Assembly (NCBI GenBank): GCA_965223405.1 | Contig: CBDCWO010000006.1 | Location: 2,904,364-2,968,363 of the forward strand | Length of the DNA stretch: 64,000 bases | Direction of reading: 5' to 3' | Origin: Saprospiraceae bacterium | GTDB lineage: Bacteria; Bacteroidota; Bacteroidia; Chitinophagales; Saprospiraceae | Part shown: positions 1 to 64,000 of the stretch, in pieces | Layout of the letters: every line of letters begins with the position of its first letter | How positions within the stretch are numbered: the first letter of the stretch is position 1 | Notes under the pieces: model-generated | Database searches by the model: none | Seen by the model: the letters and a program-made list of their open reading frames with translations, nothing else | Told to the model about the DNA's origin: nothing | Made by a program: the position numbers and the translations under genes

Positions 1-221
1 GGTATAACGATAAAGGTCGCCCATTGGTCTGCGAAATTTATTTCGCAGTCTCTAAGAAAACAAATAAACCTGCCAGCGCAGGCTGGTTTGGTTGACCATT
101 GGACTCAAAAAAGTATATATTTTACCCAAATAATCTTTCAAAGGCAGGTTAAACCGCATACGACGATTTCTTTGACATTTTCTCTTTAGAACATCAATAA
201 AAAGTATAGTTGGTACGAAAT

Positions 222-249
222 CTTTTCGGAGTAGACTCACTAGTACTAG
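222..249. repeat. Isolated terminal inverted repeat of MITE family A, the end of an element that runs off the left edge
   Basis: cttttcggagtagactcactagtactag matches the right TIR plus junction of the 276-bp units at 6.5-7.0 kb. The upstream body (1-221) is unrelated to those units. The TIR overlaps the stop codon of CDS 246-2138. Confidence 0.5.
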
Positions 250-2138
250 TCAGCGGATAAACGAACCCGAATCGTGTCGTTGCCAGCTTGCAACCTATGG
301 GGTGGAAATCGAAGCTCAATTCTTTTTAGATTTTTGATGCGCCGGTCCAACTTCAGTGGAGGAGGATCAAGTGAGATTACCGCTATCGAAAGATCAGGGT
401 GAGACAAAACTTCCATTTTTAACTTTTTCCCCTGTTGGGATAAGATAGCTCCTCCTTCTACGGTTTGTACTTCAGCAGTAGTAATCAATTGCCAGGTTAC
501 CGAGCGGGTTTCATCGTTAATCTTTATTTCATCTTCTATCAGTAGTGAAGCCGTACCTTCTTTGACAAATCTACGAGTAGCCTGGGACAATTGGTTCCCA
601 AACACTGGTGAGAGATCAAAGCTAACTTCCGGTTGACTACCGGTTTTAAAATCTAAAATGGTCGCCTGACCGTCTACCTGATGAAGCTCATTATTTACGG
701 TTAGGGTACTGTGTCCAAAATTATTTTTAGTCAATAGGCGCCAGCGCTCACATTCCTGACAGCGTCCCCAAAGTTCAAAGCCGGTTTTTTCCAATTCATG
801 ATAAGGCTGATTGCCGGGATCGATGACCCAACGTACTCCATTCAACTCAAACACAAAAGAGCCCGCATCCATATTCCCATGGTTGACAGATCCCCGACCT
901 CCTTTACAGCCTAAATAGTATTGATTAGAATCATTATGGTCACCTCTGATGATTGCTATCGGATTGGTGCCGGAGCCCTTCCAGGCGAGCGGTAATGCAT
1001 TTGATTTTTTCCCTTCAAATTGCGAAATCCAAACCAATGATGCCCCGGCATGCCGACTGAGTTTTCCCATTTTTTCAGCCGGAATTGAAAATCGGTCAAG
1101 TTCAAAAAACATGGAATTTCCGGTTTTGGTAGCAAACCAGGCTAAGGTCAAGTCCCCATTATTTGCTCGTCGGTCCCCACAGTCAGCAAAATTATAGTAT
1201 CCGCCCGAAGGAGCAACCGTCAATACGCGAAATAAAGCACTTTCCATAAATCCTGGAGACTTGCTGATTCCAAAATCAGTGCCCAACGCACTTTCTAACA
1301 TGGCAATGGTCAGTACCGTAAATCCGGTTCCATAACCCCAGTAAGTGGATCCTTCGGGATAGACACCATCGGGTTCGTATTCGGCCAAAGCATAGGGTAT
1401 TCCCTCGAGCGCCCTGCGGATGGTTTTTACTGCTAATTCCGGATTCTCTTCGGCGATGACCAGAGAAGCGGCAATCATGCCTGCATGGCATACCTGATTC
1501 CAATTGTTGGTACCCTTGATCCACCAGGTATTACCGGTCTCATCATAACTTGGTAGCAATCCTTTCTCGATTAAGGCTTTTTTACCCAATTTGATAGATT
1601 CGTCCGGTAATTGTCCGGCAGTCCAGTCCAACGCCAGGGCAACCGCCAGCGACATCTCGGCCACATCCAGATAATGGGAAGGATTCCAATCCGAAAAGTT
1701 ACATACTGCCAGCAACTCCCGATTGATCCGGTCCAGGACCTTCGGATCCCTTTCCATGCGATAGGTCATTCCGAGAATGTTCATTCGATAGAGCATTTCC
1801 CTGGATGTGGACAACAATCGGCGTCCGATCATTACCCTTTTTAACAAAGGTTGTTTTTGGATTTGCTTGGCATTGTATTGCAGCGCTTGATACAGGTTTT
1901 GCACTACGGTGTCTGATCGTGACTTTTGACGGAGATCGTTTTCCAGTCTTTTGTTTAGGATCAGTCGGGGAGATTCCGGGGTCAGATTTTCTTTTAAATA
2001 TTGAACCGTGACCGGATTTTCAAGCGCATGCTCTTGAGCCTGAATCGGCATCCATAGGATAATTACAAAGAATACTCCAAATATCGATTTGACTAGGAAG
2101 TTATCCATAATTCTAATTTGTCTTGTGGTAATGAACAT
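246..2138 (-). CDS. Heparinase II/III family polysaccharide lyase, secreted
   Basis: 630-aa ORF with an N-terminal hydrophobic signal. It has an alginate-lyase-like N-terminal half and the NHGNMDAGSFVFELNGVRWVIDPG block typical of the heparinase II/III C-terminal domain. Confidence 0.8.
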   Translation of the reverse strand: MFITTRQIRIMDNFLVKSIFGVFFVIILWMPIQAQEHALENPVTVQYLKENLTPESPRLILNKRLENDLRQKSRSDTVVQNLYQALQYNAKQIQKQPLLKRVMIGRRLLSTSREMLYRMNILGMTYRMERDPKVLDRINRELLAVCNFSDWNPSHYLDVAEMSLAVALALDWTAGQLPDESIKLGKKALIEKGLLPSYDETGNTWWIKGTNNWNQVCHAGMIAASLVIAEENPELAVKTIRRALEGIPYALAEYEPDGVYPEGSTYWGYGTGFTVLTIAMLESALGTDFGISKSPGFMESALFRVLTVAPSGGYYNFADCGDRRANNGDLTLAWFATKTGNSMFFELDRFSIPAEKMGKLSRHAGASLVWISQFEGKKSNALPLAWKGSGTNPIAIIRGDHNDSNQYYLGCKGGRGSVNHGNMDAGSFVFELNGVRWVIDPGNQPYHELEKTGFELWGRCQECERWRLLTKNNFGHSTLTVNNELHQVDGQATILDFKTGSQPEVSFDLSPVFGNQLSQATRRFVKEGTASLLIEDEIKINDETRSVTWQLITTAEVQTVEGGAILSQQGKKLKMEVLSHPDLSIAVISLDPPPLKLDRRIKNLKRIELRFPPHRLQAGNDTIRVRLSAD

Positions 2139-2378
2139 ATGAATACCGGTATGCTTATCTGTAAATATAAAGAGATCTGGAGGGTGATTACACTTTAGTA
2201 AGTGTTTATTCCCATTTATTTAGTCACCAAAATCGCAAACTTTACCAATAGTTGTATCGAGTTGAATGATTTACTTCTTGATCTAACCCTTGTTGCAGGT
2301 TTAGAAAAAGGGAAATACCAACGTTCCGGGTTCTCAATTAATGAAATAAATTCAATATAAATACTCAGCATAGATCTG

Positions 2379-2540
2379 GAAGTGATTTAAGAACAAATTG
2401 TTAATTGATTTGCATGCCATTGATTCTCAATACGTCAGCTTTATCTCGATCCATAACTGTGGCTATGAATCTCAAAAAGAGCTTCGTCTTGAAAATCAAG
2501 CGCATACAACTCATTTTAACATCTGTTTTTAAATCACTTC
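2379..2540. mobile_element. MITE-like element family B, copy 1 (162 bp)
   Basis: Terminal inverted repeats gaagtgatttaagaaca / tgtttttaaatcacttc. A diverged second copy with the same ends lies at 57259-57440. It has no coding capacity. Confidence 0.6.
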
Positions 2541-2620
2541 CTGTAAAAAATAAGCATGGAGGATGTCGAAAGGACCTTAAGATTTTTCGTTAAAAAAATC
2601 TTAGAGTCTTGATTTTCTTT

Positions 2621-2700
2621 GTCTCCGACGCGCCATAGTCGCTCTGGCGACGGAGCGGTTCGTTTCTTGCATCAAGGCAAGAAATGAACGCCGCGCCGGC
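2621..2700. other. GC-rich structured island (two adjacent hairpins) in an AT-rich spacer
   Basis: An imperfect hairpin ctccgacgcgcc...ggcgacggag is followed by a 12-13 bp stem, ggttcgtttcttgc-atcaag-gcaagaaatgaacc-like (about 2658-2689). Local GC is far above the flanking sequence. Confidence 0.4.
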
Positions 2701-3020
2701 GAGGTGTGTCATAATTGACAAATTGTTTAATAATTCCATTATTGTGTTTTAGTTTTTGCTCTATGCTTGTAGTTTACTCGTTCCTTGTTAATCTTTTTTT
2801 CTCCTTCCTTTTTCGGATGACAAATTAACAATTTGTTGTCGTCTAGTCGCTAAGAACATTTGCATATTGCTTTAAGTTCGGATTAGCAACTTGGACGTTC
2901 TGGGTTTTATGTGAAGAATTAAATTCAGTACTTATTATTCATTATTGCACTTTTTGGTTCTAGCTCACCCAGCTTAGTTTTTAAACGACAAAGTCAGTGA
3001 ACACCCAGTCGGACATTGAA

Positions 3021-4193
3021 TCACTTACCACCAATACCCAGATATTTCATCACCATGTCATCACCCTGTAATGCTGTTTCCGGTCTGGGAGTTTGGGTAG
3101 TGAAAATCTGGAGTTTTTCTTTTGGCAGGATAGTCACAAAATCCTCCAGGTATCCTTCCTCGTAAGGGATGCGATTTTTATTCAATCTGAGGTGGTGGGC
3201 CAAAAAATTATAGGCGGCAGTTCTTTTAGAATAACCATAGTCATGTTTTTCTGCTGGTAAATGGACATTTTCGATTTTATGTTCGGCATCGTAAAGAGCA
3301 TAGACCCTGCGAATATAGGGGTATTCGATTCGTGGCGTATTGCGTGTCCAATCGCCACCATTCGAAATCAACATCATCGGTCGCGGCGCACACAAAGCGG
3401 CAATTTCAACATTATTGGTCTGATGGTGGGCACTCTTGTGTACAGGCATTCCACTTTCACAAATGCAACCGCCGAAAAAGTGGGCCGACACTTGTACTAC
3501 CGGAACCGAAACTTTGATGCGGTTGTCAATTGCGGTAAGCATAAAGGTTTGGGTACCTCCTCCCGAACCACCGGTCATACCTATTCTTTCGGGATCGACT
3601 TCAGGTAAAGAAAGCAGATACTCCAATACTCTTTTACTATTCCAGGTCTGCAATAATAGCGCGATCGGCATCCGGTGATTCACCTGATTGGATTCACCAT
3701 ATCCGATCATATCATAAGCGAAGACGATAGCTCCCATCCTGGCAAGTACTGCACTTCGTTTTTGTACATCTTCTCTAAAACGCTTATCACTAAGATGTCC
3801 ATGGGGGCATAGTATCGCGGCATGCCTTCCGTTGACCTCTAGTGGTTTATACAAATTTCCCGTGATATAGAATCCAGGAAAGCTCTCAATCGTTATATTC
3901 TCTACGCTATATCCGTCCTGCTTTTTATAACCTCTGATAATCGGATTAAAGGCCTGGTCAATGATGGGCATTTTATCCAATTGCATACCCTGAATAATGC
4001 CTTGTTTGATTACCTCACGTCTTTTCTCCCAGGATTCCTGATCAGTCCACTTGGAAGCAAATTCTTTCATCTTCAGATTCGCTTCATCTTCGGTCCAGTG
4101 ATAACCCATACATAGTTCAGCATCTTGACTGGATAAACTTAGAGATGTTAAGCACAGAAATATGGAGGTAAATAGTCTCATTGTCAAATTCAT
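3021..4193 (-). CDS. Alpha/beta-hydrolase carbohydrate esterase (acetyl-xylan-esterase/dienelactone-hydrolase-like), secreted
   Basis: 390-aa ORF with a signal peptide, a nucleophile elbow GMTGGSGGG (GxSxG) and a conserved His-rich C-terminal part. It sits between the lyase and sulfatase genes. Confidence 0.7.
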   Translation of the reverse strand: MNLTMRLFTSIFLCLTSLSLSSQDAELCMGYHWTEDEANLKMKEFASKWTDQESWEKRREVIKQGIIQGMQLDKMPIIDQAFNPIIRGYKKQDGYSVENITIESFPGFYITGNLYKPLEVNGRHAAILCPHGHLSDKRFREDVQKRSAVLARMGAIVFAYDMIGYGESNQVNHRMPIALLLQTWNSKRVLEYLLSLPEVDPERIGMTGGSGGGTQTFMLTAIDNRIKVSVPVVQVSAHFFGGCICESGMPVHKSAHHQTNNVEIAALCAPRPMMLISNGGDWTRNTPRIEYPYIRRVYALYDAEHKIENVHLPAEKHDYGYSKRTAAYNFLAHHLRLNKNRIPYEEGYLEDFVTILPKEKLQIFTTQTPRPETALQGDDMVMKYLGIGGK

Positions 4194-4220
4194 TTGATGT
4201 TGATTTGGGGATATTCAAAT

Positions 4221-5564
4221 TTACATATTCGCATCAAATTGTTCCATCAAATCAGATAGTTTACGTACGATATCGGGATATTGATCTGCCAGGTTTTCCG
4301 TTTCTTCAATATCCCGATCCAAGTCATATAAAGAAATTGGAAATTTTCCCTGCTTCGGTTCTGACCATCCGATACTCTTTTTCAGGTGAAGTTTCCACTT
4401 TCCTAATCGAATGGCTTCTAAATCTCCATTACGCGCATAATAATAAAAAGGGCGTTCGGCCACTTTCGAGTCATTTGGTTGCATCAGGTAATTACTAATA
4501 TCAATTCCATCATATTTGAGATCAGGGGGAATCTGGGATCCGGAGAATGTGGCCAAAGTGGGTAGCAGATCCAATGTGGTCACCATTTCATTACTTACGG
4601 TACCCGCAGCGATTTTGTTCGGCCAGGTGATGATGCCGGGCACGCGTTGCCCACCTTCCCAAGTTTGCGCTTTTTTCCCCCGCAGTGGTTTTGCAGAACC
4701 CACTTGGGGTCCATTGTCGGAGGTGAAAATGAAAATCGTATTGTCATACAATCCTTCTTGTTTTAATGTTTTGGTAAGTTCTCCGACGCTCCAATCCAAT
4801 TCCATAATGACGTCTCCATACATTCCTTGTTGACTTTTTCCTTTAAAATCCGGCGAGACGTGTAATGGAGTATGAGGCATATTGTGTGCCAGGTAAATGA
4901 AAAATGGGGTTCCTTGATTTTCTTTTATTTGCCGGATGGCTTCCTCAGTATACCTTTTAGTCAAAAATCTTTGATCCGGACCGCTTTCGATTAGTTCCTG
5001 GTTTCGATGTAATGGAAGTGGGGGAGACTGAAATTCATTGTGATTGTAGTAATGATTGTCCATATCATTGGAATAGGGTACTCCGAAATATTCATCGAAC
5101 CCATGATTGTTGGGCATAAATTGGGGCAGATGTCCTAAATGCCATTTTCCAATACAAGAAGTAAAATAGCCGTTATCCCGCAACATTTCTGCCATGGTAT
5201 GGGTTTCCGGAGGAAGTCCATCCTCAGAATATGGAAAGAGCACCGCTTCATGAAGGTTGTGCCGTTTTGGATACAGACCCGTTAGTAACCCGGCTCTGGA
5301 TGGGGTACAAACCGTCGCCGGTACATAAAAGTTTGTAAAACGAATGCCCGCTTGAGCCAGTTGATCTAAATGTGGGGTTGTATATCCTTTGGCCCCGAAG
5401 CATCCCACATCCGCATATCCCTGGTCGTCGGTAAAAAAGATGATGATGTTGGGCTTGCTACCGGCAAAATTGCTTTGATTGGGGCATGCGGAAATAACAA
5501 TAATAAGTATGACACAGCCCAATACTTTTTTGATGTATTTAGAAATTTCGTTCTTCACTTTCAT
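4221..5564 (-). CDS. Arylsulfatase-family sulfatase (formylglycine-dependent)
   Basis: 447-aa ORF with a lipoprotein-like signal, the IIFFTDDQG metal-binding start and the CTPSRAGLLTG formylglycine motif (C-x-P-x-R). Confidence 0.9.
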   Translation of the reverse strand: MKVKNEISKYIKKVLGCVILIIVISACPNQSNFAGSKPNIIIFFTDDQGYADVGCFGAKGYTTPHLDQLAQAGIRFTNFYVPATVCTPSRAGLLTGLYPKRHNLHEAVLFPYSEDGLPPETHTMAEMLRDNGYFTSCIGKWHLGHLPQFMPNNHGFDEYFGVPYSNDMDNHYYNHNEFQSPPLPLHRNQELIESGPDQRFLTKRYTEEAIRQIKENQGTPFFIYLAHNMPHTPLHVSPDFKGKSQQGMYGDVIMELDWSVGELTKTLKQEGLYDNTIFIFTSDNGPQVGSAKPLRGKKAQTWEGGQRVPGIITWPNKIAAGTVSNEMVTTLDLLPTLATFSGSQIPPDLKYDGIDISNYLMQPNDSKVAERPFYYYARNGDLEAIRLGKWKLHLKKSIGWSEPKQGKFPISLYDLDRDIEETENLADQYPDIVRKLSDLMEQFDANM

Positions 5565-5876
5565 GATGACTTAGGTATAAGAGAGGTAAAAGGTAATTAA
5601 AATATTGTTTAAAAGGGAAATTGGAAGCGGTATCATCTGATGATGAAATGACAAAACCTCCGGTCGTCTGAAAAGAATGCAGGGAATAAGATGAGCCTTG
5701 AACGAGTAAACTACAACCACAAACCAAAAAATTACAAAACACAACCAACTTTTGACTATTTGTAGGTAGAAGTAATTGACCAAGTGTCGAATTCGGTATC
5801 GAATTTGCAACAGTAAACTCAACATCCGATGTGACCATCTGAAAACTCAACGTCTAATTATCAAAATTGTCTTGTT

Positions 5877-6479
5877 GTGGAAAATATTCAACTTCTCATT
5901 TCAGAAATTCAAAATAGATTGCAATCCGGATTATCGTCACGATTGACCTATCATCATTTTGATCACACCCTTTCGGTTGTTGCCACATGTAACCAGTACA
6001 TTGCACATTATGGAATTGATAAAAAGCAGGCTCAATTACTACGACTGGCAGCATGGGGGCATGATTTGGGATTTGTCAATACCTATAAAGATCATGAAGT
6101 GGAAAGTGCCAGACTTACGGCTGAGTTGATGTCCAAGTATGGATATGACAAGGATGACATTCAAATAGTGGAATCCCTGATTCTGGCAACCCGCATACCA
6201 CAGTCTCCCAATACATTGCTGGAAAAGATCCTATGTGATTCAGATTTGGATTATCTTGGTAAGGCCAATTATTTTCCCATCAGTAATACACTATACCAAG
6301 AGTTAAAAAGTTATGGTGTAATCCAAGATGAAGACCATTGGTTGGACTTGCAAATCTCCTTTTTAAAAAAGCACCATTATCATACCCTATTTGCCCGAAC
6401 CCATCTTGCTCCTCAGAAAGAACAAGTTTTACAAAAATTACAAAAACAAAAACAGGATTCGTTCAACTCAGCAGCTTAA
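5877..6479 (+). CDS. HD-domain phosphohydrolase
   Basis: 200-aa ORF with a GTG start. It carries the H...HD signature (YHHFDHTLSV, WGHDLGF) and a later D (CDSDLDYLG). Confidence 0.75.
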   Translation: MENIQLLISEIQNRLQSGLSSRLTYHHFDHTLSVVATCNQYIAHYGIDKKQAQLLRLAAWGHDLGFVNTYKDHEVESARLTAELMSKYGYDKDDIQIVESLILATRIPQSPNTLLEKILCDSDLDYLGKANYFPISNTLYQELKSYGVIQDEDHWLDLQISFLKKHHYHTLFARTHLAPQKEQVLQKLQKQKQDSFNSAA

Positions 6480-6488
6480 CTAGCTAGC

Positions 6489-7044
6489 CTAGTAATAGTG
6501 AGTCTACTCTGAAAACTGTCATATAAAAAGAATACTTGAAATAATGCAAAATATTGTATACTCCCCCGCCACCCTAACCCTAAAGGGCCTCCGCCCACAA
6601 ATCCATTCTTTACCCTAGCCCAAAAGGGAATGCAGTCGCGCATTCATTTACAGCAAGTTATGCGGGAGGACTTTCCTTTAGGAGTCGGAGGCGAGCGTGG
6701 GCAAATTCTAAAACCAAATTATATTTACCGAAGGCTTTGATGTTGACTTTTCGGAGTGGACTCACTAGTACTAGTGAGTCTACTCTGAAAACTGTCATAT
6801 AAAAAGAATACTTGAAATAATGCAAAATATTGTATACTCCCCCACCACCCTAACCCTAAAGGGCCTCCGCCCACAAATCCATTCTTTACCCTAGCCCAAA
6901 AGGGAATGCAGTCGCGCATTCATTTACAGCAAGTTATGCGGGAGGACTCTCCTTTAGGAGTTGGAGGCGAGCGTGGGCAAATTCTAAAACCAAATTATAT
7001 TTACCGAAGGCTTTGATGTTGACTTTTCAGAGTAGACTCACTAG
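6489..7044. mobile_element. Two tandem 276-bp MITE-like units (family A), each bounded by about 21-bp TIRs
   Basis: Unit 1 is about 6497-6768 and unit 2 about 6773-7044. They differ by only a handful of substitutions. Each starts with agtgagtctactctgaaaa and ends with ttttc(g/a)gagt(g/a)gactcact. The units are joined head to tail through actagtactag. Confidence 0.65.
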
Positions 7045-7050
7045 TGGTTT

Positions 7051-8084
7051 AACGTGAATAATGGATAAAAAAACTGTTGTTTTAATTTAAAACATAGGAG
7101 GATATTTAATATATTAACAGTTGAAACACAATTAAATAATATTAAACTCCTCCATATGTTTGATGATAAAATTACAGAAATTTATGTTGCTGTGGATGAC
7201 TTTTATAAAGAATTCTCTCAACAAATTCAATATTTCAGGCTTCAAGACGGTAAAAAATGTACACGCAATAGGAAAAGTAGACTATCAGACTCTGAAATGA
7301 TGACCATATTGATATGCTTTCATCATAGCCATTACACTAATTTCAAGTCATTTTATAATGAAATGGTTAGACGATATTGGATGCACTTGTTTCCTGATCT
7401 TGTTTCCTATGAACGGTTCAACCAAACACAGCAAAAAGTAATAATTCCTCTACTATTATTCCTCAAACAGTATGGATTAGGTTGTAGTAGAGGTATCAAT
7501 TTCATAGATTCTACTACGATTAAGGCATGTCATATTAAGCGAGAAAAACAACATAAAGTAATGAAGGGGTTTGCAGCAAAAAGTAAAGGTACCATGGGTT
7601 GGTTCTATGGTTTCAAGTTGCATTTAGTAATTAATGATATGGGAGAAATTCTGAGTTTTTACCTAACAAAAGCCAATGTAGATGATCGTAACCTACAGGT
7701 AATCACTTCTTTAACTGAAAACATATTTGGAAAACTTTACGGGGACAGAGGCTATATTTCAAAAGCTCTGGCCGACTTTTTATGGAATGATGGTGTACAT
7801 CTAATTTATAAAACACGCAAAAACATGAAAGATCAAAATCTATCAGATATCGATAAAATCCTCTTGAGAAAAAGAGCTCTTATCGAATCGGTCAATGATG
7901 AATTGAAAAATATCTGTTCTATTGAACATTCCAGACATAGAGCCCCTAAAGGGTTTTTTATAAATCTGGTTGCTGGGTTAATAGCATATCAGTTCTTACC
8001 AAAAAAACCTTCTTTGAATATCTCAACTGAAAAAACTGATAATTTACAGCTCCTCCTTACAGCCGCTTAAACATTATTCACGTT
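7051..8084 (+). mobile_element. IS982-family insertion sequence (1034 bp)
   Basis: Terminal inverted repeats aacgtgaataatgg / acattattcacgtt (13 of 14). It is flanked by a 5-bp direct repeat GGTTT (7046-7050 and 8085-8089) and contains a single transposase ORF. Confidence 0.8.
7156..8070 (+). CDS. IS982-family DDE transposase
   Basis: 304 aa. The N-terminus KITEIYVAVDDFYKEF is typical of IS982 transposases. The DDE-type core contains IDSTTIKA, YGDRGYIS and IESVNDELKN. Confidence 0.85.
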   Translation: MFDDKITEIYVAVDDFYKEFSQQIQYFRLQDGKKCTRNRKSRLSDSEMMTILICFHHSHYTNFKSFYNEMVRRYWMHLFPDLVSYERFNQTQQKVIIPLLLFLKQYGLGCSRGINFIDSTTIKACHIKREKQHKVMKGFAAKSKGTMGWFYGFKLHLVINDMGEILSFYLTKANVDDRNLQVITSLTENIFGKLYGDRGYISKALADFLWNDGVHLIYKTRKNMKDQNLSDIDKILLRKRALIESVNDELKNICSIEHSRHRAPKGFFINLVAGLIAYQFLPKKPSLNISTEKTDNLQLLLTAA

Positions 8085-8275
8085 GGTTTAAGAACAAAAT
8101 AGTAAGAGGTTATAACTCGATCTTTTTCCCAATATCATCGTTGAAAAGCCTCGACGTAACTATGGTTATACCTACGTTTTTCAACTTGATCTTAGAAAAA
8201 ATCTACATCGTTCTAACCTCACATTACTTCGTTCTTAAACCTCTAGCCTTTGACATCATAGGTATACTGTTGGAT

Positions 8276-10468
8276 TTAATATTCCAACAACTCCATTTCG
8301 ACTTCTTTGCGATCCAGGTCGGCTTCTACGATTTTTACTTTCACCATATCACCAAAAGAAAAAGCGTGACCGGAATGGTTGCTCATTGCCCGGAAGCGGT
8401 TTTCTGACACGGTATAGGACTCTCCCATCGTATTAAAAGGTACTAATCCTTCACACTTGCTATCCTTCAATTCAACAAAAATTCCCTTGTCAATAATACC
8501 CGAAACATATCCGACAAAAGTTTGTCCTATGTACTTTTGCATAAATTCTACTTGCTTGAATTTGACGGATTCCCTTTCGGATTCGATGGCTTTTCGTTCC
8601 TGTAAGGAGATGTGGGTACATTTTTCTTCCAGTAGTCTACCATTCACTCGGTGCAGACTTTTGAGATTTTTTTCGAGGATGCGGTGAGCAAGTACATCAG
8701 AATACCTCCGTATGGGTGAAGTAAAATGGGTATAATTGGCAAAGCCCAAACCAAAATGACCGATGTTGTCGGTAGAATATGCCGCTTTGGCCATGGTGCG
8801 AATGGCTAGTGGCCCTAAAGCTCGGAGCGCTGGGTCTTTGGCCACCGCATACTGTATGCTATTCAGCGATTCTGCAATTTTTCTTGGCGTATCAATCTGC
8901 ATGGTAATTCCCAGCTCTTTAGCAAACAAGCTGAATTCTCTGATTTTCTCCACATCAGGTAGATCATGAATCCGGTAGATAAAAGGAATTTCTTGTTCCT
9001 GTCCTTTGCGGGAAATAAAAATAGCTACTTCCTTATTGGCCAATAGCATAAAATCTTCAATCAATAGATGGGCATCCTTTCTTTCTTTTACCTGGATGCT
9101 TACGGGTTCATTATTCTCATTGAGTACAAATTGTACTTCACTGGATTCAAATTGAATTCCACCACCCTTCAGATTTTCATTGCGTAGTTTCTTGGCAATG
9201 GCGTTCAATTTGCGTAATTCTTTGGCAAATGGTCCGGAACCTGTCTCGATGCACTCTTGTGCCGCTTCATAAGTAAAGCGATGATCGGAGTGAATAATAC
9301 CCTTGCCAAACCATCTGTTGACTAAGCGCCAGTTCCGATCAAAGGTAAATAAAGCAGAAAAAACCAATTTGTCTTCATTAGGCTTTAAAGAGCATAAATC
9401 ATTGGATAATTTTTCCGGCAACATAGGTAACACCCGGTCTACCAGGTATACTGAGGTCGAGCGCTTATATGCTTCCCGGTCAAGCTGGGAGTCTGGTTTT
9501 ACAAAATGGGTTACATCCGCTATGTGGATTCCAATTTCCAGGAATCCATTTTTGAGTACTTTATAGGATAGGGCATCGTCAAAATCTTTGGCCGTTTTAG
9601 GATCGATGGTAAAGGTTAATTCCTGGCGAAAATCTCGGCGATAATTTATTTCAGTTTCCCAATCTATTTTTAACCGATCAGCTTCCAGGTTTGCCGCTTT
9701 GGGAAACCGTAAAGGAAATCCATGATTAATCAAGATAGATTGCATGGCATAATCATTATAATCGGTACCTTCCAGTGTAGTCACAAATTCACCTAATACC
9801 AGATTTTTACCATAGTTCCAATCCAGGATTTCCACAATTATTTTATGATCAGGGTCCACATGGGCAGGTATTTGTTTAAGTAAAATATCAAAAGGGACCA
9901 TCGGGTTATCAGGGATCACATAGATCTTTTTCCTGGATATAAATGGTGTGCCTATAAATTGGTTTGTGGATCGTTCCAACACTTCGATAACTTCGCCCTT
10001 GGGCTTTCGGCCTCTGATTATTCCATTGATTTTTACCTTTACTAAATCACCATGCAATGCGGAATTTAGAGATCGTACATTCACATAAATATCGTCGGGT
10101 AAGTCGGTATCCGTAATGTATGCCGCGCCACTTTGAGTTTGATCTACATAACCGGTAAAAAGTTCGTCATGATTGGAGTTTTCTTGATTTCCAAAAATAT
10201 AGCGACTGTTGATTTTTCGGATGGCGCCTTCTTTTAAAAGTTTTTCCAGTATTTCAGATATCTCCCGTTTACTTATATGTATTCTGGATCTTTTTTGTAT
10301 TTGTTTGAGTGTAAATTGTTTCCCCGGATTCTTCCTGAACATATGGAACACCGCACTCTTTGCCGGCGTACGCTTATAACGATTTGTTTTGTTGTTTTTC
10401 TTTTTCTTCAAAATATGAATATTTGGATTTAGTTGTAAATAAATTATTGTGGGATAGAGATATCTCAA
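8276..10468 (-). CDS. rnr: Ribonuclease R (RNB exoribonuclease with C-terminal S1 domain)
   Basis: It has the RNB block TIDPKTAKDFDDALS, FTSPIRRYSDVLAHR, and the S1 domain GQTFVGYVSGIIDKGIFVEL. The true start is probably internal (TTG at about 10411 before the KKKKNNK basic tail, or ATG at 10342). Confidence 0.9.
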   Translation of the reverse strand: MRYLYPTIIYLQLNPNIHILKKKKNNKTNRYKRTPAKSAVFHMFRKNPGKQFTLKQIQKRSRIHISKREISEILEKLLKEGAIRKINSRYIFGNQENSNHDELFTGYVDQTQSGAAYITDTDLPDDIYVNVRSLNSALHGDLVKVKINGIIRGRKPKGEVIEVLERSTNQFIGTPFISRKKIYVIPDNPMVPFDILLKQIPAHVDPDHKIIVEILDWNYGKNLVLGEFVTTLEGTDYNDYAMQSILINHGFPLRFPKAANLEADRLKIDWETEINYRRDFRQELTFTIDPKTAKDFDDALSYKVLKNGFLEIGIHIADVTHFVKPDSQLDREAYKRSTSVYLVDRVLPMLPEKLSNDLCSLKPNEDKLVFSALFTFDRNWRLVNRWFGKGIIHSDHRFTYEAAQECIETGSGPFAKELRKLNAIAKKLRNENLKGGGIQFESSEVQFVLNENNEPVSIQVKERKDAHLLIEDFMLLANKEVAIFISRKGQEQEIPFIYRIHDLPDVEKIREFSLFAKELGITMQIDTPRKIAESLNSIQYAVAKDPALRALGPLAIRTMAKAAYSTDNIGHFGLGFANYTHFTSPIRRYSDVLAHRILEKNLKSLHRVNGRLLEEKCTHISLQERKAIESERESVKFKQVEFMQKYIGQTFVGYVSGIIDKGIFVELKDSKCEGLVPFNTMGESYTVSENRFRAMSNHSGHAFSFGDMVKVKIVEADLDRKEVEMELLEY

Positions 10469-10477
10469 CCGGTCCGA

Positions 10478-10987
10478 TCAGGACATGTCGCGAGGAGTGT
10501 AGATAGTACCATCTGCTAAAATTTCTCGATAACTACTCTGACTGGTATGTGCATCGAATTCCGCAAGATCGTTTTGGATACCGGTCATAGTATGAATTAC
10601 CCAGTCCGGATCGATCATCGCTACCTGAACTTTAAGCACAGATCCCTCACAGGATGTACTGGCAATTATTTCCCGATGGATAAAATCCCCTTTTTCCGTA
10701 TAAGTGAGCAGATGATATTGATAGTTTAACATAGATGCTTTCCAAATGATGATCGCCGCAAACTTGCCTGTATCTTTTAATCTGAAGCAGGGGACATACT
10801 CGGTGTACTCATCTTCCATATCCATCCATTCACTGATATATTGACTCACCATTCCCTGGGGTAAAGGATCATTTTGTTGGCTAAAATCATGATGAGTGTC
10901 CTCTCCCAAGGTAACCGGAAGATCAATAATTGGAAATTTGCTTAGAAATTGTTGAAATGTATATTTCTGTTGTTTTTTGATATTCAT
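10478..10987 (-). CDS. Hypothetical protein
   Basis: 169-aa ORF in the same orientation as rnr and 10 bp upstream of it. No motif recognised. Confidence 0.5.
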   Translation of the reverse strand: MNIKKQQKYTFQQFLSKFPIIDLPVTLGEDTHHDFSQQNDPLPQGMVSQYISEWMDMEDEYTEYVPCFRLKDTGKFAAIIIWKASMLNYQYHLLTYTEKGDFIHREIIASTSCEGSVLKVQVAMIDPDWVIHTMTGIQNDLAEFDAHTSQSSYREILADGTIYTPRDMS

Positions 10988-11220
10988 TCAGGTTGCAAAG
11001 GTAATACTTATTCAATTCAAAAAAACAAAACATAGATAAACTCGTCACAAAATAATGGTTTACATGGCCTATCCTGGACCTGGAGATTGTGAATCTGGAT
11101 AGTCTTTTTTAGAATTATTCTAAATAACTATCTTGACGATTCTATTCTTTGAGTAAGCAGGTATAATTAATAGTTTTGGGGCTTATTGCGAGACATGAAT
11201 CAATCAACAAATAGTAATAT

Positions 11221-11907
11221 ATGGGCTGGGTAAGCGACTTTTTTACTTCCTCGCTTGGAAGGAAGCTGGTAATGAGTCTGACAGGCTTATTTTTGATTTT
11301 ATTTTTAGTAATTCATTTAGTCGGAAATCTACAATTATTGAAGACCGATGGAGGTGAGGCTTTTAATATCTACACTGCTTTTATGAGCAAGAATCCCCTC
11401 ATCCAATTGGTTTCCAAAGGACTTTATCTTTTTATATTGATCCATACATTTTTGGGAATAAATCTATGGTGGAAAAACCGCAAAGCCAAAGGTCGAAGGT
11501 ATTTGGTCAGGACCAGTGCGAATGCTTCATTTGCTTCGAAAAACATGGCCCTTTTGGGTATTTTGATTTTTGCATTTATATTAATCCATATGGGTGATTT
11601 TTGGTTTAAAATAAAATTTACCCCGGATATATTTGCGATGATGGAATACGAGGGTATGGATTATGCTGTAAAAAATGCCTATCAACAAGTAGTAATTACA
11701 TTTGAGAAACCCATTTTTGTAATCACCTATGTAATAGGAATGATCGTATTGGCATTTCATCTCTGGCATGGATTCCAAAGTGCTTTTCAAACTCTGGGAT
11801 TAAATCATTCCAAATACACCCCCGCCATTGAATGGATAGGCAAGGCATTTTCAATACTTGTACCTGCCTTATTTGCTTTAATTCCTATTTATATGTATTT
11901 AGCTTAA
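11221..11907 (+). CDS. sdhC: Succinate dehydrogenase/fumarate reductase cytochrome b subunit (b558 type)
   Basis: 228-aa polytopic membrane protein with conserved His residues, ending 2 bp before the flavoprotein subunit gene. Confidence 0.8.
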
Positions 11908-11908
11908 T

Positions 11909-13912
11909 ATGAAGACAATGAAACTGGATGCCAAAATACCAAGTGGAGAATTAGCGGAAAAATGGACCCAATACCGGTCTACCATGAATCTGGTTGCTCC
12001 CAACAACAAACGAAGGATAGAAATAATCGTAGTTGGAACCGGCCTGGCTGGAGCTTCAGCGGCCGCCTCATTGGGAGAACTTGGATACCAGGTAAAGTGT
12101 TTTACCTTCCATGACAGTCCCCGCCGCGCACATAGCATCGCTGCCCAGGGTGGTATCAATGCTGCCAAAAATTATCAAAATGATGGTGACAGCATTTATC
12201 GATTGTTTTATGACACTATCAAAGGAGGGGATTACCGTTCCCGCGAGGCTAATGTACATCGCCTGGCTGAAGTAAGTGTCGATATCATTGATCAATGTGT
12301 TGCTCAGGGAGTCCCCTTTGCCCGCGAATATGGAGGGTTGCTTGAAAACAGGTCTTTTGGGGGAGTTCAGGTTTCCAGGACCTTTTATGCCCGCGGTCAG
12401 ACAGGACAACAGTTATTGATAGGAGCATATCAGGCATTGGCACGTCAGGTAGCCAGTGGAAGTGTCCAATTGTACCACCGCCATGAAATGTTGGACTTGG
12501 TTGTAGTAGAAGATAAAGCCAGAGGGATTATTACCCGCAACCTGATTACCGGTGAAATTGAGCGCCATGCAGCTCATTGTGTGGTATTGGCAACCGGAGG
12601 ATATGGGAATGTCTTTTATTTATCTACCAATGCCATGGGCTGCAATGTAACCGCTGCCTGGCAAGCTGTGAAAAGAGGAGCTTTGATGTCTCACCCTTGC
12701 TTTACTCAAATCCATCCAACCTGTATTCCTGTTTCCGGTAGTTATCAGTCTAAACTGACCTTGATGTCTGAGTCACTCAGAAACGACGGGCGGGTATGGG
12801 TTCCCAAAAACTTAGAGGATGTAAAGGCCATTCGGGAAGAAACTAAATCTCCCAATGATATTCCTGAAGAAGACCGGGATTACTATCTGGAAAGAAGATA
12901 TCCGGCCTTCGGCAATCTGGTGCCCAGAGATGTAGCCTCGCGAGCAGCAAAAATGGTATGTGACGATGGATTCGGAGTAAATAAAAGCGGATTGGCGGTT
13001 TATCTGGATTTTGCCGATGCTATTGTGCGCTATGGCAAATCCAGAGCACAATCTCTGGGTATAAAAAATCCGGATGCAAAAACCATTAAGAAATATGGAG
13101 ATGAAGTAATTGCTGAAAAATATGGAAACCTATTCCAAATGTATGAAAAGATTACCGGTGTAGATCCATATAATAATCCAATGATGATTTATCCTGCAGT
13201 TCACTACACCATGGGAGGATTGTGGGTAGATTATAATTTGGAAACCAACATCCCCGGACTGTTTGCTTTGGGTGAATGCAATTTTAGTGATCACGGAGCC
13301 AATCGTCTTGGAGCCTCTGCTTTGATGCAAGGTCTTGCAGACGGATACTTTGTGATCCCGTATACGATAGGACAGTTTTTGTCCGGAGAAATAAGGACAC
13401 CGGCTATTAGCGCCGACTTGCCGGAATTTAAAGCTGCTGAGGAAAGTATCCGCAATAAAATCGAGCGGCTTATGAATATTGGCGGCAACCGGTCAGTAGA
13501 AAGTTTCCATCGCGAATTGGGATTGATCATGTGGAACCACTGTGGGATGTCCCGATCTGCTGAAGGCTTAAGGGAAGGTCGAGAGAAGATCCGAGCCCTT
13601 AGAGAAGAATTTTGGAAAGATGCATTTGTTCCGGGTTCTGCTAATGAATTCAATCCCGAACTTGAAAAAGCTTCCCGAGTAGCAGATTTTCTGGAACTGG
13701 GAGAAATGATGATTTTAGATGCCTTGGATCGCAATGAATCGTGCGGTGGTCATTTCCGTGAAGAATACCAAACTCCGGAGGGAGAAGCGATGCGGGATGA
13801 TAAAAATTATGCTTACGTTTCGGCTTGGGAATGGGACGAAAATGAACCTGTGATGCACAAAGAACCCTTGCACTTTGAAAATGTAGAATTAAAAACCAGA
13901 AGTTATAAATAA
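11909..13912 (+). CDS. sdhA: Succinate dehydrogenase/fumarate reductase flavoprotein subunit
   Basis: 667 aa with the FAD dinucleotide fold [15 protein letters not shown], the HPTCIP covalent-FAD His region, and the [11 protein letters not shown]-terminal motif. Confidence 0.95.
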
Positions 13913-13987
13913 ATGAAAGAGAGGATGAAAATCCTAGTTCTGTCGTATGAAGTTTATTCTCTCTGTATTAACAAATTCAATTAGCAG

Positions 13988-14734
13988 ATGAAACTGACAC
14001 TTAAAGTCTGGAGACAAAAGAATGCTCAATCAAAAGGAGGATTTCAATCCTATCAGGTCGAGGCCAATGAACATATGTCATTCCTGGAAATGCTTGACGT
14101 ATTGAATGAATCATTAGTAGCTAAACGGGAGGAACCGGTTGCTTTTGACCACGATTGCAGGGAAGGTATTTGTGGTGCTTGCAGCCTGGTCATCAATGGC
14201 AGACCCCATGGATCATTGCAAGGAACGACTGTATGTCAGTTGCACATGCGCTTCTTTAAAGATGGAGAGACTGTAGTGATAGAACCATTTATTGCCCGTG
14301 GATTTCCAGTCATTAAAGATCTGGTCGTTGACAGAACCGCTTTCGATCGGATCATTCAGGCCGGGGGATTTATCTCTGTCAATACCGGTCAAGCGCCGGA
14401 TGGAAATTCAATCCCGGTAGAAAAGGATATCGCTGAAAAGTCCATGGATGCTGCAGCTTGTATCGGATGTGGAGCCTGTGTTGCCGCATGCCCCAATGGT
14501 TCGGCGATGTTATTTACCAGCGCCAAAGTGGCTCACTTAGGTCTGTTACCTCAAGGAGAGGTTGAAAAACAACGCCGGGTACAATCCATGGTAAAACAAA
14601 TGGATAAAGAGGGATTTGGAATGTGCTCGAATATCAAAGCGTGTGAAGTGGAATGTCCCAAAGAAATCAGCGTGGAAAACATTGCCAGAATGAACCGCGA
14701 CTATTATAGTTCGATGGTTTCATCGGATAAATAA
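13988..14734 (+). CDS. sdhB: Succinate dehydrogenase/fumarate reductase iron-sulfur subunit
   Basis: 248 aa with three Cys clusters: [22 protein letters not shown] and [12 protein letters not shown]. Confidence 0.95.
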
Positions 14735-14794
14735 AGTGGGTCAGAGTAGCAGATCGAGTTATGGCCGAACTGTTAATTTCACAAATCTAAGATA

Positions 14795-16159
14795 TCAAAA
14801 CATGCTTTCCAACCATTCTTTTTCGGCAATGGAATTCTCAGCGATAAATCTGGATCTTATTTTTTGTTTTTGCACCGGATTGAGATAATCCCATTTGATC
14901 AATTCCTCCAAATAGCGAATAAAATTCAGAAAAGCCTTTTTGTGATATCCTATTCTTTTTTGACGATAGATGTATGCTTTCATCGCCAATAAATGATATT
15001 CCAATAAAGACCAATCCTTGCTTTCAAAATATATTTTAGCTAGTAATGATTTACTAACCAAATTAAAAAGTAGGCTCTTGAAATGAATATTTAGTAATTG
15101 TGCAGATGCTCGCTCATATTCTCGGGTCACATAATAAATCCTGGCAAGACTCAGTTTGTACAACTCTTCTCTCTGATCCGGTGCTAGATGTGGCTTATAC
15201 GTTTCAATGAACTTTTTTGTCCAATTGATTTCTTGATTTTTTATGGCCAGAGCAGTAATATTGGTGTAAGTGAAATTGCTCATCAGATTATTTTCTAATA
15301 ATACACCCATTTCCAATCCCAATTTGTAAAGGTCTAGCGAAATCACTTCATAATCCTTATTTCCTTCATTAAGTTTCTTTATGGAATAGTTATTTACTAC
15401 CATAAATAAGTCCCTTAATTCCGTTTGGGGGAATTGTCTGAAATTCTCCATCATATTCGAAAATACTCGATGAAAATATTTTTCATCCTGGGTGGTTACC
15501 ATATGGTAATAATCATAATAGATCCGGATAGTAGGTAATTCCAATAGATTTTCCTTTTCGATGTATTCGATTACTGATGGCAGTATGCCAAAATCAAATT
15601 GGGTATTAAATACCGAACTATTGGCTAAAAGGGGATAGCTATTTCTCATGATAGCCGAAATAAACGCGAGATTATTGGCAGAAAATTGACGCTGAATGGT
15701 TTCAGGATCGTTGGTCTGTCCCAGTTTATCTCCTAAGATCATTTGTCTCCAATAATGGTCTGCATTGCGATAGGGTAGTTCGCGGTTTTTCTTTTCCAGC
15801 CGGTGATGAATTTGATCGGCGTACTTTTTAAGGCCTTTTTGTTTGTAGATTTCAGCTAGATGAAGTTGATATTCGTATGATTCGGGGGACAGCAACGCAT
15901 TTACCAGATATTGCTCGACTTTTTTTAACAAATCGGATTTTAATAATCGAATCTTAATGTCTTGATAGATTTGTCCTGGATAGAGTCTTTGAAAAATTGT
16001 TTGTTTAAAAACTTCCGAAACAATCCATCCATTTTCTTCCAGCTCATTGAAAAATAATTTTGCTGGACTTTCCTTACCTGATTTATCCAGCATCATGAGT
16101 TTCAGGTTCTCCAATTCACGCAAAGTCAGAGACTTTAACAAATCTTCTAATTTGGCCAT
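14795..16159 (-). CDS. Hypothetical all-helical (TPR-like) protein
   Basis: 454-aa ORF rich in helical repeats. No catalytic motif recognised. Confidence 0.6.
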   Translation of the reverse strand: MAKLEDLLKSLTLRELENLKLMMLDKSGKESPAKLFFNELEENGWIVSEVFKQTIFQRLYPGQIYQDIKIRLLKSDLLKKVEQYLVNALLSPESYEYQLHLAEIYKQKGLKKYADQIHHRLEKKNRELPYRNADHYWRQMILGDKLGQTNDPETIQRQFSANNLAFISAIMRNSYPLLANSSVFNTQFDFGILPSVIEYIEKENLLELPTIRIYYDYYHMVTTQDEKYFHRVFSNMMENFRQFPQTELRDLFMVVNNYSIKKLNEGNKDYEVISLDLYKLGLEMGVLLENNLMSNFTYTNITALAIKNQEINWTKKFIETYKPHLAPDQREELYKLSLARIYYVTREYERASAQLLNIHFKSLLFNLVSKSLLAKIYFESKDWSLLEYHLLAMKAYIYRQKRIGYHKKAFLNFIRYLEELIKWDYLNPVQKQKIRSRFIAENSIAEKEWLESMF

Positions 16160-16319
16160 TTACACATATTTAGCATTTGTAGTCATAAATATTTGATAAT
16201 CAATAAAAATAGCTTAACTACAAATCTAAATCATTTCTACAATTGTTATAATTAATAATTGCGAAATTCAAAAAATAAACCCAATTTTACTTCATCAATG
16301 AAGTTTTCACCATAGTCCA

Positions 16320-18536
16320 ATGAATTTGATCACTACATATAGCCGGAATTTCATCAAAGTCCTGTTTTGGATATTCCTTCTGGGTCTTTCGAAGATCAGC
16401 TTATCTCAGGATGGGTTACTTTCTGTGGAAATTTCAGAATCGACTGACGATGTAACTGCCATAGTATCTCTACAGGCAGAAAGTAAGATATTGGGGATGC
16501 AATTTAGCGTAAATTGGGATCCCGTAGTATTACAATACGCCAATATAGAATTGCTTCAGAATTTTAATCAAAGACCAGAATCTACCGTTGGCATTAGTGC
16601 TCCCAAAGGAGTATTATCCTTTCTGTGGATCGGACCTGTACTAGAAAATGACAATCCGTTCGATTTTACCAATTCCCTTCCTCTTTTTAAACTGACTTTT
16701 AAAAAACGGATTCCGGTTGCTCCTTTTGTATTTGTAAATGACGATCCCACCATCATTGAAATCTTTAACTATGCCGATCAGATTTTAGCCATTCAGACAG
16801 CAACCAATCTGGAAGGAATTGCCATTACCAACGGTAAAGTTTATTGGGATGAAGACGATAATTGCATTAATAACGACGAAACTAATTTGGCCAATAAGAT
16901 TATCGAACTCATCAATCTGGAAAATGGACAAATTCAGAGTAGAATTACCAATGAAAATGGAGAGTTCTGGTTTCCGGTAAGTGATGGAAATTTTGCGATT
17001 ACCGCTATCAACCCACATCAATTGTGGGCACCCTGTGAAGACACCCTTTTCTTTGCTGTAGAGAATCTTTCTGCTCCTTTTATCAACCTGGGATTGAAAC
17101 CGGCAAAGATATGCCCAAAGCTGGTGATCGAAACACAAATCCCGGTACTACGCAGATGTTTTGAAAATGATGCCTACATCCAATATCGCAATATCGGTAC
17201 GGCCCTGGCCGAAAACATTTCTATTCGACTGAAATTAGATCCGCTACTTACCCTAACTCAATGTCCATTTCCCTATGTGGAGGACGGGGATTCGGTTTAC
17301 ATTCAAATACCAGATCTTGGGATCAATCAGGATTCTACATTTCGCATCAAATTATTGGTTGATTGTGACCATTCCTTCTTGGGGCAAACTCATTGTTTTT
17401 CGGCAACCATACATCCTCACGACGCTTGTGGGGAATTTCAAGGAACCTGGGAAGGAAGCCAACTGGCGGTACGCACTAATTGTGAGAATGATTCGGTAAA
17501 ACTTGAGCTTCGCAATATAGGACCCGGTCCGATGAATACCCAAACCCGGTTTATCGTTACTGAGGATATTGTGATATTCCTTAAAGAGGATGTTCAATTG
17601 GATTTTCAGGAAGATTTCCGTCTCGATATTCCGGCTACTGGTAAAACGTACCGCTTGCACGCCGTTCAGGAAACAGGATATCCCGGTCCACAAGATGTAG
17701 TGGCATTTGTGGAAGGATGCGGTCAGGGTAATCCCATCAGTAAAGGGATTCCTACCCAATTTCAAGATTATGACGATGTCACCTATTACGCATTGGAATG
17801 TGTGGAAAATAAAGGATCATTTGATCCCAATGACAAATCAGCTATCCCCAAAGGTCTAGGTGAAAACCATGAAATTGATTCCATCACTAAACTGGAATAT
17901 TTAATCCGGTTTCAAAATATAGGAACAGACACCGCTTTTTCAGTCATCATTTTGGACACACTGGATCCAAATTTGGATACCTACACACTGCAGGTCGGAC
18001 CCAGTTCCCATCAATTCAGCTTCGATGTTAATGAGTCCGGAATATTGAGAATTATTTTCGATCAAATCAATTTGGCAGACAGTAATACCAACGAATTGGA
18101 ATCGCATGGTTTCATCAAAGTTTCCATAAGAGTAAGATCTGATGCAGAGATTGGAACGATTATTAATAACCGCTCTGCCATCTATTTTGATTTCAACGAC
18201 CCAATTCTGACCAACACGGTTCAACATCAAATCGCAGAACCTTTGATAGACATCCGATCATTTATTTCGATTAATAAGACAAACCCTATTCAAGTGGTCA
18301 TTGTCCCAAATCCGGTAGTAAATGACAGTTATTTACGCCTCAAAGGTGATGAGTCGAACGATTGGCAAAACTACAGGTTCGGAATCTATGACATGCAAGG
18401 TAGAATGGTTCAACATTTCCGGGCGGATGGGAGCCACACCAGATATGTACCCTTAAGTGGAATGCGAGGGATTTATTTTATCAAGGTCTATCGCGACCGT
18501 AAAATACAAGGGGTAGGAAAGATGATCATACCCTGA
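16320..18536 (+). CDS. Secreted multi-domain cell-surface protein with a T9SS type-A C-terminal sorting domain
   Basis: 738 aa with a signal peptide, the FDPNDK motif region, and a C-terminal block of about 80 aa, VVIVPNPV...GIYFIKVYRDRKIQGVGKMIIP, typical of Por/T9SS sorting tails. Confidence 0.8.
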   Translation: MNLITTYSRNFIKVLFWIFLLGLSKISLSQDGLLSVEISESTDDVTAIVSLQAESKILGMQFSVNWDPVVLQYANIELLQNFNQRPESTVGISAPKGVLSFLWIGPVLENDNPFDFTNSLPLFKLTFKKRIPVAPFVFVNDDPTIIEIFNYADQILAIQTATNLEGIAITNGKVYWDEDDNCINNDETNLANKIIELINLENGQIQSRITNENGEFWFPVSDGNFAITAINPHQLWAPCEDTLFFAVENLSAPFINLGLKPAKICPKLVIETQIPVLRRCFENDAYIQYRNIGTALAENISIRLKLDPLLTLTQCPFPYVEDGDSVYIQIPDLGINQDSTFRIKLLVDCDHSFLGQTHCFSATIHPHDACGEFQGTWEGSQLAVRTNCENDSVKLELRNIGPGPMNTQTRFIVTEDIVIFLKEDVQLDFQEDFRLDIPATGKTYRLHAVQETGYPGPQDVVAFVEGCGQGNPISKGIPTQFQDYDDVTYYALECVENKGSFDPNDKSAIPKGLGENHEIDSITKLEYLIRFQNIGTDTAFSVIILDTLDPNLDTYTLQVGPSSHQFSFDVNESGILRIIFDQINLADSNTNELESHGFIKVSIRVRSDAEIGTIINNRSAIYFDFNDPILTNTVQHQIAEPLIDIRSFISINKTNPIQVVIVPNPVVNDSYLRLKGDESNDWQNYRFGIYDMQGRMVQHFRADGSHTRYVPLSGMRGIYFIKVYRDRKIQGVGKMIIP

Positions 18537-18600
18537 TTTAGTAAGGTTATTCCGGGTTATCTTTTAGGATAACATTTTTATAAAGAATGCTTCATGGACA

Positions 18601-18640
18601 AAAGCCGCAGCTTAAAGAAGATTGCGGCTTTTGTTATTTT
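18601..18640 (+). terminator. Rho-independent terminator after the T9SS substrate gene
   Basis: aaagccgca-13 nt loop-tgcggcttt stem (8-9 bp) followed by a T-rich tail ttgttatttt. Confidence 0.6.
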
Positions 18641-18699
18641 AAGTCCGAAGTATGAACTAAGGATGATCGAACATCTTACAACCTATCGACATAAAATCT

Positions 18700-19010
18700 T
18701 TCAGCAGCAATACATCACAACTTGATATTTAATCAATTAAGTAAAATACTATGCGACCCCTCCAAAGGTGTCTCCACGGAGTCATGACCTCTTGGACACC
18801 AAATAACAGGGATGCCATTCATGAACCCTTTACCGCATTTATCGCGCAGGAATTTCCTTCGATTTAATCCATTAAATCTTCAGAAAATAGCCTTATTGGT
18901 GAAATTTTCTACGGATTCTCCGCCGGCCAAAGTCTCGTACGGATATTTGTACCAGAGCTTATAGCCCCGGAGGGCGGGCTGGTACTTCGCAATAATTCAG
19001 GTTTAAACCA
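18700..19010 (-). pseudogene. Possible decayed gene remnant
   Basis: No ORF of 60 aa or more occurs in about 650 bp. Minus-strand frames still read protein-like stretches (KLWYKYPYETLAGGESVENFTNKAIF; GFMNGIPVIWCPRGHDSVETPLEGSHS) that are interrupted by stops and frame changes. Confidence 0.3.
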
Positions 19011-19306
19011 ACCCAATGAAGAATAACCTGCTTCCTTGGCCAAAATCTGTGCTAATTTTTACTAATGACGAAAATATAGTAACTTTAATATGGAATTTTG
19101 GTCCTAACTACAATCTCGGATTCTTGTGTATCAGGTACTGAAAAATATAACGCTCAAAATGGAATCCCACCAGTCAAATTATTCTTGCTGTAGAGCCCGT
19201 CGCATAACTCACCATGTTTATGGTCTCTTCTTTGAAAAAACCACATCGCTACGCCCAAAAAGCGCAATTACAATTTTAAACATAATGTAATCCTTAACCA
19301 AATACC

Positions 19307-20164
19307 ATGAAGAAATTAGCCATTCTGATCTTTCTAGTCAATACAATAATAATCTGTGATGCGCAAATTCAAAAAATGGATATTTATAGTGATGGCACCT
19401 TATTAAACGCTTATATATACCAAACTGAGGGTACTGGGCAGCCGACTTTGATATGGTGTCATGGCAATCCGGGAATGAAAGAAAATGGAGAATCAAAATT
19501 TGCGGTGGCATTAAACAAACTTGGAATAAATGTTTTAAGATTTAACTACCGGGGATTATGGGATACTCCGGGGATTTACAAATTAAGCAACTCTATCGAG
19601 GACCTGGCCAATGTTTTAGATCATATCTATAAGCCTGAAATAATTACAAAACATAAGATAGATACTAATCAGATCTTTGTAGGTGGATATAGCTTTGGAA
19701 CTCATGTTGTTTTGGTTTCAGCCCTTGATAATCAAAGGATAAAAAATATTTACTGTCAGGGGATCGCAGATCACAACTATTTTTACTTTACACCCAAATC
19801 CTTGGACCCCAATAATGTGAAGCAGTGGAGAGAATTGCTTCCTTCTGTTAATGAGGTACTCTGGGGATCTGAACCAAAATTTGATGAAATATATAATCCT
19901 TTCAATACGGACATCCTTAAGAACACTTATGAGTTTGACTTTGTATCGAATGCGGAAAAACTTAAAGACAAGAAAATATTTATTGTCGTAGGACTAAATG
20001 ACTTGACCGTTCCCATTGAATTTAATTTTTTACCATTTCACAGAAAACTTGTGAAAATGAACCATGAAAACTACACCTATAAAATATTGGAGTCAGATCA
20101 TTATTTCAGAAATGTCAGTGTAGGTGAAAGAGCTCAATTGATTGCTGATTGGATCAATAACTAA
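19307..20164 (+). CDS. Alpha/beta hydrolase, secreted
   Basis: 285 aa with a signal peptide, an HGNPG oxyanion region, and the nucleophile elbow GGYSFGT (GxSxG). Confidence 0.75.
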   Translation: MKKLAILIFLVNTIIICDAQIQKMDIYSDGTLLNAYIYQTEGTGQPTLIWCHGNPGMKENGESKFAVALNKLGINVLRFNYRGLWDTPGIYKLSNSIEDLANVLDHIYKPEIITKHKIDTNQIFVGGYSFGTHVVLVSALDNQRIKNIYCQGIADHNYFYFTPKSLDPNNVKQWRELLPSVNEVLWGSEPKFDEIYNPFNTDILKNTYEFDFVSNAEKLKDKKIFIVVGLNDLTVPIEFNFLPFHRKLVKMNHENYTYKILESDHYFRNVSVGERAQLIADWINN

Positions 20165-20251
20165 TCCAGTTTGGCTGCGCCGCCAATTTAGGGAGTACCT
20201 CAATTAATTGCTTAACCGACCTTATTTTATGAATCTCATAACCGTATAACG

Positions 20252-20746
20252 ATGAAACCACTTAGATCGATTGGTGTAATATCAATTATTCTATTCTTAG
20301 TCAATTGTACCGCCTACGACTCAGTCGACTTAATGGAACGCAACAAAAAACTTGTCATGAAAATGAATGCTGAAGTGTGGAACAAGGGAAATATTAAAGC
20401 GATTGAAGATTATTTTTCAGTGGACTTTGTACAGCATTTTATACCCGATAATTCTGAGCGTAAAGGCCTCGGTCCATTACGTCAGCATATTATAGATCAT
20501 AGGAAAGCTTTTCCCGATTGGAAAGAAGAAATAATCCATATAGTTGCAGAAAATAATCTTGTGGTTATTCATTTTAAATCGTCGGGAACCAATCTTGGAG
20601 ATTGGATGGGTAAACCCGCAACTGGTAATTACATCAACATTAATGAGTTTTCAATCTTGAGAATTAAAGATGGGAAGATCGTAGAACAATGGTTAATGCC
20701 GGACTTGTTTAATTTGATGGATCAACTTTACAACGAGAAAGAATAA
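20252..20746 (+). CDS. SnoaL-like/ester-cyclase (NTF2-fold) lipoprotein
   Basis: 164 aa with a lipobox LVNC. The EVWNKGN...DYFSVDFVQH pattern is typical of SnoaL-like predicted ester cyclases. Confidence 0.75.
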   Translation: MKPLRSIGVISIILFLVNCTAYDSVDLMERNKKLVMKMNAEVWNKGNIKAIEDYFSVDFVQHFIPDNSERKGLGPLRQHIIDHRKAFPDWKEEIIHIVAENNLVVIHFKSSGTNLGDWMGKPATGNYININEFSILRIKDGKIVEQWLMPDLFNLMDQLYNEKE

Positions 20747-20822
20747 AATTTCTACCATATGTCTAAATTTCTTCCCATAACGTCTTTTTTTTAAAATCAA
20801 AGGTTTAGTAAGTATAGTAATT

Positions 20823-21395
20823 ATGGTTTTGATACTCATCTTGAGTTGTCAATCAGATAATAGTCATCATCTTGAAGAACTACTAAAGGACTACATCCGG
20901 GCCAGCAACAATCATGATATTGAAGCCATGGAAAAAATGACCCATGATAGCATCATCTGGATACTGGGCGCTTATACTTTGAAAGGAAAAGAAGCAGCAC
21001 TGAGCCCTAATTGGTATGATAAAGGGGTTGGAACCTCATTAGAATACCACGTAACCCGTATACAGGAGGATACCATTGAATGTGAGTTTTTTGAGCGAAG
21101 TCCAATTATTTCATCGGTCGGCATGGAGTGTATCAAACAATTTCCCCGGTTTATTTTCCAAAATGGGAAACTAATTAAAAAAGAACCGTGGAAAATATCG
21201 TCCGATCTGGCCAAACTGAACCAACTTTCTGCACCAAAAAGAAAATGGATAAGAGAAAATTACCCGGATGTAATAAAGCAATTAATAGATGCTAATGGAA
21301 ATTTCATTTTTTCAGAGGAAAATGGAAAACTAATGGCGCAAATGTCCAAAGAATGGGAAAAAGCAATGCAATCCCCCAAAAGATCTAACAAATAA
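20823..21395 (+). CDS. Hypothetical NTF2-like lipoprotein
   Basis: 190-aa ORF with a short lipobox LILSC. The N-terminal YIRASNNHDIEAMEKM resembles the SnoaL/NTF2 start. Weak call. Confidence 0.5.
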   Translation: MVLILILSCQSDNSHHLEELLKDYIRASNNHDIEAMEKMTHDSIIWILGAYTLKGKEAALSPNWYDKGVGTSLEYHVTRIQEDTIECEFFERSPIISSVGMECIKQFPRFIFQNGKLIKKEPWKISSDLAKLNQLSAPKRKWIRENYPDVIKQLIDANGNFIFSEENGKLMAQMSKEWEKAMQSPKRSNK

Positions 21396-21492
21396 ATAAA
21401 GCAGCTATAAGTATTACTACGTCTGCCTGCCGCTTTAGGTTGATTCTCGCGATGCCGAAAGGTTAAACATCTGCGATGTTCTTTCTTTGGGG

Positions 21493-21534
21493 GCCTGCTC
21501 GTGATTGTAGTCCAGGAGAGCCATAGACTTTGAT
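21493..21534 (+). repeat. 42-bp conserved block, copy A (relic-associated repeat)
   Basis: gcctgctcgtgattgtagtccaggagagccatagactttgat is 34/42 identical to 24386-24427. One frame of both copies reads PARD[CD]SP.E..TLI.GK. Confidence 0.5.
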
Positions 21535-21537
21535 CGG

Positions 21538-21780
21538 AAAGATTTGAAAACCCCGAATGCCGAAGTGCCGGCAAACACCATTATTATACACGGCGAGTAG
21601 GTTTTGGACATAGCAGTGGTTGATTCTTCCTTATTCGGAACACCGTCCCCTGGACCTGTGGGGGCCTACCAATTCTCCAATAAATCTGTGTTGGTACGCT
21701 TTTATTGCATGAATGCCAGAACCTAATGGAAAATGATCTTTGAAAAAATTGACTTGAGTGCGGGAGTAAATTCAAGTATT
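21538..21780 (+). pseudogene. Fragment of a paralog of the 24671-26464 gene (choice-of-anchor-J-like domain) with in-frame stops
   Basis: It aligns at the DNA level to 25790-26033. Translation DLKTPNAEVPANTIIIHGE*VLDIAVVDSSLFGTPSPGPVGAYQFSNKSVLVRFYCMNART*WKMIFEKIDLSAGVNSSI compares with EGFETTPNAAVPANTIILRNEVFDMSVVDASVFGSAPGPVGAYQLSNKSVLVRFFNMAAGTTSEMIFEKIDLSTRVNSRI. Confidence 0.65.
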
Positions 21781-21896
21781 TTTCACTTTTGGGTAACGTT
21801 TTTAGCGGTCTACTACACGTATTGATAATTCAACTATAGAAGTATTTAATGACCCCTGCAGGTGTAATAGTGCGCTTTGCAAATAAACTAACTATC

Positions 21897-23546
21897 ATGG
21901 CTAAGAAAAAAGAAAGCAAATCACAAAAAGCAGATCTCGAATGGTTTCGATCTTCGGATGACGTACACAAGACCACCATCAGAGGGCTGGTGGACGGCCC
22001 TAGTAAATATGCCTTTGGCGAGAAAGAAATTACCTATTCAATAGTAGATGGAATACCAATTTTTGAAGGAGATATAGCCATAGGACTAGGCAGTTCAGAA
22101 GTTCCTGGGGATGTTCCGGAAGGTGTAGAGTTCGCTGTGGCTATTACCGGACAACAATACCGATGGCCAAATGGGGTTGTCGCTTATACTATTCACTCAA
22201 ATCTTCCAAACAAGGCTAGGGTTACAAATGCAATTGCTGAAATTCAAGCAAATACAAGTATTCGATTTGTCAAAAGAACTTCTGCCAATGCAATGGACTT
22301 TCCCAATTATATAGAGTTTTTTGCCGGTTCGGGCTGCTGGTCGTATGTGGGTATGAGGAGAGGAAAGCAACAGATTTCTTTAGCAGCAGGATGTGGAAAT
22401 GGTTCTACAATCCACGAAATACTTCACGCACTTGGTATGTGGCATGAACAGAGCAGAGAGGATAGAGATAAATTCGTGACCATCAACTGGGATAATATTC
22501 AGGATGGCCGAGAGCACAACTTTAATCAACATATAGTGGATGGTACAGACATTGGCCTTTACGACTATGGATCAATTATGCATTATGGACGATTTGCTTT
22601 TAGTAAAAATGGACTTCCTACCATAGTGCCAAAGGGAGGAAATGCCATCGGACAGCGCAGTGGAATGAGTAATTTTGACATCGCAGGAATCGAAGAATTG
22701 TATCCAGGTACCTGGTTGCAGGGTGCATTTACAATTCAGCAGAAGTCCAATCATCGTTACCTCGATGCTTATGAATCGTCAAATCGGGATTTTGAGGTTG
22801 TTACTCGGAAATCTCAAAATAATAACACACAAAGGTGGGAGTTAACACCAGTTGGCAGGGTATATTCTATTCGACAGGCAAGCACTGGGAGATTTCTTGA
22901 TGCTTACGGGTCTGCATCAAAAGACTTTTCAGCTGTGACGCGAAATGCTCAGAATAATGATACACAGCTTTGGATCGTTACTCATCTCGATAATACACTT
23001 GGTCAATATACTATTCAGCAACTCAATAACGGTCGGTTTCTAGATGCTCATGTTTTTGCCGGAAAAGACTTTGATGTTGTTACCCGAGCTGCCCAATTTA
23101 ATGACACCCAAAATTGGTCACTTATACCCCTCGGTAACAATCGTTTTCACGTCAAACAAATGATCAACAATCAATTTCTTGATGCATGGGAGTCGGCACC
23201 TAAGGATTTCAGAGCCGTGACTAGAACAGCGCAAAACAATGAAAGCCAGGAGTGGATTTTTGTGCCAAAAGGGGCGGTTTACACTATCCAACAGAAGAGT
23301 GGGCTAAGATTTTTAGATGCTCATGAAATTGCTTCTCGAGATTGGAGAGCCGTCACAAGGGGGCCTCAAAACAATGCGACACAGAGATGGGTAATCATGC
23401 CTTACAATGGTACCTCTTTTACTATACAACAAGCGAGTAACGGTAGGTATCTGGACGCTCACGAACATTCCGGTCAGGATTTCAGAAGTGTTACCAGGCC
23501 TAGACAAAATAATAACACCCAGCGATGGATAATCAAGAAAGTATAA
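21897..23546 (+). CDS. Astacin-family (M12A) zinc metalloprotease fused to six ricin-B-type lectin repeats
   Basis: The zinc site HEILHALGMWHEQSREDRD matches HExxHxxGxxHE, with a Met-turn SIMHY. This is followed by six repeats of about 45 aa, each with FLDA and a Q/T-x-W motif (TQRWEL, TQLWIV, TQNWSL, SQEWIF, TQRWVI, TQRWII), consistent with two beta-trefoils. The start is taken at MAKKKESK. The ORF track extends to 21849. Confidence 0.85.
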   Translation: MAKKKESKSQKADLEWFRSSDDVHKTTIRGLVDGPSKYAFGEKEITYSIVDGIPIFEGDIAIGLGSSEVPGDVPEGVEFAVAITGQQYRWPNGVVAYTIHSNLPNKARVTNAIAEIQANTSIRFVKRTSANAMDFPNYIEFFAGSGCWSYVGMRRGKQQISLAAGCGNGSTIHEILHALGMWHEQSREDRDKFVTINWDNIQDGREHNFNQHIVDGTDIGLYDYGSIMHYGRFAFSKNGLPTIVPKGGNAIGQRSGMSNFDIAGIEELYPGTWLQGAFTIQQKSNHRYLDAYESSNRDFEVVTRKSQNNNTQRWELTPVGRVYSIRQASTGRFLDAYGSASKDFSAVTRNAQNNDTQLWIVTHLDNTLGQYTIQQLNNGRFLDAHVFAGKDFDVVTRAAQFNDTQNWSLIPLGNNRFHVKQMINNQFLDAWESAPKDFRAVTRTAQNNESQEWIFVPKGAVYTIQQKSGLRFLDAHEIASRDWRAVTRGPQNNATQRWVIMPYNGTSFTIQQASNGRYLDAHEHSGQDFRSVTRPRQNNNTQRWIIKKV

Positions 23547-23615
23547 CTTGGTGTATACCGAAAATAATATCCTTTGTTAGTCGAAATGAGTTTATATTTT
23601 GCATAAATAGGATAG

Positions 23616-24038
23616 ATGTTGTTATATTCTACAATTATTTATAGCGTTACCTCTGATTTTGATTGGATGATGGAAACTAAAAGGGAACATAAACCTCCCC
23701 TTCTAATCGAGGGGGAACTGTTGATTGAGAAAAGCAGCGCGATTGGAAAATCTGAAGTAAAGATAAGAATCTTGGATATTACACATATTGACAAGAAATC
23801 GATTGTACTGGCTGAGTCAATGGAAGAGCTTATGATTGATAAGGAGCTGACGAAGATACCCTACAAGGTTTTTGGTCCTCCACCAGATCCTTCGTGTAAC
23901 TATATCGTAGTTGCAACTATTTCAGTTGAAACAGAAAAAGGAATTAAAAAGACCCTATACCGTACAACTCAATCAATTCCTGTATTCAGGGGAGGTGAAT
24001 CAAAAAACATTGAAATTCCACTTACGAAAATCGATTAA
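23616..24038 (+). CDS. Small protein with YbaY/YscW-like domain pattern (tentative)
   Basis: 140-aa ORF (likely start MMETK at 23667). VKIRILDITHIDKKSIVLAESME...IPYKVFGPPPDPSCNYIVVATISVE...LYRTTQSIPV resembles the YbaY-type pattern. No signal peptide or lipobox. Confidence 0.45.
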   Translation: MLLYSTIIYSVTSDFDWMMETKREHKPPLLIEGELLIEKSSAIGKSEVKIRILDITHIDKKSIVLAESMEELMIDKELTKIPYKVFGPPPDPSCNYIVVATISVETEKGIKKTLYRTTQSIPVFRGGESKNIEIPLTKID

Positions 24039-24385
24039 TAGCACATCTAAATTGAATTAAAATAGGTCCTTCATAGTTGTGGCGAGAGTCTCCTTAATTG
24101 CATCAGTATTTTTATTTGCCAGAATCGATATTGAAAATTTATTTATTTACCCAAACCTATTTCGTATTTCTACTTTGAACTAAGAAGATCCAATCGGTAT
24201 TTTCACTTCATTCCACCTAGGTGCTATGTCAAAGTTTGAATGACGAGTTGGATTAGAGTGAAGTTTAACTTGGGCTAGGTCCGCGACTCTTATGGAGGAG
24301 CTAACTGCCATTATGCCTGCGTTTTTCGCTCCGTAAAGTCTCCCAAGTCCACGAAAGTCGCAGACTCAAAAGAGTGCCTATTCGA

Positions 24386-24427
24386 GCCTGCTCGTGATGA
24401 TAGTCCACCAGAGTCACGGACCTTGAT
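24386..24427 (+). repeat. 42-bp conserved block, copy B
   Basis: gcctgctcgtgatgatagtccaccagagtcacggaccttgat. See 21493-21534. Confidence 0.5.
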
Positions 24428-24670
24428 AATGGGAAAAATCTCCTTCGTTGGTTCTGTTATTTTGTTGTATCCATCGACCTGAGAAATCCAACTCAATGAG
24501 GTAAAAAACCGCGTGAAGTTTCGACAACTAATATATTATTATTACATTTAATAAGTTAATAGCTCATGATCAGGTTTATATTCTGGATTATGGCATTATT
24601 ATTTTTCGTACTACCATTAAAAAAAGTTTTATGTAAAAAATATCTTTGCACGAAAAACTCTGAAAAACCA

Positions 24671-26464
24671 ATGTTGAAAAAAATTATTTTTACAATAATA
24701 TGTCTTACCACTTTTGGAACCACTTTACTCACCGCTCAGGCTACCAGGAAAGTGATGGTGGAAGAATTTACCAATGCATCCTGTGCCCCATGTGCCGCCC
24801 AAAATCCGACTTTTGACGCATTAATGTTGGCCAATAAGAGTAAAGTTACTCTGTTGAAATATCAAGTTTGGTGGCCCGGATCTGACCCCATGTATGATCA
24901 AAACACGGCAGATGTAAGAGAAAGAACAACTACATATTATGGGGTAAACGCTGTGCCATATGGTATAGTTGATGGTATAAATACAGGTGTTGCTGGTAAT
25001 GTCGACCAAACCCTTATTGACAATGCAGCTGCCATTTCAACCCCTCTTGAAATCAAGTTGGATCATAATCTTACCGTTGCTTTGGATTCCATAAAAATCA
25101 GTTGCACCATCAAAAATGTTGATGTTTCGGCATTTAATCCGGGTAATACGGTTGTGCAAATAGCCATAGTGGAGACCATTAATTTCCCCAGTCCTCCCGG
25201 TACTAATACTGAACAGGACTTTATTCAGGTTATGCGTAAAATGCTACCCAATGCACTGGGTAGTTCCTTGCCGGCAATACCTGCTGGCGATTCAGTAACA
25301 TTCAGTTTTTGTGATTCTATCCCAGACTATATCTATGAATATGGAAAAATAGGCGTTGTTGCTTTTGTCCAGAACAATACGACCAAAGTAGTTTACCAAT
25401 CTGAGCTGAGTGAGCCTAAACTTTTACCATTTCCAAATGATGATGTAGCCGTAGTGAATAGTTCAATTGAGCCTCTGGGGTTTTGTGATTACAACTTCGA
25501 ACCGAGATTAACGATCACTAATGTGAGTGCGACCAACATTACACAGATTGATGCCAGTTACCGTGTTAATGGAGGAATACCGGTATCCATGTTATATACC
25601 AATACACTAACTCCTGCAAATTCTAATGAAATCATTTTTCCTCAGGTAAATCTACCTGGTGGAACTAACATAGTTACTTATGATGTATTAGTAAATGGTC
25701 ATCCCGATCTCAATCGACACAACAATGATCTTGGCCCGCATGAATATCATCTATTGCAAGTTACTCCGGTATTTTCCGGAACATTATCCGAGGGATTTGA
25801 AACAACACCAAATGCCGCAGTGCCTGCAAACACCATTATTTTACGCAATGAGGTTTTCGATATGAGTGTGGTTGATGCTTCGGTCTTTGGTTCAGCACCA
25901 GGTCCAGTGGGAGCCTACCAGTTATCCAACAAGTCTGTGTTGGTGCGCTTTTTTAACATGGCTGCCGGAACCACATCGGAAATGATTTTTGAAAAAATTG
26001 ACTTAAGTACAAGGGTGAATTCGAGAATTACCTTCGACCATGCCTATCGCTCCTATCAAGGAGAAAATGATCGCTTGCAAATTATGGTATCACCTGATTG
26101 TGGAGCCAGTTGGGACATCGTTTATGATGAACAAGGAAGTAGTTTGGCCACACTTCCACCTAGCACGGTCCAATTCATACCAAGCGCTCAGGACTGGACT
26201 TCAGACACCATTGATATTTCTCAATACGATAATGCACCTGAATTGACGATGCGTTTGGTGGCAACTTCTGCTTTTGGAAACAACCTCTTTTTTGACAACC
26301 TTCAGATTTCCAGCGATTCGCTTCCGGCTACGGGCTCAGCTATTCCTACCGTGAGTCAATGGGGGCTTATCCTATTAGTGCTTGGATTTCTAATTTTATC
26401 GGTGGTTGCGATTCATAATCAACAAAGAGCATTATCGCGAATCGAAGATCCGGTTAGACCTTAG
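24671..26464 (+). CDS. Secreted protein: thioredoxin-like/Omp28-related N-terminal region, choice-of-anchor-J-like domain, and IPTL-CTERM-like C-terminal anchor
   Basis: The start is taken at MLKKIIFTIICLTTFGTTLLTAQ (signal peptide). The ORF track starts at 24566. It has EEFTNASCAPCAAQNP, a C-terminal domain GFETTP...RLQIMVSPDCGASW...LFFDNLQISS, and the final IPTVSQWGLILLVLGFLILSVVAIHNQQR. Confidence 0.75.
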   Translation: MLKKIIFTIICLTTFGTTLLTAQATRKVMVEEFTNASCAPCAAQNPTFDALMLANKSKVTLLKYQVWWPGSDPMYDQNTADVRERTTTYYGVNAVPYGIVDGINTGVAGNVDQTLIDNAAAISTPLEIKLDHNLTVALDSIKISCTIKNVDVSAFNPGNTVVQIAIVETINFPSPPGTNTEQDFIQVMRKMLPNALGSSLPAIPAGDSVTFSFCDSIPDYIYEYGKIGVVAFVQNNTTKVVYQSELSEPKLLPFPNDDVAVVNSSIEPLGFCDYNFEPRLTITNVSATNITQIDASYRVNGGIPVSMLYTNTLTPANSNEIIFPQVNLPGGTNIVTYDVLVNGHPDLNRHNNDLGPHEYHLLQVTPVFSGTLSEGFETTPNAAVPANTIILRNEVFDMSVVDASVFGSAPGPVGAYQLSNKSVLVRFFNMAAGTTSEMIFEKIDLSTRVNSRITFDHAYRSYQGENDRLQIMVSPDCGASWDIVYDEQGSSLATLPPSTVQFIPSAQDWTSDTIDISQYDNAPELTMRLVATSAFGNNLFFDNLQISSDSLPATGSAIPTVSQWGLILLVLGFLILSVVAIHNQQRALSRIEDPVRP

Positions 26465-26758
26465 TCCAAGCCTGACTACTTGCAAGGAAAACGGATAACC
26501 ATATAATATGAGCAACACTTAATCGGTTCATATAAGGAAGGCCGCACGGTATTGTAGCTTTTCCGATACCTTGTATGTTGGCTTTTCTGACCGCATGGAC
26601 CATGTAAGTTGCGATTAGAATTATCGCTAATTGCAGCTGAATTCACTAATTGGAATCGGTTACAATTTACTATCTTTCGGTAAGGTCGCAGAATCTTATC
26701 TGATTTTCCATCGCGAACCATACATGAAAGGTAGGCACATTTTGAAAAACTATAAATC

Positions 26759-27745
26759 ATGATATCTAAGTCAAAGAACCAATTAATTTTCATCTTACTC
26801 ACCATGGGATTTTTTTTATTTCCCACCTTTGGAATTACCCAACAAAGTGCAGAGCTTTCAAAAGCAAAATCTTCAGAGTGGGGGCCAGATGATCAGAAGG
26901 GCGCAAAGAATCGAATCACTCCTGAAAAGGTAATTGAAGCAGCAAACCTGATTACTGAAGGAAAGATTTATGAACTTGGTCAAACTTATGAAGAGAGCAT
27001 GCCGACAGGAGGCAGAACTTATACCCTTCATCTGATTAGCCCCCCTCCCATTGATTCAACAAACCAAAACAGATTGGTTGGAAACCTTGATTTTCATGCT
27101 GGAGAATTGGGTCAAATAGGTACTCAATTTGATGCCTTAGGTCATGTTGGTTATAGAAAAGAAACGGAAGATTATTATTACAATGGTTTCACAGGAACTG
27201 AATTGTACTCATCCAAAGGATTAAGGAAATTAGGGGTGGAAAACGCCGGTCCTTTTTTTACAAGGGGTGTTTTAATAGATGTTGCCGGATTTAAAGAAGT
27301 TGAGAGGTTAGAAGCTGGATACGAGATCACTGTGAATGACTTAAAAGGGTCATTACAAAAACAGCAAATTGAGATCAAAGATGGAGACGTAGTTTTGATT
27401 CGTACCGGCCATAGCAAATTATGGAAAGTTGATAATGAGGCTTATTATAGTTGGGCTGGAGGAGAACCTGGAATCGGCACATTGGCTGGTCAATGGTTGG
27501 CTAACCAGAAAGTGGTAATAATAGGTGCTGATAATTTTGGGGTGGAAGTAGTGCCTTTTGCCAAAGCAGACACTAATTGGCCAGTACATTTAATGATGCT
27601 AAAAGAAAATGGAATATATTTATTGGAAAGTCTAAACCTGGAAGAATTATCTAGAGATGCGGTGTATGAATTTACATTTGTGTTTTCTCCACTTCCAATT
27701 AAAGGAGCGACCGGATCGCCGGGAAATCCGATTGCAATAAAGTGA
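26759..27745 (+). CDS. Cyclase-family protein (kynurenine-formamidase-like fold), secreted
   Basis: 328 aa with a signal peptide and the IGTQFDALGHVG motif (the HxGTHxDxPxH-like region of the putative cyclase family). Confidence 0.75.
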   Translation: MISKSKNQLIFILLTMGFFLFPTFGITQQSAELSKAKSSEWGPDDQKGAKNRITPEKVIEAANLITEGKIYELGQTYEESMPTGGRTYTLHLISPPPIDSTNQNRLVGNLDFHAGELGQIGTQFDALGHVGYRKETEDYYYNGFTGTELYSSKGLRKLGVENAGPFFTRGVLIDVAGFKEVERLEAGYEITVNDLKGSLQKQQIEIKDGDVVLIRTGHSKLWKVDNEAYYSWAGGEPGIGTLAGQWLANQKVVIIGADNFGVEVVPFAKADTNWPVHLMMLKENGIYLLESLNLEELSRDAVYEFTFVFSPLPIKGATGSPGNPIAIK

Positions 27746-27837
27746 GCATTTAATATTTAACCATTATCTTTTAACAGACCCTTTATCCATAAAACCTATA
27801 AAATTGGATTGCTAATAAATAAGGAGAAGAATTCAAA

Positions 27838-28266
27838 TTGAAAAATAGTCGACCATATAAAATCCTATGGTGGTCAATGCCGATATTATTTCTACCAATC
27901 GCATTCGGAAGTGATAGCGCTTTCGATTTCCAATTTCATGAGACTTACTTTGTGGTGAGCTCAGTACATCTAGCCATAATATCCACACTATTTTTAGGAA
28001 TTTTAGGAGGAATTTATTGGTTTCTAAGGAAATATAACCTGAAAACCACCCTAAGTATTTTCCATGCAATAGGTACTTCATTCTCCTTAATTGGAATTGG
28101 TTTAATAGCCATCATACAAACTACCTATTGGACTAAAGATCTTGAGTTGTTTAGGTTACTAAATCTAATAGGGGCGATCGTAATCTTGATACTAATAATT
28201 GTACAAATTATATTCATGGCGAATGTAATTAATGGTTTAATTAAGGGAAAAGGGAAAGGCATCTGA
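27838..28266 (+). CDS. Small 4-TM membrane protein resembling a fragment of heme-copper oxidase subunit I
   Basis: 142 aa with a TTG start. FQFHETYFVVSSVHLAIISTLFLGILGGIYWF parallels the Cox1 segment [31 protein letters not shown]. Confidence 0.5.
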   Translation: MKNSRPYKILWWSMPILFLPIAFGSDSAFDFQFHETYFVVSSVHLAIISTLFLGILGGIYWFLRKYNLKTTLSIFHAIGTSFSLIGIGLIAIIQTTYWTKDLELFRLLNLIGAIVILILIIVQIIFMANVINGLIKGKGKGI

Positions 28267-28359
28267 CGCACCGGCGGCCTTGAGGGCAGATGGGCTAGCG
28301 TCAGATCCACCATCTCAAATCCGTCCGTTGTATTAATTGCTGAATAATTAAAAAATTGA

Positions 28360-28788
28360 ATGATGATAAAACTAAACAATGAAATGATTAAAAAGGGATT
28401 TATCCTTTCAGGAATTATGAATATAGGTGGAGTATTAATTCTATCCCGGCTGTTTACGAATGATGTAATACCTGAGGCTGACCCAGTGGTTATGTCAAAT
28501 TTTGGATTACTAATGATTATTGTCTGGGGATTGGTTTTTCTTGCAACGTCCCAAAAATATGAACAATTGAAGTGGCTTGTCGGGGTATTTGTAATTGAGA
28601 AATTTATCTACGGATTGGTATGGGCCAATTGGATCTTAAATAATGACCTTGCTTCCGTCTACAACCAAGATACCATGGCTGGGATTTTCTATACAATCTA
28701 TGGAGTAAACGATTGGTTTTTCTTTTTGTTTTTCCTGATAGTCTTTATCAGACTAGTGAATCCGACCGAGAAGTATATTAGAAAATAG
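28360..28788 (+). CDS. Hypothetical 4-TM membrane protein
   Basis: 142-aa hydrophobic ORF. No motif recognised. Confidence 0.5.
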   Translation: MMIKLNNEMIKKGFILSGIMNIGGVLILSRLFTNDVIPEADPVVMSNFGLLMIIVWGLVFLATSQKYEQLKWLVGVFVIEKFIYGLVWANWILNNDLASVYNQDTMAGIFYTIYGVNDWFFFLFFLIVFIRLVNPTEKYIRK

Positions 28789-28985
28789 ATGATAAGTCAC
28801 CAGTGCCTCAGCGTGCTTTCATACGATGTCGACTTTGCTCAAAAAATCGGTTCACTTTGCGAATTGTAGATCTTTATCATAAAGCGTAATTGTAAATATA
28901 AATGAGCGAATTACTGGCCACCAGGAATCCAGTGAGTTTATTATTCAGAAGAAATGTAATATTTTCTATCTTCGCAACTCAATAA

Positions 28986-29941
28986 TTAATTAACCCAAGT
29001 TGCGAACTATAGATTGATAGACCTAAAAAAGGTGTAAGCTAACACAAAAAGGAATATTTTGATCAAAAAGCCTTGGGGCGTGACTGCATGGATTTTAGCA
29101 GGCATCATTTGAGCTATTTCACTAAAAGTGGTTTCAATACGTTTTCTTTTATTTTCTATTAAATAATCTGTATAGGGTTTATGTTGTCTTTTGAGGTTGG
29201 ATTTTCTTTGTACCAGTAAATGAATTTGGTCGCATTCCATCAACAAATCTTCGTACTGATAATCGTTGTAAATAGCATCTGCATACAAGGTGCTATCAAC
29301 AGGTAAATCCAAATTCATAGATTTAAAAGCGGTTATGTCGGAGAAAGAACCAGCCGCAATATAATAGTCCACTGGTATTCCATTTGCATCCACTACCAAT
29401 TGGACTTTAAAACCATAAAAATACTCCCTTTTAGAAACACATTTGCCACGATAAGCTTTGTTTTTCAATAACTTACAGTTTGGGATTCGAATGTTGTGAC
29501 ACACTTTAACCGGAAATGAATCAATGATGTATTCACTACTTATATTTAGATTTTTGATCCTTTGTCCAAGACCTCGAAATAGACTCCATAATAAAAATTC
29601 TAATCCATGAAGTCTTCTATTAAATCCGCTTTTATCAATAAATACAACTCCATGATGTGACCTCATATAACCTCTGGCTTTGACCATGTTGCATCCAAAA
29701 TATCTGGATGCTATAATTGCGGTTGTTAAAATTTCAGCATCAGTAGTTTTTCTTAATGATTCATCTTTTTTTCTTGAAATCTTGACAAAATCATCAATAA
29801 AGCAATAAATTGTAATTACATAATTTTCCATAATGGGTGTAGATTTTGGTGGGATGAGACCTCCTTAATTTACACCATTATGGATTCTTTAGCAATATGT
29901 ATTATCATTTATTTTAATACGTCGCAACTTGGGTTAATTAA
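28986..29941 (-). mobile_element. IS982-family insertion sequence, copy A (956 bp)
   Basis: Perfect 20-bp TIRs ttaattaacccaagttgcga / tcgcaacttgggttaattaa, flanked by a 3-bp direct repeat TAA (28983-28985 and 29942-29944). By eye the sequence is identical to copy B at 55712-56667. Confidence 0.85.
29007..29831 (-). CDS. IS982-family DDE transposase
   Basis: 274 aa. The N-terminus YVITIYCFIDDFVKI has the IS982 pattern. The protein is identical to the product of 55733-56557. Confidence 0.85.
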   Translation of the reverse strand: MENYVITIYCFIDDFVKISRKKDESLRKTTDAEILTTAIIASRYFGCNMVKARGYMRSHHGVVFIDKSGFNRRLHGLEFLLWSLFRGLGQRIKNLNISSEYIIDSFPVKVCHNIRIPNCKLLKNKAYRGKCVSKREYFYGFKVQLVVDANGIPVDYYIAAGSFSDITAFKSMNLDLPVDSTLYADAIYNDYQYEDLLMECDQIHLLVQRKSNLKRQHKPYTDYLIENKRKRIETTFSEIAQMMPAKIHAVTPQGFLIKIFLFVLAYTFFRSINL

Positions 29942-30081
29942 TAATGTATTGCATTAACCGCAAATCGGCAAGATGAGTTATCTGGAAGCACATTTACAAT
30001 TTGATTTTATGACCAAGTTACTTTTTCAGGAAGCAGCAATAGATAAGGATTGATCTAATCTAAAAGAATATCATATTAAAC

Positions 30082-30112
30082 AGCGTCCTGCAGAAGTGGG
30101 ACGCTTTTTTTT
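30082..30112 (+). terminator. Rho-independent terminator (orphan)
   Basis: agcgtcc-10 nt loop-ggacgct stem followed by T8. No intact plus-strand gene lies upstream, since IS copy A is 140 bp away. Confidence 0.55.
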
Positions 30113-30320
30113 ATGAAAATATTAAATAAAATATGCAGAAATAAAGTCAGATATAGGAATTGGAGGATTTTGCACAAATGGCAGTGGTACAACGAATTAC
30201 AAAATCCAGAGTATAACGTCTTATGGCGAATGGGAATTCCTATATCTAACCTTAGTCAAAAGCAATTGATTATCAGATATTTAGGTTGGAATAGATTTGG
30301 AAATGTAAATACAATTTATA

Positions 30321-30328
30321 TACCTTTG
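30321..30328 (+). promoter_or_regulatory. Bacteroidota-type -7 promoter box (TAnnTTTG)
   Basis: tacctttg lies 21 bp upstream of the ATG at 30349. Confidence 0.35.
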
Positions 30329-30348
30329 CGAATCGAAATTAAATAGAA

Positions 30349-30450
30349 ATGATAGGACTAAAATTTATTGGGAATAAGAACTGTGTAAGCCATGATCTAC
30401 ACCAGGATAATTATTTAGACGTATTATGCAAAGAGGCAAGAATGATGTAA
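30349..30450 (+). CDS. Candidate 33-codon small ORF (or small RNA) between a promoter box and a terminator
   Basis: MIGLKFIGNKNCVSHDLHQDNYLDVLCKEARMM. It is bracketed by the TAnnTTTG box at 30321 and the hairpin plus T7 at 30479-30510. No similarity recognised. Confidence 0.2.
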   Translation: MIGLKFIGNKNCVSHDLHQDNYLDVLCKEARMM

Positions 30451-30478
30451 TCTCATCGATTATATAAGATACATTAAG

Positions 30479-30510
30479 GCATCTCTTTGCATCAAGGAGG
30501 TGCTTTTTTT
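30479..30510 (+). terminator. Rho-independent terminator
   Basis: gcatctc-11 nt loop-gaggtgc (7 bp with one G-U pair) followed by ttttttt. Confidence 0.5.
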
Positions 30511-30535
30511 ATTTCTGCATTTCCCCATTTCAAAT

Positions 30536-30607
30536 AGTGTCGTAGTTCAGTGGTAGAACATCCGACTGTCTATCGGAAGGTCGCGAGTTCGATTCTCGTC
30601 GACACTG
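30536..30607 (+). tRNA. tRNA-Asp (anticodon GTC), non-canonical details
   Basis: Hand-folded cloverleaf: acceptor agtgtcg/cgacact, D arm gttc-agtggta-gaac, anticodon arm tccga-ctGTCta-tcgga, variable region aggtc, T arm gcgag-ttcgatt-ctcgt. Unusual features are A1-U72 and a pyrimidine (U) at position 37. No encoded CCA. Confidence 0.6.
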
Positions 30608-30685
30608 CATTTTTCTTTTGCGCTGATGATTATACCGGACTTTGTATCGGAATATGGAGATTCATTTTCGCTCACTTAATAACCC

Positions 30686-30759
30686 TGTCCTGTGTTGTAA
30701 TGGTAGCATTTGAGAATTTGGATCTCAGGGTAAAGGTTCGAATCCTTTCGGGATAGCCA
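30686..30759 (+). tRNA. tRNA-Gln (anticodon TTG) with encoded CCA
   Basis: Acceptor tgtcctg/cgggata (two G-U pairs, U1-A72 and G73 as in bacterial tRNA-Gln), anticodon arm tgaga-atTTGga-tctca, T arm aaagg-ttcgaat-ccttt, then gcca. The D stem is weak (3 bp plus a U-U pair). Confidence 0.6.
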
Positions 30760-30973
30760 ATGATATTAAATTAACAATGCGACGGGTAACGACTCTTCGC
30801 ACTAAAATTGAAAAATCGATAAAGAAATAGTCACAGTCAAGTGACAGAAGAAGGTTTTTTGATAATGATTGAGATAGCACGATGCGGGTTTCTGTATAAC
30901 CCCATGTAACCAGGACAATAGTCATTAGGTTTGACGATCGAAGCATTATCAGGAATCCCAAACTCCAAGTGTC

Positions 30974-31116
30974 GTGGGTTCGATTCCCACTCATGCCGCT
31001 GGTGTGATAGTTCAGAAGGTTAGAACATTGGAATTTTTGATTGCGCAGGTTCGAATCCTGCCAGGCCTCATGAGGCCTGTGGCGGAATTGGTTGACGCGA
31101 TAGACTTAGGATCTAT
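30974..31116 (+). pseudogene. Three tRNA-like fragments
   Basis: (a) 30974-30998: T arm gtggg-ttcgatt-cccac plus 3' acceptor tcatgcc, with no matching 5' half. (b) 31001-31069: an Asp-like 5' acceptor and D arm (ggtgtga ta gttc-agaaggtta-gaac), only 18 nt where an anticodon arm should be, then T arm gcagg-ttcgaat-cctgc and 3' acceptor caggcct. (c) 31073-31116: 5' half of tRNA-Leu (acceptor aggcctg, D arm gcg-gaattggttga-cgc, anticodon arm ataga-ctTAGga-tctat) with no T arm after it. Confidence 0.5.
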
Positions 31117-31448
31117 TAATCATTTCAACTGAGCTGATCCCTCGTAAAAGGATTACCACTTGAGGATTTGGTCTTTAGAATCGCACTGATTTAGGTTGGT
31201 CTATTCGGTAAAAAAGCTGAAAGACGCTACCATGAATTAGAAAATTAACTTTTGATAAGAGTGAAGTTGGATACCGTCTGATTGAGGCTCTACTCTGATA
31301 GCATACCTATATTTTCAATGAGAATATACATGTGCCGATCACAGTTTTACCGAAATCTGGCTTAAAGCTGCATCCATCGGCAGTTGATGATTCTAGGGAC
31401 CGGTTCTCTATTTCAAAATGGATTTTATAACTATTTAAATATTAAATC

Positions 31449-32552
31449 ATGAGACATGTTAGAATTGCAGTAAATGCGTATGAAAAAGCATTGGTTTTCA
31501 GAAATGGTGAACTTGTCAGGGTATTGGATAGTGGAAAATACTGGATAAGCCCGTGGGCAAAAGTCATGAAGTATGATATTACAGAGCTATTCTACCATGA
31601 AGTAGATCTCGATATATTGATGAAGTGCGAAGATTTGAATTCGAGATTGAATGTTGTGGAGGTAGCCGATCATGAAATAGTAATCCAATGCAGGCATAAT
31701 AACTTCAATCAGGTCCTGACTCCGGGTAGATATGCGTACTGGAAAGAGGGATTAGAGTATTCCTACGAGCGGGTGGATCTCAATGTCATCGAGGTAAGTG
31801 ATAAACTACCTCGTAAAATATTGCATAGACCAGAGGTCTTGAAATACTTGGATGTTCATACTGTTGAAAGCTATGAAAAAGGATTGTTGTTTGTCGATGG
31901 AGAATTGTACAAAAAATTGAATCCTGGTCTCTATTACTTTTGGAAGGGTGAACAAAACGCCATCTTGACCAAAGTGGATACTCGTAAGCTACAAGTTGAA
32001 GTGAGCGGTCAGGAGCTATTGACTCAAGATAAGGCGGCAATTCGGTTGAGTTTGTTTGCCAATTATCAGGTCATCGATATTATGAAGGCTTTGGCTGAGA
32101 GCAAAGACTATGCAAAACAGTTGTATGTAACTTTGCAGTTAGGCTTGAGAGAGTATATAGGTCAATTCACTTTGGATCAATTGCTACGTAATAAGTCTGC
32201 TATTGCGCCAAACATCATGGAGTATGTGGAAGAACGCGCTTCAGAACTTGGTGTCCAGCTGATAGATTGTGGTATCAGAGATATCATCTTACCTGGCGAT
32301 ATCAAAGAGATCATGAATCAAGTATTGGTAGCCGAGAAAAAAGCTCAGGCCAACACCATCATGAGAAGAGAAGAGACTGCGTCCACTCGAAGTTTGCTTA
32401 ACACAGCCAAACTGATGGAAGACAACGAAATGCTCTTCAAACTCAAAGAGATGGAATACATGGAGCGTATTGCAGATAAAATCGGTGAGATAACGGTCAA
32501 TGGCGGTATGCGTGTAGTTGATCAGTTGAGAGAGCTTGTAGGTAGCAAATGA
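31449..32552 (+). CDS. SPFH/band-7 (slipin-like) domain protein
   Basis: 367 aa. The C-terminal two thirds show the SPFH pattern (LLTQDKAAIRLSLFANYQVID...IRDIILPGDIKEIMNQVLVAEKKAQAN). The N-terminal region of about 120 aa repeats the start of the domain. Confidence 0.75.
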   Translation: MRHVRIAVNAYEKALVFRNGELVRVLDSGKYWISPWAKVMKYDITELFYHEVDLDILMKCEDLNSRLNVVEVADHEIVIQCRHNNFNQVLTPGRYAYWKEGLEYSYERVDLNVIEVSDKLPRKILHRPEVLKYLDVHTVESYEKGLLFVDGELYKKLNPGLYYFWKGEQNAILTKVDTRKLQVEVSGQELLTQDKAAIRLSLFANYQVIDIMKALAESKDYAKQLYVTLQLGLREYIGQFTLDQLLRNKSAIAPNIMEYVEERASELGVQLIDCGIRDIILPGDIKEIMNQVLVAEKKAQANTIMRREETASTRSLLNTAKLMEDNEMLFKLKEMEYMERIADKIGEITVNGGMRVVDQLRELVGSK

Positions 32553-32554
32553 TG

Positions 32555-32592
32555 ATTCCCCTCCTAGATAAATGTCGGAGGGGAATTTTTTT
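32555..32592 (+). terminator. Rho-independent terminator
   Basis: attcccctcc-12 nt loop-ggaggggaat (10 bp) followed by T7, 3 bp after the stop codon. Confidence 0.75.
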
Positions 32593-32938
32593 ACCTGGCC
32601 AAAAATTCAGAAGTTGATTAGACAATGTAAGGAGTCGTTGTTCATTTCAAAAGATGCTTAATTTGATCAGAACTCATTGCACAAATGGCTATTTCAACAC
32701 GTATACACCGGTATCGAGTATTAAGACAAATCACCAACTTGTGCCTCAACGTGATAAGTCATATAACCAAACTCCTGAAGTAAGAAATCATTAAGAAGAG
32801 GTATTAATTCTCACCGAAAACCGGCCGGTCCAGGAATGATGGTCTCCTCTCTTGGAAAGTGAAATGCAAGTTGTCAAACAGATCAAAATGCCTATCTAAT
32901 GATTCGAAACTTCACAAAAGTTGAAAAATGTTTGATAA

Positions 32939-32962
32939 AGTTAGGATTCCTAACTATATTTG
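32939..32962 (+). promoter_or_regulatory. 17-bp perfect palindrome overlapping a TAnnTTTG promoter box (candidate MarR operator)
   Basis: agttagga-t-tcctaact (32939-32955) shares its last base with tatatttg (32955-32962), 42 bp upstream of the ATG at 33004. The half-site agttagga recurs at 33691, upstream of the MarR-type gene. Confidence 0.45.
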
Positions 32963-33003
32963 CTGAGGCGATTTTGCCACCATAGAAATAAACATCATCT
33001 AAA

Positions 33004-33237
33004 ATGAGTAATTCAATTTTTTATCATGCCGGATGTCCGGTTTGCGTCAGCGCAGAAAAGGAAATCATCGATTTGATTGGCGCTGAAAATGTAGAAATTG
33101 TACATTTGGGTGAAGACCAAGGTAGAATTGAAGAAGCAGAAAAAGCTGAAGTAAAGTCTGTTCCTGCATTGGTCACACCTAATGGAAATGTACTTCACAT
33201 CAACTTTGGTGCCTCAATGGCTGATGTAAAGGGGTAG
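33004..33237 (+). CDS. Small thioredoxin/glutaredoxin-like protein (CxxC)
   Basis: 77 aa with the CPVC motif near the N-terminus and a cis-Pro region SVPALV typical of the thioredoxin fold. Confidence 0.7.
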   Translation: MSNSIFYHAGCPVCVSAEKEIIDLIGAENVEIVHLGEDQGRIEEAEKAEVKSVPALVTPNGNVLHINFGASMADVKG

Positions 33238-33400
33238 GTTCTTCCGCCTGTACAATGAGGTCTAACCACTGGTTCATCAGGGACAAAGTAATTAATTAGA
33301 ATCACCTGAAATTTATTTTGTGCTTGATGAACCAGATATCAATTTGGATTTTGCAGTGTTAATCTTAATTGTAACATTAAATTCACCAACAATCACGTTT

Positions 33401-33682
33401 ATGGAAAATACAACTCGACACAAAGTAAATGTCTGGGATACTTACGTAACCAAAAAAAATGGTACCATCATGCATTTTGATATTATTGCTCCAGTAGAGA
33501 TAACCGATACCAGGACCATCTACAATTATGGCAAGGAATATCTTAAAAGTAAAGGCCAAGAGGGTCAACCTCTCGATTCAAGGCAATGCAGACTTTGTCA
33601 CATTGAAATCCTAAAACCTGAATGGAAGGATGATATTGCCGATAAAGGATACTTCATAATAGAAATGGAAGGATGCAAATAG
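33401..33682 (+). CDS. DUF2024-like small protein
   Basis: The start is taken at MENTTRHKVNVWDTYV. The WDTYVTKKNGTIMHFDIIAP...GKEYLKSKGQEG...CRLCHIE...GYFIIEMEGC pattern matches my recollection of the DUF2024 family. The ORF track starts earlier, at 33320. Confidence 0.6.
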   Translation: MENTTRHKVNVWDTYVTKKNGTIMHFDIIAPVEITDTRTIYNYGKEYLKSKGQEGQPLDSRQCRLCHIEILKPEWKDDIADKGYFIIEMEGCK

Positions 33683-33744
33683 TATTTTAAAGTTAGGAAT
33701 GCTTACTTTGTGATCATTCTGGTTTTAGAAAAAATAGGTAAGCA

Positions 33745-34326
33745 TTGAGTTTAGAAGCAAAGATACTCAGCGGGTTAGAGCGAATTTCGGAAACTTTAAA
33801 GTCTTTGTTATGGGAAAAAGCTAAAGCTTTTGGAATCAGCCCTATACAAATACAAATCTTATTATTTGTGTCCAATCATCAGACAGATCTCTGTAATGTA
33901 AGTTACCTGGCGAGAGAATTTAATGTAACGAAAGCCACTATAAGTGATGCAGTCAAAGTGCTGTTGAAGAAAGAACTTTTAGATAAAGATTTTTCTCCAG
34001 TAGACAATCGCCGGTATAATATACTTATTACCCATAAAGGAAGAGAATTGGTAAATAATTTGTCGGATTACTCTAAGCCTATTTCGGATGAGTTATCTAC
34101 TTTGGATCAAAAAGATCTAATCGGCATTTTCAACTCATTAACCAAATTAATATTCCAATTAAACCAGCAAAACATTATTAAAGTCCAACGGACTTGTTTT
34201 AAGTGTCAATTTTATCAGGGCGATAAGATAAGTGATCATTTTTGTAATTTAATTGGCAGTCAATTAAATGTCCAGGATCTCAGGCTGGATTGTAGTGACT
34301 TTATGGAAAAAACCAATGCCTGTTAG
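33745..34326 (+). CDS. MarR-family winged-helix regulator with C-terminal Cys-rich extension
   Basis: 193 aa with a TTG start. The wHTH region is ISPIQIQILLFVSNH...VSYLAREFNVTKATISDAVKVLLKKELL. The C-terminal part carries CFKCQFY...HFCNL...LDCSDF. Confidence 0.7.
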   Translation: MSLEAKILSGLERISETLKSLLWEKAKAFGISPIQIQILLFVSNHQTDLCNVSYLAREFNVTKATISDAVKVLLKKELLDKDFSPVDNRRYNILITHKGRELVNNLSDYSKPISDELSTLDQKDLIGIFNSLTKLIFQLNQQNIIKVQRTCFKCQFYQGDKISDHFCNLIGSQLNVQDLRLDCSDFMEKTNAC

Positions 34327-34520
34327 TCAGGTATTAAATTGAACAATCGTTCCACCTCCTTCATTTGAGCCGATTTGCTCTATTTTACTCCTAATGAAAC
34401 TATCTAGCCCACATATTGTTTTTTGATAATGAGGACTTTAATAATAAGGTTCATTGGGAGTTGGTTACAATAATTCATCCGAGTATATTTGTAACATAAT
34501 CTTTTTGAAAACATTCAGTA

Positions 34521-35342
34521 TTGGATAAGAAAGTAGCAATTGTTACAGGAGCATCATCCGGAATTGGAGAAGCATGTGCCTGGCAGTTTGCCAAGGAGGG
34601 GTATCACGTGGTATTGGCGGCTAGAAATGAGGCAAAAATTATCCAAATGTCCAAAGAGTTAACCACCTTTGGAGTCAATACACTGGCAGTAAGAACTGAT
34701 GTAACCAAAGAAGAAGATTGTAAGCATTTGGTTGAATCCACCATTAAAAACCTGGGTCGAATCGATGTTTTACTTAATAATGCCGGTATTTCCATGCGGG
34801 CTCAATTCCAGGATGTAGATATGCAAGTCCTCAGAAAACTTATGGATGTCAATTTCTGGGGTACGGTAAATTGTACGAAGTATGCCCTTCCTCATATTCT
34901 GAAAACTAAGGGATCCATTGTGGGTGTTTCCTCCATTGCCGGTAAGCAAGGCTTGCCTGGAAGAATCGGTTATTCGGCCTCTAAATTTGCTATGGAGGGA
35001 TTTTTAAAAACCTTGCGGATAGAGCATATGGAGGATGAACTACATGTATTAATTGCCTGTCCGGGATTTACCGCATCTAATATTAGGGTTTCCGCTTTAT
35101 TAACCGATGGCGAACCACAAGGAGAAAGTCCTTTGGAAGAAAAGAAAATGATGACGGCAGAAGAGGTTGCCAAACATATTGTAGCAGCAATTCAAAAACG
35201 CAAGCGTGATATAGTCTTGACCTTGCAGGGTAAAGCCATCGTAGCATTTAACAAAGTCTTACCTGAGTGGGTAGATGGTAGAGTGCATAAATACATGAGT
35301 AGGGAAGATCAACGTGGTGATTTCGCCAAACCCAATACATAG
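34521..35342 (+). CDS. Short-chain dehydrogenase/reductase (SDR)
   Basis: TGASSGIGEA cofactor motif, NNAG, and a catalytic YSASKFA (YxxxK). Confidence 0.9.
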   Translation: MDKKVAIVTGASSGIGEACAWQFAKEGYHVVLAARNEAKIIQMSKELTTFGVNTLAVRTDVTKEEDCKHLVESTIKNLGRIDVLLNNAGISMRAQFQDVDMQVLRKLMDVNFWGTVNCTKYALPHILKTKGSIVGVSSIAGKQGLPGRIGYSASKFAMEGFLKTLRIEHMEDELHVLIACPGFTASNIRVSALLTDGEPQGESPLEEKKMMTAEEVAKHIVAAIQKRKRDIVLTLQGKAIVAFNKVLPEWVDGRVHKYMSREDQRGDFAKPNT

Positions 35343-36136
35343 ATACATTCTTTCTTTTCCAAGTTCGGAATTCCAGAACTTTTCCAATCTTTTATTTTCA
35401 AGGTCCGGCTGAATTCATCTTCTGCAGTAAGCCGGCAAGAAATATTCAGATATAATTCTCCCTTGATCTGATCGAGAATGGCTGATACCAGCGACCTATT
35501 GCGGTACGGAGTTTCAATAAAAATCTGACTGGAGTGAGTTTTTAAGATTTCTTGTTCCAGGGATTTAAGACGAGATCGCAGAAGGGGTAATTTCCGGGGA
35601 AGATAGCCCACAAAACTAAACTTTTGACCATTTAGTCCACTGGACATAAGAGCCAATATGATCGATGTCGGTCCTACCATTGGCCGTACCCTGATCCCTT
35701 TTTTATGGGCTTCCATTACCACTTCAGCACCTGGATCGGCAATTCCCGGACATCCTGATTCCGATACCAATCCCACATCATGGCCTAACTCGGCCGGCTT
35801 TAGCCAGGAGTTGATATCCTGTGTTCCATGTTTGTCATACTCATAAAATGTAATGGAATCAATGTTGATATGCGGATCGAGATTTTTCAAATACCTGCGG
35901 GTGGTACGTGCACGTTCAGTGATAAAATACTTTAGTTTAGTGGTAATGTGTATCAAAAACTCGGATATAACTTGGGTATTTCCCTCATTGATGGGTGTGG
36001 GGATCAGCCATAGATCGCCTTTTGATTTCCTAATCACTACGGCAAGATAATAATACCAACGCGAAATAAAGTAAGAAAAAACGATCGTCATCCTGAACCC
36101 ACCTCTGACGGGCAAGATTTGCTGCCCCGGCGGCAA
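35309..36136 (-). CDS. rsmI: RsmI-like SAM-dependent 2'-O-methyltransferase (tetrapyrrole-methylase fold)
   Basis: LWLIPTPI...SESGCPGIADPGAEVV pattern. The real start is probably the GTG at 36037 (MIRKSKGDLWLIPTP). The 3' end overlaps the convergent SDR gene by 34 bp. Confidence 0.65.
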   Translation of the reverse strand: MPPGQQILPVRGGFRMTIVFSYFISRWYYYLAVVIRKSKGDLWLIPTPINEGNTQVISEFLIHITTKLKYFITERARTTRRYLKNLDPHINIDSITFYEYDKHGTQDINSWLKPAELGHDVGLVSESGCPGIADPGAEVVMEAHKKGIRVRPMVGPTSIILALMSSGLNGQKFSFVGYLPRKLPLLRSRLKSLEQEILKTHSSQIFIETPYRNRSLVSAILDQIKGELYLNISCRLTAEDEFSRTLKIKDWKSSGIPNLEKKECIYVLGLAKSPR

Positions 36137-36288
36137 ATGTTCAGAAGCTCTGTTGTTTGGGGTGTCCTCGCCTCAAACGGGATTTGGAATTAAAGCACTA
36201 AGCGAAGACGCCTAAAGCAATGCAGTATTGAGTAGCCAGTATTGAATAATGAGATGAAAAACCAGTTCCACCATTATATTTCGAAAAA

Positions 36289-36861
36289 TCAGGAACTTTC
36301 CGAAATGGGCTGATGCATCCTGTCAACTGCACGAGTCAACCATAAAAAGTCATCCAAAAATGCGGTGAACTTTTGCTGTAGTTGCTCGTCGAATATTTTC
36401 CCGTTTTGATCAACTGTATTCTTTATTTCGGATACCAGCAACATATGGGGAATAGGATATCCCCACAATCCCAGTACTAAATTCTGCATTTGCATAGCCC
36501 CACGCATGCCGCCCAATTTTCCGGCAGAAACGGAAACCACACCAATGACCTTCTTCCTGAACGCCGTTTCATCCAAATGATCAACCGCATTTTTCAAGGC
36601 CGGGGTATAACTTCCGTTATATTCGGGAGATACAAAAAGGATACCCTCGGCATTGGTAATCTCCTGATTGAATCGCATTAAGTCAGCATTTGGATTGGAT
36701 TGTTCAGCAAGAACTTCTTTAAAAAATGGAATGTCCATTTGTCCCAAATCCAAGGTGATGGCAGTGACCCCCATTTCTTCCAATTGATTACATAAGGCGA
36801 ATGCCACCCGGTTGGAAAGTCGGTTTACTCGGGTAGAGCCAGATACAATCGCAATCCGCAT
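36289..36861 (-). CDS. NAD(P)H-dependent FMN reductase family oxidoreductase
   Basis: 190 aa with the flavodoxin-like start MRIAIVSGSTRVNRLS and SPEYNGSYTPALKNAVD. Confidence 0.8.
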   Translation of the reverse strand: MRIAIVSGSTRVNRLSNRVAFALCNQLEEMGVTAITLDLGQMDIPFFKEVLAEQSNPNADLMRFNQEITNAEGILFVSPEYNGSYTPALKNAVDHLDETAFRKKVIGVVSVSAGKLGGMRGAMQMQNLVLGLWGYPIPHMLLVSEIKNTVDQNGKIFDEQLQQKFTAFLDDFLWLTRAVDRMHQPISESS

Positions 36862-36950
36862 TTTATTTTTAATTTCTAGTTAAACAAAATGTTGACCGGA
36901 TAGTTGCTGTTGATTCCACCTTTATATTTAACTTTGAAATTACGTACAGA

Positions 36951-37697
36951 ATGACTTATACTGTAAAAATAAAGCAATTTGAAGGTCCATTTGATCTCCT
37001 TCTTTTCTTTATAGAAAGGGATGAATTGGATATCAACGACATTCCAATTTCCAAAATTACCGATGATTTTTTAGCCTACCTCAAAAAATTGGAATCAATG
37101 AATATCGATGTGGCCAGTGAATTTATCCTGGTAGCGGCAACATTGATGAAGATTAAAGCCCGGATGCTTATTCCCCGCAAACACATAGATGAACAGGGTA
37201 ATGAAATTGATCCCCGTGAGGAATTAGTTCAGAGGCTTTTGGAGTATAAAAAGTTTAAAAGTGTCCTGGATGACTTCCGCAGCCTTGAAGCAGCTCAAGC
37301 GATTAAAGTTCAGCGTGGGAACATTGTTCCGGAACTAAAGAAAATGGCAACCAAAGCTTTAGTAGATGTCGAATTGGAGTCGCTAAATCTTTTTAACCTG
37401 CTAAAAGCCTTTGAAGCAGTTATTGATCGTTACGAACATTCTGAAAAGGTTGTTCACCACATTGCGAGATATAACTACACCATTAAAGATCAACAAACTC
37501 AGATTTTCGCTATCCTGAATAAGTCAAAACGAGCAGATTTCACCGGATTGTTCTCTGCCTGTGAGAACAGAATCCACGCTATCGTGACCTTTCTGGCCCT
37601 ATTGGAACTGGTAAATCATCAAAAAATCAAAATAATCGGTGGTACTACAATTAACAGTTTTTGGATAGAGGAAAAGGAAAATGGAGTTCCGGATTGA
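36951..37697 (+). CDS. scpA: Segregation and condensation protein A
   Basis: 248 aa with the FEGPFDLLLFFIERDELDINDIPISKITDDFLAYL N-terminal signature of ScpA. Confidence 0.85.
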   Translation: MTYTVKIKQFEGPFDLLLFFIERDELDINDIPISKITDDFLAYLKKLESMNIDVASEFILVAATLMKIKARMLIPRKHIDEQGNEIDPREELVQRLLEYKKFKSVLDDFRSLEAAQAIKVQRGNIVPELKKMATKALVDVELESLNLFNLLKAFEAVIDRYEHSEKVVHHIARYNYTIKDQQTQIFAILNKSKRADFTGLFSACENRIHAIVTFLALLELVNHQKIKIIGGTTINSFWIEEKENGVPD

Positions 37698-37719
37698 GTT
37701 AGATATGACAAATAGTTTA

Positions 37720-38421
37720 TCAAATGTATCTTTCCCGCTTTTGTAAATTTATCAGAGCACCTAGGATAAAAACTACCGTTCCCACGCTTAAGAAAATCCG
37801 GCTTTTCCAAACGATTTGCTTCCAGGCCAGCTGACTGAATCCCCTGCGTGGGTCATAGGGATTTAAAAATACGTTCCAAAAAGTATCTTCCAGGAACTCA
37901 CTGAATATGGTCAATCCAACTCCGAGTATTACCATAACAACCGCCGTTGCATTACCATTTTTTATCCAGGTGGAAATCAAAAAAGCCAAACTACCCAGGA
38001 AGCAGATGGGAAACAACAATTGGATCGCTACTGAAACTGGATTTATTGGATACAACAACCAGGAACCAAGAGCAGCGAAAAGTATGAGTAAAATAAATAT
38101 TTGAGTAAATATCAGTACTAATCGAACCAGCCAAACTTTATAACGATAATCCGGAATACCAAAGTGGATTTCCAACATACGCGCATCCTCATCCCGTTGA
38201 ATCCCAAATACCACGGGATAAAAAATCAATAGAATGGCTGGAAAAAAAGTTAAAGAATAGATTGACCCAATATTGATTTCATCGTTTTCAAAAACACTTA
38301 TCACCATAAAAAATAGATAAAAAGCCAATGCGGCTACCAAAAACCAAAGAAAGCGTCCGGCAAAGATGACTTTCAAGTTATACTTGATCAAACTGCGGAT
38401 ATTTGTAATTGTATTGCGCAT
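37720..38421 (-). CDS. ABC-2-type permease-like 6-TM membrane protein, translationally coupled to the RND-ABC fusion gene
   Basis: 233-aa polytopic ORF. Its ATG overlaps the TAA of the upstream gene (TAATG at 38419-38423). Confidence 0.7.
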   Translation of the reverse strand: MRNTITNIRSLIKYNLKVIFAGRFLWFLVAALAFYLFFMVISVFENDEINIGSIYSLTFFPAILLIFYPVVFGIQRDEDARMLEIHFGIPDYRYKVWLVRLVLIFTQIFILLILFAALGSWLLYPINPVSVAIQLLFPICFLGSLAFLISTWIKNGNATAVVMVILGVGLTIFSEFLEDTFWNVFLNPYDPRRGFSQLAWKQIVWKSRIFLSVGTVVFILGALINLQKRERYI

Positions 38422-41400
38422 TAGTTTTTAATATTCTTTAATAAACACAAATAGGCATCCTCCAAAACGGGATCAACGGAAATGGCCGATTCCTGGGGTT
38501 TATGTAGGGAAATACATCGGACCCGTATGTGATCACCTTCACGCAGGTGATTAACTACAACCTCTTCTGATTCAACCGTGGCAAAGTCCACTGCCGGGAT
38601 GATATATTCCCAAACCAGTCCTTGCGCCAGACCAAGCATATCCTGTGGTGAACCCTGGTATTTTACAGCACCATGATCCAACACGGCCAATTGATTGCAA
38701 GAACTGGCGATATCTTCGATGATATGAGTAGAAAACAGGACAATCCGATCACGGCTTAATTGTACCAGGAGGTTTCTGAAACGAATACGTTCGCGAGGAT
38801 CCAATCCGGCTGTCGGTTCATCGACGATTAATATTCGAGGCAAATGAAGTAATATTTGAGCGATACCAATACGTTGTTTCATTCCACCGGAAAAGGAACC
38901 GATTTTTTCATGTTTGCGATCCAACATATTTACAGAATCCAACACATAGAGTAATCGTTCCTCCCTTTTATTGCGGTCATGCAATCCTTTGAGGATGGCT
39001 TGATAATCAAGAAAAGCCCAGGCCGTCATATTGTCATAACTTCCAAATGCCTGAGGTAGATACCCAATTAATCCCTGAAGTTCTTCACGTTTCTCCTGCG
39101 TATCAATACCATTGATCCAGATCTTGCCATAACTTTGTTCGAAGATTCCAGAGATGATACGCATTAAAGTTGATTTCCCGGCTCCATTGGGTCCTAGCAG
39201 CCCATACATGCCGGTACCAATATTCAATGACACGGTATCAAGGGCCTTAAATGGGATTTTACGTCTACCAAGCAGTGGGATGCTGATAATCGAGCGATAA
39301 TAAAATCGTCTCAGCTTTCCCTTTATCCTTTCAACCTTTAGCTGTTTACGGTAGAAATATGCCGACGATTTATAAACAATCAATACCAAATACCAAACTA
39401 AACCCCAAAAAATGGTATATCCCCATTCCTCCCATTTCTGATTCATTTGAAAAAGTAATACCAGCGGACTGGCCCAAAATAGGAGTTCTCCCAAAATCAT
39501 TGGGATCCATTTCTTTTTATCAGAATAAACTAAATTAAAGGCTAACTTGAACGGTTGCCATATTCCCAATAATAGAAGATAAATGCCTATTCCAATCAGG
39601 AGTATCCAAAAGCCATCCTGCAAATAAGAAAATGCAAACCATCCTAAAAAGATTAGAAGAGGAATTTTCCAAATAAACTCACTTAACAATGCACCCCAGC
39701 GAATCTTACCTTCTTCGGATTGAAGAACAAAAGATGGTGTTTTGCTGTTTGACCACTCTCTTGAAAACCGACCGGGTCGATTGTAAATCTTTACCAGGTT
39801 TTGGACCTTAATGTATAATGCTTCATCGGTAGAGATCAGCCTGGTCTGAGCACGTTTTAGACTCGCTAAAATAAAATATGTAATAGCCGGAATCAGGAAG
39901 ACCAATAACAGGATATCCAGCAATTGCCATAGAAATGAAGTTACTCTGAAATAGATCAGTAACCCTCCACAGACGAAAAGGATGACATTCAATATTTTTA
40001 TCCATAGAGATAAACCTCTAAACCAATTAATGGTATTTTCTAACCCCAAATAGACTGTGGGGATCACGATTAAAGTAAGTACTGTTCCCAAAGCCAAACC
40101 TCCAATCACAGTTATTGCAAAAGGTGCTCCAATTACACTGACATATTCTGCTGTACCCAACGCCAAGGGAAACATAGCGGCAATAGTAGTAATAGCTGTA
40201 ATCAGGATTGGGCGTAACCTATGAAGTCCAGCAGTGATTAATGCCCGGATTTTACGATAGCCCTTTCTCCTCAAAGCATTGACATAATCAATCATGATGA
40301 TGCCATTGTTGACAATAACACCCAAAAGGATTAAAAATCCGGTGAGGGTATTGGCGTTGAATAATCCATTTCCGGTGATTGTTAAGGCTAATAGTGACCC
40401 TGTAGCGGCTAGTGGCACGGAAAACATCAATACAAAAGGTGCTGACAAAGATTCAAACACTGAAGCCAGGATAATGAAAATAAGGAGAATGGCTGCTCCT
40501 GCCAGTGCTTTAAAATCTTTGATCTGATCCTGGGCTGCTTCCATTTCGATAGCAATTCCCGGAGGGACCGGGTAGTTTGAGATTAGCAACTTTATGCTTT
40601 CCTGGTGCGCTTCCAGAAGTTCTTTTGACTGATTGGCTTCTTGAGAGCGAGTGTAAGAAATCTGTATTTGTTTCTGTTGGTTGATACGCCTGATATCATC
40701 ATAACTTTCACCTGTACGGATAGCAGATAAGGTGGACATTTCATGAGCTCCACCTTCTTGATCAATAACTTCCAACTTTTTGAGATCTGACATGGTTTTG
40801 GGTTGGAATCCTGATTGAAGGTCTTCATTATCGCGTATGATAATATTGTATTCATCGTCAACATATCTGAACTTGGTGTCCGCAGGTGCCTCTTGTTCGA
40901 AATTTCTTAATGCGATAGCAATATTTTCCGGAGTGACTTTATTTCTGGCCAGGGTTAAGGGGTCAAAGGCCAGCAATACTTCAGGTCGGTTGCCACGAGT
41001 GCTAAGATTAGCATTCCGGGTATCGTCCAGGTTTTGGATATAATATAGAAGATCCTGGGCAACTCTCTGCAACAATCCATAGTCCTCTCCTTTCACGACA
41101 ATTTTTTCCTGATTTTCACCAAAACCCATTAGTTGTCCCAGAGCATCCAATCCACCTAGGCCTTGAGAACCCTCACCGGAATTACTGGAAGCAAAACTAA
41201 TTCGAGCACCTCCGATGCGGCGGGTGAGATCTTCAATTTCCGATTTGATATCATTATAGGATCGATTATCTATTTTTTCAAAATCTTCTTTAAGCTTAAT
41301 ATTTACGACAGCATCTTCCTCCTGGATACGACTGCTGATATCTTGTTTCTCGGCGAGACCCTCTAGTTTAGATTCAATTTCGAGGACAATCTTATCTGTT

Positions 41401-43112
41401 TTCTCGATGGTACTGCCTTTGGCCATGGTTACAAAGACATCGATCTGATCCCTTTCTACTTCTTCAAGAGTATTAATACTGATAGCCAGAACGGCAAATG
41501 TAGTGATGAAAAACAAAACTAATCCACCAAGAATAGTTCTTGCCGGATATCGCAAACTGCTTTTTAGTAATACCAGATAGATGCGGGATGTTCGGTTCAT
41601 TTCATTCCGGCGACCAAATAGTCCTTTTTGTCGCTTACCATAAAATCCCAAACCAAGTAAAGCCAATACCGGAATCAACAACAAAGCGACTAATAAAGAA
41701 ACCATCAATGTAGATATAATCGATACGCCAATGTGTTTTCCGATCAGAGCGACCAGATAATTTCCAAAAAACAGAAAAGGGATAAATACTGTAGCCGTAG
41801 TCAAGGTTGCGGCAAAAATGGCCTTGGCTACTCCTGATACGCCCACAGAGACCGCTTTATCTGTCCGGATACCTGTAGATACTTTACGGTAAATATTCTC
41901 CAATACGACTATGCTGTTATCAAGTAACATTCCTATCGCCAGAGCCATACCTACGAGGGTTAAACTATTGATGGTTATTCCAGCTCCATAAAACAAATTG
42001 AAAGCGGCGAAAACAGAAACCGGAATCGATAAGGCTATTACAGAAACTAAACGAAGATCTTTAAGGAAAATCCATAATACGAAAACGGCCAGCAAACCCC
42101 CGATCAGGGCAAGATCTATTATCTGCTGGATATTTTCCTCCATGGTATCTGCAAGATTATTTTGAATTACAATTTGTACATCCTTGGCATGCAATTGATC
42201 ATTTAGTTGATTGATTAACTCTTTACAGCGATGTGAAAGCTCGATGATATTGGCTTGTGAGGCTTTGGTGGCAGTAAGAGAAATGGCGTCCTTTCCGTTA
42301 ACCCGGCTAATAGATGTCTCCTTGTCTACTCCAAAAGATATTTTGGCAACATCCCTTAATAGGATTGGTCCCGGGGCCATAACGGTGTTTTCAATATCTT
42401 TTACTTGGGTATATTCGGAGGCCGTGCGTACAAAAAGTCTGCGGTTTCCTTCGTACACGAATCCCGCCAGCGTTCTACTTCCTGAGTTCTGCATTAGCCG
42501 CGAACGCACTTGATCCGGAGTAATTTTATGGGGCTCGCAAGCTTGCTTATCCAATAGGATTTCAAGGGTTTTCTGTTGTCCTCCAAAAATATTAAGTGAA
42601 GCAATTCCGTCCAGGTTTTCAAAGGCTGGTCTGATTTCTTTTTCCGATATATTACGTAATCGATCGGTTCCTCCGCTACCACGAATCTGTAGTTCCAAGA
42701 ATTGATTGGTCAGCTGTTGCACATCTATTTTTGAAACTCGAACCAGGATATCTGATGGCAACTGACTCTTAACCGCATCAATCTTTTGCTGTAGTTTCAA
42801 AAAGACATATTTGAACTTAATTGATTGATCAAAACTGACTTGGATAAAAGCCCTATTACCATTAATTCGGGTATCGATCTTTTCTACTCCCTCCATGGTT
42901 CCGATTACTCCTTCCACTGGTATCACCCCCTGTTGTTCCAGGTATTGAGGGCTGATTTGTCTGGGCGATCCCACCTGTATAAAGAGCATAGGGAGCTCAG
43001 CATTTGGAAGTAACTCCACCGGTAAATATCGATAGGAAATATAACCCAATAGGCTCAAGCCTATGAATATCATACAGATGGTTACTTTCCTATGGATGAA
43101 TGCTAACTTCAT
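38421..43112 (-). CDS. Fusion protein: complete RND (AcrB-type) permease, 2 TM helices, split ABC nucleotide-binding domain carrying a 4-TM insert
   Basis: Uninterrupted 1563 codons. The RND part is aa 1 to about 1030 (nt 43112 to about 40025; TM4 GMLLDNSIVVLENI, TM10 LLGVIVNNGIIMIDYV). The NBD beta-1 strand LYIKVQNLVKIYNRPG starts at aa 1098. The hydrophobic insert is aa about 1140-1250. The NBD core is aa 1286-1563 (nt 39257-38424) with GPNGAGKST, LPQ, FSGGMKQR, ILIVDEPTAGLD and FSTH. Confidence 0.85.
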   Translation of the reverse strand: MKLAFIHRKVTICMIFIGLSLLGYISYRYLPVELLPNAELPMLFIQVGSPRQISPQYLEQQGVIPVEGVIGTMEGVEKIDTRINGNRAFIQVSFDQSIKFKYVFLKLQQKIDAVKSQLPSDILVRVSKIDVQQLTNQFLELQIRGSGGTDRLRNISEKEIRPAFENLDGIASLNIFGGQQKTLEILLDKQACEPHKITPDQVRSRLMQNSGSRTLAGFVYEGNRRLFVRTASEYTQVKDIENTVMAPGPILLRDVAKISFGVDKETSISRVNGKDAISLTATKASQANIIELSHRCKELINQLNDQLHAKDVQIVIQNNLADTMEENIQQIIDLALIGGLLAVFVLWIFLKDLRLVSVIALSIPVSVFAAFNLFYGAGITINSLTLVGMALAIGMLLDNSIVVLENIYRKVSTGIRTDKAVSVGVSGVAKAIFAATLTTATVFIPFLFFGNYLVALIGKHIGVSIISTLMVSLLVALLLIPVLALLGLGFYGKRQKGLFGRRNEMNRTSRIYLVLLKSSLRYPARTILGGLVLFFITTFAVLAISINTLEEVERDQIDVFVTMAKGSTIEKTDKIVLEIESKLEGLAEKQDISSRIQEEDAVVNIKLKEDFEKIDNRSYNDIKSEIEDLTRRIGGARISFASSNSGEGSQGLGGLDALGQLMGFGENQEKIVVKGEDYGLLQRVAQDLLYYIQNLDDTRNANLSTRGNRPEVLLAFDPLTLARNKVTPENIAIALRNFEQEAPADTKFRYVDDEYNIIIRDNEDLQSGFQPKTMSDLKKLEVIDQEGGAHEMSTLSAIRTGESYDDIRRINQQKQIQISYTRSQEANQSKELLEAHQESIKLLISNYPVPPGIAIEMEAAQDQIKDFKALAGAAILLIFIILASVFESLSAPFVLMFSVPLAATGSLLALTITGNGLFNANTLTGFLILLGVIVNNGIIMIDYVNALRRKGYRKIRALITAGLHRLRPILITAITTIAAMFPLALGTAEYVSVIGAPFAITVIGGLALGTVLTLIVIPTVYLGLENTINWFRGLSLWIKILNVILFVCGGLLIYFRVTSFLWQLLDILLLVFLIPAITYFILASLKRAQTRLISTDEALYIKVQNLVKIYNRPGRFSREWSNSKTPSFVLQSEEGKIRWGALLSEFIWKIPLLIFLGWFAFSYLQDGFWILLIGIGIYLLLLGIWQPFKLAFNLVYSDKKKWIPMILGELLFWASPLVLLFQMNQKWEEWGYTIFWGLVWYLVLIVYKSSAYFYRKQLKVERIKGKLRRFYYRSIISIPLLGRRKIPFKALDTVSLNIGTGMYGLLGPNGAGKSTLMRIISGIFEQSYGKIWINGIDTQEKREELQGLIGYLPQAFGSYDNMTAWAFLDYQAILKGLHDRNKREERLLYVLDSVNMLDRKHEKIGSFSGGMKQRIGIAQILLHLPRILIVDEPTAGLDPRERIRFRNLLVQLSRDRIVLFSTHIIEDIASSCNQLAVLDHGAVKYQGSPQDMLGLAQGLVWEYIIPAVDFATVESEEVVVNHLREGDHIRVRCISLHKPQESAISVDPVLEDAYLCLLKNIKN

Positions 43113-43431
43113 TTAGGTGTTTACTATTTCCATTGTCATTGTCATTGTCATTTGTCCATTTTCTATATGTACTTTCATTCAAAATTCCACCCCCTGCCCC
43201 CTCAAGGGTCCCTCAAGGGGGACAAAATTCTTCCATTACCATTGTGATTGCTATTGTCATTGCTATTGCCATTTGCTTATCCAATCTCCATTCATACTTT
43301 CATTCAAAATTCCACATCACATTTCCATTTGTCATCAACTTTTTCAGAAATACGGATACAATTACTATTGTCATTTATTTCAAGCAGATTTTCATTTTCA
43401 TTTCTTTATCTACTCAACATTGAATTCAATT
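43113..43431. repeat. Structured repeat spacer between the two RND genes
   Basis: Two degenerate 125-bp direct repeats each contain a hexamer tract ((cattgt)n-like at 43130-43160 and 43231-43276) and an identical 20-mer actttcattcaaaattccac (43171-43190 and 43296-43315). An imperfect 25-nt palindrome ccccctcaagggtccctcaaggggg lies at 43197-43221. Confidence 0.8.
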
Positions 43432-46400
43432 TCATTTGTCATTATTATTGTTGCCTCCAAAATCGATTGCCGAATAAACACAAGGAATCACGACAAGAGT
43501 CAGAAGCGTGGAGGTCACTAATCCTCCGATTACTGCCCAAGCCATGGGTGCTCTGAGGGCTGCACTTTCTCCAAATCCAAAGGTGAGCGGTAATAAAGCG
43601 AGTATGGTTGTAATACTGGTCATTAGAATAGGTCGTATTCGCTGCTGACCCGCAAGTACAATCGCATTGTTTCGACTTAATCCTCCACGCTTCAATTGGT
43701 TGATTCGATCCACAAGAATAATGGCATCGTTAACAGCTATGCCTACCAGCATGATGATACCTATAATGGCCATAATATTCAATGGAGTATTTAGCCAATA
43801 AAATGTAAAAATAGTGCCGACGACTGCAAGAGGAATCGTAAATAATATGATGAAAGGATGCAAAAGAGACTCAAATTGAGAGGCCATAACCATATAGACC
43901 AGGACTATGGATAAAATGAGAGAAAAAGTCAGACTTTGAAGTGATTGCTGTCGACGTGCTTCGTCTCCCACTACCGAAATACTGTAATTCGGTGGTAAAC
44001 TTATCGTGCTGGTTCGTTCTCGAATCTGGTTGGCCACGAATTCCAATGGTACTTGTTTGTCGGTTTGAGCGTAAACTTTTCCAATTCTGGCTTGATTACG
44101 TCGATGGATTTCCCGTGGTGCAATCGATGGGTTTAAAGTTGCGATTTCATGAAGACGATATTCTTTATCACCACCGTTGATGGTGATATTTTTAAAATCA
44201 TCCAGACCAATATCTGGCATCATCAGATCGATATCGATCATTTCCCCGGACTGTTCGATTTTTCCAGCAGTTTTGCCCTGCAATTGATCCTGGATTTGGG
44301 CAATCACATTACTCATATCCAAATTATACAAACCAAGTTTCAAGCGATCAAATAGAACTTCTATTTCCGGAGCTCCTTGTTCGATGGAAGTGCGCACATT
44401 TTGCAGCTCAGGCATATCCATTAAGCTATTCCGGACAGCTTGAGTAAGATCTTCTATGATATCCAAATTATCTCCTTTTATTTCCACTACCAATGGAGAT
44501 TCTTCCATGCTTAGGATGCTATTCAAAGAGGATACTTCAGGAGAGAATGAAAACTTAACACCAGATATTCCCGCAGTGATTTCATCGAGTGCCGAAATTA
44601 CATTTTGAGTTCCTAACCGGGTGCTATCAGTCAATGCTACTTCAATAATAGCGGTATGCTCACCTTGAAATAAAGAGGATCGATCTCCTCCTTCCAATTC
44701 GGTCTTCGGACCAATATGGCTATACACAAATTTAAGATCTTCATCCAATGCCTGCTGGATTATCCCTTCTACGTTGCTAATGGTAGCGGCTGTTCTGGCC
44801 AGGACAGTTCCCTCCGGCATTTGAACATTTACGCGAAATTTTTTGGTGGTGGATCTCGGCATGAATTCAGTACCAATCGAAGAATATAAATAAAGGGCTC
44901 CGGCCATAAGCAAAGCAGCGAGGAAAATAATCGCCCATTTTATTCTAAGCATGCCCTGTAGAAAGCCACCATATCTGCGGAGTTGAAATGATTTTGCCTT
45001 GGCAGGAGCATTCCTTTTTCGGTAAAAACGATGATATAACATCGGAATCACAAAAATAGCGACAAAAAGAGATGACAATAGTGAAAAGGCCACCGTCCAG
45101 GCTTGATCTTTAAACAGCTCGCCAGCTGCATCTTGTAAATAGACTACTGGCAGAAAAACAATAATCGTAGTCAATGTGGATGCAGTAATAGCCCCCCCAA
45201 CTTCAGCTGTACCAGTAATGACTGCGGATTTGGTGTCTGCGCCGGATTCGTGATTACGAAAAATATTTTCCAGGACTACAATGGCATTATCAACCAACAT
45301 TCCGGCACCCAAAGCAAGGCCGCCAAGTGTCATGATATTAATGGTCAGACCATTGAAATACATCAGTGTGAACGTCGCAATGATGGAAATAGGAATGGCT
45401 ATACCAATGATCAACGTCGTTCCAAAACGGTGCAAAAAGATAAAAAGAACGATAATTGCTAAGAGAATTCCAATTAACGCCGTTTCCTGAACTTCATCAA
45501 CAGCCGTTTTAATAAATGTGCCCTGATTCGAAATGATTTCAAAATGATATCCTGGAAGTGCAGACTCAATCACATCAAATGCCTCACTAATTTCTTCAAC
45601 GGCTTTGACCGTATTAAACCGGTTTTCCTTAAATATAGATAATCCGATGCAGCGATGGCCGTTGATCCGAACGATGTTTTTAGGTTCTTTATTAGTAAAC
45701 TTTGTTTCAGCAATGTCTTGCAAATAAATTGGAGTTCTATTGATATCGGCTTCATTTTCCGGTACGTTCAGATTTTCAGCTGTGGCTTGATCATGCTCTG
45801 AGCTTTCATTATAACCGATAATTAAATTATTGAAATCAGTCTCTGTCTCCAGCATACCTACTCCTTTTACTGTGTATCTTAGACCTAGGTCTTCTACAGT
45901 CCCTCCGGAAACATTTTGGTTGAAACTTTGAATTTTTTGGGTGATGTCATCAACGGTCAACTTGAAGGCTTTCAATTTATGCAGATCTGGTTTAATCACA
46001 ACTTCATGTTCTTCTTGTCCGGAAAGCGTAACCTGGGCAACTCCTTCAAGTCGCATTAATTCATTGCTGATGTAATTTTGGCTTATCTTCCTGAGTTCAT
46101 TTAAATCTGTAATTGAGGAATGAGAAATCCCTACTAGCATGATGGGTGCACTATTGGGATCAAACTGAGTTACATTGACGCGATCCAGTTCTCCACTTTG
46201 ATTAAAATCGTTTATGGCCTTCTGTAAATCCAGAAATGCTTCATCCATATCCTTGTTCCAATTGTATTCGATAGTCAGCTGGGCTGATCCGATACGGGTC
46301 ACTGAGGCAACCTGGGTGACACCTTGTTGTCTCATGGATAAAGCCTCGATTTGTTCTACATACTGCTTTTCAATTTCCTCCGGAGCCTTTTCACCGGCAT

Positions 46401-46551
46401 GAATTTCGATAAAAAGCCGGGGGGAGTTCAGATCCGGAAACAAGTCTACCCCTAATCGGGAGTATGATATGTACCCCAAAATGCATATTCCGAGTATTGC
46501 CATCAGAATGGTTACGGGAAAATTAACGGCAAATTGGATCAGTTTTTTCAT
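43432..46551 (-). CDS. RND (AcrB-type) efflux permease
   Basis: 1039 aa with 12-TM topology and two large periplasmic loops. TM4 is GAGMLVDNAIVVLENI and TM10 is MLVGIAVNDAIILVDRI. The start overlaps the adaptor gene stop (ATGA at 46548-46551). Confidence 0.9.
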   Translation of the reverse strand: MKKLIQFAVNFPVTILMAILGICILGYISYSRLGVDLFPDLNSPRLFIEIHAGEKAPEEIEKQYVEQIEALSMRQQGVTQVASVTRIGSAQLTIEYNWNKDMDEAFLDLQKAINDFNQSGELDRVNVTQFDPNSAPIMLVGISHSSITDLNELRKISQNYISNELMRLEGVAQVTLSGQEEHEVVIKPDLHKLKAFKLTVDDITQKIQSFNQNVSGGTVEDLGLRYTVKGVGMLETETDFNNLIIGYNESSEHDQATAENLNVPENEADINRTPIYLQDIAETKFTNKEPKNIVRINGHRCIGLSIFKENRFNTVKAVEEISEAFDVIESALPGYHFEIISNQGTFIKTAVDEVQETALIGILLAIIVLFIFLHRFGTTLIIGIAIPISIIATFTLMYFNGLTINIMTLGGLALGAGMLVDNAIVVLENIFRNHESGADTKSAVITGTAEVGGAITASTLTTIIVFLPVVYLQDAAGELFKDQAWTVAFSLLSSLFVAIFVIPMLYHRFYRKRNAPAKAKSFQLRRYGGFLQGMLRIKWAIIFLAALLMAGALYLYSSIGTEFMPRSTTKKFRVNVQMPEGTVLARTAATISNVEGIIQQALDEDLKFVYSHIGPKTELEGGDRSSLFQGEHTAIIEVALTDSTRLGTQNVISALDEITAGISGVKFSFSPEVSSLNSILSMEESPLVVEIKGDNLDIIEDLTQAVRNSLMDMPELQNVRTSIEQGAPEIEVLFDRLKLGLYNLDMSNVIAQIQDQLQGKTAGKIEQSGEMIDIDLMMPDIGLDDFKNITINGGDKEYRLHEIATLNPSIAPREIHRRNQARIGKVYAQTDKQVPLEFVANQIRERTSTISLPPNYSISVVGDEARRQQSLQSLTFSLILSIVLVYMVMASQFESLLHPFIILFTIPLAVVGTIFTFYWLNTPLNIMAIIGIIMLVGIAVNDAIILVDRINQLKRGGLSRNNAIVLAGQQRIRPILMTSITTILALLPLTFGFGESAALRAPMAWAVIGGLVTSTLLTLVVIPCVYSAIDFGGNNNNDK

Positions 46552-47603
46552 CTCAATATTTTCACTTTGGACTTATTGCGTAGTGTTTCAAATCCCTTAA
46601 CAACCAGACGTTCGTTTTCTTCTAAACCACTGATTACTTCGATCTGATCTTCATTTTCGAGTCCGGTTGTAATCATACGTTCGAAGGCGGTGTTTTCCTG
46701 AACTACAAATACCCTTTTACCTCTCTGATCAGAAATAATCACTTCCTTGGGGATGGTGATGATGTCCTCTTTTTGATCGACTTTGATAAGTATTTTGACA
46801 AACATCCCGGGACGTATCAACAGTTTTGGATTGCTGAAGCGGACTCTGCCTAAATAGGTACGGGTATTGACGTCGATGGCTGGTGAAAGTTCAGTAATAG
46901 TTCCCGGTATGGTATCATTTGGTAAGCTGTAATTGGTGATTTGCACTTTCTGTCCTGGTTTTACTTCCATCATGGTATTTTCCGGCAGACTTACATCCAC
47001 ATACATGCGAGAATAATTCATGACTGTGACCAATGGATTGCCTTGTTGAATTATACTATTTTGCGTGTAGTGTGGAAGCTTCACTATGACGCCAGAAACC
47101 GGTATTTCAACCCGCATCTTCTCCAATCGTATCTGGGCATTTTCAAGGTCTTTCTTGGCATTTGTCAGCTGCAATTCCGAATTTCGTAATTCTCGCAAAG
47201 TAACCCCACCTTTGTCGAAAACAGATTTTTGTTTTTCATATTCCTGTTGTGCCAATTCAAGATTCATTTTCACTGACTCCAATCCAATGTTGTTTACATA
47301 TTCTTTATCTTCAATTTCGACAAAAGCTTGTCCGGCTTTGACCCAATCGCCTAATTTATATGGACGTTTTCGCGTTGGATGATTTTTTAGCTTGTATTTG
47401 CCATTAATTTGGGCCGTCAGTTCAATCTCTTTATCAGCCAGCGCATTTCCAGTAGCAATGGTATGCCGGGTTAAAGAACCGCTTTTTATTTCTACAACAG
47501 ATACAGGAGCGGCAATATCTATATTGGGGCTTTCCTCTTCGGTCTGGTTACAGGCGAGAAGGATTAGCAAAGCATAAATGAGGATATAATATTGTTTTTT
47601 CAC
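46548..47603 (-). CDS. Efflux RND periplasmic adaptor (membrane fusion protein), lipoprotein
   Basis: 351 aa with lipobox LLLAC. It has lipoyl/hairpin/beta-barrel architecture (coiled-coil ELAQQEYEKQK...LENAQIRLEKM). Confidence 0.85.
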   Translation of the reverse strand: MKKQYYILIYALLILLACNQTEEESPNIDIAAPVSVVEIKSGSLTRHTIATGNALADKEIELTAQINGKYKLKNHPTRKRPYKLGDWVKAGQAFVEIEDKEYVNNIGLESVKMNLELAQQEYEKQKSVFDKGGVTLRELRNSELQLTNAKKDLENAQIRLEKMRVEIPVSGVIVKLPHYTQNSIIQQGNPLVTVMNYSRMYVDVSLPENTMMEVKPGQKVQITNYSLPNDTIPGTITELSPAIDVNTRTYLGRVRFSNPKLLIRPGMFVKILIKVDQKEDIITIPKEVIISDQRGKRVFVVQENTAFERMITTGLENEDQIEVISGLEENERLVVKGFETLRNKSKVKILR

Positions 47604-47637
47604 AAGTTTAGTTTTAATTATTTATTTGTTGATACAA

Positions 47638-49149
47638 CTAGTTATCCGACGGAAGCGCTATTGACACGGGTTCATTTTTTTCCCAATCGAAGAGTGTGAG
47701 TATTTTTAAATCCAGTAATTGTGTTTTATAATTAATTAAGGCACGAGCGTAGTCAATTTTCTTGGTAGATAGCTGATTCTGAAATTGATTAAGATCAATT
47801 CCTGATAAATCACCATTGATATACCTTTCAAGATTGATTTCATACGTTCTTTGCGCATTTTCTACACTTTTTTTGGCAATTTCGATACGAGGCATTTGAG
47901 TTTGAATATTACGGTAGGAACGGCGGATATCCATTCGTATCTGTTTGCGATCTTCAGCCAGGTCCAACCGCTGTGATCGCATGGATACTTCCTGGGCTCG
48001 AATCCGGGCTTCTCGTTCACCCCAATCGAAAATTGGTATGTTAAATGAAATTCCGATACTGGGGTTATTGGTAGGCATATTATAAATCTTGCCAAACTGC
48101 TCATCGTCCCCAAATATCCCTAGGGTCAACTGAAGATCTGCTCTAAACTCATTTTGGGCTTTAGTTCTTTCCAGTTCGAAAAATGATTTTTCAATGTTAA
48201 TTTGTCTTTGTTGGAGTTCCATGCGGGATTTCAAAGCATATTCGATGGCTTTTTCCAAATCCACGACTACAGGTATTGCTTCTAAATCAGTAGATAGCTG
48301 AATCTGCTGATCAAGGTTCATTCCAATTTCTCTTTTGAATGATTCTTCGGCATTCGTCAAAGCCAGTTCGCTATCCTGAAGTGACAGCTGAGCATTGGCA
48401 AAATTGAGTTCGGCCTGGTACAACTCCTCCTGTGCCAGCAATCCTGCTTCAACTTTGTTTTTCACGATCTCAAAATTTTTAGAAGTATTCTCCAGTTCAT
48501 CTTTGGCAATATCCAGGTTCAATTGAGCAAGATAGACATCAAAAAACTGACTGGTAATCGTTTTCTCCAGTGTTAATCGCTGAATAGCGTATTCCAAGCT
48601 GGCATTCTGATAGTTTAATTCCAATTCCTCAAGTTGCATTTTTCTTCGATTGAAAGTAAAGATCGGTTGGTTAAAGGCCAGATATAAATTATTGTAAAAC
48701 GCTTTATTGGAATTCTCTCCGAAACCCACAATTTCAGATTTGTTATTGCGCCAGCTTAAATTGTTGATTAAAGCAATAGTGCCATCGGTTTTCAAGATGG
48801 GTTGTTCTACCCGGAAAGATCCGGAAGAAAATACTTCCTTATTAGTGAACCACTGAGAAAACTGATTATCAAAACTCCGGCGGTTACTGAAGTTGAATGG
48901 ATCCAGAGTTAGGGAAAACCGTGATTTCAAGGATGCCCTTTCAGCTTCCAAGCTGAATTGATATTGTTCGATATTAAAAAGAGAACGCTGAATTGAAGGA
49001 CTTCCTTGTTCCGCTATTTCCATGGCCGACTCCAGAGTCAGTAGAGTCTGGGTAGATCCCGGTTGTGCAAGCAAAAATACAAACAACAAGAATCCGTGGG
49101 ATACAACTGAAGGTGCAATTCTAAATATTTTTAAGTATTTCATAATCAT
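47638..49149 (-). CDS. TolC-like outer membrane efflux protein
   Basis: 503 aa with a signal peptide and two tandem repeats of the long helical OEP pattern. Its position in the efflux operon supports the call. Confidence 0.8.
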   Translation of the reverse strand: MIMKYLKIFRIAPSVVSHGFLLFVFLLAQPGSTQTLLTLESAMEIAEQGSPSIQRSLFNIEQYQFSLEAERASLKSRFSLTLDPFNFSNRRSFDNQFSQWFTNKEVFSSGSFRVEQPILKTDGTIALINNLSWRNNKSEIVGFGENSNKAFYNNLYLAFNQPIFTFNRRKMQLEELELNYQNASLEYAIQRLTLEKTITSQFFDVYLAQLNLDIAKDELENTSKNFEIVKNKVEAGLLAQEELYQAELNFANAQLSLQDSELALTNAEESFKREIGMNLDQQIQLSTDLEAIPVVVDLEKAIEYALKSRMELQQRQINIEKSFFELERTKAQNEFRADLQLTLGIFGDDEQFGKIYNMPTNNPSIGISFNIPIFDWGEREARIRAQEVSMRSQRLDLAEDRKQIRMDIRRSYRNIQTQMPRIEIAKKSVENAQRTYEINLERYINGDLSGIDLNQFQNQLSTKKIDYARALINYKTQLLDLKILTLFDWEKNEPVSIALPSDN

Positions 49150-49159
49150 AGATTTTGAT

Positions 49160-52100
49160 CTAATCCATTTTTACCAATTTAATTGCATCGGCAAAAATTG
49201 CTCTGAGTCTGGATTCATTACTTAATGTAATAGTAGCTGTATCTGCTGTAAAAACATAATCGCCAAGGGAGTTCCAACCACCCGGAGATTGGTGGGATAA
49301 TTCGATACTTGGACGGTCTATTCCATTCGCATGGGGTATCACAAATTGATAATTTCCTTTTTGACCGCGATTCCAATTGAATGAATCGTCTTTATACACA
49401 TGATAAAAGACATCATATCTTCCCGGTTCGGATATCGGAATATTCCATTTGGCTTCCTTGGAGCCATCCCCGGCTTTGATGTAGAAGGCGGATCTAATGA
49501 ATTCTCCAAAAAAGCGATCATTGGTCGTTGCCGTCCAATTGAGAGGTGCACGCCATACCATAGTACCCTGATACTTGAAATCATCGTCCACTTCCGCTTT
49601 CAACCATTTGCGAAGCCGGCTTACTTCTTCAAAATGGGTAAATTCGAAACTGGGATTTTCATTGTCAACAATGATCTCATTATCATTTACGATCACCAGG
49701 GGGTTAGCAACGATTTCCTGTTTTTCTACAGCATTGGTAACCTTAGTTTTGTTAATGACTTCAAAGGAATAGTCAATCTGGTTGGGTAGATTTCCCGAAG
49801 TAAGTGTATTAAAATGGATACCGGCCGGTTCAGTCAGTGATAAATAAAATGCTTCTTTAGTTTGCCCTGGCTCGAGATATATCAATTTTTCCTGGGTATC
49901 TCCTGGGCGAAGTTTGGATTTCACTACACCTCCCGTTGTCCCCAAGTTTGAAATCTTAAAGCGAACCCGGTTCATTTCTCGATTCCCCACCAACACCTTC
50001 TCGGCCACAGGAGTGCTAAATAGATATTGAGCCATATCGGTTTCGTTAAACCATTTGGTCATATGTTGGGATAAATCCACTCCAAATTCGGCGTAAATGT
50101 GTTTTTGGAACTCTGCAAATTTTAGATTTTTGAAACGATATTCTTGCAACAACTGGATTACATATTCTCGAAACCGGTCTGTTTTTGCAATGGCTTGAAT
50201 CATTGAAAAGAGCATCTCTCCCTTTAATTCTATAACATTGTCTATCAAAGATTGGTGTTCCGATAGATTTAGAATTTGGGCAAAGGATTTTTCCTGTAAA
50301 ACCATATTGGCCAATTCATTTTGGGTACTGCCGCTTGTCTGTCGCATCCAATCCCTGCCGCGATTGTTTTCGATTCGTAAATAAGACTCAAAGACACGAT
50401 TTAGAACTGGCCAATCTTTTGAATCCAGATTGTTACACATTTCATATAATTGACCAAATTGATAGTACGGATTTAAAGTTTCTTCTACCTGCGCCCTACC
50501 GGCATTAAAATTGGTGTTGATGTTTTTGAATCGGTAAAATTCTTCTAAGAATACATGGAGTACCTCGATTTGCAATTCCTCAGCAGTTTTATTTCGGCGG
50601 CGGTTCCACCTTTTGCGACGCTTGACGGATCCATTAAAATCCAAATTCCTGGTGTACAAGCCTTTTTCCGGTATCAATACTTGTCCGGGTTGGATTGTCT
50701 GATGAACTGAGGTCCAATTGCGATCATAGGTTTTGAATTGACCAGGAACCTCGATGATTGTAAATTTATCAAATGGGTATTTTAGCCCGGATTGCCGTTC
50801 AAAATCTCTTAACCTTTCTTCAATAATTGAAGGGAGGGTATCTCTTATATCCTGAAAGGCATTATTAAAATAGTCATGGCCATCGATGTAATAGAGTGAA
50901 AACTTCATGCTATCGGTATCCAAGGTGGTCCGTTTGTAATTTCCTATTGCTACTGACAGTTGAGGTAAACCATAGTCACGTTCAAAAAAATAAGTGTTTT
51001 CTTCCAGTTGTGTAGGATGACCTTGTGAAATCGGAATCAATCCGGGCAGAGTTTTTATGGTCAATTGGTAATTGACAAAATCCTTTCGATACCAGAATGG
51101 TGATGCATTACTATATCCGACTCCTGATTGGGGATACCATTGCGCTTCAGGTGTTAACAGTAGATATTGCGGATGGATAAATGCGTATCTACTCCCAATA
51201 TCAAATAAATAATTCTTCTTTTTTTCAGATTTAAGTTTTTCATCAATATCCAAATAGCAGGCATTTTCGTCAATTGTACCCTGATATTCTATGCGCAATT
51301 CGATTGAAGTTTCAATAGGCAAAATAGTATCAAATCGAACTATCAACAATTGTAATTTTCGCTCATATTCCAATTCCTTTGCTATTGATGAAACAGATAT
51401 GACTTTTAGTCCCGGATTTAAAGTAAAAACAAATTCGCTAGCCGCTGTCTCCGTATAACCTTTTATTCTTGAAACGGCCTTGTAATCGGACTCATTTTGT
51501 TCCAATCTAATTTCATGATCTTCAATATCAATTTGGGCATGCGAGATATAGCTATTATTCAGTGCAATCATTTCTGCCGATAAGACTTTGTGTTCCTGAT
51601 AATTCTTTAAATGCTGGTGGCCGAGGTAAAGAGCAGATCCAATTGCCAGGACACCCAACATAAAAGATGAGATATTTATTAATCTGGATTGGGGTAAACG
51701 ATTTGAAATGAGGATAGAAAAAAACATGAAACCTAAACCCAAACAAGTATACATTACCCGCAGACTCAATATCGTAGGCCAGTCTCCAAAACCGACTAAT
51801 TCCGAATGAAATAAAGGGAGATAAAAGGCCATATAATCAAAGAGGTAATTGTGGGATCCGCGTAAATAAATTAAGCTGGAAAGGATATAACCCAATAGCA
51901 GAACAAAAGTCAATGCCTGATTACGGATAACTCCCATTAAAAAGATAGACAATCCAACAATAAATGTTAACGTAGGAACAGAGATTAACAGTGGATAGTA
52001 CAAATAAGCCTGCCAATCGACGTAGGTATCCTTGGCTAGTAAATTAAAAACCAGCGCCATCAACAATGCCACCACGTTGATCAATAGAAATATGGACAAG

Positions 52101-52435
52101 ATGCTCCAAACTTTACCAAACAGATATGTGGCATTACTCATGGACCGAACATAAAAGACCTCGGTGGTGTCCTGTTTTCGGTCACGTTTTATAAATTCTG
52201 AAGACAAGAATACAGCAATAATTGCCTGTGCGACATTTAGGATAAATAGATTGGCATAAGGAAGATTTGCAGGGATTGCCCGATACACCCATTCCATATC
52301 ACCCACCTCAGAAATTTCACCCATATTGAATGCAAATAGTACAAATAGTGAGAGCACCGAGAAAATTCTAAAAAACCAACTCCGCATTAGAATTTTGCGC
52401 TCGTATTTTGCTATCGTTCTAAAAGTAAAGATCAT
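49160..52435 (-). CDS. ABC-2-type permease fused to a large M1-peptidase-like extracytoplasmic region and a C-terminal golvesin-like domain
   Basis: 1091 aa. About 280 N-terminal residues are polytopic. The central region resembles the permease/M1-aminopeptidase fusions of Bacteroidota, but there is no HExxH or GxMEN anywhere. The C-terminus GRYDVFYHVY...GGWNSLGDYVF...AIFADAIKLV fits the golvesin C-terminal pattern (tentative). Confidence 0.7.
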   Translation of the reverse strand: MIFTFRTIAKYERKILMRSWFFRIFSVLSLFVLFAFNMGEISEVGDMEWVYRAIPANLPYANLFILNVAQAIIAVFLSSEFIKRDRKQDTTEVFYVRSMSNATYLFGKVWSILSIFLLINVVALLMALVFNLLAKDTYVDWQAYLYYPLLISVPTLTFIVGLSIFLMGVIRNQALTFVLLLGYILSSLIYLRGSHNYLFDYMAFYLPLFHSELVGFGDWPTILSLRVMYTCLGLGFMFFSILISNRLPQSRLINISSFMLGVLAIGSALYLGHQHLKNYQEHKVLSAEMIALNNSYISHAQIDIEDHEIRLEQNESDYKAVSRIKGYTETAASEFVFTLNPGLKVISVSSIAKELEYERKLQLLIVRFDTILPIETSIELRIEYQGTIDENACYLDIDEKLKSEKKKNYLFDIGSRYAFIHPQYLLLTPEAQWYPQSGVGYSNASPFWYRKDFVNYQLTIKTLPGLIPISQGHPTQLEENTYFFERDYGLPQLSVAIGNYKRTTLDTDSMKFSLYYIDGHDYFNNAFQDIRDTLPSIIEERLRDFERQSGLKYPFDKFTIIEVPGQFKTYDRNWTSVHQTIQPGQVLIPEKGLYTRNLDFNGSVKRRKRWNRRRNKTAEELQIEVLHVFLEEFYRFKNINTNFNAGRAQVEETLNPYYQFGQLYEMCNNLDSKDWPVLNRVFESYLRIENNRGRDWMRQTSGSTQNELANMVLQEKSFAQILNLSEHQSLIDNVIELKGEMLFSMIQAIAKTDRFREYVIQLLQEYRFKNLKFAEFQKHIYAEFGVDLSQHMTKWFNETDMAQYLFSTPVAEKVLVGNREMNRVRFKISNLGTTGGVVKSKLRPGDTQEKLIYLEPGQTKEAFYLSLTEPAGIHFNTLTSGNLPNQIDYSFEVINKTKVTNAVEKQEIVANPLVIVNDNEIIVDNENPSFEFTHFEEVSRLRKWLKAEVDDDFKYQGTMVWRAPLNWTATTNDRFFGEFIRSAFYIKAGDGSKEAKWNIPISEPGRYDVFYHVYKDDSFNWNRGQKGNYQFVIPHANGIDRPSIELSHQSPGGWNSLGDYVFTADTATITLSNESRLRAIFADAIKLVKMD

Positions 52436-52455
52436 TACTATTCAAAATTCATTTA

Positions 52456-53361
52456 CTAACTGGTCAATATCGATTTGGAATTATTTTTAATGGTATGTTC
52501 AACAAAGTAGACATAGGCATGCTCTAAATTTGGGGGTATTGCTTCCGCATTATAACCACTTACATCATCACCGACCACAATGACCTTCCAACCATCCTTC
52601 ATCATCATGGTGGATACCACTTGAAATTTTTGATTAACGTCCATGTATTCCTGCTCCGATACATGAATAGACCATACATGGTTTTGGGCCTGTTGAATAA
52701 GTTTTTCCGGAGACCCTGAAAACGCTACCTTTCCCTTATTTAAAAGAGCCATATGCTCACAAGTGCTGGAAATATCCGCCACAATATGCGTCGAAAGGAT
52801 AATAATGACATCTTGTGAACTCAAGTGGGCTAACAGATTTCGAAATCGAATACGCTCTTCGGGATCCAGTCCGGTAGTAGGTTCATCTACTACGATTATT
52901 TTTGGATTATTAATTAAAGCTTGAGCGATACCAAGTCGTCGTTTCATACCACCTGATAACTTACCTGCTTTACGGCTTCTCACATCAAAAAGACCAACTT
53001 CTTCCAGCAAATGGTCTACGGCCTGAGTTCGTTCACGTTTGGTTTTCATGCCGGCCAGTCGAGCTGCATAATCCAAAAACTCATGAGTTTTCAAGTTGGA
53101 GAAAAAGCTAAAATCCTGAGGTAAGTACCCTAGCATGCTACGTACGTAATCTCGGTTTTCTGCAACATCTTTTCCGTTTACTAACACTTTGCCACTACTG
53201 GGTTTCATCAAAGTCACCAAAATTCGCATTAAACTGGATTTACCCGCACCATTTGGTCCAAGCAACCCGAACATACCTTCCTTAATTTCAAGATTAATAT
53301 CATGGAGGGCATGATTTCCGTTTGGATAAACTTTGTTCAAGCCTTGTATTGAGATATTCAT
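52456..53361 (-). CDS. ABC transporter ATP-binding protein (ABC-2/CcmA-like)
   Basis: 301 aa with GPNGAGKSS, LPQ, LSGGMKRR, IIVVDEPTTGLD and LSTH. It is clearly paralogous to the NBD fused to the RND protein. Confidence 0.9.
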   Translation of the reverse strand: MNISIQGLNKVYPNGNHALHDINLEIKEGMFGLLGPNGAGKSSLMRILVTLMKPSSGKVLVNGKDVAENRDYVRSMLGYLPQDFSFFSNLKTHEFLDYAARLAGMKTKRERTQAVDHLLEEVGLFDVRSRKAGKLSGGMKRRLGIAQALINNPKIIVVDEPTTGLDPEERIRFRNLLAHLSSQDVIIILSTHIVADISSTCEHMALLNKGKVAFSGSPEKLIQQAQNHVWSIHVSEQEYMDVNQKFQVVSTMMMKDGWKVIVVGDDVSGYNAEAIPPNLEHAYVYFVEHTIKNNSKSILTS

Positions 53362-53551
53362 TTCATCGTGGTAAGGTTATCTGAAAGTAAGAAACTTATG
53401 CAGCGCAAATGAATTAATAGGGATGAAATTAGATTAATACCGTGATGAGCTCGACGAAATAGATGTTATTTGAGAGTTCGGTAACACACAATATCGAAAT
53501 ATCAGAAAAGGAGAGAATATTGTTTGTCTGAATAAAAGGGTGGATGTACAG

Positions 53552-54331
53552 TCAATTTTTTCTAATACCCAATAGATTGACCACACAGTTTTCCATATTA
53601 CCTACGGTAAACGCAAATTCCTGCTTTATTTTAGTGCCATCGGAGTAGCTGGCGGGACTCCAATTGGGCATGCAACGAATTGCGTTTAATAATAAGGTAT
53701 CGATTTTTTCATCCTTAAAAGGCCAAAAAATATGCGCATTAACGACTTGTCCTAGATTATCAATGGTAAATTTTACGGTAGCTAAGTCGAGATTCTGAAA
53801 GGTACTATCCGGAATTTGACTTAAGGCGTTTTCCTTCAGATAGTGTCTCAGCTGTTGTACACCACCGGGATATTTTGCATCACTTTGGGGAAGTACGGCC
53901 AGTTTAAAATCAATGACTTTGATTTCATTATGACTTAAAGTGTTATCAGGAATGTATTGAACCACAACGGCTATATCAGTTCCTGAGTCGGCCACGGTGA
54001 TCAGATCTTTTTGTTTCTGACTGAGGGTATCGTTTTTACTCCTGGCCGTTTTGGTCTGGCCTCGATAGAGTGTTATTATCTCTACCGAAATATATTCTTT
54101 GATCCAGGAAGATTGATATTTCTCATTCAGATCAATTAGGGTTTGTGCTGTTTTGAGTTCATCCTTTGTAATCGAAAAATACGGATAGATCGGATTGATT
54201 TCAAAATGAAGTTCATTGCTAAATCGCTCTTGGGATATACTAAAATGAGGGAAAGAGAGCCACACAAATATCACAGTTACAAAGAGATGTTTGATCAATT
54301 TAGCAACAAATTCAGGCATATCGAGGTTCAA
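53552..54331 (-). CDS. Membrane-anchored protein with TonB-C-terminal-like domain
   Basis: 259 aa with an N-terminal TM or signal sequence. The C-terminal KYPGGVQQLRHYLKEN...ATVKFTIDNLGQVVNAHI...NAIRCMPNWSPASYSDGTKIKQEFAF fits the TonB_C fold pattern. Confidence 0.6.
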   Translation of the reverse strand: MNLDMPEFVAKLIKHLFVTVIFVWLSFPHFSISQERFSNELHFEINPIYPYFSITKDELKTAQTLIDLNEKYQSSWIKEYISVEIITLYRGQTKTARSKNDTLSQKQKDLITVADSGTDIAVVVQYIPDNTLSHNEIKVIDFKLAVLPQSDAKYPGGVQQLRHYLKENALSQIPDSTFQNLDLATVKFTIDNLGQVVNAHIFWPFKDEKIDTLLLNAIRCMPNWSPASYSDGTKIKQEFAFTVGNMENCVVNLLGIRKN

Positions 54332-54386
54332 GGTTTATAACTATCAGTAATTAAGCAAAGTTAATCTGGAGCCTATATTTATCAAA

Positions 54387-54421
54387 TTGTAAAGTGTAAA
54401 TTAGTGTAAAATGAACGTAAA
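54387..54421 (+). promoter_or_regulatory. Array of four direct heptamer repeats (candidate winged-helix operator)
   Basis: TTGTAAA (54387), GTGTAAA (54394), GTGTAAA (54404) and ACGTAAA (54415). The last three are spaced 10 and 11 bp apart, one helical turn. The array lies 30-60 bp upstream of a TAnnTTTG box. Confidence 0.4.
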
Positions 54422-54448
54422 CCACTTCCAAAAAGGGTAATAATCCAA

Positions 54449-54456
54449 TACTTTTG
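54449..54456 (+). promoter_or_regulatory. Bacteroidota-type -7 promoter box (TAnnTTTG)
   Basis: tacttttg lies 60 bp upstream of the ATG at 54516. Confidence 0.4.
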
Positions 54457-54515
54457 TATCATAGTCAATACGAATGTCGTTCTTTAACCAATACCAATTT
54501 TGACCAAATTTTAGT

Positions 54516-55502
54516 ATGACTGCATCAAAAAATATATTTCATTCAGGTATTTTTCTTGTGAACTTGGTTATAGAAAAACAAATTAAATCAGCATACCAGA
54601 AACTTGGATTATTGGTGGTCTTATTCATAATTCCCTTCGCAGCAATTAGCTCATCGGATAAACTGGTTGATGAAAAACGTACCATGGTAGCCATGAGAAC
54701 CATCGGGCATCAGGTATTACTTAGTATCGGAGATAGCGACTCTCGGATCATGCCTATTGAAAAGACAGATGGATATTTTAAAATTCCTTTTGGAGTTGAA
54801 TTTGGATTTGATCCAGGAGATATTGTTTCAATCATTGACAGTATAATGAGAGATACAAAATTTGCATCCCATGTATTAGTCGAAGTAGGACAATGTGACT
54901 CTAATGAGATCGTACATAGTTTTGAAATTAAAAATGAAGGAAACTCCAGTAAGATTGCTTGTATCGGGAGAAAATTGCCAAAGGACTGTTATAGTCTTTT
55001 TGTTACTATTATAGACAGCAGTGGATCTGGAAATCAGAGTCCTGATAAATTATCATCTAGTGGTTTGTCCATAATTTCATCCAAGTTCAAAGAATCAAAA
55101 CTTTTTCAATCTGCATTCTTGTTGACCCCTTTGATTCTACTACTGGGTTTTTTAGGTTATTTTATCAATAAGAAAAATGAGGTTAGCAAAGATCCAAATC
55201 TGATACTAATCGGTTCTTCCGAGTTTGATACGCGGAATATGTCCCTTTCATATCAAGATAAAAGGGTTGAGTTGTCATACAAAGAAGCACAACTACTTTC
55301 CTTACTTCACACTTCTGCAAATACACCTATCGCACGCGAAGTGTTGCTCCAAAGGGTTTGGGGTGATGAAGGTGGTTATGTAGGAAGGACGCTAGATGTC
55401 TTTATTTCCAAATTACGTAAAAAACTGGAGGCAGATGCCAGTGTGAAAATTGTAAATATCAGAGGGGTTGGTTATAAACTGGTCATGAAGGCTACGAAGT
55501 AA
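54516..55502 (+). CDS. Membrane-anchored one-component regulator with C-terminal OmpR/PhoB-type winged-helix DNA-binding domain
   Basis: 328 aa. TM1 is about aa 30-45, followed by a non-cytoplasmic domain of about 150 aa, then TM2 LFQSAFLLTPLILLLGFLGYFI. The trans_reg_C pattern is ELSYKEAQLLSLLHTSANTPIAREVLLQRVWG...TLDVFISKLRKKL...IVNIRGVGYKL. There is no receiver domain. Confidence 0.75.
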   Translation: MTASKNIFHSGIFLVNLVIEKQIKSAYQKLGLLVVLFIIPFAAISSSDKLVDEKRTMVAMRTIGHQVLLSIGDSDSRIMPIEKTDGYFKIPFGVEFGFDPGDIVSIIDSIMRDTKFASHVLVEVGQCDSNEIVHSFEIKNEGNSSKIACIGRKLPKDCYSLFVTIIDSSGSGNQSPDKLSSSGLSIISSKFKESKLFQSAFLLTPLILLLGFLGYFINKKNEVSKDPNLILIGSSEFDTRNMSLSYQDKRVELSYKEAQLLSLLHTSANTPIAREVLLQRVWGDEGGYVGRTLDVFISKLRKKLEADASVKIVNIRGVGYKLVMKATK

Positions 55503-55711
55503 AGCCATTGGCTCTTGTTTTTTCTTTTACAGATGGAAGTTCAGATCTATCGATTCACTTTAATCTATTTGACAACAGAATAAGTGAGACAGTAAATTGG
55601 ATTTATTTCATTTTGCATACAGCAGTTTAAAATGTGAACCATTTCGCCAACTCCCTTGGAATATTTTTCGTCTTTTAATTAGATTAACAGATAATAATCG
55701 AACTCAGGTTA

Positions 55712-56667
55712 TTAATTAACCCAAGTTGCGAACTATAGATTGATAGACCTAAAAAAGGTGTAAGCTAACACAAAAAGGAATATTTTGATCAAAAAGCCTT
55801 GGGGCGTGACTGCATGGATTTTAGCAGGCATCATTTGAGCTATTTCACTAAAAGTGGTTTCAATACGTTTTCTTTTATTTTCTATTAAATAATCTGTATA
55901 GGGTTTATGTTGTCTTTTGAGGTTGGATTTTCTTTGTACCAGTAAATGAATTTGGTCGCATTCCATCAACAAATCTTCGTACTGATAATCGTTGTAAATA
56001 GCATCTGCATACAAGGTGCTATCAACAGGTAAATCCAAATTCATAGATTTAAAAGCGGTTATGTCGGAGAAAGAACCAGCCGCAATATAATAGTCCACTG
56101 GTATTCCATTTGCATCCACTACCAATTGGACTTTAAAACCATAAAAATACTCCCTTTTAGAAACACATTTGCCACGATAAGCTTTGTTTTTCAATAACTT
56201 ACAGTTTGGGATTCGAATGTTGTGACACACTTTAACCGGAAATGAATCAATGATGTATTCACTACTTATATTTAGATTTTTGATCCTTTGTCCAAGACCT
56301 CGAAATAGACTCCATAATAAAAATTCTAATCCATGAAGTCTTCTATTAAATCCGCTTTTATCAATAAATACAACTCCATGATGTGACCTCATATAACCTC
56401 TGGCTTTGACCATGTTGCATCCAAAATATCTGGATGCTATAATTGCGGTTGTTAAAATTTCAGCATCAGTAGTTTTTCTTAATGATTCATCTTTTTTTCT
56501 TGAAATCTTGACAAAATCATCAATAAAGCAATAAATTGTAATTACATAATTTTCCATAATGGGTGTAGATTTTGGTGGGATGAGACCTCCTTAATTTACA
56601 CCATTATGGATTCTTTAGCAATATGTATTATCATTTATTTTAATACGTCGCAACTTGGGTTAATTAA
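55712..56667 (-). mobile_element. IS982-family insertion sequence, copy B (956 bp)
   Basis: It has the same 20-bp TIRs as copy A and is flanked by a 3-bp direct repeat TTA (55709-55711 and 56668-56670). Confidence 0.85.
55733..56557 (-). CDS. IS982-family DDE transposase
   Basis: The 274-aa product is identical to that of 29007-29831. Confidence 0.85.
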   Translation of the reverse strand: MENYVITIYCFIDDFVKISRKKDESLRKTTDAEILTTAIIASRYFGCNMVKARGYMRSHHGVVFIDKSGFNRRLHGLEFLLWSLFRGLGQRIKNLNISSEYIIDSFPVKVCHNIRIPNCKLLKNKAYRGKCVSKREYFYGFKVQLVVDANGIPVDYYIAAGSFSDITAFKSMNLDLPVDSTLYADAIYNDYQYEDLLMECDQIHLLVQRKSNLKRQHKPYTDYLIENKRKRIETTFSEIAQMMPAKIHAVTPQGFLIKIFLFVLAYTFFRSINL

Positions 56668-56678
56668 TTATCGTGCAA

Positions 56679-57187
56679 ATGAATATCAAACGCCATTTTT
56701 TAATCATGACTTTCATTTCAGTGTTTGTGGCTTGTAATAAGGATGATCCACTTATGAAAGCCGTGGAAAATCTACAAATAAATTGTCCTTTCGTTGAAAA
56801 TAAGAATGGTGATGGAATAATTAGTAAACACGAATGATTAATAATGGATGAATGTATGAAAAATGCACTCTTCGAAAAGGATATTGCCAGGAAGAATCTT
56901 ATTGGGAACTGGGAACTAATTGGACATGGTGAAGGGTGGATTCCAGCAGCATCTCAGCCTTGTAGCTTTATCAATATTAGTGAGTCCGAATTAGTGCTTA
57001 CTTTTCAAAAATTGATACGATAACCATACATACCTGGGCGATCATTGAGAAATCTGGGAAAGTAGGATTATCAATTTCGCCACGCTTGATTGAAAAAATC
57101 TTCTTTAGTACAATATGTGAAAATTTCATGTTTGGGGATGCCACTTCTGTTGAAGGAAACATGTATCTGTATAGGAAAGTAGAATAA
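56679..57187 (+). pseudogene. Disrupted small lipoprotein gene abutting IS copy B
   Basis: MNIKRHFLIMTFISVFVAC (lipobox) reads 52 codons to a TGA at 56835. Protein-like sequence then continues in other frames (NLIGNWELIGHGEGWIPAASQPCSFINISESELVLTFQ; HTWAIIEKSGKVGLSISPRLIEKIFFSTICENFMFGDATSVEGNMYLYRKVE). Confidence 0.55.
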
Positions 57188-57258
57188 ATTTACTCTCGAA
57201 TACTTACATGTCGAAATCAGTAAGTCGTTTCAATTGATAATCTCCTTTTTTTCACATT

Positions 57259-57440
57259 GAAGTGATTTAAAAACAAAAAGTTAATTTGCTTGCAAGCCAT
57301 TGATCCCTAATACTTCAGCTTTTTCTCATCCCATGATTATAGCTATGAAACCTGCCTGCAGCAGCCAGGCTCAAAAATAGTATTGTCTTAGGAATCAATC
57401 ACTTACAATCAATTTTTAACATATGTTTTTAAATCACTTC
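57259..57440. mobile_element. MITE-like element family B, copy 2 (182 bp)
   Basis: TIRs gaagtgatttaaaaaca / tgtttttaaatcacttc. It is colinear with 2379-2540 apart from substitutions and an internal insert of about 20 bp (cctgcctgcagcagccaggctc). Confidence 0.6.
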
Positions 57441-57625
57441 ATTAAAAGTATCAGAAAAACCAAGTTCCCTTGATTAATACTTCTTTCCAAGTAGGATTTT
57501 CTTCGAGATAAATTAGCAATGCTTTCATTTTTATTTTAATGACTTCTTTATTGCCTTGATATCCAGGTTATCTTTGATCATTTATAAATTATTATTTTCA
57601 AAGTTACTAACAAACAAATCAAGCA

Positions 57626-58717
57626 ATGATCCAGGATGACGCGATTAGAGAAGTAAAAATATTTAATGTAACCACTGATCTAAAAAAACCTATTTCTGAC
57701 GCTACTCATACGCTAACAGAAATTTCTTTCATCGTACTGAGAATGCGCTTGAAAAATGGGGTAATCGGGTATTCTTATCTATTATCATTTCAATATTCGC
57801 CCCGTGCGATAGTAGGCGCATTAAAGGACATGGTTCCTGTGGTGATAGGTCATCGGGTTTACGAAACAGGTGCAGTTTTTCAAAAGTTAAATGCATTATC
57901 CGAATATTTTGGTAATCAGGGATTATTGAGATGGGCGCAGAGTGCAATAAATCTGGCCATGTGGGATGCTTGGGGCAAAACTTTAGGACAGCCCATCTTT
58001 AAAATATTAGGAACGTATCAAGAAAAAGTGCCACTTTATGGAAGTGGCGGGTGGATTTCTTACTCAATTGAGGAACTCATTGAAGAAGTTTGTGGCTATG
58101 TGGAGAGAGGGTTTAAAGCGGTAAAAATAAAAGTGGGATCGCCAAATGTCAAAACAGACATCGAACGATTAAAACGAGTCCGAGAAGTAGTTGGTGATAA
58201 AATAGCCATCATGATGGATGCTAATCAGGGCTTCGATTTACCTACAGCTTTGAGATTATCCCACGCCGCAAAAGATTTAGATATAAATTGGTTTGAAGAA
58301 CCGGTATATCATCAAAATTTTCAAGCCTATCAAATTCTTAAGAGCCATGCGGGTATTTCCTTGGCTATGGGTGAAAGAGAATACGATACCTTGCCGCTCA
58401 GAGAACTTGCAACCAGGAGTGCGTTAGACATATGGCAGCCGGATATCTTGAGGATTGGTGGAGTTGAAGCTTGGAGAGAGAGCGCGGCTTTGGCAAAAAG
58501 TTTCAATTTATCGGTTTTGCCCCACTTTTATAAAGAGTACGATGTACCTCTTTTATGTACTATTTCGAATGGAAAAGGCGCAGAATCATTCGACTGGTTG
58601 GATCCTTTGATCGATAATCCCATGATCGTAGAAGACGGATGCGTAAAACCACATGATTTACCGGGATGGGGATTTAGCTTTCTCGATGATAGAATGACAG
58701 AGATCAAATTGTTTTAG
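57626..58717 (+). CDS. Enolase-superfamily enzyme (mandelate racemase/muconate lactonizing family, probable sugar-acid dehydratase)
   Basis: 363 aa with KAVKIKVG, IMMDANQGF, NWFEEP, MGEREY and WQPDI metal- and base-residue blocks. Confidence 0.85.
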   Translation: MIQDDAIREVKIFNVTTDLKKPISDATHTLTEISFIVLRMRLKNGVIGYSYLLSFQYSPRAIVGALKDMVPVVIGHRVYETGAVFQKLNALSEYFGNQGLLRWAQSAINLAMWDAWGKTLGQPIFKILGTYQEKVPLYGSGGWISYSIEELIEEVCGYVERGFKAVKIKVGSPNVKTDIERLKRVREVVGDKIAIMMDANQGFDLPTALRLSHAAKDLDINWFEEPVYHQNFQAYQILKSHAGISLAMGEREYDTLPLRELATRSALDIWQPDILRIGGVEAWRESAALAKSFNLSVLPHFYKEYDVPLLCTISNGKGAESFDWLDPLIDNPMIVEDGCVKPHDLPGWGFSFLDDRMTEIKLF

Positions 58718-58857
58718 TGTTTATTTTCCTTCAAAATTTAAACTACACTCTGGATTATTATTGGATAAAATAAGAACATTTTAGTAATTTAGGATTTTCA
58801 CAAGCTCTGCTTAAGGTATCTATTTTGAATGGGCGAATTTAGCCTTTATACTCTGAT

Positions 58858-60201
58858 ATGAAATCAAAATCAAGTTCTTCGCGTGAATTGGACCGACGGT
58901 CATTTATCAAAACGGCTACGGTTATTACCGGTGCTATGACAGTCGACCCATTGGTAGGAATGGATAGGACGTATAATTCCAATAAATCAGTACTCAAACT
59001 GGCCTTGATTGGATGTGGTGGTCGTGGTACTGGGGCTGCTGCCCAGATACTGAATACCCCATATAATATTAAGTTGGTGGCTATGGCTGACGCATTTAAG
59101 GATCAATTGGAATCATCATACCATAATCTTTTTAAGAAATTCGGGGCCAAGAAGGTGGACGTTGCAGAAGACCAAAAATTCACTGGTTTTGATGCCTATG
59201 AAAGTGCAATCAAACTAGCTGATGTAGTAATATTAGCCACTCCTCCTGGCTTTCGACCCCTTCATTTTGAATCAGCTGTAGAAGAAGGGAAACATGTCTT
59301 TTTGGAAAAACCGGTAGCTACCGATGTGCCGGGAATAAGGAAAATCATCAAAACCGGTAAGTTGGCTAGTCAAAAGAATCTGAAGGTGATGGTGGGCCAT
59401 CAGCTGCGTTACCAAAAGAGTACGATCAATTCAATGCAAAAAATGAAAACGGGCATAATTGGTGATCTACTGGCGATGCGGAGTTATTTTAATTCTGGCG
59501 GGGTTTGGGTAAGACCGAGAAAGCCGAAATGGACGGAGATGGAATATCAAGTTAGAAACTGGTATTACTTTAATTGGTTAAGTGGAGATCATATTGTTGA
59601 ACAACATGTGCACAATCTGGATTTTATGAACTGGGTAAAAGGAGCCCATCCCGTCAAAGCTCAGGGAATGGGTGGCCGACAAGTACGGAATGGTCCTGAA
59701 CATGGGCAAATCTTTGATCACCATTTTGTTGAATTTACATATCCCGATGGTTCGATTCTATCAAGCCAATGTCGTCATATTAAAGGGTGTTGGAACTCTT
59801 GGGCTGATGCGATTATCGGTAGTAAAGGAAGCTTTTATAGCGAACCTAGCCGGCAGTATGTCGAATTTAAGAATCGGAAGGACAAACTTATTTATCAATA
59901 TGATGGGCAAGAAGATACACCGCCTCATCAATTGGAACAAAATGCATTTATTGAGAGCATTGTGACTGATACTCCACTTAATGAAGCCCATCAGGGTGCC
60001 ATTAGTTCGCTAACGGCAATTATGGGTAGGATGGCTACCTATTCCGGGAAGGAAATTACCTGGGAAGAAGCCTTGCAATCAAACATGAACCTATTGCCTG
60101 ATCATTTTAGTTGGGATGCCGATCCTCCGGTGTTACCCGATAAGAAAGGTATGTACCCGATTCCAATACCTGGTCGATCAGGTGTAATTTACAAAAGTTG
60201 A
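58858..60201 (+). CDS. Gfo/Idh/MocA-family oxidoreductase with twin-arginine signal
   Basis: 447 aa with the Tat motif DRRSFIKTATVITGAM, the Rossmann start LALIGCGGRGTGAA, and EKPVA. Confidence 0.85.
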   Translation: MKSKSSSSRELDRRSFIKTATVITGAMTVDPLVGMDRTYNSNKSVLKLALIGCGGRGTGAAAQILNTPYNIKLVAMADAFKDQLESSYHNLFKKFGAKKVDVAEDQKFTGFDAYESAIKLADVVILATPPGFRPLHFESAVEEGKHVFLEKPVATDVPGIRKIIKTGKLASQKNLKVMVGHQLRYQKSTINSMQKMKTGIIGDLLAMRSYFNSGGVWVRPRKPKWTEMEYQVRNWYYFNWLSGDHIVEQHVHNLDFMNWVKGAHPVKAQGMGGRQVRNGPEHGQIFDHHFVEFTYPDGSILSSQCRHIKGCWNSWADAIIGSKGSFYSEPSRQYVEFKNRKDKLIYQYDGQEDTPPHQLEQNAFIESIVTDTPLNEAHQGAISSLTAIMGRMATYSGKEITWEEALQSNMNLLPDHFSWDADPPVLPDKKGMYPIPIPGRSGVIYKS

Positions 60202-60296
60202 GCACACAGAAGAACTTCAGTGAATTACATGAAAGGAATAACCCAAGCGCATAAATAAATGGTGACCTGGACTTACGATACTCCAAATATGCCTAA

Positions 60297-61784
60297 TTGG
60301 ATTTGCTAAATGTGATTAGAAAACTGAATACAAATGGACCAATTGAAAAAAAATCATTGCTGGTTGTCATCACATTTTTATATGGCTGTACCATATCAAC
60401 TCAGCAAAATCCAAATAATCAAGAAGAGTCTTTAGCCATTCCGTCCGATATTCAGTATAAATGGCATGAGCAAGAACGCATAATGTTTGTGTGTCTGGAC
60501 CCATGCACTTGGCAGGGAAGGGAATTCGACAACCATTCAATTCCTTTAGAAAGAATTAATCCCCAAAAACTAGATACTGATCAATGGTGTGAAGTGGCAC
60601 AATCATGGGGAGCAAAGGAAATTCTATTTGTTGCCAAGCACACCGGTGGATTTTGTTGGTGGCAAACAGAAACCACCGATTACGGGATTAAAAATACCCC
60701 CTATAAACAGGGGAAGGGAGATGTGTTGAAAGAACTTTCGGAATCCTGTTCAAAGTATGGTTTAAACCTGGGTATCTATGTGTATCCCGGAGATGAAACC
60801 TGGGGTGCTGGAATTGGAAGTGGAGGTCAAACCAAAGATCCAACCAAGCAAGAAGCATACAACAAAATATTCAGGAAACAACTCGAGGAAACACTAGCGA
60901 ATTACGGCAAAGTGATTGAAGTTTGGTTTGATGGAAGTTGCGTAATCGATGTATCGGATATTTTAGAAAAGTATGCGAAAAATTCAGTTATTTTCCAGGG
61001 CCCACATGCTACCTTACGCTGGCCTGGAACAGAATCCGGAAAGCTGTTTTATCCGGCATGGAATACTGTAAAGAGGGAAGATTTGAAGACAGGACTTGCC
61101 ACTCAGATTCACGGCGATCCCAGTGGAGATGTTTGGGCTCCTTTGGAAACTAACACAACCCTTTACGATCATTTTTGGTTTTGGTCACCGGAGAAAGAGA
61201 ATAAAAGAAAATCCTTGGATGAATTAATGGACTGTTACTATAAGTCAATAGGCTTTGGAAGTGTGTTTTTGCTAAATTCCACACCAGATACCACTGGTTT
61301 GATACCTGATAAAGATGTCAAACTGTACCAGGCATTTGCCAAAGAAATTGATCGAAGATTTAAGAGTCCTTTATTTAAATTATCTAATGTAAAAGGAGGA
61401 GAAATCGAACTTTCACTTCCGGAAAGTTGCAAGGTAAACCATATAGTTACTATGGAGGATTATCGCAAAGGGCATAGAATCAGAAAGTACGACATCGAGG
61501 GAATGGTAGAAGGTGAATGGAAAAAACTTTGTTCGGGACAATCTATCGGGCGAAAAAAAATTGACTATTTTCCGGAGGTAACGGTTTCAAAGCTTCGAAT
61601 AAAAGTGACCCAATCGGTAAATGTGCCCTTATTTAAGAGGATTGCCACCTATTATGTTGATCATTTTAAACCACCGGTGCGGTATCCGGTTCGAGCTCAT
61701 TCGCAATGGGTTAATGTTGGAGAGTGGAGTCCTGAGGCATTTAGTCGGGGTCAGGTGAAGATGCAAATTAACCTTTCTAAATAA
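60297..61784 (+). CDS. Alpha-L-fucosidase (GH29-like) lipoprotein with C-terminal discoidin-like domain
   Basis: 495 aa with a TTG start and lipobox FLYGC. The GH29 pattern is WGAKEILFVAKHTGGFCWWQT...GLNLGIYVYPGD...YGKVIEVWFDG. Confidence 0.8.
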   Translation: MDLLNVIRKLNTNGPIEKKSLLVVITFLYGCTISTQQNPNNQEESLAIPSDIQYKWHEQERIMFVCLDPCTWQGREFDNHSIPLERINPQKLDTDQWCEVAQSWGAKEILFVAKHTGGFCWWQTETTDYGIKNTPYKQGKGDVLKELSESCSKYGLNLGIYVYPGDETWGAGIGSGGQTKDPTKQEAYNKIFRKQLEETLANYGKVIEVWFDGSCVIDVSDILEKYAKNSVIFQGPHATLRWPGTESGKLFYPAWNTVKREDLKTGLATQIHGDPSGDVWAPLETNTTLYDHFWFWSPEKENKRKSLDELMDCYYKSIGFGSVFLLNSTPDTTGLIPDKDVKLYQAFAKEIDRRFKSPLFKLSNVKGGEIELSLPESCKVNHIVTMEDYRKGHRIRKYDIEGMVEGEWKKLCSGQSIGRKKIDYFPEVTVSKLRIKVTQSVNVPLFKRIATYYVDHFKPPVRYPVRAHSQWVNVGEWSPEAFSRGQVKMQINLSK

Positions 61785-61809
61785 ATACATTAATCTTCCC
61801 GGTCAATAT

Positions 61810-62034
61810 GTGGTAACAATATCAGGCAATTGTGAATTGACAATATCCGGTGCAGAGATTTATTATGAAGGGAGTAAAGCGCTGGAGGAGTTTGTACAAA
61901 TTTCAGAAAATGAATTACGAATTAACAGAACGGCAATGGTTACAGAAGAGAGTAGTTCTGTTCTTCATGTTATGATTGAATCTAATAATCCGTGTCATGG
62001 AATTGCCAATTTCAAACCATCCATGATCTATTAG
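61810..62034 (+). CDS. Short ORF, possibly a detached C-terminal extension of the fucosidase
   Basis: Its frame is open from about 61756 and overlaps the fucosidase stop. It reads NKYINLPGQYVVTISGNCELTISGAEIYYEG, which continues naturally from ...KMQINLSK after a 1-nt frame change. Confidence 0.3.
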   Translation: MVTISGNCELTISGAEIYYEGSKALEEFVQISENELRINRTAMVTEESSSVLHVMIESNNPCHGIANFKPSMIY

Positions 62035-62064
62035 TTAGAGCTAATTCGAACCTATTCCATTCTT

Positions 62065-62769
62065 TCATTTGAGAATTTCTAAAATGGCCCGGTTTTCCAG
62101 AATTTCCTCCGTGGCTCCACTTAGTCCTATCTGAAACATTGCCGTTGCCAATTCAGTAGATTTGATGCTGGCATTTTTTCCCATCAATTTGATTACAGGA
62201 TAGAGCATGCGACTGATGCGATACATCAAATTGGGTTCCTTTCGTGGTGTGACCGGATAGATGTATCCCGGTCTAAAGCTGTAAAATTGTAGACCCAAAC
62301 CAGAAATTTGATTTTCAGCCATCCCCTTATAACGGGCAAATGACATTTTGCTTTTTTCCGTTCGGTCGGCTCCCGCTCCACTTAAAAAACACAGATGGGT
62401 GTTTGGGCTATACTTCTTCAATGCTTTGGCAAAGGCAATGGCATAGTCAACAGTGATTTGTTTGAATTTATCATCTGGAACCTGCCCGGTATATGCTCCA
62501 ATACAGAAAAAGGCCAGGTCCATATGTAGAAATGCATCTGATTGAGCAGAATAGTCCATAAAATTGTTGACCACAATCTCCTGTAGTTTTGGATGTTTGT
62601 GATCTGTGCTTTTTCGGACCAATGAGGTTACCTGGCTTATTTCAGGAGCAGAAAGACAATGGCCTAAGATTAAGTGACCAACCATACCTGAAGCACCCGC
62701 GATTATGGCATTTTTCATAGATTCCATTAAAAGATTAATAGATGAAGATGCTTCAAAAGAGATCACCAT
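62065..62769 (-). CDS. NAD(P)H-binding (atypical SDR/epimerase-like) protein
   Basis: The likely start is MKNAIIAGASGMVGHLIL (Rossmann GxxGxxG). The ORF is 234 aa. Confidence 0.7.
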   Translation of the reverse strand: MVISFEASSSINLLMESMKNAIIAGASGMVGHLILGHCLSAPEISQVTSLVRKSTDHKHPKLQEIVVNNFMDYSAQSDAFLHMDLAFFCIGAYTGQVPDDKFKQITVDYAIAFAKALKKYSPNTHLCFLSGAGADRTEKSKMSFARYKGMAENQISGLGLQFYSFRPGYIYPVTPRKEPNLMYRISRMLYPVIKLMGKNASIKSTELATAMFQIGLSGATEEILENRAILEILK

Positions 62770-62847
62770 TCATCCTCAAACGCAAATTTATTTTTTCAAA
62801 TAACCCATTAGTACCTTTAAGGTAATAGCGTATTCAGCAAAGATACG

Positions 62848-63645
62848 TCACTCAAAAGTTATTGATAACAATTGAAATTTACTATAGAATCCGCAATTTT
62901 GAATGGCTTTGAGTGAACCAACATTGTTTTTCTCACAGGAACATATGGGAACTTTATTCGAATCGATTGCTATATTTTTGGCCCGATGCAACAAATAAGT
63001 TCCGACTCCTTGCCTTCGATAATCTGGAGACACGACCATCCCAATATCTGCATATTCCGGGGCAGTTTTACTCTTTCTCACTTCACATGTTCCAATAATT
63101 ACACCTTTTTTTTCTAAAAAATATATTTCTTCATGATTGATTAAGGTGCTAATATATTCTCTGAGCCATTCTTGTGATGCTCCAATGCTATAACGACAAA
63201 ATTCAACAATCCTTTCCAATTCCTTGGTTTTGCACATTTTGAACGTTCCGGTTTTGGAATTAACATTTATTTCGTAGTTACCTCGAAACAAATAGGTATG
63301 GATATCTATATTAGAAGCAAAGTATAGTGCAAAGGATAGATAAATTGGATTGTTTGAACCTACAATCCCATTTTTTATATTGAACTCCTTGATAAATTGA
63401 TTAAATATTCCCATTCCATTTCTCATATATTCTGGAATCAAAAAAAATTGCAATAGTTGTTCTTCTCCAATACAAGCATACCCAATCACTTCCTTACGGT
63501 TATATATTTTAAATTTATTGGCATTATCCCTAAAGGATTCCCACATGCCGTCCTGAGGGCTGGTCAGACTTTCGAGCCATTTCTTGTGAAGACCTTTCAG
63601 TTCATGAGTGCTCGATATTGGACTAAAGGCAAAATTCTGTTGCAT
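62848..63645 (-). CDS. GNAT-family N-acetyltransferase
   Basis: 265 aa. The C-terminal GNAT core has the acetyl-CoA motif RRQGVGTYLL and NVGSLKAIQNCGF. Confidence 0.7.
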   Translation of the reverse strand: MQQNFAFSPISSTHELKGLHKKWLESLTSPQDGMWESFRDNANKFKIYNRKEVIGYACIGEEQLLQFFLIPEYMRNGMGIFNQFIKEFNIKNGIVGSNNPIYLSFALYFASNIDIHTYLFRGNYEINVNSKTGTFKMCKTKELERIVEFCRYSIGASQEWLREYISTLINHEEIYFLEKKGVIIGTCEVRKSKTAPEYADIGMVVSPDYRRQGVGTYLLHRAKNIAIDSNKVPICSCEKNNVGSLKAIQNCGFYSKFQLLSITFE

Positions 63646-64000
63646 GCGCTACCAATTTTCAATTTCTGAAATAATTAATTGGAATGTTCCACTTTAGCAA
63701 TTCTGTAAATCGGCCCCATTCAAACAATTCTTTTTCCAATTTTATAACAAGGCCACTTTATGCATATGCCAAATCTCCATTTGGGTATTTGGTTTTCTTT
63801 TATAGATTTCTTCGGCTTTAATATAATTTTGTTCGTCTTTTTCAAATAAACCTTGTTCAGTTTGCAAACCCGCTCTATGTCGGATCGAATGTGCAATCTT
63901 ATCCGAGTTTTTAGCTTTGGTGTCATACACTATGGACTCATAGTTGAAGTCTAGGGAATTTAGAATGTAATCATTGTCATGTTCTTATGGTATACGAATA

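Follow-up and report, generated by a model that had tools for sequence, protein, structure and literature searches.

The product of the gene analysed here is the membrane subunit of an ABC transporter whose large periplasmic part pairs a catalytically dead M1 aminopeptidase copy with a module of the sugar-binding type. It presents a clean case of a pseudo-enzyme: an M1 fold that lost its metal site in ancient times was taken over as the extracytoplasmic part of an ABC transporter, and has been maintained there by selection in hundreds of lineages. The structural statements involved (a membrane subunit like those of NosFY and PmtCD; M1 domains I-III in the periplasm, devoid of an active site; an end of the CBM35/Golvesin_C type) are made with high confidence. 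The gene also draws attention to an unstudied efflux cassette, found widely in Bacteroidota and strictly conserved there, in which two NosFY-like ABC modules, two RND permeases (one of them ATPase-fused), an adaptor and an outer-membrane channel are encoded together. The features located in the window, that is, the whole stretch of 64,000 nucleotides that was analysed, are collected in Table 1.

Table 1. Positions, in the window, of the target gene, its domains and motif equivalents, and the neighbouring cassette genes
Feature	Positions	Strand	Residues or length	Basis and remarks
Target gene: ABC-2 permease, M1-like pseudo-peptidase, Golvesin_C	49160..52435	-	1091-aa ORF	ATG start
Membrane domain	51548..52435	-	aa 1-296	N-terminal amphipathic helix, six-helix ABC-2 (type V) core, helix 7 and stalk
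M1 domain I (N-terminal beta domain)	50876..51541	-	aa 299-520	hhalign to PepN 15-~200; 6a8z profile match; conservation
M1 domain II (thermolysin-like "catalytic" domain without catalytic site)	50030..50875	-	aa 521-802	
GxMEN/GAMEN equivalent	50696..50710	-	S576-V-H-Q-T580 (SVHQT)	profile alignment
HExxH equivalent (PepN H297, E298, H301)	50555..50569	-	I623-E-V-L-H627	hhalign
Third-zinc-ligand equivalent (PepN E320)	50453..50455	-	G661	hhalign
Y-x-K-G equivalent	50219..50230	-	E736-L-K-G739	HMMER and hhalign alignments; conservation
M1 domain III equivalent, beta-sandwich	49682..50029	-	aa 803-918	AF2 secondary structure; Foldseek aligned columns
Golvesin_C / CBM6-35-36-like beta-sandwich	49163..49681	-	aa 919-1091	
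ABC ATPase NBD1	52456..53361	-	301 aa	20 nt upstream of target; Pfam ABC_tran E 3.6e-33
Outer-membrane factor (OMF), TolC-like	47638..49149	-	503 aa	10 nt downstream of target; Pfam OEP E 5.8e-44; synteny
Membrane-fusion protein (MFP; periplasmic adaptor)	46548..47603	-	351 aa	TIGR01730 RND_mfp 201 bits, above cutoff; Pfam HlyD_D23; synteny
RND1 permease	43432..46551	-	1039 aa	ACR_tran E 2.5e-207
RND2 with six extra helices and NBD2	38421..43112	-	1563 aa	Pfam ACR_tran and ABC_tran; AF2 of C-terminal 538 aa; synteny
Small permease	37720..38421	-	233 aa, ~six helices	hydropathy; hhalign; homologues in L087, L088

Three parts in one polypeptide

An earlier note, made from the letters alone, had divided the protein into a permease, an M1-like ectodomain and a golvesin-like C-terminus, and HMM, profile-profile and fold searches agree on that division. 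More than 250 full-length homologues have the same unbroken fusion, which rules out a frameshift or gene-fusion artefact as the origin of the ORF. The family is large, with 929 clusters (50% identity, E<=1e-30) and at least 541 species genomes; the representative search listed 150 members, all of them full-length, with a more distant tail lying outside it.

The membrane domain has the features of a type V ABC-2 subunit: the six-helix core, the N-terminal interface helix, and a re-entrant periplasmic loop (aa 194-218) between helices 5 and 6 that is strongly conserved in the family and contains an invariant S211. A seventh helix (aa 251-272) runs on as a stalk to aa 296. Seven helices and the positive-inside rule place the N-terminus inside and the ectodomain (~800 residues) in the periplasm. 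NosY is the closest solved structure and PmtD the second-best. Pfam ABC2_membrane_2 reaches E 1.9e-4 and 21.2 bits, which is below its gathering score of 27.2; some homologues carry precomputed PF12679 matches.

The M1 fold, an N-terminal beta domain with a thermolysin-like domain, is present in the ectodomain. The top 50 Foldseek matches of aa ~299-918 are all M1 aminopeptidases (E ~4e-16), aligned over ~620-640 columns to enzymes of four domains; the helical domain IV is absent here, as the AF2 secondary structure also indicates. Run against the PDB, the family profile picks out more than 20 M1 chains at E 1e-5 to 5e-3 and matches residues 53-141 of 6a8z (the M1 enzyme of D. radiodurans), within domain I; phmmer with the target as a single sequence returned only noise from the PDB. 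Aligned by hhalign to PepN and a Bacteroidota M1, the ectodomain scores a probability of 93.9% (local) or 97.3% (global). Aligning the active site required trimming to the ectodomain and adding to PepN a genuine Bacteroidota M1 from locus L088 (a first scan of ~1.8 Mb of related loci had found no genuine M1; this one was met later); with the full-length profile against PepN alone, only the Y-x-K-G region aligned. Pfam Peptidase_M1 (PF01433) gives 19.9 bits against a gathering score of 27.7, over profile positions 134-218 only. HMM and fold searches were the checks that the earlier note had proposed, naming the lack of an M1-like fold as what would speak against it, and they find the fold. Domain I has conserved LNP, YxG, LLTPExxWYP (E430) and SQG motifs; domain II carries a basic loop (600-617) and a beta-hairpin insertion (637-654). 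The geometry between the residue ranges of the several domains is uncertain, coming as it does from a single-chain AF2 model.

At the C-terminal end Pfam Golvesin_C (PF25275) scores 50.4 bits (E 3.1e-13; cutoff 31.6) over aa 966-1088, and the fold is a beta-sandwich. A golvesin-type domain in the last ~130 aa had been proposed and is confirmed, with its true start earlier: conservation puts it at ~aa 919 (strand IIVDNENPSF). The module includes a low-pLDDT insertion of ~30 aa (936-965). The family profile also matches the C-terminal module of the Paenibacillus xanthan lyase 6f2p (E 7.9e-14). (A "CBM84" label for the module was withdrawn, since it is the GH9 xanthanase PspXan9, and not xanthan lyase 6f2p, that carries CBM84.) It is because of the Golvesin_C module and its match to 6f2p that members of the family are called "xanthan lyase", a misnomer. 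The other source names are "hypothetical", "golvesin C-terminal-like domain-containing protein" and "multi-copper enzyme maturation permease"; none of the source names seen for the family says "M1 aminopeptidase", so that the annotation as permease/M1 aminopeptidase given in the earlier note is not among them.

A fold without its active site

A motif scan of the full sequence finds no HExxH, HxxEH or GxMEN anywhere in the protein, and profile alignment bears out the loss of the catalytic motifs that had been noticed at the outset; no shifted, intact zinc site was overlooked. What stands in their place? 1) In the family the HExxH columns read A/V/I, R/N/D and K/R/N, both zinc-binding His being present in none of 258 full-length relatives; F629 of the target aligns (hhalign) with W303 of PepN. 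2) The third zinc ligand is replaced by Gly here and by Pro in 117 of 141 representatives. 3) The catalytic Tyr is replaced by E736 in the target and by K/R/Q in the family, with K738 and G739 kept. 4) His is wholly absent from residues 596-690 in 132 of the 258 family members. With zinc site, catalytic Glu and catalytic Tyr all replaced, the protein, judged on its sequence, cannot be a zinc aminopeptidase and is a pseudo-enzyme. Because not one of the 258 relatives has both His, the loss is ancient and family-wide; it was asked beforehand whether it might be lineage-specific, and it is not, holding as it does across hundreds of 50%-identity clusters.

The GxMEN column tells of ancestry. Its Glu is retained in 99 of 141 representatives (70%), and in 4 of 149 the motif itself survives intact as GSMEN, GAMEN, GNMEN or GDMEN; because these relics occupy the homologous column, the family evidently descends from a true M1. 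The target has Gln (Q579) in place of this Glu, so that amine recognition becomes a less attractive idea for the target itself. As to the exact places, the segment first offered for GxMEN, FTIIEVPGQFKTY (557-569), lies ~7 residues too far upstream of S576-T580, while that offered for HExxH, EVLHVFLEEFYRF (624-636), covers four of the five residues I623-H627 and misses one. KTYDR as the GAMEN equivalent and H627 as the first His were tried and dropped, hhalign and the profile alignment placing both elsewhere.

The ectodomain is nevertheless, as far as conservation can tell, under purifying selection, because full-length homologues are conserved down to 27% identity and domains I-III as well as the CBM contain residues that are kept in 90% or more of the representatives.

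The cassette and what it might do

In every locus with enough flanking DNA the gene order is fixed: ATPase, target, OMF, MFP, RND, RND::6TM::ATPase. Synteny of the target with OMF-MFP-RND-RND::NBD extends over ~80 loci and the distant members, down to 27% identity. The first six genes are common to Saprospiraceae, Prolixibacteraceae and more distant uncultured relatives, and in the window and the two loci where sequence past the RND::ATPase fusion was read, the small permease comes next; genes outside the seven vary between loci. Promoter, terminator and Rfam scans of the operon yielded nothing informative. With its RND::ATPase fusion and second permease, the operon is odder than the earlier note saw.

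NBD1, which adjoins the target in all loci, has canonical Walker A, signature, Walker B-Glu and H-loop (its NCBIfam matches, DrrA/GldA-like, are below cutoffs), and is evidently a competent ATPase cognate to the target. NBD2 is 42% identical to NBD1 and resembles NosF and TM_1403; in the AF2 model of the C-terminal 538 aa, four helices split its first strand from the rest of the domain. The NCBIfam-type matches of RND1 (RND_permease_2, MdtC-like) are below cutoffs, and the N-terminus of the MFP (LLAC) suggests a putative lipoprotein signal. The 233-aa protein has no match in Pfam or NCBIfam; it aligns with the target's membrane domain (hhalign E 4.7e-4, 171 columns), has homologues after the fusion in L087 (56% identity) and in L088, and is probably a divergent ABC-2 permease partnering NBD2. 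Literature searches on ABC permease/M1 fusions, on Peptidase_M1 with ABC2_membrane and on RND-ABC fusions returned nothing relevant: no study of the seven-gene ABC-plus-RND cassette, no ABC-RND chimera, and no transporter with an M1 pseudo-peptidase receptor.

How might such a collection of parts work? The reading preferred here, held with belief and doubt in roughly equal measure, is that the target and NBD1 form a NosFY-like module driven by ATP; its pseudo-peptidase/lectin ectodomain would bind a ligand of the envelope and act jointly with the RND pump encoded alongside. The individual steps are offered more tentatively. An NBD1 dimer would be joined by two copies of the target, and the binding and hydrolysis of ATP would shift the membrane helices, loop 194-218 and the stalk, and thereby reposition the ectodomain. 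(NosFY acting on NosD and FtsEX acting on its periplasmic partners are comparable drives.) What was once the peptidase groove, still with its E430 and in most relatives also with the Glu of GxMEN, would together with the lectin-like module capture or dock an envelope molecule bearing peptide and/or glycan, and this ligand would be passed to, or would gate, a heteromeric RND-MFP-OMF pump that expels it across the outer membrane. The ectodomain may, in short, be the "binding or plug domain" that had been imagined for it. One helix alone joins membrane domain to ectodomain, a point against force coupling, rigid transmission not being guaranteed; Pfam ABC-2 and M1 scores under their gathering thresholds likewise count against the proposed explanation. 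Synteny with RND, MFP and OMF does not by itself prove a physical complex.

The doubtful extreme of this line of thought is that all seven genes specify a single hybrid efflux machine running on ATP and proton-motive force: a heteromeric RND trimer with covalent ABC ATPases, a docked second ABC-2 module, and the dead-peptidase/lectin ectodomain for capture or gating. If the trimer were built like MdtB2C, its two RND2::NBD2 protomers would furnish a single NBD dimer. If the parts do make one machine, the textbook split between ATP-driven and proton-driven tripartite pumps is challenged, and a tractable system for the coupling of ATP and proton pumps becomes available.

Could NBD1 and the target instead be a self-sufficient ABC-2 exporter that takes a lipophilic or peptide substrate from the cytoplasm or inner leaflet, with the ectodomain as no more than an exit chamber ("basket") and the RND pump clearing the periplasm in a second, physically uncoupled step? 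ABC-2 systems typically export, the second-best membrane match, PmtD, is a peptide exporter with a "basket domain", and functional cooperation needs no more than co-transcription. We think it unlikely: persistence of the seven-gene order and of the covalent RND::NBD fusion to 27% identity argues for integration tighter than loose metabolic cooperation, and selection on a complete M1 fold plus CBM is given no reason. The ectodomain might also be a passive anchor or spacer that, through the CBM and the dead groove, is tethered to an envelope polymer (peptidoglycan, capsular or exopolysaccharide) and positions the pump or gauges spacing, leaving the substrate untouched. A CBM35/Golvesin_C-type module at the distal end would suit this role, as would an M1 groove uncapped by the loss of domain IV; what a pure tether has no need of is a dedicated, catalytically intact ATPase, or a highly conserved periplasmic loop with an invariant S211, and this reading too strikes us as improbable. 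Among solved structures NosY comes closest to the membrane domain and NosF to the paralogous NBD2, which brings to mind an assembly or maturation factor, with a NosDFY-like ATPase cycle switching the ectodomain between partners to load, assemble or repair, for instance, the OMF/MFP channel or a surface glycoconjugate, and with no role in steady-state efflux; the cassette, however, has no conserved cargo-like or chaperone-like gene, those beyond the seven varying by locus, and the chances of this are slim. That the M1-like module is still a hydrolase by way of a non-canonical site (conserved E562, E590, E546 or K738, for example) can hardly be credited: domain II does have several acidic residues that 90% or more of the representatives share, and the GxMEN Glu persists in most, but the catalytic domain has no conserved His or Cys (about half of the members being His-free through 596-690), the general-base Glu and transition-state Tyr are replaced, and the third-ligand position is mostly Pro.

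Relation to described systems

Judged by architecture and description, the closest described kind is TCDB 3.A.1.145, the "peptidase-fused" ABC-2 family, exemplified by Myxococcus xanthus Q1D520 with its 13 helices and zinc-dependent peptidase domain (PMC3924187). An N-terminal ABC-2 part with an odd number of helices and a large, hydrophilic, C-terminal Peptidase-M1 domain are common to both, and 3.A.1.145 is likewise functionally uncharacterised. Compared by description only, the target differs from Q1D520 in having 7 helices, no zinc site (and so not the zinc-dependent peptidase that marks 3.A.1.145), an additional Golvesin_C module and an obligate linkage to the RND cassette.

With the M1 aminopeptidases (PepN, ERAP1, IRAP, F3, LTA4H, 6a8z) the target shares the fold of domains I-III and detectable sequence homology; it keeps the K-G of Y-x-K-G, the domain-I Glu and, in its relatives, the GxMEN Glu, whereas HExxH, the third-ligand Glu, the catalytic Tyr, GxMEN and domain IV are gone, the module is tethered to the membrane on its periplasmic side, and the hairpin 637-654 is inserted. 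TAF2 (TFIID subunit 2), also a non-catalytic M1 homologue, is a eukaryotic nuclear scaffold in an unrelated context, and resembles the target in principle only.

The NosFY ABC module is said, in work of Mueller et al. in Nature in 2022, to drive its periplasmic partner with no classical substrate translocation. The target and its cassette have the NosY-like membrane domain and a NosF-like NBD of such a system, and lack the separate NosD and the nos gene context: in NosDFY (PDB 7o0y), which matures N2O reductase, the periplasmic partner NosD is a separate beta-helix protein, while here, in distinction from both NosDFY and PmtCD (6xjh), the partner is fused, M1-like and RND-linked.

With tripartite pumps of the MdtABC type and with MacAB-TolC the cassette shares an operon of OMF, MFP and RND, its two RND paralogues being most like MdtB/MdtC; the RND assembly may be heteromeric. 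MacB has a different fold (type VII) from the cassette's ABC-2 modules. To our knowledge no described tripartite pump adds two ABC-2 modules, and we know of no described system in which an ABC ATPase is fused to an RND permease.

The C-terminal module has its counterparts in the C-terminus of 6f2p, in MiXBM (7ehg) and in the Bacteroides Cbeg lectins; CBMs of xanthanases bind xanthan (PMC10049358), and the CBM6-35-36-like_2 group has been described in lectins (PMC9166713), which speaks for the proposed capture of a ligand. The module of the target, with its insertion of ~30 residues, is attached to a transporter and not to a glycan-active enzyme.

Architecture of the 1091-residue protein

The earlier note had read the product as an ABC-2 permease carrying an M1-peptidase-like ectodomain devoid of HExxH and GxMEN and ending in a golvesin-like domain. 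The ORF listing of the window returns the same 1091-aa frame, and a regular-expression scan of the whole protein finds HExxH, HxxEH and GxMEN all absent. For the golvesin-like end, Pfam Golvesin_C matches at aa 966-1088 (E 3.1e-13; 50.4 bits against a curated cutoff of 31.6). Two further Pfam matches are sub-threshold, ABC2_membrane_2 at aa 35-186 (E 1.9e-4) and Peptidase_M1 at aa 712-795 (E 5.9e-4, covering profile positions 134-218 only), and NCBIfam has no model for the protein. A family profile built from 141 representatives (alignment A3) matches more than 20 distinct M1 chains (E 1e-5 to 5e-3) and the C-terminal module of xanthan lyase 6f2p (E 7.9e-14).

The AlphaFold2 model, computed from a 52-sequence alignment, has a mean pLDDT of 80.2 and a pTM of 0.74. 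When it is compared with the PDB by Foldseek, the 50 best matches are, without exception, M1 aminopeptidases (IRAP, ERAP1/2, tricorn factor F3 and Legionella APA among them; E ~4e-16 over ~620-640 columns); this search, the family profile and hhalign all uphold the M1-like fold. The helical M1 domain IV has no counterpart in the model. Secondary structure and hydropathy place an amphipathic helix at the N-terminus. Six helices follow, with residues 194-218 forming a re-entrant loop, and then a seventh helix (251-272) whose extension to residue 296 makes a stalk. The Lys+Arg counts obey the positive-inside rule if the N-terminus is inside, and this puts residues ~297-1091 in the periplasm. The 1091-aa product is thus an ABC-2 permease of NosY-like type whose periplasmic part consists of a catalytically dead M1 fold and a CBM-like module.

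The zinc site across the family

The catalytic site was located by hhalign alignment of the ectodomain part of the 141-representative profile with E. coli PepN and a genuine Bacteroidota M1 enzyme from L088, one of the fetched homologous loci. The local alignment has a probability of 93.9% (E 1.6e-7; 411 columns; query 299-808 against PepN 15-452), and global mode gives 97.3%. PepN GAMEN 261-265 falls on S576-V-H-Q-T580; H297, E298 and H301 fall on I623, E624 and H627; W303 on F629, E320 on G661, Y381 on E736, and K383 and G384 on K738 and G739, while PepN E121 adjoins E430. Relative to PepN, residues 637-654 are an inserted hairpin. The coordinates were checked by translation. Small positional corrections apply to where the motifs had been expected; the earlier observation and its main interpretation are correct. 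(The L088 reference, at 14180-16939 (+) of that locus, is a 919-aa M1 aminopeptidase with GAMEN at 303, HELFH at 336 and a HEAT_2 domain; it lies ~1 kb past the last cassette gene in this one metagenomic locus, a closeness that is probably coincidental.)

The family is large. Of 8000 candidates scored in a word-indexed search, 1503 clusters reach E<=0.001, and the best 120 are mostly full-length. An exhaustive search of 50%-identity representatives gives 2922 at E<=1e-3 (929 at E<=1e-30), of which the best 150 have a common architecture, most being full-length and others apparently truncated. Of 258 full-length members, not one carries a His in each of the two HExxH-equivalent columns, and 132 of the 258 have no His anywhere in residues 596-690. 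Among the 141 representatives the E320-equivalent position is Pro in 117, column 623 is A/V/I, 624 is R/N/D/E, 627 is K/R/N and 736 is K/R/Q. The absence of catalytic motifs thus stands, and the loss of the zinc site is family-wide rather than lineage-specific.

Some of the ancestral site lingers. The Glu of GxMEN is kept in 99/141 representatives (it is Gln in the window protein), and the domain-I Glu (E430) in 126/141. Four distant representatives (P0139, P0165, P0266 and P0245; columns ~612-619 of alignment A2), likewise lacking HExxH, retain an intact GSMEN, GAMEN, GNMEN or GDMEN exactly at the homologous column: a molecular fossil of an ancestral true M1 aminopeptidase. Positions kept in 90% or more of the representatives extend across the membrane domain, including its periplasmic loop (S211 is invariant), and over domains I-III and the CBM, so the whole ectodomain is under selection. 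E546, Y553, E562, P583, E590, K738, N830 and N882 are among these positions.

A fixed ABC/RND cassette

The protein is part of a fixed cassette (see the table). In a phmmer comparison of the window proteins with ORFs of the fetched loci (~18 Saprospiraceae, ~62 Prolixibacteraceae), every locus with sufficient flanking sequence has the order NBD1, permease, OMF, MFP, RND1, RND2::NBD2; it is kept around members whose identity to the 1091-aa protein is as low as 27% and 34%, and also in L088. Relatives occur in at least 541 species genomes, and the culturable carriers include Draconibacterium orientale, Mariniphaga, Maribellus and Flavilitoribacter nigricans. Genes outside the seven-gene cassette vary from locus to locus. 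The nearest models for RND1 and RND2 are RND_permease_2, MdtC and MdtB, all below cutoffs.

Features of the cassette and its surroundings in the window
Feature	Position	Strand	Description
NBD1	52456-53361		20 nt upstream of permease gene; canonical Walker A, signature, Walker B-Glu, H-loop
M1-like permease fusion	49160-52435	-	1091 aa
TolC-like OMF	47638-49149		downstream of permease gene
RND-type MFP	46548-47603		downstream of permease gene
RND1	43432-46551		downstream of permease gene
Gap	43113-43431		319 nt, non-coding
RND2::NBD2 fusion	38421-43112	-	1563 aa: complete RND permease (ACR_tran 4-1022), six extra helices, ABC ATPase
Small protein	37720-38421	-	233 aa, roughly six helices
259-aa protein	53552-54331	-	one N-terminal hydrophobic segment
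328-aa protein	54516-55502	+	hydrophobic segments before C-terminal OmpR/PhoB-type winged-helix domain (Trans_reg_C, E 6.9e-19)
DDE transposase	55733-56557	-	DDE_Tnp_1_3, E 5.7e-20
tRNA gene	30536-30607	+	Rfam RF00005, 69 bits
tRNA gene	30686-30756	+	Rfam RF00005, 50 bits

The cassette appears to hold a second ABC module. NBD2 is 42% identical to NBD1 over the full length, and its closest structures include NosF. In the AlphaFold2 model of the fusion's C-terminal 538 residues (pLDDT 79.5) two helices precede an isolated strand, 'IKVQNLVKIY', which reads like the first strand of an NBD and is separated by four helices from the rest of NBD2. The fusion occupies the same position in ~60 loci; its database entries are mostly fragments, named 'efflux RND transporter permease subunit, partial' or 'ABC-type multidrug transport system ATPase subunit'. 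The 233-aa gene overlaps the fusion's stop by 1 nt, and homologues follow the fusion in L088 and in a second fetched locus, L087 (56% identity). Its product has no Pfam or NCBIfam match, aligns weakly by profile with the membrane domain of the 1091-aa protein (hhalign E 4.7e-4), and is probably the permease partner of NBD2.

Short ATGACAAT/AGCAAT-like repeats abound in the gap between RND1 and the fusion gene (other operon junctions are 0-34 nt), which also holds a G+C-rich palindrome (ccccttgagggacccttgaggggg); the gap is absent in many Prolixibacteraceae loci, where the genes overlap. Rfam has no family match for it, and none in the window besides the two tRNA genes. Directly upstream of the NBD1 gene, on the same strand, lies the 259-aa gene, whose product has no Pfam or NCBIfam match; the divergently oriented 328-aa protein resembles a ToxR-like membrane-bound regulator and is not kept beside the cassette in other loci. 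The transposase gene, ~2.4 kb upstream of the cassette, sits in a low-GC stretch (0.34).

Possible action and known relatives

How might such a cassette work? We propose that the M1-like permease pairs with NBD1, that the stalk and the conserved loop on the periplasmic side would relay ATP-driven movements to the ectodomain, and that the ectodomain would bind an envelope ligand bearing peptide and/or glycan and then cooperate with the RND-MFP-OMF pump. Precedents exist for the elements of this scheme: NosFY drives NosD, FtsEX drives degenerate LytM partners, and MdtB2C forms heterotrimers. The cassette might instead be an uncoupled two-step exporter, or the ectodomain a passive envelope tether or an assembly factor; a cryptic hydrolase is nearly excluded by the missing histidines and the prevalent Pro at the E320-equivalent position. 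It is the status of an ancient pseudo-enzyme, together with an unusual, strictly conserved hybrid ABC/RND cassette, that raises the interest of the finding.

No publication on this family, or on RND-ABC fusions, came up in the literature searches. Two members (P0069 and P0116) are named 'xanthan lyase' in NCBI and UniRef. Xanthan lyase and golvesin both belong to the Golvesin_C group (PMC9166713), and xanthan is bound by the CBMs of xanthanases (PMC10049358). These names are therefore domain-driven misannotations; their source is apparently the Golvesin_C-like module that ends the xanthan lyases of Paenibacillus or Bacillus.

In kind, the protein resembles described peptidase-fused ABC-2 permeases. 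The Myxococcus xanthus member of TCDB 3.A.1.145, Q1D520 (1200 aa, 13 helices), joins an ABC-2 domain to an M1 peptidase domain that is zinc-dependent, its function uncharacterised (PMC3924187). By description the two families are set apart: the one considered here has 7 helices instead of 13, lacks the zinc site, adds a Golvesin_C module and is obligately linked to RND genes.
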